DNA of 36,871 bases from Reclinomonas americana ATCC 50394 (GCA_048213135.1 PS015719.1:1-36871); one strand, 5' to 3'. Positions 1 through 36,871 are shown, counted from the first letter of the stretch. A program made the numbers and translations. Notes: generated from the letters alone by a model not told the origin.

Positions 1-6256
<6,256 letters not shown>

Positions 6257-6441
6257 GTCTGCGTTTTTTTATTTTTTTGGTGGAGCGCAGGCCTTGTTTC
6301 TTCTGCGTGTTTTTTCTCTTTCTTTTACAGTGGTTTAACGACGTATCAAAGTGTATGCTTACTTGATGTTTTAATTGTGGCGCTGTTTCTTTCTTTCATT
6401 GCATTGAGAGGGGTCGGAAAAATGGCATGATGCGCATATGA

Positions 6442-7205
6442 TCAATCGCGTCTACCACGCCCAAAGCCGGGCATCAGAGTGAGTGCGTGGTGGACGGTGA
6501 TGCTTGCAGGCGCGTCGACCAGCTGCACCGGGGGTGGCACAAACGAACTGTGCACACGCTGACGTTTCTCCACCTCGCCGCTCGGCCACGTGAGCTCCAT
6601 GTTGGTTCCATCGTCCACCAGCCGCAGGGATGTCGGCATGTGCACCAGCACATCCTCCTCGTAGAGCATCTCGATGAAGAGATCGCTCTGCTCTCTCCAC
6701 GTGCAGCTCGAGGCGCCGTGCTTGCTACCGGCTTCGTCGTATTTGCCACTCACAGAGAGGATCACATCGCCGAATTCGACGCTGATCACTTCCCACGCGT
6801 ACCAGGAGCACTGCGCGCTCCAGTAGGAGCGATCAAACTGGGTGACCTCCTCGCACACCAGCCGGAACCGACCATCGGCGCTGTCGGCCGTTGTCATCTT
6901 GGTGTAGTCCTCACAATTGCGCTCACCCATGACTACAGCACCTGCGCTGTTGTGTGGGGTATTGTGCATAACAAAGAAGCCTCGGAGCAGACGCACCTTG
7001 TCTCGGCTCGCCAAGTATAGAAAAAGGGTTTGATGTCGAATGAATCAATATCACATGCATGCGACGTTCTTTCTCGACGTCATGTTGCAGCAAGACGCGG
7101 AAGCACCGCACCTGGAAAGCTGTTACAGGAAGAGCAGTGGCACACCAAGCGCCTGCTCGTTGCCGGAAAACGAGCCGGAAACAAAGCTTGTCGCGTCTTC
7201 GACAT
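6442..7205 (-). CDS. Hypothetical protein (5' structure uncertain)
   Basis: An open ~165-codon exon (about 6442-6940; AVVMGERNCEDY...YWSAQCSWYAWEVISVEFG...) follows a CAG acceptor and ends at TGA 6442-6444. Upstream GTGCGT/GTGCGG donors exist. An ATG at 7205 with a donor at 7111 joins in frame, but other models fit too. No family recognised. Confidence 0.55.
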
Positions 7206-7245
7206 GACGGGACAACCTTTGCATCTTCATCCACAAGCGACCACC

Positions 7246-7313
7246 ATGCGCCTTCTTGTGAGCATCATGTCAGCCACACGCCTCTCCAGACGTCTTGCAC
7301 AGTTGTCTCACTG

Positions 7314-7352
<39 letters not shown>

Positions 7353-8795
7353 TCTCACACACACAGATGCGTCCCACAAGACTCGCACTTGCCGCCATCA
7401 CCGCCGGCGGTGCTGCCTCTCTCTACCTGCTCGGCAGTGGCGGGCACAGAGCATCCCACTCCACCTCCTCCGCCACGGTCGCACTGCATGCCAGCACGGC
7501 GGCGGAGCAATCGATGACGCCCACAGATTCCGAACTCGGGAGCTGGGTGCACAATGTGCGCATAGTTCTCGACCAGTCGCACGTGGTGCTGTCGTCGCAG
7601 CAGGCGGCGCAGTTGAGCACGCTGGAGCTCATGGCCTCGCGCAGTCAGCGGCCAGTGGATTCCCAGTCGGTGATTTCCGCGCGGCGTGTGGCACAGGCGA
7701 TTGATCACACCTTGTTGCGACCGACCGCCTCCACCGAAGATGTGGTGAAGCTGTGCACGGAGGCGCGAGCGCATCACTTTGCCGCCGTGTGTGTCAATCC
7801 GGTGTATGTGCGACTGGCGGCACACGAACTGAAGAGCACGCCGGAGATTCATGTGGCCGCTGTTGTGGGATTTCCGCTTGGCGCTTCGTGCACGAGTGTC
7901 AAGGTCTTTCTTTTTGTGGCCATGATGGTGCCGCGAGACAGTGGTCACTCACTCAGTCACTCATTCTCTCTCTGATTTCCCCTCGTCAGGCTCACGAGGC
8001 GACAACATGCGTTCGGGACGGTGCTCATGAAATCGACATGGTGTGCCTTCCGTGTGTGACATTCATCGTGTCACCCGCGCCATGACACGGTTTCTGTTGT
8101 CGCAGGTGTTGAATATTGGTGCACTGAAAGAGGGCAATCTGCCGCTGGTGTTGCACGATATTGAGCAGGTGGTGAAAGCCGCTCGTGCTGCGTCACCCAA
8201 GGTATGGTTCGCCCTCCATTGCAGCTGGGTGATTGGGTTTAACTGGGGCGCTGTGAATGTGCGGCAGAGTGTGGTCAAGGTGATCATGGAGACGGGATAC
8301 CTGGCACCACGTGAAGTGGTGCAGGCGTGTGTGATATCGGTGCTTGCCGGTGCCGATTATGTGAAGACAAGCACTGGTTTGTTGGTCGCGCAGAGTGATG
8401 TGTGTGTGTGTGTTATTCCAACCCCATATCAACACACAGGCTTTGCCGCTGGAGTGCCGGCGGCCACGCCTGAAGTGGTCACTCTCATGAAGCGCACTGT
8501 TGGCGAGCTGGCCAAGGTCAAGGCGGCCGGAGGTAAATGATGATAGAGGACCTCGTGTCTGGTCATTTTGCGCTTGTTGACAAACCGCCTTGTCCTCTCG
8601 CTGCACAGGCGTTCGCACGACTGAAGCAGCCATGGACATGATTCGACGTGGTGCTGATCGCATCGGTATGGAGCGCTTTTTTTCGCTTCTATATACCTAC
8701 GAAGCAACTCACGTGCTCTGTGTGCAATGGTGATAGGCACCAGCAGCGGAGTTGCTCTTGTGAAAGGCGCAGCGACTGCTTCGACGGGATACTGA
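7246..8795 (+). CDS. DERA: Deoxyribose-phosphate aldolase (DERA/DeoC) with ~110-aa N-terminal extension
   Basis: Spliced motifs IDHTLL, AAVCVNP, AAVVGFPLGA, HEIDMV, KVIMETGYL, DYVKTSTGF (Schiff-base Lys), VKAAGGVR, GADRIGTSSG and terminal GY-TGA (8793-8795). Start inferred at accaccATG 7246 with a 12-nt coding exon and intron 7258-7366; an alternative ATG lies at 7367. Confidence 0.93.
7318..7348. repeat. (CT)n microsatellite in the DERA first intron
   Basis: CT run just upstream of the acacag acceptor at 7365-7366. Confidence 0.9.
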
Positions 8796-8841
8796 GAGCA
8801 TCGGGTACAGCGATTGGCGCAAAACAATTGATTAATGAAAA

Positions 8842-9140
8842 TCACAAGAAAAGGGCTATAACAACAGCAGAAACAAGGCTAGAGATGGTGCGGAGGGCGG
8901 CGGCATGAAATCCGCCGACCGCCGCTTGATTAGTTGTGGCACTGATGCGCGTCGAGGCACTTGGCGGCTGCGTGAACATTTTTTTGCAATGTCAGCAAGA
9001 ATGCACGCAACTTCATCAACCACACAACGGCACGCAACAGACGAGCCGTAGCCATTGATGGCGCGCACAGTGACCGAGTATGAAACATTCTGCAGTGCAG
9101 TCAGTTGGCGAACCCAAGCAGGCAGAGAAGAGAGCGAGCG

Positions 9141-9174
<34 letters not shown>

Positions 9175-12100
9175 GTTGGACATACCGGCTGGAGAGCAGA
9201 CAAGGTGGCGACGAAACCGTCACCAGTGGTGATACCGTCGTCGGGGCGGACATAGGCCTGCACCGATGGCCAGTTCCCGTCTGGCACCGCGACGACTAGG
9301 TATTGCAACAGCACACCACGGCCGATGCTGGCCGGATTCGACCACGTGAGCCGCACTGCAGTGCGACTGAGTGCTGACAACACTGTGACGGCCTGCGGAG
9401 CAGATGGAACGGGATCTACGGCGAAAAAAGTCAGGCACTCAAATCGAGGCGAATGCGCAGCGTGTAAACATTGGTTGTTGACGTACCTCGCGTGCGCTGA
9501 GTGACTATTGGAATCGACAGAGGCCCGTGTGCTCCCGCAGCGTTGCGAGCCACCACGTACACCGTGTACGCAGCAGTTGGAACGAGTGATTCGACGAATG
9601 CACACAAACTGTCGCCGACATCAATACTCTTCATCTCCATGCCGTCATCAAACAGCTCGTCACTGCACGTCGACGAGTGAGAGGATGAACACACAGAAGT
9701 GCGACTCGTGCGGATTCGTTTGTCACCTGCCGGGAAGCGTACGCTGAACCACTCGATAGTAGATGACCACATATGCAGCAGCATTGACCGCCGGCAACCA
9801 CGTCACACGAATCGTCTGCATACCTCGGATGTGAGCACTTGGAAAACACACAAGCAATGCCACGGTACGCAACATCATATGTCGTCTCCTGCACCTGGAG
9901 TGATTCAACGGCCTCAGGAGTGTCTGCATGCAGTCGAACACGTCAGCCACCACCCTCATCGGGTGCGAGCAGCGTGTGGCACTCACCTGGGTCTCCTGGG
10001 GGCTCGGCCTGCGTGAATGCGGCAGGCGAGTCATCACTCTCGCCGACACCGTTGATGGCCGTCACGCGTGCCCGATATAGCGACCCAACGGCCTTCGTCT
10101 CCAGTGTGTACGAGCGTGCCGATGATCCGAGTTTCACTGGCGCAACGGCGTCGTCACCAACAGTCTTGCACAACTCACTGATGAGCCCAGCAACTTCCAC
10201 ACAGAAATTGCACGCAAGCGGCACAATCGATTCACCTCAAAGTACAGCACAAAGCCGTCGATGGGCGAGCTCCCCTGTTGATCGACCGACCAAGCGAACT
10301 GAACGCGGGTTGTTGCACTGAATGCAGAACGCAGCAGTGGCGGCGATGGCACGCGACCGGTGCGCACCACGTTGTCGAGTCCGTTCCCTGCCGTGGCAGC
10401 GTCGACCGCAAACGAAGATGCTTGCTTCGCACCACCCGCGGCGTTTGCTGCACGCACGTCGATGCGATACTCCATGTTTGCCGTCAAGTTTGTGAGAGTG
10501 ACACTCATTCCCGTCGTCGAGACGGTGTACCCGGTCGGGTCGCTGCCGTCAAGTCGCCAACATGTGACATTGTAAGAGAGAATGGAGCCGGCGCCGCCCG
10601 TCTCCACAGGCTCGTCCCACTGCAGTGCAATCTGTGACGGCAGCATATAAGACTCGGCTCACTCAACAGCAGCAGCACATGATCATTGTCGACGTAAGTC
10701 ACCTGATCGGTTCGTTTGCGCGACAACACAGAGACCACCGAGTCGATGGATCCAGGCACTAAGGTTGTGCACGATCAGGTGCGGCAAGTATGAATGGAGA
10801 ACACGAAGCAGACTCACCGGCCGCTCCAGTGGCGGTGGTGACAGTGACATTGTTTGATGGTGCCGTTCCGATAAACCCGTTGAATGCGACAATGTAGAAG
10901 AGACTGCCCCCGATGAATGACAGCCCGTGTCAGACTCATCAACTCTCCCTCTCTCCGTACAACACAACCGCAACTATGTTGTGCCGGCGGCCAGATTGTT
11001 GATTGTCCCTGTTCGCACTGCGGAGAACGATTTCGTCGTGCACGGGAAGCTGCGCTTGCCATAGAAGCCAGTCACTGTGGAGTTGCCGGCGACGGTACCA
11101 TTGACGGCATGCTATTCACCACCCACACGCACACACACAGTGCTGTCAGCGACAGATGTCAAAGTGACACGCTGCGGTACAGACCGACGCAACATAATAC
11201 ACAATGTATTGCAAATCATCGTCGTCGAGACTCGCTTGTGTGCCGATCGAGGAATCGGTCGGAGAGGTCCACGCAAGGCGCACAAAGCCGAATCCGTGTC
11301 CCGTGACAGACAGTTCGGGCACAGGATACGGGGCTGCAAGGGTGCGTGAGAACAGTATGCCGTGGACACAAAATGCTGCACCCCTAAGAGCATGGCACAC
11401 ACCAACAATGGGGTTGGCGGCGTGCGTGACACCAACAGATGCCGCGCCGACGCTGGAACCAGCAACGGCCTGTATGCGGTGCTCGTATGCGAGTCCAGGA
11501 GCTGCGTGCGTCGTGACTCTTAGCCACTGAAGTGAAACGCACAGAAAAGATACACAAGTGCAGCGCACCAGTTGGGACGACGGCAGTGGTTTGCGTGCTG
11601 GGCACGACAGTGTGCCGCATGCAACTGTTCCTGTAGACCTGCACAACCTACAGAGGAGATACAGACAATCAAAAACACAAGGCAGACATTACGCGCTGGT
11701 GACAAGTCTGCATACCCTGTAGGCGGTAATGGGACGGCCACCGCGCACGACTGGCGGAGACCATCGAAGGCCAACCGTAGCATCAGAGAGGAAGGTGACC
11801 TCGAGGTGCGTCGGTGCACTTGGCAACGTGGCTGTGCTTGCAGTTGCGTGAGAAAGTGCATCAGAAAAGCGAGAGGCAACACACACGCACAATTGGAGGG
11901 CACGATGACCGTGATCGGCAGTGTGGCCTCGGAGGAGCCGACTGAGTTGGTGGCACGGAGCTAGAGCGAGCAAGCATGTGAGATATCAGACCGCAGAACG
12001 GCACGGAAACAGGCAAGCCCACAGACGAACCAGGTAAATGTAAGTGGTGTCGGCCTGCACACTGGTGTCCGTCGCCGTGAGACTGTCGACACCGACTGTG

Positions 12101-15100
12101 ACCACCGACTTGAAGGCGACGCGGACAGTCGACCGCTCCAGCTGCCCCACCAATTCACGGTCAGTGTAGACTGCGCGCAACAACACACGAGAGGGGGGAC
12201 GAAACAGTGTACGCGGCATTGGTAAGAAGTGGAGTGGAGCCAAAGTGTGGATTCTGCATCCATGTGAACGTGACACCATCGGCAGCCACTTTGGTGACGG
12301 TGAATAATATGGGTGGTCCGGGCAATCGCTGCTCGGCGTCGTCTGTTGTCACCTCCACCGCCTGGCGAGCACACACAGAGAAATCAACATCGAGAGAAGC
12401 AGAGCGCGTGTGTGGCGCAAGACTCACATTGGACAACTTGACAAAGGCGGCCGTGTCGGCGGTCACCGTTAGCACGGGTACAGAGAAGGCGTTGGTGCCA
12501 GCCACTCTGCGCAGACAGCACCCGATGGTCAGTGGCCGCACAATAAGAAGACTGATGGACCGACTAATGCAACTGTAGCAGGTATGTGGTTGCCGGTTCC
12601 AGGCCCTGCACATCGGCCACCCAACTCACTTGCGCGGCCACACTCGCCTGTGTGGCCGGCACCAGTGCAAATGATGCACTCTGCAACGTCACTTGCGGTG
12701 CAGTAGAATCTGCTAGGGTGGCGTACACGCGAAACGGCGTGTTGGCCAGCAGTTCGCCTCCGCCCAGCGACTGCGGCGCTGTGATCTCGAGTCGCACCGA
12801 CTCGGACGCCACACGGGACACGGCATTCACGACCGGTGCCTCCGGAATGGAACCGACACGCATCGTTGTCTGCAACAGCGAGATGCTGATGGGTCCCACG
12901 GCGACGTTGTTGCTCAGCGCCACCGTGCAGCGGTACAGTGAATTGGGATGTAGGGCACTGCCGCCCGGCACACGCAGTCCGATCACTGCCACTTGCGCGC
13001 CTGACACGTACTGGACCGCTGTGTATGAATGTGCTCAGTAAACAGTCGCACTCTTGCGTGCAAGCACATTATCGGAGTGGCGCACCACTTGTGTTGAATT
13101 CGCTGTATTCCTCGCGATACTGACCAAGCGACGCCAGCACATAGTCGTTGCTGTAGAATTACATACACCGTTAAGTCGGGACAGGAGAAACCATGTGTGA
13201 GTTGCACGCGATGACAACGCACCCTGACTCAACACCAGCGATCCGTACAACTGCTCCCGACAACGCAAGAATCCCGAGCGACAGCGGTTCAGTCCACCGC
13301 AGCACGAAGGAGACTGAGGTTACCGCGGCAATCTGCACACAGGCTCACGTGAGACTCAAGTAAGTCTGACAGGGAAAGAAAGGGATCGACATCGTGTACA
13401 GACTGTTGGGGAAACAACTTTGCCAGGCGCAGAACCGGCCGCCGACAGCGACACAGTGAGCACGTTGCTGTACACTGTTGTTGCGACGTTCGACGTGGTG
13501 TTGACACGCATCTGCATGCGCTTGTGAGCGAGTGATTTGCCAACAATTCCTCTGTAAACAGAGTGGACGCACCCGTACTTGAGCCACCCGACCAACCAGA
13601 CTGTCGACTCTGATCATGTTGTACCGCTGCGTCGATGAGACCGGCGCGAAACCTACGTACGACGCAGCGGTCCACGTGGCCGAGTCCACACGAACTTCAA
13701 TAGTGTACGGATTGTTCGCCAGTAGGGGCTCGACAATCTGCACTGGTGCCTCCCACCCAAAGGCGAACGATGAAACAGTGACCTTGCGTGCCAGAGAATC
13801 GAGAGTAGGCGCGCTCAATGATGGCCCCGACGCGGCAGTTGTCGACACAGCAAATGATACGACGCTCTGACCTCGATTGGCCGCGTTTCGTGCAGCAATC
13901 TGCTCGTGACTCATTGTCAAACAAAAGGAGTGCCAACACAGACAAGCGTGCGCACGCACCGCCACCGTGTACTTGGTTTGTGGAAGAATCGGGTTGGCGA
14001 TAGTGGAGGCGAAATCCAAGCGAACAAACGAGCCGTCAACCTCCGTACTCAATCCCGCCGAGTTGCCAACAAAATCCACCTGCGGACCGCCAAATTTCGA
14101 CAGACAGGCCCAGTAGCGTGCGTCATCACCATCCGCAGTCCCCACAGGCGCAGCACCCATGTTCAGAGGAGGCCTCACGAAAATCTGTCGGACTTGTCGG
14201 TTGTCACTGAAACACACACACACACACACACGTGTGGACAATCGGCGCACCGAAAAGGACGAGCCGGTGATAAAGTACGCTGCCGCTGCAGTGGGTGCTT
14301 CGGGTCGACCTACTCGCAGTGCTCATCAGCGCCACATATGACTTTCATGTGTGAATTACAGGCGCACTGACTCGAACGTAACTGGCAGCCGTAACCCACG
14401 ACACGACCGACGTGCGTGGCCCAACAATGCTGGAATCTAGAGTGCGCACATACGCCTGCATCGCCAGCTATGAGACTCCTCCATACAGACAGTGGCTGCA
14501 CGCATCAGGAGACAGCACTCACTTGCATCTCGTACGTGCCACCCGGCAGCAACTGACCCAGTGTACACGAGTATTGCTGACCGACAAAGACATGAGATCC
14601 GGTGAGCGACGTGCACGACACCACAGAGAATGACGAGCCGCTGCCGCCGCTGCTCGTGCGTCGAAGTTCAACAACGTAGGGATCCGATGGCAGACTTGTG
14701 CCTGCAACACGTGCACCCGGCGAGTTGGAGAATATCGTGCCGGCCAAGTAGTCATCGCTGATGCTTTGTACCACTGCGCGCGACGGTCAGCAACGAACAT
14801 GAACTTGTGACTCACACGCACACACACACACAACGGACTCACCGGTTGCACCCGTATCGGTAATATCAACGATACTGACGGCACCGAGAGCAGCCGGTGC
14901 GGTGCTTGGTGAGTTTGCAAATGCGAATGAATCGGAAATGACTCGGCGTGAGCTCGGCAGCCCACCTCGGCCATTGTCAACAATCACCTAGCTCACGACC
15001 ATCAGTCCATACCACACGAGGAAGAAGTCACCAATAACACAACGCACTTGAAACTGCGTCTGCGTAATCACGTTGCTGGTCTGCAGCACAACGATGAACG

Positions 15101-17367
15101 AATTCGCCGTCTTGACACTGGTGGGTTGCGCGCCGCCGGCCACACCAAGAACTGCCATCAATCAATGGCCGTGAGATGCGAGATGGCGCAAAAGTGCAAG
15201 AGTGCGATGCAACTCACCCGGGTACGCCACTGCCGTCGACGGCAACGCATTCTCCACCGAACAGCCGCCGGAGCAGTCGGTGAAAGCATAGTCGAGAGAC
15301 AGTGTGGATGCGACTGGCTGTCCAACATTGACTGGGCGTGACACACAGAGAGCCACCCAATCGTAGCCGATCTAAAGAATAACATCGTGAGCGATTACAT
15401 CTCTCAGCAAGAAGCCATCTCATGCAGCGCACACGCACGCACCGCCATGGAGCGAGTACTCGATGCGCCTGCGCGGTTGCAGAGAACGGGCGGATTGCTC
15501 TGCGCTCCTGCTGCGATGAAGGGAACCGCCACTGTGGCCGTCGGTCCTGCTCCATGGTCATTGACAGCGGTGACCTGCGCGTGCGATGGGATGAGTGCGT
15601 GGCCTGCGCGGATGCAAGCGTTGTCGCCGCACAAACCTGCACCGTGACCGCTTGCGTGCAGTTTTCAATACTGGTGACAAGCGTGCGGTCAGTCATGTCG
15701 GTGCTGGTGATGGAGGCGGTGCATCCAGCCGTCGACGGCACCGCCATAATGCTGTACGTGAGATCGCCCAGCAGCCCCGTGCCGCCGACAACCAGCGGTA
15801 CGACAAACGACAGCGATGCCGACACAGTGGTCGCAGTGGGCGTGCGCCACACGCGCGTCAGCGACAGGGAACGAACCGCAGAAGGCACTGCACAGCATGT
15901 CTTGTCAACACGCACGATACAGCAGCAGCAGCAGTAGCTCGACGCAAACCAGCGGCTGTGGCTGTGGTGGTAAACGAGTATGCCGCCACCGTCGCAGTAT
16001 CCTGTGTCACGCCAACACCAAGAGCATTGACGGCGGCCACACGGACTCGGTATGTCATCACTGGCATCAGTCTGCCGACGACGATCTGTTCCAATGCCCC
16101 AGCGAGCGTGCGTGAGACACACGGTGAAACCATCAGCTGTGGAGGAACCATCGAGCCCACCTGCGCGCCCGTAACACGGCCGTTTGCGGTGAGCAACCGA
16201 ACTGTGCCGCTGGCCGGCGTCCACGTGGTGGCGCTCAACTCTGCCACCTGCACGCAACAAGCTCAGCGCGCAGCCACTTCCGATGTATTCTCTTGCGCGC
16301 ACGCTCGCTGTCTCACCTCCACATGAAAACCCGTAATCGTACTCCCAATGGTGACCGGAACCGACCAGCTCAGCAGCGCTCCATTGGCGGCCACGGCCTC
16401 CGCGGCCAGCACCGACGGCACAGAACCCGGTGTCTGCTTCCCACTCATGGTGTGGAACGACAGCGGCTGCACCGACCACGTACCGAATCCCACGCTATTG
16501 ACTGCACGCACACGCGCCAAGTAGGCCGCGTCGGGTGTGAGGTCATCCAACGACGCCACCTGTCGCTTCTCACAATCTGCATTGAATGTGTTGGTCGACG
16601 CCGGCGGCGGCGCCTGCCACGAGCTGCCCGTCACATCGCTGCGCTTGACTTGCACCTGATAGTACGGCGCCACCAGCGTCGTCATGCCCCACAACAGGGG
16701 AGCATTGAACGAAATCACCGCACCCGTGCTGGCGAGCCGATCCACGAGTAGAATCGACGGCGCCGCCGGTGTGCCCGAGATCGGCATGGTAAACGGAAGG
16801 GCAGTCGACGGCGTGCCACGACCATACGCGTTCACTGCGTACACCTGCTGAGGGCGTGAGTCCCGCGTGCGATGGGGAATGAGAGAGAGAGAGAGCGCGA
16901 AGCAGTCTCACCACAGCAGAGTACGAGGCACCCTGCACGATGCGATGCTCGAACTCGGTAAGCACCGCCGATCGCGCCTCGCTTCCATCGACCGTCACTG
17001 TTACATCCACTGGCACCGCGTCGCTCACCACCACGGCCTCGGTGGTGGTTCCGGCGGTGCGCACAGACGACACCACCACCTCGTATCCAGTCACCGCCGC
17101 ATTGCCCCAGTTGAAGGGCCCATCGTCCCACGCCACCGTCACACTCGCTCCTTCATCGCTCTGCCCCACGGCCTTGATCTGCGCCGCCGTGTGAACGTCG
17201 ACAAAGACACTGAGAGTGAGAGAGACAGAGACAGAGGACGCAACGATGGCCACCCCGCGCGGTGCACCGGGCGAGCCAAGCACCGGTGAGTCAGCACGGA
17301 CCAGAAGCAGTGGAACAAAGAAGAAGAGGAGGAGGAGGAAGAAGAGAAGGCATTCTTGCCGCCGCAT
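8842..17367 (-). CDS. Large secreted or cell-surface protein of tandem fibronectin type III repeats, probably GPI-anchored
   Basis: N-terminal signal peptide MRRQECLLFFLLLLFFFVPLLLVRA (ATG 17367). Repeated FN3 signatures (LxW..P, L.P...Y...V.A.N..G): VYAVNAYGRG, VRAVNSVGFG, VAAVNALGVG, VTAVNDHGAG, IAARNAANRG, VRAANAAGG, VTAINGVGES, VVARNAAGA, VRAINGYGSS. The last exon (8842-8967) ends in a hydrophobic stretch at the stop. Many introns; not every junction was traced. Confidence 0.85.
9144..9171. repeat. (GA)n microsatellite within an FN3-gene intron
   Basis: GA run, reading (TC)n on the transcribed minus strand. Confidence 0.9.
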
Positions 17368-17418
17368 CCAGTCCTTCACGACGATGAAGCCCGCAGGACA
17401 ACACACCAACTCAATCAA

Positions 17419-19475
17419 ATGGCGGAGAGCGAGGTGAAGACGGTGATTATCGGCGGCGGAGTCGGCGGTGCCGGCAAGGCCGGTGTCTCCATCGATGACT
17501 TGGTGCGCGTCTGCTACTCCACGGAGGCCTGGGAGACTGCAATTCCGCACCCCATGGCTCGTGCACGAGTGGCCATTGATCGCGCCGCAGTGCTGCGCAT
17601 GACCGCCATTGCCGCGTCGGCTGCAGCCGGCAGCAGTGGAGGGGAGGAACAAGCGGCTTCGGTGGCGGCGTTGGCCGAGGGCGTCTTGCAGGGTGGACTG
17701 CCAGTTGCGTGAGTCGGGGGAGATGTGAGGACATGCACACCTCCCCCCTTGGCGCACGCACTCCCTCTTCCTCTCCCTCTCTTTCTCCCACTGCATGATC
17801 ATTACCTTGCACACATGCGGCGCACTTGCCCCCCAACTGTGCCTCACATTGTCGCGGATTGCATGCTCATGTTGGATGATGATGTTGACGATGATGACAT
17901 GCAGATTGCGCCCGAGTTTGTTCGTGGTCTGCTTCTGGTGCGTGCCGCGGCAGCATCGAGCACCGCGCACTCGGGAGTCTCCAAGAGCACCATTGAATAC
18001 TTGGTGGCGCTGCTCAACAATGACATGACGCCGGTGGTGCGTGCGACTTGTCCCTCACTGTGCAGTTGTGTGCATCAGTCGTGTTCTCAATCTGAGCCGA
18101 ATGCAGCTCTTTGTTCCGGATAGCAACGGTGCGGAGATTGACCTGCGTGCCTACTTTGCTGCATTGCTGCTTGGTCGTGGTGCGTGCCCGCCTCTCTCTT
18201 TGAGTGTGTACGCAGCAGAGCTGATGGCTGGCATGATCAGGAAACTGCATCTGCAAGGGTGCGTTTGGTGAGCTGTCTGGTGCCCTGTCGTTCTTCAAGG
18301 TGTCGCTGCCGACGCCACCGACTGTGACGGAGATCGACTTCCTCGCGCTGAATGCGGCTGCTACGCTGTCGATTGTGGTCGCTGCCGTGACGCAGTATCG
18401 TGCAGAGGTGTGGATGTGAGTGTGCGCGTCCTTTGTATGACGGTGTTGTCTCATCACGCCATTCGTGCATGCTAGTCGCTGGTGGAGACTGCTGACCTCG
18501 TGGCGAGTTTGTACTTTGAGGCACTGGGACGACCGGCTGNNNNNNNNNNNNNNNNNNNNNNNNNNNNNNNNNNNNNNNNNNNNNNNNNNNNNNNNNNNNN
18601 NNNNNNNNNNNNNNNNNNNNNNNNNNNNNNNNNNNNNNNNNNNNNNNNNNNNNNNNNNNNNNNNNNNNNNNNNNNNNNNNNNNNNNNNNNNNNNNNNNNN
18701 NNNNNNNNNNNNNNNNNNNNNNNNNNNNNNNNNNNNNNNNNNNNNNNNNNNNNNNNNNNNNNNNNNNNNNNNNNNNNNNNNNNNNNNNNNNNNNNNNNNN
18801 NNNNNNNNNNNNNNNNNNNNNNNNNNNNNNNNNNNNNNNNNNNNNNNNNNNNNNNNNNNNNNNNNNNNNNNNNNNNNNNNNNNNNNNNNNNNNNNNNNNN
18901 NNNNNNNNNNNNNNNNNNNNNNNNNNNNNNNNNNNNNNNNNNNNNNNNNNNNNNNNNNNNNNNNNNNNNNNNNNNNNNNNNNNNNNNNNNNNNNNNNNNN
19001 NNNNNNNNNNNNNNNNNNNNNNNNNNNNNNNNNNNNNNNNNNNNNNNNNNNNNNNNNNNNNNNNNNNNNNNNNNNNNNNNNNNNNNNNNNNNNNNNNNNN
19101 NNNNNNNNNNNNNNNNNNNNNNNNNNNNNNNNNNNNNNNNNNNNNNNNNNNNNNNNNNNNNNNNNNNNNNNNNNNNNNNNNNNNNNNNNNNNNNNNNNNN
19201 NNNNNNNNNNNNNNNNNNNNNNNNNNNNNNNNNNNNNNNNNNNNNNNNNNNNNNNNNNNNNNNNNNNNNNNNNNNNNNNNNNNNNNNNNNNNNNNNNNNN
19301 NNNNNNNNNNNNNNNNNNNNNNNNNNNNNNNNNNNNNNNNNNNNNNNNNNNNNNNNNNNNNNNNNNNNNNNNNNNNNNNNNNNNNNNNNNNNNNNNNNNN
19401 NNNNNNNNNNNNNNNNNNNNNNNNNNNNNNNNNNNNNNNNNNNNNNNNNNNNTGCGATGATGAATACTGCTCTCT

Positions 19476-19522
<47 letters not shown>

Positions 19523-22500
19523 TCTCTCTGCCCTTCTCACGCCCCTCTCACACCCCACGCAGGGCATGATCCGCTCGGCAGAGGTTTTGCGTGCCGTCAC
19601 CGACGGAAGCAAGCTGCTGATCAAGTCGACGACGGCCAAGTTGGGCGATGAGGCCGACGAGGCTCCGGCGGCGACCGGTGGTGAGAGTGCTGCTGCGGGT
19701 GGCGATGACAAGGGTCGACGAAAGAAGGGTGGAGCGGCGGCGCCTGCCGGAGGAAAGAAGGGAGCAGCGGCTGGCAGTGGCAGTGGCGCTGAGTCCACCG
19801 CCGAGGCCGCGGTGGCGCCCGGTGCGTGGTCATCCGTGTGTCAGGCTCACGGTGTCGCTCGCGACGCACTCTCCGTCAGTCACGGTTTGTCGACGAGTGC
19901 TTGGTGTGTGCTGCGTGTGTGTCAGAGCACCTTATCACCACTGGCGTGTAGAGCGTGTTGCGGTGGAGTTGCGCAGCGTGGAGCCCGGCAGTGCTGCAGA
20001 AACAGTGTCGCGTGGCGGTGCATTCAGTGGAGCCGTCGTGTCGCAAGTGGCTGCGTCGTTGGCCTTCACTCTGCAGTCGCTCGCGGCGGCCTCGTACGCG
20101 CGCTTCCGTGAGCTGGTGCAACAGGGGGCGGCCGAGGCGCACGCATCTGAGCTCTTTGAGGGTCGCTTGAGCGATGTCGCGGTGCGTCGCACTCTCCGTT
20201 TCGGTGCTCATCTTTTCCTTGAAGCGACTCATGGGAACCTGTGAATGTTGTTTTGGCAGGGTTTTGTGGTGCGTTCTGCCGCCGTGGTGGAGCGCAACTT
20301 TGAGGTTGTCGGTGGTGGTGACGCGACTGAAGTTCCGCCAGCATGGCGACGTGCACTGTTGACGTCGAGCGTGACCGATGTGTTGCTGTCGGTATGCGAA
20401 GCGCGGCCGCGCTTGTCTTTTCCTCTTTATGTCGACGACTCATTCGCTTGAATGATAGGTCCTCTCGGCCGAGGCGGCGTGCTCGGTGCACATTTTGGGT
20501 GCGATGGAGAAGACGTTGCGAGACAAGGTGTTGGCGAAACTCGGCGACAGTTGCGTGTGCTGGGACCCCAACGCGCCATTGATCCACGCTAACCGCCTGC
20601 GCGCAGAGCCGGCCCCAAAGAAGCTGCCGAGTCTCGTTCTTGGCAAGGGCACTCGCCTGTATCGCGATCTCCTGGCCGAGCGCCACACCGTGCCTGCGTC
20701 GGTGTGTGTGCTTCTTGCATCCGACCATGTGTTCACCAGTCGCTGACAGTATGTTGCACAATGCACAGAACCCAGATGAGGTGCAGCAGCTGGTGCAAGC
20801 ACTCACTCTCTTCTGCGACCCGTTCGACGTGGCTCACCGACAGGCCACTCGCGAAATCGTCGAGTCGCTGACCACCACCAGCATGCGCAAGGCCAAGACA
20901 GCCAAAGTGCGCGAAGTATTCGTTGACCACTTTTGGCACGCACCAGTGTGTCTCATTACCCGCTGCAGGGCGCACGCGACTACGGACCAGCTGAGATGGC
21001 CATTCGCGAAAAGGCCTTCAACATTATCACGCGAGTGTTTAAGCGTCACGGCGCCGTCACGATCGACACGCCGGTGTTTGAGTTGAAGGAGACCCTGACT
21101 GGCAAGTACGGCGAGGACTCCAAGCTCATCTACGATTTGGCCGACCAGGGAGGCGAGCTGCTGTCGCTTCGCTACGACCTCACGGTGCGCGAGTCGTCAG
21201 CCGCTGCCTTTCTTGTTCAGCACTCACTTAATTATTGCTCGAATGTGTTCGCAGGTTCCGTTCGCCAGATACGTCGCCATGAATGGTGTGGGCTCCATCA
21301 AGCGCTACCACATTGCTCGAGTGTACCGCCGCGATCAGCCGGCCATGAACAGCGGCCGGTATCGCGAGTTCTATCAGTGTGTTGCGTCATCTTGCTGCCT
21401 GAGCATGGTGGGCACTACCTGCTTGCAGTTTCCTCATGCACGTTGCAGGACTTTGACATTGCTGGCTCGTTCTCGGCCATGCTGCCCGACGCAGAGGTGG
21501 TCAAGGTGCTCGAGGAGATTCTGAGCGAGTTGGACATTGGCTCGTTCATGATCAAGGTCAGTGCAAGTGTCCACCTCTCTCTCTTGTGAACTGTCCTCGT
21601 CGCTGATGCGTTCTTTTTTTGGTCGGGTAGATCAATCACCGCGTGCTGCTCGACGCTATGATGGCGGTGTGTGGCGTGCCAACGAACAAGTTCCGCACCA
21701 TCTGCTCCTCCATCGACAAGCTCGACAAGGTGCGATGAGACATTGCAAGTGTCTGCGCCGGTGACTCACTAACTGTCGCCGCGTGCAGAACTCGTGGGAG
21801 GAAGTGCGTGCGGAGATGGTGAACGAGAAGGGTCTGGAACCGGAGGCCGCCGACCGCATTGGCGAATTCGTGTCGCTGAAGGGTGTGTGTCTCGTGAGTG
21901 CTAGTGGATTGATTGCACACTTTTTCACCTGACTCCAAATGTGCCACAGGCAATCCGCACGAGCTGCTCGAAGTCCTCCGTGGCAACGCGCTGCTCGCAG
22001 CCAGTGCTGACGCACAGCGCGCTTTCGAGGATCTCAACAAGCTGTTTGACTACCTGCGCGCCATGGACGGCCTCAACCACGTGTCATTCGACTTGAGTTT
22101 GGCTCGTGGCCTGGACTACTACACGGGAGTCATCTACGAGGCGATGGTCACCAGTGCGTATCTACGTCGCACCACCGTACCGCATGATGGTTCTGAATTT
22201 GTGCCATTCGTGCAGCCACCGATCGTGTGGGCAGCATTGCTGGCGGCGGTCGTTACGACGGCCTGGTGGGCATGTTCCACCCGTCAGGCAAGCAGATTCC
22301 GGCCGTGGGAGCCTCGATCGGCATTGAGCGTGTGTTTGCATTGTTGGAGGAGAAGGAGAAGCAGGTGCGCGCGCGGTGTTGTGTGTGGCACATATTCCCT
22401 CGCCTGCTGGCTCATGACGTGGTGTCTCGCACAGCTTGGACTGCACGAGCAGACTCGCGCGTGCCCGTCACAGATCTATGTGGCGACTATTGGCAAGGGT

Positions 22501-22912
22501 CTGATGGAGGCCCGCCTGGCCATCGCCAGCGAATTGTGGCGTGCCGGTCTGCCAACGTCGTACTCCTATGCCGAGAATCCCAACATCAAGAAGCAGCTGG
22601 ATTCGGTGCTGGAAGATGCCATTCCGTTTGTCGTGGTGCTGGGTGAAGACGAAGAGAAGGCTGGTGTGGTCAAGGTGCGCGATTGTTTCCTCTTGTGTGT
22701 GTACGACGATAGCATACCGTCTTGCCGTATTGTGCTCACTGTGCTGCTGTGTGCAGGTAAAGGACATGGCGCTGCGAACGGAGGAGACGGTTTCGCGGGC
22801 GGACATGGTCGCCCACTTGCAGCTGTTGTGCGCGAGACCACCCATCCCGGTGGTTCCACAGCCAGCTGGTGAGGGTTCGGCTGGCGAGGGCAGCGGCTCG
22901 TCGTCACAATGA
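17419..22912 (+). CDS. HARS: Cytosolic histidyl-tRNA synthetase with N-terminal histidine-ammonia-lyase-like domain
   Basis: HisRS core: [57 protein letters not shown]...[53 protein letters not shown], then an anticodon domain and TGA 22910-22912. Upstream exons match HAL/PAL segments (VRGLLLVRA...HSGVS...[39 protein letters not shown]). An N gap at 18540-19452 lies inside the N-terminal domain. Confidence 0.93.
18540..19452. other. Assembly gap (913 N)
   Basis: Run of N. Confidence 1.
19479..19529. repeat. (TC)n microsatellite in a HisRS intron
   Basis: TC run upstream of the cacgcag acceptor near 19562. Confidence 0.9.
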
Positions 22913-23036
22913 TGCGGCAAAAGTCAATTTGGTAGAGTGAGAGCAAGAAAAGAGAAAGACTGAGTTTGGAATACACATGATTAACAATCCATTCATTAGC
23001 TTGCGTTTGTTGTTCTCCGTCGCCCGACTCGCAAAA

Positions 23037-26000
23037 CTATCGGGTATCCCAGTCGCCCCACGCCCGTGCCACTAACCGGCGCTGACTTTCGCGAACTAGT
23101 TGCGTGCTTCGCGGGTTCACCGTCGGTCGGAAAGACGGCGTGATATTGGCGTAGCGCATAGTGTCGTCGGACACTCGTGGTGGTTCCGGATTGGCGGGGT
23201 CGCCCTTGGCAAAGTACAAGCGATCCACAATGTTGGCAATCTCGCGTTGCGAGCGCACCACTGGCGGCGATACGCGACCGCTAGCGGTCGGAGACGTATC
23301 CCGCACCGATGTCAGCGACGGCACGCGTGGCCGGCGCTGCACCGAGTCTCCGCTTGCCGAGCCCATCGAGGCAGCTGAAGACGACAGGCCGCTCTCTGGT
23401 GGCCGCAGCTGCAAATGGAATGGAACAATCTGCGGCGTCTCTGCCGAGCTGGCGCCACCGGACTGGGCGGCGGCATGTCCATTCGCAGCTCCAGGTTGGA
23501 ACAGACGATGCTCGTACTCCGTGGCCGACCCAATACCGCTGCTGGGTGTGGCACCACGCTGTCGGGAATTGGGGGTGACAGAGCGGCGGCCGGCACGCAC
23601 ACCGGGCGATGGTGAACGCGACGAGGCCACAACGCGGTGGCGCAAGAAGCTCTCAATGGCCCCGCTGCTGGCCTCGATGCTCTCCAGTGCACGCTGTCGC
23701 TCCTCTTCGCTCCGCATACTCGGCTCTTGCGGCGGCTTGTACAGACGCTCCACCACCTACGCACACACTCGGTCAAACAATGCACTCTCACAGTCTTGTC
23801 CTTTGTCGCCACGTACCGGTGTTCCTGCATTCCGCCGCTGCGCGAGTCGCTGAGACTTTTGATTAATGTCAGGCGACGGCCTTCGCTCCTTCTCTGCCTC
23901 CTTCTGCGTCCGCTCCGCCAGCTTTCCGCGATGCTCCTCCACGCCCTTGGCCCAGTTCTCCAGGTCCTCCAAGCCACGCTGCAGCTTCTTCGACTTGTCG
24001 TTGATGTCGGGAGTGAATGTCAACTCCTTGTCGGTCTGGCTCTTGACCAGCGCAGCCGTCTGTTGTAGCGCTGCTTCGCGTGCTCGCAAAAACGCCTCCT
24101 GCCGCGCCAACAGGCTGCCGCTCTTGCGCTGCGACAGCAGCTGCACGCTCTTGGCGCTGATCTTGGGCGAAAAAGTGGTCTCTGCTGCCTCGCGCGCCTC
24201 CAGATCGGCACGCAGCTCAGACACACGCTGCTCACGGCGGGCGAGGAACTCGCGCTGTCGCTGTTGGAGCGACATGCGACGAGCTCCGTTGGGGATCTGA
24301 GACATCTTGCGATCCATGATGGCGCGACTGCGCGGTGCCATTTGCCAATGCTCAGGCTCACCCCGCTCGGCACAATGCTCGTGAGCTGCAACACACCTCA
24401 GCACACAAGCAGTACTGGCGAGAAAGAGAAGAAGAGTCCGCGAAAGCATACCGTGCTGATGCAGGTGGTGCTGACGATCGTGTTCCGCCTTGGCGTCGTC
24501 GTGCACGTCCGCATCCGCCTCCTCCTTGTGGTTGGCAGAGGCCTGACTGTGGCGACCCGAGCGCCGACCAGGGGACGACTGACGCGACCAGCCAGTCACA
24601 CTCGAAGCACGGGTGCTTCGGCGGCGACCACTGCTGCCAGGCGTTGCCGACGCAGTGCCACCACCANNNNNNNNNNNNNNNNNNNNNNNNNNNNNNNNNN
24701 NNNNNNNNNNNNNNNNNNNNNNNNNNNNNNNNNNNNNNNNNNNNNNNNNNNNNNNNNNNNNNNNNNNNNNNNNNNNNNNNNNNNNNNNNNNNNNNNNNNN
24801 NNNNNNNNNNNNNNNNNNNNNNNNNNNNNNNNNNNNNNNNNNNNNNNNNNNNNNNNNNNNNNNNNNNNNNNNNNNNNNNNNNNNNNNNNNNNNNNNNNNN
24901 NNNNNNNNNNNNNNNNNNNNNNNNNNNNNNNNNNNNNNNNNNNNNNNNNNNNNNNNNNNNNNNNNNNNNNNNNNNNNNNNNNNNNNNNNNNNNNNNNNNN
25001 NNNNNNNNNNNNNNNNNNNNNNNNNNNNNNNNNNNNNNNNNNNNNNNNNNNNNNNNNNNNNNNNNNNNNNNNNNNNNNNNNNNNNNNNNNNNNNNNNNNN
25101 NNNNNNNNNNNNNNNNNNNNNNNNNNNNNNNNNNNNNNNNNNNNNNNNNNNNNNNNNNNNNNNNNNNNNNNNNNNNNNNNNNNNNNNNNNNNNNNNNNNN
25201 NNNNNNNNNNNNNNNNNNNNNNNNNNNNNNNNNNNNNNNNNNNNNNNNNNNNNNNNNNNNNNNNNNNNNNNNNNNNNNNNNNNNNNNNNNNNNNNNNNNN
25301 NNNNNNNNNNNNNNNNNNNNNNNNNNNNNGTTCTGCGCCACCGATGGCGGCGCCTGAGTAGGCGGCGGTGGTGGCTGTCGCGGCTGACGGGCTGGCGGCA
25401 GCGGATCACCCGGTCGCAGGGGCAGGCGCGTAGCATTGGTCACCAATCGCATGGTGGCCTCGGCGTCCGCCGCCGACAACGCATCCACGCCCTTGGCCTC
25501 CACCGCCAAGCGTGTCACCTGACGCGCCAGGTGTCGTCGCCAACACCGCTGAATCACAGTGGCGGCGTAACTCTCCACAGCTGCGACAGCAATCAAAATA
25601 TACACAAAATCAGCAGGTGAAGGGGGAAGCAATCGAACAGTGTGTAGCAAGACTGACAACGCAACAGTGGAACCACTGCATGGCAAAGCGATCGAGCACT
25701 CGTCGCCATGCGCGTTGTATTCTGCGAGCTGCGCTCACTCGACGAGCGTGGTGCGCCAGCCAGGCCATCTGGATGGTGCATGCTGCACCTTGCTCTCGCG
25801 CCTCTTGCAGGGCGTGCTGTTGCTGCTCGGCAAGCTTCTTGCGAGCAATGAATCCTCTGTTCAAAACAGTGATATGATTCAGCGGGCTGTGCGTTGACCG
25901 ACACACAAAAAACACTGTACCTCCACGCCGACTGAATGAGAATGGCGGCACCACGGAGGAACCAGCAGAACGAGCGGGCGCGGTTGGTGAAGGTGTAGGC

Positions 26001-29000
26001 CCGAATCGACCGCTGCAGAATGCCAGCTGCACGCTGGTACACCACCGCCGCTGCCTGACACAGTTTCGTGTACAGTTCCGGCTGCAGCGCCACCGACTGA
26101 TTGCCAATGATCCACTCGCCACGCGGTGCGTGCGTCTGCAACAACAGCTCGCACAGCTTCTTGGAGAACAGGCGTCGCACCACCTCCTGCACGACGGCTC
26201 CGTCCGAGAACGTCGAGTCGGCATCGTGCGATTCCTGCGCGAACGCCACTGGTGAGTCTTGATATGCGGTTCTCCCTCCCCACTCGCCGCGGTCGCAACT
26301 GCCACACGCTCGCAGCCACGGCGAAGACTTCGTCGAGCCGTGTGCTCAATCAGACCTCCACCCAACTGCTCCGAAAAGGCCGACAGCGGCACAAACACCG
26401 TGCGCAAAAAGTGTCGCAGATGCAGGATCGATCGGAGAGCCGAGCAGCCGGGTGCCGACACGAGCTGCACGTTGTCAGCGTAAGATTACACAGAAACGCA
26501 CACGCCAACATGGACAGGTGTGACTCACATCGCCGCACAACGCATTAAAGTATGACACATCGGCACCGCCAAGAAGCGACATCTCGAGTGCCACAGTTCC
26601 GTATGCTGAGCACACCACCCAAAGTCAGCACGAACACAAANNNNNNNNNNNNNNNNNNNNNNNNNNNNNNNNNNNNNNNNNNNNNNNNNNNNNNNNNNNN
26701 NNNNNNNNNNNNNNNNNNNNNNNNNNNNNNNNNNNNNNNNNNNNNNNNNNNNNNNNNNNNNNNNNNNNNNNNNNNNNNNNNNNNNNNNNNNNNNNNNNNN
26801 NNNNNNNNNNNNNNNNNNNNNNNNNNNNNNNNNNNNNNNNNNNNNNNNNNNNNNNNNNNNNNNNNNNNNNNNNNNNNNNNNNNNNNNNNNNNNNNNNNNN
26901 NNNNNNNNNNNNNNNNNNNNNNNNNNNNNNNNNNNNNNNNNNNNNNNNNNNNNNNNNNNNNNNNNNNNNNNNNNNNNNNNNNNNNNNNNNNNNNNNNNNN
27001 NNNNNNNNNNNNNNNNNNNNNNNNNNNNNNNNNNNNNNNNNNNNNNNNNNNNNNNNNNNNNNNNNNNNNNNNNNNNNNNNNNNNNNNNNNNNNNNNNNNN
27101 NNNNNNNNNNNNNNNNNNNNNNNNNNNNNNNNNNNNNNNNNNNNNNNNNNNNNNNNNNNNNNNNNNNNNNNNNNNNNNNNNNNNNNNNNNNNNNNNNNNN
27201 NNNNNNNNNNNNNNNNNNNNNNNNNNNNNNNNNNNNNNNNNNNNNNNNNNNNNNNNNNNNNNNNNNNNNNNNNNNNNNNNNNNNNNNNNNNNNNNNNNNN
27301 NNNNNNNNNNNNNNNNNNNNNNNNNNNNNNNNNNNNNNNNNNNNNNNNNNNNNNNNNNNNNNNNNNNNNNNNNNNNNNNNNNNNNNNNNNNNNNNNNNNN
27401 NNNNNNNNNNNNNNNNNNNNNNNNNNNNNNNNNNNNNNNNNNNNNNNNNNNNNNNNNNNNNNNNNNNNNNNNNNNNNNNNNNNNNNNNNNNNNNNNNNNN
27501 NNNNNNNNNNNNNNNNNNNNNNNNNNNNNNNNNNNNNNNNNNNNNNNNNNNNNATGGGAAAAGTGAAATCGCGCTGCGCGCACCCCAGGATGGCTGGCTT
27601 GCATTTCCAGGTAGGTTCCGTCGCCAGACATGGAGAACGACGATTGCACGTGCAACTGGCCGCCGGCACATACCACGCGCTTCAGCTGGCACAGAGTAGA
27701 GACAAATGCCGAGAAGCTGTGGGATGAACTGTGCGAGTGCATCGTCACTGCGGAAGAATAAAGGGGTGAGCCAGCCAGGCACACACACGCACGCATGGTT
27801 GCGAAGGGTACACAACTCGTACACGGGAGTCCTTCAGGGCTGAGTGTGCGCATGTACATGTCCATGGCATCCCGAGTGCACGAACTCAGGCGCGCAGAGA
27901 ACGACGAGTCGGAGAAGCGAATGCCCTCGTCACCGTATCGCTGGTACACCGAATCCACAACTTGTCCCAACATCCACGAGTGCATCAAGTGCGAAGTAAC
28001 AAACAACGGCACCGCGGCTGGCGACAGTGGAGTCGGTGCGTCTGCGGAGGCCTGATCGGCGGCAGTGGACGACTTGCTGGCATACGCAAAGTTCTCGGGC
28101 ATCGACAGGAAGCTCAACACAGGCTGGTCGTCGGCCGCGTTGGGGCCGACAAGCTTGCTGTTGATCTGCTCCACCAGCCACGACATGGTTGACAAGACAC
28201 CACGGCGCACAAGCGCGTCAAACATGTCCTCCAGGCGACGACCGCAAGCGTGACCCTCTGCAACAAACAGGCGTGAGTTTTCACTCAGTTGACGATGACC
28301 ATGGTGAGTGTGCTGCGTACCTCGAGCCGCCGTCTCCAGACGATCGAGAATAAACTCGGCTAATGTGCCGCCACTTGCAATCTGCGGAATGGATGCAAAG
28401 GTTGGCACGCAGAAGCACACAGGGAAATGCAGGAGGAGCAGACGCACCGTATTCTCCACGGCCACCGTCGAAAGACCGGCGTCCAGCACCTCCTTGGCGC
28501 ACTCTGGATCCGACAGCAGCACGTGTAGCACGTAGCGATCGAGATCCAGACCCGAAAAGTGGCAGGCACACTTGACCAGCATGCTGAGATCGGAAAAGAC
28601 AAAGGTGCTGTTGGTGAGCACGCCGTCGCGGTTCACCAGTAGCGCATCGCGAGACGTCAGCGACGGGCCACGCGAGCTGTAGCACGACAGGGCGATGAGG
28701 CCAGCCAAGTGTCGCAGCACGCCGTGCGTTTGTTCCGGAGACAGGAAACGGGAAATGAGCTTGAGCAGTCGCGGCCACGACTGCACGTCGGATGACAGCT
28801 GGTCCGCCGCTGCGCCAGCACACCAACACATCAGCGACCTGAAGGGGAAGGGGGAGAGGGGAGAGGAAAAGAAGAGAGCAAACCATGACTGTCGATCTTG
28901 GCGAAATGCTGCAAGAACGGCAGGTAGGTGTTGCGGTGCTCGACAGGCGACGTCAAAATAAAGTTGAGCACCGACAGGCGACGAAGTTCGGTGCGCGAGA

Positions 29001-30577
29001 AATCCAAAAACTGCCCCTCGCAGCTCGTGAGTTCGTGAAACGGCACACAATACGTGCAAGAGAAGTTGTCGCACCTGACTAACAACAGAGTAGTGAAGCA
29101 CAAAACGAGAGGCATGATCGCCCTCGTCGAAATAAATGTCCAGTCGCACGCCAGGAATCACCGACGGCGAGGCGGTGGTGCGCAGATGCGGGACGCCGAT
29201 ATTTACAGCACCGGCATCCGCCAGCGTGCTGGGCGGTGGCACGAAGTAGCGCAGCAACTCCCAGGCGTTCAGGAGACGCTCTGGATCCGGACCGAGTGCG
29301 TCGTGACTGATGTGCACACGCAGTCGTCAGCACACCCGATGTGCAGAGAGGCAATCACATGTGAGACGCAACGGATGCACTGGGGCGCCGTACAATCTCT
29401 GTCGCAACCACGACGGCGTGGCGGCACCGGGAGAGTGAAAGCGCGACGGATGTATGCCGGAGCGCACCGGCGATCCATCAATGTCGGGAACATGCGTACT
29501 GGCGAGCAGCGAGATCAACTCGGACATTAGCTGCTGCTTGGCGTGATCGCTCGGCCCGTTGAGCACCATCAGGTGCGACGTGCGATGTTGCGTGACCAGC
29601 AGCAGGCCTGCAGCAACAAAAGGGGAGATGTCGGCGAGCCGATAAAGGAGACCAGGGGAAAACTTACAACAGACCGTCAATCAGCATCTGCTTGGCGGTG
29701 CGATACAGGCCCCTGCTGCCCCACGGCAACGCCAGTCGCGACATCGGAACCGCATGTGCAAAGAGGGCCTCCTCGTCGTCCTCTCCCTCGCCGCCCGCCC
29801 CACTCCTATTCACACGATGCAGACGCAGGTACTGATGCAAATCCTCATCATCGCCGTCCACCGACGGCACCGCCGGCACCTGCAACGACAACGAATACCT
29901 ATGCGCGATCCCGCTCATTCTCAGGAGCCACACAAGGGTAAAAACACAGCAGGAGAGAAACGCACCCTCCACGTCTCTCCGTGACGCGCGACGCTGATGA
30001 TCTCGAGGTTGTCGTCGTCGTGGTCGAATCCAGCTGCAACATGCGCTCTGTCAATGGCGCAGCCACGGCAGTCACACTCGAGTCCTCCTCATCGCGCAGC
30101 ACCGGCACCATCGACGATTCGCTCTCCGCCAGACTGCGCAACACACACGACGCGAGCAGCGGTGCTCTCTGCAACTGCAAATGGTCCGCACCACACCACA
30201 GACGAACACAAGAGAGAGCGAGAGACAGAGAGAGAAGGTGTCAACATCAACCCACACTGTGTCACGCACACGCGCGACGTGGAGAGAGAGACAGACCTGT
30301 GCATGTGAGACATCGACCAGAGCCGCCACAGAAGTGGTATCGCGATCATCGGACTCGAACGGAATCACCGCCAAGTGCGGCAACTGCACATCCATCACTA
30401 CTCCCCCCCGCACACAGTATGAGTGCACACACGAGCAGCGCAAGAGAGTGCATGAGACAGACCGCGAGCGCCGTGCACATCGGTTCTCCGCACACGCACT
30501 TGCACCCATCGATCCTCACTGCTCACAATCACACCCTGCACCCACTCGCCACCACGTACACACGCCCAACAGCGCAT
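23037..30577 (-). CDS. Highly divergent myosin-like protein: SH3-like N-terminus, degenerate motor, ~5 IQ motifs, Pro-rich linker and repeat-containing tail
   Basis: Myosin landmarks appear in the correct order: MRCWACVRGGEWVQGVIVSS (SH3-like); HLMVLNGPSDHAKQ (P-loop position); PERLLNAWELLRYF; GVRLDIYFD; LSPEQTHGVLRHLAGLIAL; MFDALVRR...MSWLVEQINSKL; YQRYGDEGIRF; FHFSH/AYGTV; GEWIIGNQSVAL (converter); IQ motifs LIQSAWRGFIARK, TIQMAWLAHHARR, RIQRAWRR, VIQRCWRRHLAR. Stop TAG at 23037-23039. Linkage of the tail (23037-24666) across gap 24667-25329 is inferred. Confidence 0.72.
24667..25329. other. Assembly gap (663 N)
   Basis: Run of N. Confidence 1.
26641..27553. other. Assembly gap (913 N)
   Basis: Run of N. 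Confidence 1.
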
Positions 30578-30694
30578 TCGCGGAGAGAGGCAGAGAGAGA
30601 GAGTGTGATTGTGGAAGCACCGTTGTGGGTTACCTTACACGGAGGAATGTTCGTGAAAGGACCGCGGTAACCCACTGCCAAACATCAATCACGC

Positions 30695-32511
30695 ATGTTG
30701 GGCGACAGCGACAATGACAGCGGCGGCTGGAATACAGTCTACTTCGCCTGGTCTGGGCCACATGCTCTCTCTCTCTCTCTCTCTCTCTCGCTCACTGACG
30801 CACACACAAACTGACTGTTACAGCGATGTGGCGCTGATTGTGCTGTACCTGCTCACGATTGTGCTCAACGTGCGACGTCTGTGGATCGGGTGGCGCATGT
30901 CGAGCAGTGAGTCGGCGAATCAGCAAGGGCGTCGATCATCGTCACATGTGCAGGAGAATGCGCAGGCAAATGCCGCGGAAAAAAGCAGTGGTGCCGTGTC
31001 GCCGGTCGCTGCGGGAGTGTCAGTGTCGCCCGCGCTGTTCCGTCGCATGTTGTGCTTGTTTACACTGGCAGCGTGCACTTGTTGCGTCATTCCGCGTGAA
31101 GTGAGAGAGAGTCCTGTGCACACGCTCATTGCCGACGGGGTGTTGCAGTTCGCGCCATGATGTGTCTGCTGGACTCGCTGTATCGTACGCCGCTGTATGA
31201 TAGCGATGAGAAGGTGCGCTGGGTACATTCGGCGTTGTTTACCACGTTTTCGCTGTTGCCGGCGTACTTTTTCGCCACCATGGAGAGTCTGCTGATCACG
31301 TACTGGTCGGAGTTGTACAATTTGGCGTTTGCCACGGCCTCGCGTTCGCTGAGTGCCACCGAGGCTGCGGCGCGCAGTGCGGCGCGTAAGAGTGCTGGTG
31401 GGCTGCCGGTGTCGGAGAGCACGGGTCTGCTGTCGAGTTTCAATGGCGCCGATGAGGAGTATGGTGGTGTNNNNNNNNNNNNNNNNNNNNNNNNNNNNNN
31501 NNNNNNNNNNNNNNNNNNNNNNNNNNNNNNNNNNNNNNNNNNNNNNNNNNNNNNNNNNNNNNNNNNNNNNNNNNNNNNNNNNNNNNNNNNNNNNNNNNNN
31601 NNNNNNACCGACTGCTGTGCGTGGATCAGTGGTGCTCAGCACCCCAGTGGACGGCGTGAATGCCGTCGCGGAGGAGACGGCCGCCGCTGGCACATGGTGG
31701 GACTGGCACGAGTATGTTTCATTTTTTGCTTGTCGTCTCACTGTGTTCCTCCGTGCAGCGGCTGCTCCTGGTCGAGCCTCGTCATCTTCTGGGTCTGCAC
31801 CGCCGTCCAGTGGACCATTGGCGTGGGTCTCCTCATTGCCGCCAACGTCATCTCGGGACCTGCGTCAGACCAGGGTGCTGGTGAGTTGGAGGGGCGATGC
31901 AGCCGCTCTGTCGAGCAGTCGCGCTCATCACTTCCGTCACGCAGGGTTGACACTCTGGCAGTCGGTGCTGTACGACTATTGCGCCTGCTTGTTTGTCGGC
32001 TGTGCCATTGCATTCGGCGTGGTTGGTCTGCGCCTCATGCTCAAGCTGCGCCGCTCGCCCATGCACACCAGTCGCTGGCGTGCGCTAATCAAGAAGGTTT
32101 TTTTTTTGTTTTGGCGTCTCACATCGTTGCTCGTCGATCATCCGTGCTGAACGAGGGCGAACCAGGTGGCCTTCCTCACGGGCATGTGCATCGTGGCCTT
32201 CACCACGAGAGCGGTGATGATTTTTGTGGAGGTGCATTCCACCCTGCACCTGCTCGATGACCCGCGAATTGCGCTGGTGCGTGTGCCACGTGCTTGCTGG
32301 CTTTGATTTTCATTGTTCGCCCGCGATTCACTTGCATTTGTTTTCTGCCGGGGCAAAACAACAGGGCTACTATGGCATCCTGGAGGTGGTGCCCATCTTC
32401 TCCCTCTTGTGGGTGCTGCCACGGCCACAAGAATCACACGTCGAGGACTCCACCAAGGGCGGTTCCGCGATCCACGCCTCACACACGGGCATGTCGCCCT
32501 ACAAGAGGTAA
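30695..32511 (+). CDS. TOM1/THH1/TOM3-family (DUF1084, GPR137-like) multi-pass membrane protein
   Basis: Spliced product MLGDSDNDSGGWNTVYFACDVALIVLYLLTIVL...; family-like segments LLPAYFFATMESLLITYWSELY, AFGVVGLRLMLKLRRSP...KKVAFLTGMCIVAFTTRAV and YYGILEVVPIFSLLWVL; TAA at 32509-32511; a small N gap lies inside. Confidence 0.82.
31471..31606. other. Assembly gap (136 N)
   Basis: Run of N. Confidence 1.
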
Positions 32512-32573
32512 ACGGGGGCGCGAATAGCGCGTGCGCCACACTAATGAGTAAAGAAAACGCCGTTGCGCTGTTG

Positions 32574-34222
32574 CTACACCGCGTCGCTCAGCACCGTAAG
32601 CAACTCGTGCAGCACCGACGACACATTGCTGGTCAGCTGCAATGACAGGAATGAGAAGGAGGGGAGGAAAAGGAAATGAAGGAGGGAGGGGACGGGTGCG
32701 CGCAACTCGCAAGCGGCCAGCTGCGTGCACCGTGTAGCCCCCGAGCGACACACTCAGCAGGTGCAGGCCGGTGAGCTCCAAGTTGAAGGTGGAAAACATG
32801 AAATGCTCGAGATGTGACACAGCGCTGGCGGCATCGTGTTGACTGCAGCAGCGAGGAGGCGCGTGAGCAACATGTGTTTGTGGGTGGGCAGGGATAGTGT
32901 TGAGTGTGCCGCACCACAACTGGAGCCACAGATCGGCGGGAAACTCGGCGGTCATCGTCTGCAGCGCACCATGCTCCGTCGTGTCTTCTGTGCCCACACC
33001 GAATACGAACTCGCACTGCCGGCTGCATGTGTGCATGAGCAACAAACAAGGGAATGCACGACTGGAAAGTACCAAACGCAACGACACCATGACAGCCACG
33101 TCACCATCGTCTCCACCTTCCGCTTCGTCGTCGCCACTCCCACGACCGTCGTCGGTCTCCCGGCGACGCACGACCGTCTTGCGCGCCCTTCCTCTCACCC
33201 TGCCTCGTTCTTTCGCCGCCACCGCCTCTCTCCCTCGCATGACGGCGGCCACCGACTGACACACGGCCGAGGCCGCCACACGCAACACGTGCGGCGGCAG
33301 CAACGCCTCAAAGAACCGACAGTCGAACAGCGCACACACCGTACTCACGTACTTGGCCAGCGCACTGGCTGGCGTGGCGCGCAACAGAGCCAGTCGACAC
33401 AGGTGACGACCATGCGGTGTGGGCGCCGCGCGTCGCCGACCTGCATGCCACGTGAGAACCAACGGGGAGAAAGCAGAAGAAACACGCTTCAGTCAGCTGA
33501 CCTGCCGCTGCAGCTCGCGGCGACATGCTACTCGCTCGTCGCAGCGGCGACGGACCACGCGCCGCCACCTCCACCGACATGGGTGCCGGCGCCTAACTCA
33601 AAACCACATGAGGCAGCAGCAGGATTGCGAAAAAGAACACTGCACACACCTCCGCCAGCATCGTCTCCTCCAGCTGCGAACTGGCAAACACCGATCGCGT
33701 CGTGAACTCTTGCTCCAGCGCATCGCGTCCATCTACACTCCCCCCAATGAGCAACACAGATAAAGAGAGACAGACTGCACGACAACAAACCATCAAATCG
33801 ACACCGCAGAAAGCACAGCTCAAACACCACACGCTCCTCTTCTCCAACACGCATCAGCACCACCTGCTCTGGATCACCACGCTCCTCATTGGCCTCTGCA
33901 TACGCGCAAGTAAGCACACACAAAAAAACACAACAACAAATGATGATCACGCACCATGCACCACCCATTGCACCGAATGCACCGCGGAACTCTACACACA
34001 CATACACACAGATCAGTATCTCTCCGCCTGCGCACGAAGTACTGCATGCACCAACGCAACTGCAGCATCGAGCGCACTCTGCAGCTTCCCGCTCACAGGC
34101 GACACATTCAGCACATGCGCCTCCAGTCGGCCCTCGCGATGCGGCAGTCCGTGCAGAGGCGATACGCGGAACAGGTGCCACTCGCCAGCAGCACCGGAAA
34201 GCAGCGCGTGCACATCAGTCAT
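32574..34222 (-). CDS. CENPL: Centromere protein L (CENP-L/Fta1-like kinetochore CCAN subunit)
   Basis: Three ordered CENP-L-like blocks: N-terminal GEWHLFRVSPLHGL (cf. W-x-L-Y-x-x-[ST]-P-L-Y); LALLRA...VCALFDCRFFEALLPPHVL (cf. LPL...FDC); C-terminal LEHFMFSTFNLELTGLHLLSVSLGGYTVHAAGRLRL (cf. HF..HF.I.L....L..VS......GKIK). ATG 34222, TAG 32574-32576. Confidence 0.75.
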
Positions 34223-34231
34223 TGTTTATGT

Positions 34232-34272
34232 AAATCCGGCGCCAAAATTTGGTGTCGGATTTCGAATTCGAA
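34232..34272 (-). promoter_or_regulatory. Putative cell-cycle promoter element: E2F-like site within an inverted repeat plus tandem TTCGAA (CHR-like)
   Basis: GGCGCCAAAA at 34238-34247 (TTTTGGCGCC on the CENP-L strand); imperfect inverted repeat with 15-bp arms at 34232-34262; TTCGAATTCGAA at 34261-34272; all within 50 bp of the CENP-L ATG. Confidence 0.45.
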
Positions 34273-34325
34273 CCACTGTCCGATCTTGGTGTGAAGAGAG
34301 CGCAGAGTGTGTGCTTGGGACGCCT

Positions 34326-34705
34326 GTGTGTGTTTGCCTCTCTCTGTTTGTGTGTGTACTCGTGCAAACGCTCTGGTTATCATCTGTGTGTGAGTGAACG
34401 AGTGAAGTGAGTGAGTGAGAGAGCAAGTCGGAAAAGCCGAGGTGAGTCCGCAGCAACCACCAACGTCCCGTGCGTGTACGTGAGAGAGAGAGAGAGAGAG
34501 AGAGAGGAAGACAGTGTGTGTTGTGCATGTTGTTCCTTGTGTGTGCGTGTGTGTGTGCGTGCGTGTGACAGAGAGAGAGAGGATGCCGCGCTTTGTTCGT
34601 GGCGTTGCACGTTTCGATATCTCGCACACACGCACACACACACACACACACACGCACACCTTGCAAGCAACAGAGAGAGAGAGAGCGACACAGAGAGCAC
34701 ACACG
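34326..34705. repeat. Cluster of (GT)n, (GA)n and (CA)n microsatellites in the probable 5' UTR and UTR intron(s) of the transporter gene
   Basis: GA run at 34482-34506, CA run at ~34625-34658, GT runs; GTGAGT donor at 34442 and ccag acceptor near 34783. Confidence 0.8.
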
Positions 34706-34793
34706 CATGCACACCACTCATCTCTGTCCAAACTGAGCATGGATGCGATTCTGATCTCACTCTCTCTTGTATTGTATTGCCAGCTCGGAAAAC

Positions 34794-36871
34794 ATGCGGA
34801 CCTCGGTGTGGTTCATGAACGGCGTTGGCTGGGCCGCCTCCTCGCCCATTGCCTTTGCGGTTCTCCTGCGATACATTATCCATCTGAGCCCCTTTTGTGC
34901 CACCTGCAACACCTACCCATTCTTCTACGTCGCTGTCGTTGCGTTCATCATCATTGTCATCATTGTGCTCTCCCCCCTCGCCCAACTTGCACTCAATTAC
35001 ATACACAGTACTCTGTGATCATGTTTGTGGCCTCGGTGGTCTATTTCATCGTGCAAGTGCTGCGGTGAGGGAGTTGTGGAGTGTGCGTGTGTGAGTTGCT
35101 CTTGTGACTGACTCTTGGTGTGCGTTGACAGATCGGACCCCGAGAAGCAAGTGTTTCCGCTCAGCATGTGGCAGTACGGTGTGCTGTCGGTGTTTCATGT
35201 GGCGTCGCACTTGTTGAGCATCAAGGCTCTCGAGTCGGCGTACATGACAGTTGGCCGGTGCGTCTTTCACCCCACCCCCCCTGTCCATCCGCATCTCTGC
35301 TCCTTCTCACCCTCTCGCCGCTTCAGCTTCCTGGTGTTTGAGCTGGTCGACATTGTCATTATGCTCGTGCTCGGCTCGTGGTTCCTCGGTCGCCGCTGCC
35401 ACAAGGTGTGGCGTGTGCTGATTGGCAGCATCTTGGCGGTCGGTGGTGTGGCCGTGTTCTGGTTGACCGTCTGGGATGGTGCGTTTGCGTGTGTGTGTGC
35501 GTGTCTGCATAAACGGTGGATACTCATCGAGAATCACTCTGTGTGTGCGCAGTGTTCTTCCGCGGAACCACCGTCCCGTCGGGCAAGTACAACCTGCTTG
35601 GCGTGTTGTATGTGTTCCTGGCCCGCATTTGCTGGGTCTCGCGGGGCGTGCTGTCGCGCCGCTTCCTGGTGCGCGCTGGCGCCAGTGTCAACCCCGAGGC
35701 ACTGGTGGATCGCGTGGAGGCCATCAAGGGTGCCGAGGAGTACAGCACGCCGGTGCGTCTCACCATTTTTCTGTGTGAATAAGTCCTCGCGCGTGTTCTC
35801 ACCCCGGCGGCACAGGAGGGCAAGAAGACGCTCCCCGACGAATACAAGCGCGGTCACTTGTTTATCGGCCGCGACGACATGGAGCTCACGCAGCTCGACC
35901 AGATCTTCGACAATGCCATGTACGACGCCGAGTATGTGAGGTCAGTCACTATTCTCGCACTGCCATCGACTGCCCCTCCTCACTCATCGCTCTCCTCCCG
36001 CAGCACCACGCGCGATTCGACGTTCCAGTTGCACGCGATTGGCGGTGGAATGGTGCTGGCACCGGCTGCCATTTTCGCGTCGGTAATGAATGGCGAGACG
36101 CCGGACACATTCAACCAGATCACCGGTGCTCCCATTGTGACCTTGGTGCTGCTTGGCATCATGGCGGCGCTCTTCCCCTTCCGCTCGCTCTTCACCAGCA
36201 ATGTTGCGTCCACTGCGTTTTGCCCCGCGATGTGTGCGCTCTCGACTGATCCTCCCCGCCTTTGCAGTTTGTGAGCAACTCTTCGTCGGGCACGTTGTTT
36301 GGCTGGCGTGTGAGCAAGATCGTGTTGGGCGTGTGCGCCGGCATTGTGCTGTTCGACGATGAGTTGTCGACGGCCACCCAGATTGCCGGACTCGCCACGG
36401 CCATTGCCGGCCACTTTATCATTCGCCATGCCTACGGCCGCTCGATGGAGAACGACTATGTGCGATTCCAGATTGCCGCTCTCGACACACACTTTGGCGG
36501 CGAGCTGCAAGCCGAGGATGCGCGCGCACTCATCCGCGTGCACCGTCTGCTCGGTTTCGAGACCTTCCAGCGCATCATGTTCCAGGCCGCGCTGCACGAG
36601 GACACCAAGCAGTGGCGCAACACGGCGCCGCGTTCGCTCGACGTGCGCCGCGTGCTCGACCAGGACGACGCCCGTCTCCGCGCGTGGTTGGCGCAGGGTG
36701 TGCCGGGTGCACGTGACCCCATGTTCCAGCAGCACGGCACGGTGGCTGATCTCGAGGCCGGCTACTTCAAGCCAACTCGTTGCGTTTTTTTCTGTTTTTC
36801 TGCCCTTTATCGAATGCGAGTGCTGACGAGGATTGTGTTGTTTTTTTTTTTTACAGCTGGTGGATCGCTAA
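34794..36871 (+). CDS. Drug/metabolite-transporter superfamily protein, TPT/SLC35 (nucleotide-sugar transporter-like), with C-terminal soluble extension
   Basis: About ten hydrophobic helices with a TPT/SLC35-like pattern: YPFFYVAV, LGSWFLGRR...SILAVGGVAV, YNLLGVLYVFLARICWVSRGVLSRRFL, KIVLGVCAGIVLFDDELSTATQIAGLATAIAG. Start ATG 34794 is inferred. The 3' end is ambiguous: it either ends at TAA 36869-36871 or runs off the window. Confidence 0.72.

Follow-up and report, generated by a model that had tools for sequence, protein, structure and literature searches.

A probable myosin-derived pseudo-motor with a five-IQ neck and degenerate nucleotide-site motifs in Reclinomonas americana

Organization of the locus

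The window, i.e., the whole stretch of 36,871 nucleotides that was analyzed, is GC-rich eukaryotic DNA with short ORFs on both strands. A gene for histidyl-tRNA synthetase (HisRS), whose ORF has human HisRS as its closest PDB match, is the neighbor of the gene described here. On the minus strand, ten exons and eight GT..AG introns (59-128 nt) form two ORF parts, one of 877 aa (30577-27554) and the other of 313 aa (26464-25330), according to an exon model that was drawn by eye from the sequence. The frame is restored by every intron (65, 128, 67, 67, 66, 59, 64, and 73 nt in order), and six of the eight fall within 64-73 nt. A trypanosomatid origin, which would imply genes free of introns, was considered and set aside, given the short ORFs of both strands, the eight frame-restoring introns, and the human enzyme as the closest PDB match of the HisRS ORF. 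The features are listed below in the direction of the gene, each intron being given with the exon that follows it.

30463..30577, minus strand: exon 1; ATG at 30577, with no other ATG between it and the preceding in-frame stop; aa 3-28 (30494-30571) form the SH3-like N-terminal segment
30297..30397, minus strand: exon 2; 65-nt GT..AG intron 30398-30462, frame kept
29966..30168, minus strand: exon 3; 128-nt intron 30169-30296, frame kept; alternative in-frame acceptor at 30174
29675..29898, minus strand: exon 4; 67-nt intron 29899-29965, frame kept
29373..29607, minus strand: exon 5; 67-nt intron 29608-29674, frame kept; P-loop equivalent and a long loop-1-like stretch
29534-29557, minus strand: P-loop equivalent GPSDHAKQ, in exon 5
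27554..29306, minus strand: exon 6, the main head exon; 66-nt intron 29307-29372, frame kept; open into the N gap
29243-29281, minus strand: ERLLNAWELLRYF, a landmark string quoted in the first-pass annotation
29150-29179, minus strand: switch I equivalent TTASPSVIPG, in exon 6
28688-28744, minus strand: landmark string LSPEQ..LAGLIAL
28151-28219, minus strand: HO-helix-like DAL..WLVEQINSKL, in exon 6
28088-28117, minus strand: switch II equivalent LSFLSMPENF, in exon 6 (LSMPENF at 28088-28108)
27920-27946, minus strand: relay-end YQRYGDEGI, in exon 6
26641..27553, no strand: N gap (913 N); the hidden region of the head runs from the FHFSH strand to the SH1-like helix and includes loop-2
26308..26464, minus strand: exon after the gap; SH1/SH2-helix-like region at 26387-26422 and 26327-26374
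25921..26248, minus strand: exon holding the end of the converter at 26061-26162, IQ1 at 25974-26024, and the first half of IQ2; 59-nt intron 26249-26307, frame kept
25654..25856, minus strand: exon holding the rest of IQ2, IQ3 (25739-25780), and IQ4 (25688-25726); 64-nt intron 25857-25920, frame kept
25330..25580, minus strand: exon holding IQ5 at 25522-25560 and a proline-rich stretch running into the second N gap; 73-nt intron 25581-25653, frame kept
24667-25329, no strand: second N gap, beyond the IQ5 exon
23040..24665, minus strand: possible tail, or a separate gene; frame open from the gap edge; candidate introns 24386-24451 and 23757-23816

All of the landmark strings quoted in the first-pass annotation were located on the minus strand at the places it had given. 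Its extent for the gene, on the other hand, had to be corrected: the gene continues below the proposed lower bound of 26060, with IQ motifs at 25522-26024, and it is interrupted by the N runs at 26641-27553 and 24667-25329. Approximately one tenth of the head falls inside the first of these gaps. Exon 6 is a single uninterrupted run of 584 codons, and most of the head is thus independent of splicing. No Pfam family was matched in the region 23040-24665.

Relationship to the myosin motor

A profile match to myosin heads had been proposed as a check on the first-pass reading. This check succeeded with a purpose-built myosin profile and shuffle controls, and failed with the standard resources. 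Pfam Myosin_head (PF00063) was not found in any of the 6 pieces (E<=1) or of the 34 tiles and exons (E<=10), a search in which the HMMER speed filters may hide sub-threshold matches. An exhaustive phmmer search of 1.84e9 (1.84 billion) representative proteins, word-based protein searches (near, longer, and neck region at E<=10, each separately), and phmmer against PDB sequences at E<=10 returned no match. In the ESM Atlas, a myosin cluster ranked fourth (0.85) with rotavirus NSP2 above it (0.87), which is a lead only. An AlphaFold2 single-sequence model reached a mean pLDDT of 39 and a pTM of 0.24, values too low for it to inform on the fold. The head alone obtained -2.0 bits with hmmsearch --max, a score reached by 2 of 500 shuffles; with six viral myosins as the only reference, hhalign returned P 0.51, so that a broader profile was required, and its global mode produced a degenerate one-column alignment.

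The broader reference profile comprised 57 myosin motors (54 metagenomic and 3 viral), and Pfam Myosin_head was present in all 16 of those that were checked (348-849 bits). When the spliced head was aligned to this profile by hhalign, a score of 30.5 (P 0.0098) was obtained, query 1-866 pairing with template 25-646 and every landmark being reproduced; this score was reached by 1 of 76 shuffles, and the reversed sequence scored 18.2. Addition of aa 1-118 of the second part gave 30.4, reached by none of 77 shuffles (maximum 26.2). With the two runs pooled, 1 of 153 shuffles reached the real score. The main exon (exon 6) aligned to 29 myosins gave P 0.0052. Each single hhalign P is only about 0.01, and the significance comes from the combined segments.

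For 7 of 11 independent segments, the best match was collinear with the profile (template columns 27-52, 158-188, 227-237, 306-346, 409-437, 484-500, and 718-752). The Fisher statistic of 62.3 (chi-square p 1e-5) was reached neither in 42 rounds of shuffling (maximum 38.5) nor in 20,000 resampled sets (maximum 57.8), and an increasing run of 7 occurred in 3% of the resampled null sets. This first segmentation was chosen after the full alignment had been seen, a concern that is partly answered by blind windows, both at a length of 80 aa (13 windows, p 5.4e-5) and at 110 aa (9 windows, p 3.2e-4). The resemblance to myosin exceeds chance.

The contributions of the individual segments are uneven. 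The N-terminal aa 1-72 matched columns 27-52 (P 0.013; reached by 1 of 42 shuffles), no significant profile match was found for exon 3 (segment S2), and exon 5 alone matched columns 158-188 around GESGAGKT (P 0.084; reached by 5 of 42 shuffles). In exon 6, segments S4, S5, S7, and S8 matched columns 227-237, 306-346, 409-437 (P 0.00049), and 484-500, respectively, and the best match of both HMMER and hhalign is the myosin HO-helix signature, at the correct place. The exon at 26308-26464 pairs with columns 633-680 (..phfIRCIKPN..QLry.GvlE..) with low posterior, within an alignment of aa 1-118 that as a whole has P 0.05; as a lone 60-aa segment (S10) it found no match. Segment S11 matched columns 718-752 (P 0.022).

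Converter and neck were matched at 18.9 bits by hmmsearch (profile columns 712-896), a score reached by none of 500 shuffles (maximum 3.8), and by hhalign with an E of 4e-6 and a probability of 87%. The match occupies the correct profile columns and directly follows the head. Moreover, Pfam IQ (PF00612; cut-off 20.3) is present at 22.7 bits in the exon 25654..25856 and at 24.0 bits in the exon 25330..25580. By these motifs, the neck may be expected to bind light chains, which would be calmodulin-like. The order of myosin landmarks noted in the first-pass annotation was reproduced by hhalign, hmmsearch, and Pfam IQ; the architecture runs from the SH3-like N-terminus through the head and an SH1-like helix to the converter and the five IQ motifs. 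Both the alignment statistics and the architecture support the proposed descent from myosin, and the term catalytically dead in the same proposal is a deduction from sequence.

Nucleotide-site motifs and the nature of the gene

Active myosins carry GESGAGKT in the P-loop, N-x-N-S-S-R-F-G in switch I, and D-I-x-G-F-E in switch II. In the hhalign alignment, the P-loop column reads GPSDHAKQ instead of GESGAGKT, with the last glycine and the Mg-binding threonine lost and the lysine retained; NSSRFG of switch I is replaced by SPSVIPG, with loss of the second serine and the arginine; and DIxGFE of switch II is replaced by LSFLSMPENF, with loss of the aspartate and the glycine. Alignment confidence is high at the P-loop (posterior confidence 3-8 for exon 5 alone and 6-9 at full length), moderate at switch I, and low to moderate at switch II. 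The canonical myosin patterns for the P-loop and for both switches (I and II) had no match in six frames of the whole window, so the three degenerate motifs described earlier are all non-canonical where they align and have no intact counterpart elsewhere in it. By comparison, D..GFE is present in 57 of 57 reference motors, which also carry GESGAGKT and NSSRFG (the search patterns had favored motors with the latter two); the protein described here lacks all three.

P-loop NTPases are not known to coordinate Mg-ATP or to sense the gamma-phosphate in the absence of these residues. Because they are gone, the head has most likely lost both ATP binding and ATP hydrolysis and does not pass through a motor cycle. 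With every signature of ATP binding and splitting lost, the protein most likely serves as a scaffold or tether and not as a motor. We regard it as probable that the locus holds an intron-bearing gene for a myosin-derived pseudo-motor that has a lever arm and light-chain sites and acts as a putative static module. Such a protein would keep the order of myosin parts (SH3-like N-terminus, head with large insertions, SH1-like helix, converter, and five-IQ neck) around a dismantled nucleotide pocket, and its head would be static. If the head shell still touches actin, it could serve as an ATP-insensitive tether or anchor, as in Drosophila myosin-18; otherwise, it may be a protein-binding scaffold. 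The absence of ATPase activity and the tether or scaffold role are both read from sequence.

It might be argued that the gene is a relic, either a former myosin gene that is now unexpressed or unselected, or a young unitary pseudogene whose frame is still open by luck. Its extreme divergence, and the lack of any homologue in the word-based searches or among the 1.84e9 representatives searched by phmmer, would fit such a history. However, no stop and no frameshift occur across 1,190 codons (877 + 313) and eight introns, and divergence this deep is hard to reconcile with an open frame unless the frame has been under selection. All eight intron phases are preserved, and two IQ motifs exceed the Pfam cut-off. 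GC at codon positions 1/2/3 (0.635/0.490/0.673 and 0.684/0.524/0.712) also resembles that of the neighboring housekeeping HisRS ORFs (0.618/0.423/0.668 and 0.611/0.511/0.646); intron GC of the myosin-like gene is 0.537. The intact frame and the HisRS-like codon-position GC argue against a decayed pseudogene, as the first-pass annotation had held of the frame, and a relic is considered unlikely.

An active but unorthodox motor or NTPase, in which the nucleotide pocket has been rebuilt or the switches have been aligned out of register, is considered very unlikely. The P-loop retains G, S, and K, the switch II glutamate may be kept if a one-residue insertion is allowed, and switches I and II are aligned with low to moderate confidence, all of which would suit this view. 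Yet Walker A (GxxxxGK[ST]) is disrupted at two of its positions, neither a Walker A motif nor a canonical switch pattern occurs in any frame of the gene, and far milder changes are described as abolishing ATP binding in myosin-18 (PMC3122231).

It is highly improbable that the protein is not derived from myosin at all and represents an unrelated lineage-specific IQ-motif protein with an N-terminal region that is myosin-like by chance. The absence of a myosin call from the Pfam, phmmer, PDB, and Atlas searches and the single-test P of about 0.01 speak for chance; on the other hand, collinearity of 7 of 11 segments (combined p 1e-5; 0 of 20,000 null sets), a converter-plus-neck match at the right profile columns straight after the head, and a top HMMER and hhalign match that is the HO-helix signature in the right place all speak against it. 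Least probable is an artefact of assembly or model, with canonical exons hidden in the N gaps or mis-joined: two N runs do interrupt the gene and the exon model was made by eye, but both switches lie within the 584-codon exon 6, to which P-loop exon 5 is joined by a 66-nt frame-restoring intron.

Comparison with known myosins and implications

The best functional analogue of the probable pseudo-motor is class XVIII (Drosophila myosin-18 and mammalian MYO18A/B), with its non-ATPase myosin head. The head of myosin-18 is readily recognized as myosin by standard profiles, whereas Pfam sees no myosin head here. Class XVIII has been described as being without ATPase motor activity (PMC7900500), and Drosophila myosin-18 has been reported not to bind ATP, to bind actin in an ATP-insensitive manner, and to tether filaments (PMC3122231), in line with the first-pass statement that ATPase-dead myosins such as class XVIII exist. 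Its P-loop is given as a near-canonical GRSGAGKS and its switches have point changes only (PMC3122231), whereas all three motifs are gone in the present protein. Members of class XVIII also possess a coiled-coil tail and, in long isoforms, an N-terminal PDZ/KE extension next to their near-canonical P-loop; here the P-loop is not conserved, and no PDZ or KE extension was found by Pfam in any of the sequenced pieces.

A precedent for complete motif loss is provided by fungal chitin synthases such as Chs5 of Magnaporthe oryzae, with their short domains that resemble a myosin motor. Those domains are shortened and fused to chitin synthase, whereas the head here is longer than usual and is accompanied by an SH3-like start, a converter, and five IQ motifs. 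Pfam detected no chitin synthase domain in the sequenced part or in the downstream ORFs; IQ motifs and a proline-rich stretch follow the head instead, and some of the tail falls within an N gap. Limulus myosin III has an N-terminal kinase domain, unlike the present protein, in which no kinase domain was found. The Limulus protein (reclassified as class 21) has been cited as a further case of a myosin without ATP binding (PMC3122231). With IQ-neck myosins (classes I, V, VII, and others), the protein has in common both the domain order (SH3-like N-terminus, head, converter, and tandem IQs) and the HO-helix signature DAL..WLV..IN..L. As dead or motif-less myosin heads are already known from class XVIII and fungal chitin synthases, the present protein is a new extreme of a known sort.

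A more far-reaching reading, which we offer only tentatively, is that this is the first stand-alone pseudo-myosin, a full-length heavy chain in which selection has preserved the lever arm, five light-chain sites, and the head shell, while the whole nucleotide pocket was erased and the sequence drifted out of range of Pfam and phmmer. It would represent a lineage-specific class and might work independently of ATP, under calcium/calmodulin control, as an actin anchor or scaffold. If such a class is real, it is expected to be absent from inventories that rely on the Pfam model or on comparable standard searches. Myosin inventories of the Pfam or BLAST type can miss genes of this kind entirely, and the gene described here was seen neither by Pfam nor by phmmer among 1.84 billion proteins.

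The value of the finding is limited for now, since it comes from one draft locus. Motor-derived pseudo-enzymes reveal which parts of a motor stay useful without the engine, and in this case the lever arm, light-chain sites, and head shell are kept and all nucleotide-site motifs are lost, far beyond what is seen in myosin-18. Should the gene prove to be expressed and conserved, it would be a natural experiment on what a myosin head can do without nucleotide.

Organization of the locus and its neighbours

The window is eukaryotic DNA with a GC content of about 0.58 and four N runs. Two of these (18540-19452 and 26641-27553) share an identical length of 913 nt and the others measure 663 and 136 nt; these lengths suggest estimated scaffold gaps, not measured ones, and ORFs reading through the runs are therefore artefacts. 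An exon model of the myosin-like gene, built by eye from the three minus-strand frames, represents predicted splicing. It comprises ten exons, and the reading frame is restored at every one of the eight GT..AG introns. Part A (the head) runs from an ATG at 30577 to the N-run edge at 27554 (877 aa), and part B (the SH1-like helix, converter and IQ neck beyond the gap) spans 313 aa and stays open into a second N run. The loop-2 region of the head and part of the tail fall within N runs.

Predicted exons of the myosin-like gene
30577-30463, minus strand, part A exon 1
30397-30297, minus strand, part A exon 2
30168-29966, minus strand, part A exon 3
29898-29675, minus strand, part A exon 4
29607-29373, minus strand, part A exon 5
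29306-27554, minus strand, part A exon 6
26464-26308, minus strand, part B exon
26248-25921, minus strand, part B exon
25856-25654, minus strand, part B exon
25580-25330, minus strand, part B exon

Introns measure 65, 128, 67, 67 and 66 nt in part A and 59, 64 and 73 nt in part B. Part A has GC values of 0.635/0.490/0.673 at codon positions 1/2/3 and part B has 0.684/0.524/0.712, with an intron GC of 0.537; the ORFs of the neighbouring histidyl-tRNA synthetase (HisRS) gene give 0.618/0.423/0.668 and 0.611/0.511/0.646. A real coding gene is favoured by the narrow range of intron sizes, by the preservation of phase and by GC at the codon positions.

Several other genes and candidate genes were observed in the window. 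At 23040-24665 (minus strand), an open frame of 302 codons extends from an N-gap edge to a TAG at 23757-23759, with a candidate 66-nt GT..AG intron at 24386-24451 that preserves the frame. Excision of a second candidate intron (60 nt, GTACGT..TAG, 23757-23816) would take out the TAG and link this frame to the ORF at 23040-23756. Two motifs, F-x-P-x-I-(N/S)-x-K-S and (D/E)RLY, recur in the product, which matched no Pfam family. In the ESM Atlas, the clusters nearest to it (0.93-0.94) consist of unnamed hypothetical proteins from protists. This region may encode the tail of the pseudo-myosin, or be a separate gene starting from the Met at 24317. The HisRS gene (20927-22869, plus strand) has at least two exons (tRNA-synt_His, 43 and 29.7 bits; HGTP_anticodon, 43.3 bits), and among PDB sequences it is closest to human cytoplasmic HisRS (E 1e-25) rather than to the trypanosomatid entries. 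Several exons with fibronectin type III domains (fn3, 53.1 and 52.8 bits) at 10137-16907 (minus strand) probably form one large multi-exon FN3-repeat protein gene; such proteins are unusual outside animals and their relatives. Two ORFs at 7262-8537 (plus strand) weakly match the front and middle of the DeoC/LacD aldolase model (19.5 and 16.5 bits; cut-off 23.8) and are probably a spliced deoxyribose-phosphate aldolase-like gene. A run of heptad-like, E/L/Q/R-rich ORFs at 1563-5549 (plus strand), with weak, sub-threshold Pfam matches, is probably a long coiled-coil protein gene.

Similarity to myosins

Standard searches returned no myosin match. Pfam Myosin_head was not matched by six pieces of the protein (E<=1) or by 34 tiles and exons (E<=10), and zero matches came from word-indexed homology searches, from exhaustive phmmer against 1.84 billion cluster representatives (E<=0.001) and from phmmer against PDB sequences (E<=10). 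In the ESM Atlas, a Myosin_head cluster ranked fourth (0.85), below rotavirus NSP2 (0.87), which offers a lead and no more; mean pLDDT was 39 in a single-sequence AlphaFold2 model. The first-pass annotation, which had proposed a catalytically dead myosin, had itself named the lack of a profile or structural match as contrary to that reading, and on these searches alone the question could have ended there. The match came instead from a purpose-built myosin profile.

Reference collection started from the canonical P-loop, written as a degenerate DNA pattern; this yielded 15 viral loci, six of them encoding myosin heads (Pfam, 348-405 bits) that were aligned as A1. With A1 as query, 80 metagenomic loci were retrieved, and the broad profile of 57 sequences combines 54 long intron-free metagenomic ORFs with 3 viral ORFs. 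All ten members checked contain Myosin_head (nine full-length at 636-849 bits, one split at 351 bits), and the tail types among them (DIL, MyTH4-FERM, myosin II tail) are those typically seen in several classes. The six viral contigs (L003, L004, L007, L008, L009 and L015), which are of giant-virus type, carry intron-free myosin heads of 816-906 aa, two with IQ motifs, and were used solely as reference sequences.

The head gave nothing in hhalign against the six viral myosins only (P 0.51). Against the 57-sequence profile, part A scored 30.5 (P 0.0098; query 1-866 on template 25-646), a value reached by 1 of 76 shuffles, with the reversed sequence at 18.2; when part B's initial 118 aa were added, all 77 shuffles stayed below the real score (maximum 26.2). 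The main contiguous exon aligned to A2, a set of 29 myosins, with P 0.0052. By hmmsearch, the head alone was not significant (-2.0 bits, reached by 2 of 500 shuffles), and its best single domain was the HO-helix-like DAL..WLVEQINSKL site. The landmark alignment proposed from sequence reading was reproduced by the profile hhalign, made blind to those notes: the P-loop pairs LMVLNGPSDHAKQ with iLISGESGAGKT (posterior confidence 6-9), and further pairings cover the SH3-like start, LEAFGN, switch I, the F-x-x-EE..LHLGN helix, DAL..WLV..IN, switch II and EEY..EGI.

The spliced protein was also split into 11 pieces, each searched separately against the profile. For seven of these, the best match was the collinear myosin position (template columns 27-52, 158-188, 227-237, 306-346, 409-437, 484-500 and 718-752), the HO-helix piece being strongest (P 0.00049); S2, S6, S9 and S10, which are inserts, the pre-P-loop region and the SH1-like helix exon, had no profile match. 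Fisher's statistic was 62.3 (chi-square p 1e-5); no shuffle round out of 42 (maximum 38.5) and no resampled null set out of 20,000 (maximum 57.8) came up to this value. The hhalign P was well calibrated (4.5% of 462 shuffled pieces at <=0.05). Among the resampled null sets, 3% contained an increasing run of seven; among the 42 shuffle rounds none did. Since segment boundaries had been picked after viewing the alignment, the test was rerun with blind fixed windows, giving p 5.4e-5 (13 x 80 aa) and 3.2e-4 (9 x 110 aa).

With hmmsearch filters off, part B scored 18.9 bits over profile columns 712-896 (converter end and IQ region), a score reached by none of 500 shuffles (maximum 3.8), and hhalign gave E 4e-6 and a probability of 87%. 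For its first 118 aa, which are free of IQ motifs, the score was 19.5 (P 0.05, template 633-755); 14 of 352 shuffles reached it, none of them starting in template columns 600-680. Two exons exceed the Pfam IQ cut-off of 20.3 (22.7 and 24.0 bits), and five IQ-like motifs, one intron-split, can be seen by eye. Descent of the protein from a myosin is very probable, and its predicted sequence retains the converter and a five-IQ lever arm.

Nucleotide-binding sites and known ATPase-less myosins

The strings on which the first-pass annotation relied were all located where it had placed them (GPSDHAKQ at 29534-29557, LSMPENF at 28088-28108), and its three degenerate motifs proved non-canonical at the aligned positions of the P-loop and of switches I and II. 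GPSDHAKQ replaces GESGAGKT, retaining the first G, S and K, with E, G, A, G and T changed to P, D, H, A and Q. In switch I, NSSRFG gives way to SPSVIPG, with loss of the arginine and the second serine. In switch II, DIxGFE aligns to LSFLS-MPENF with loss of the aspartate and glycine; given a one-residue insertion, the glutamate may be retained. D..GFE is present in all 57 references; GESGAGKT and NSSRFG are too, but both were selected for by the retrieval patterns. When all six frames of the window were scanned for patterns of the canonical myosin P-loop and of switches I and II, nothing matched; the sole Walker A string is generic, unrelated and on the other strand (23114-23137). Because sequenced DNA covers all three sites, the N gaps cannot be concealing canonical versions. 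Judged from these residues, the protein is very probably unable to bind or hydrolyse ATP.

A non-exhaustive keyword literature search found no description of a stand-alone myosin in which all three motifs are missing. The closest functional precedent is provided by class XVIII myosins, which have been called ATPase-less (PMC7900500). Drosophila myosin-18 is described as not binding ATP, as binding actin in an ATP-insensitive manner and as tethering filaments (PMC3122231); its P-loop is given there as GRSGAGKS and its switches carry point changes, which are far milder than the changes in the present protein. The fungal chitin synthase Chs5 of M. oryzae is reported to have a shortened myosin-like domain in which all three motifs are lost (PMC3276572). 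In comparison with both, the present gene would pair the complete myosin layout with loss of all three motifs and a sequence that has drifted out of reach of standard detection.
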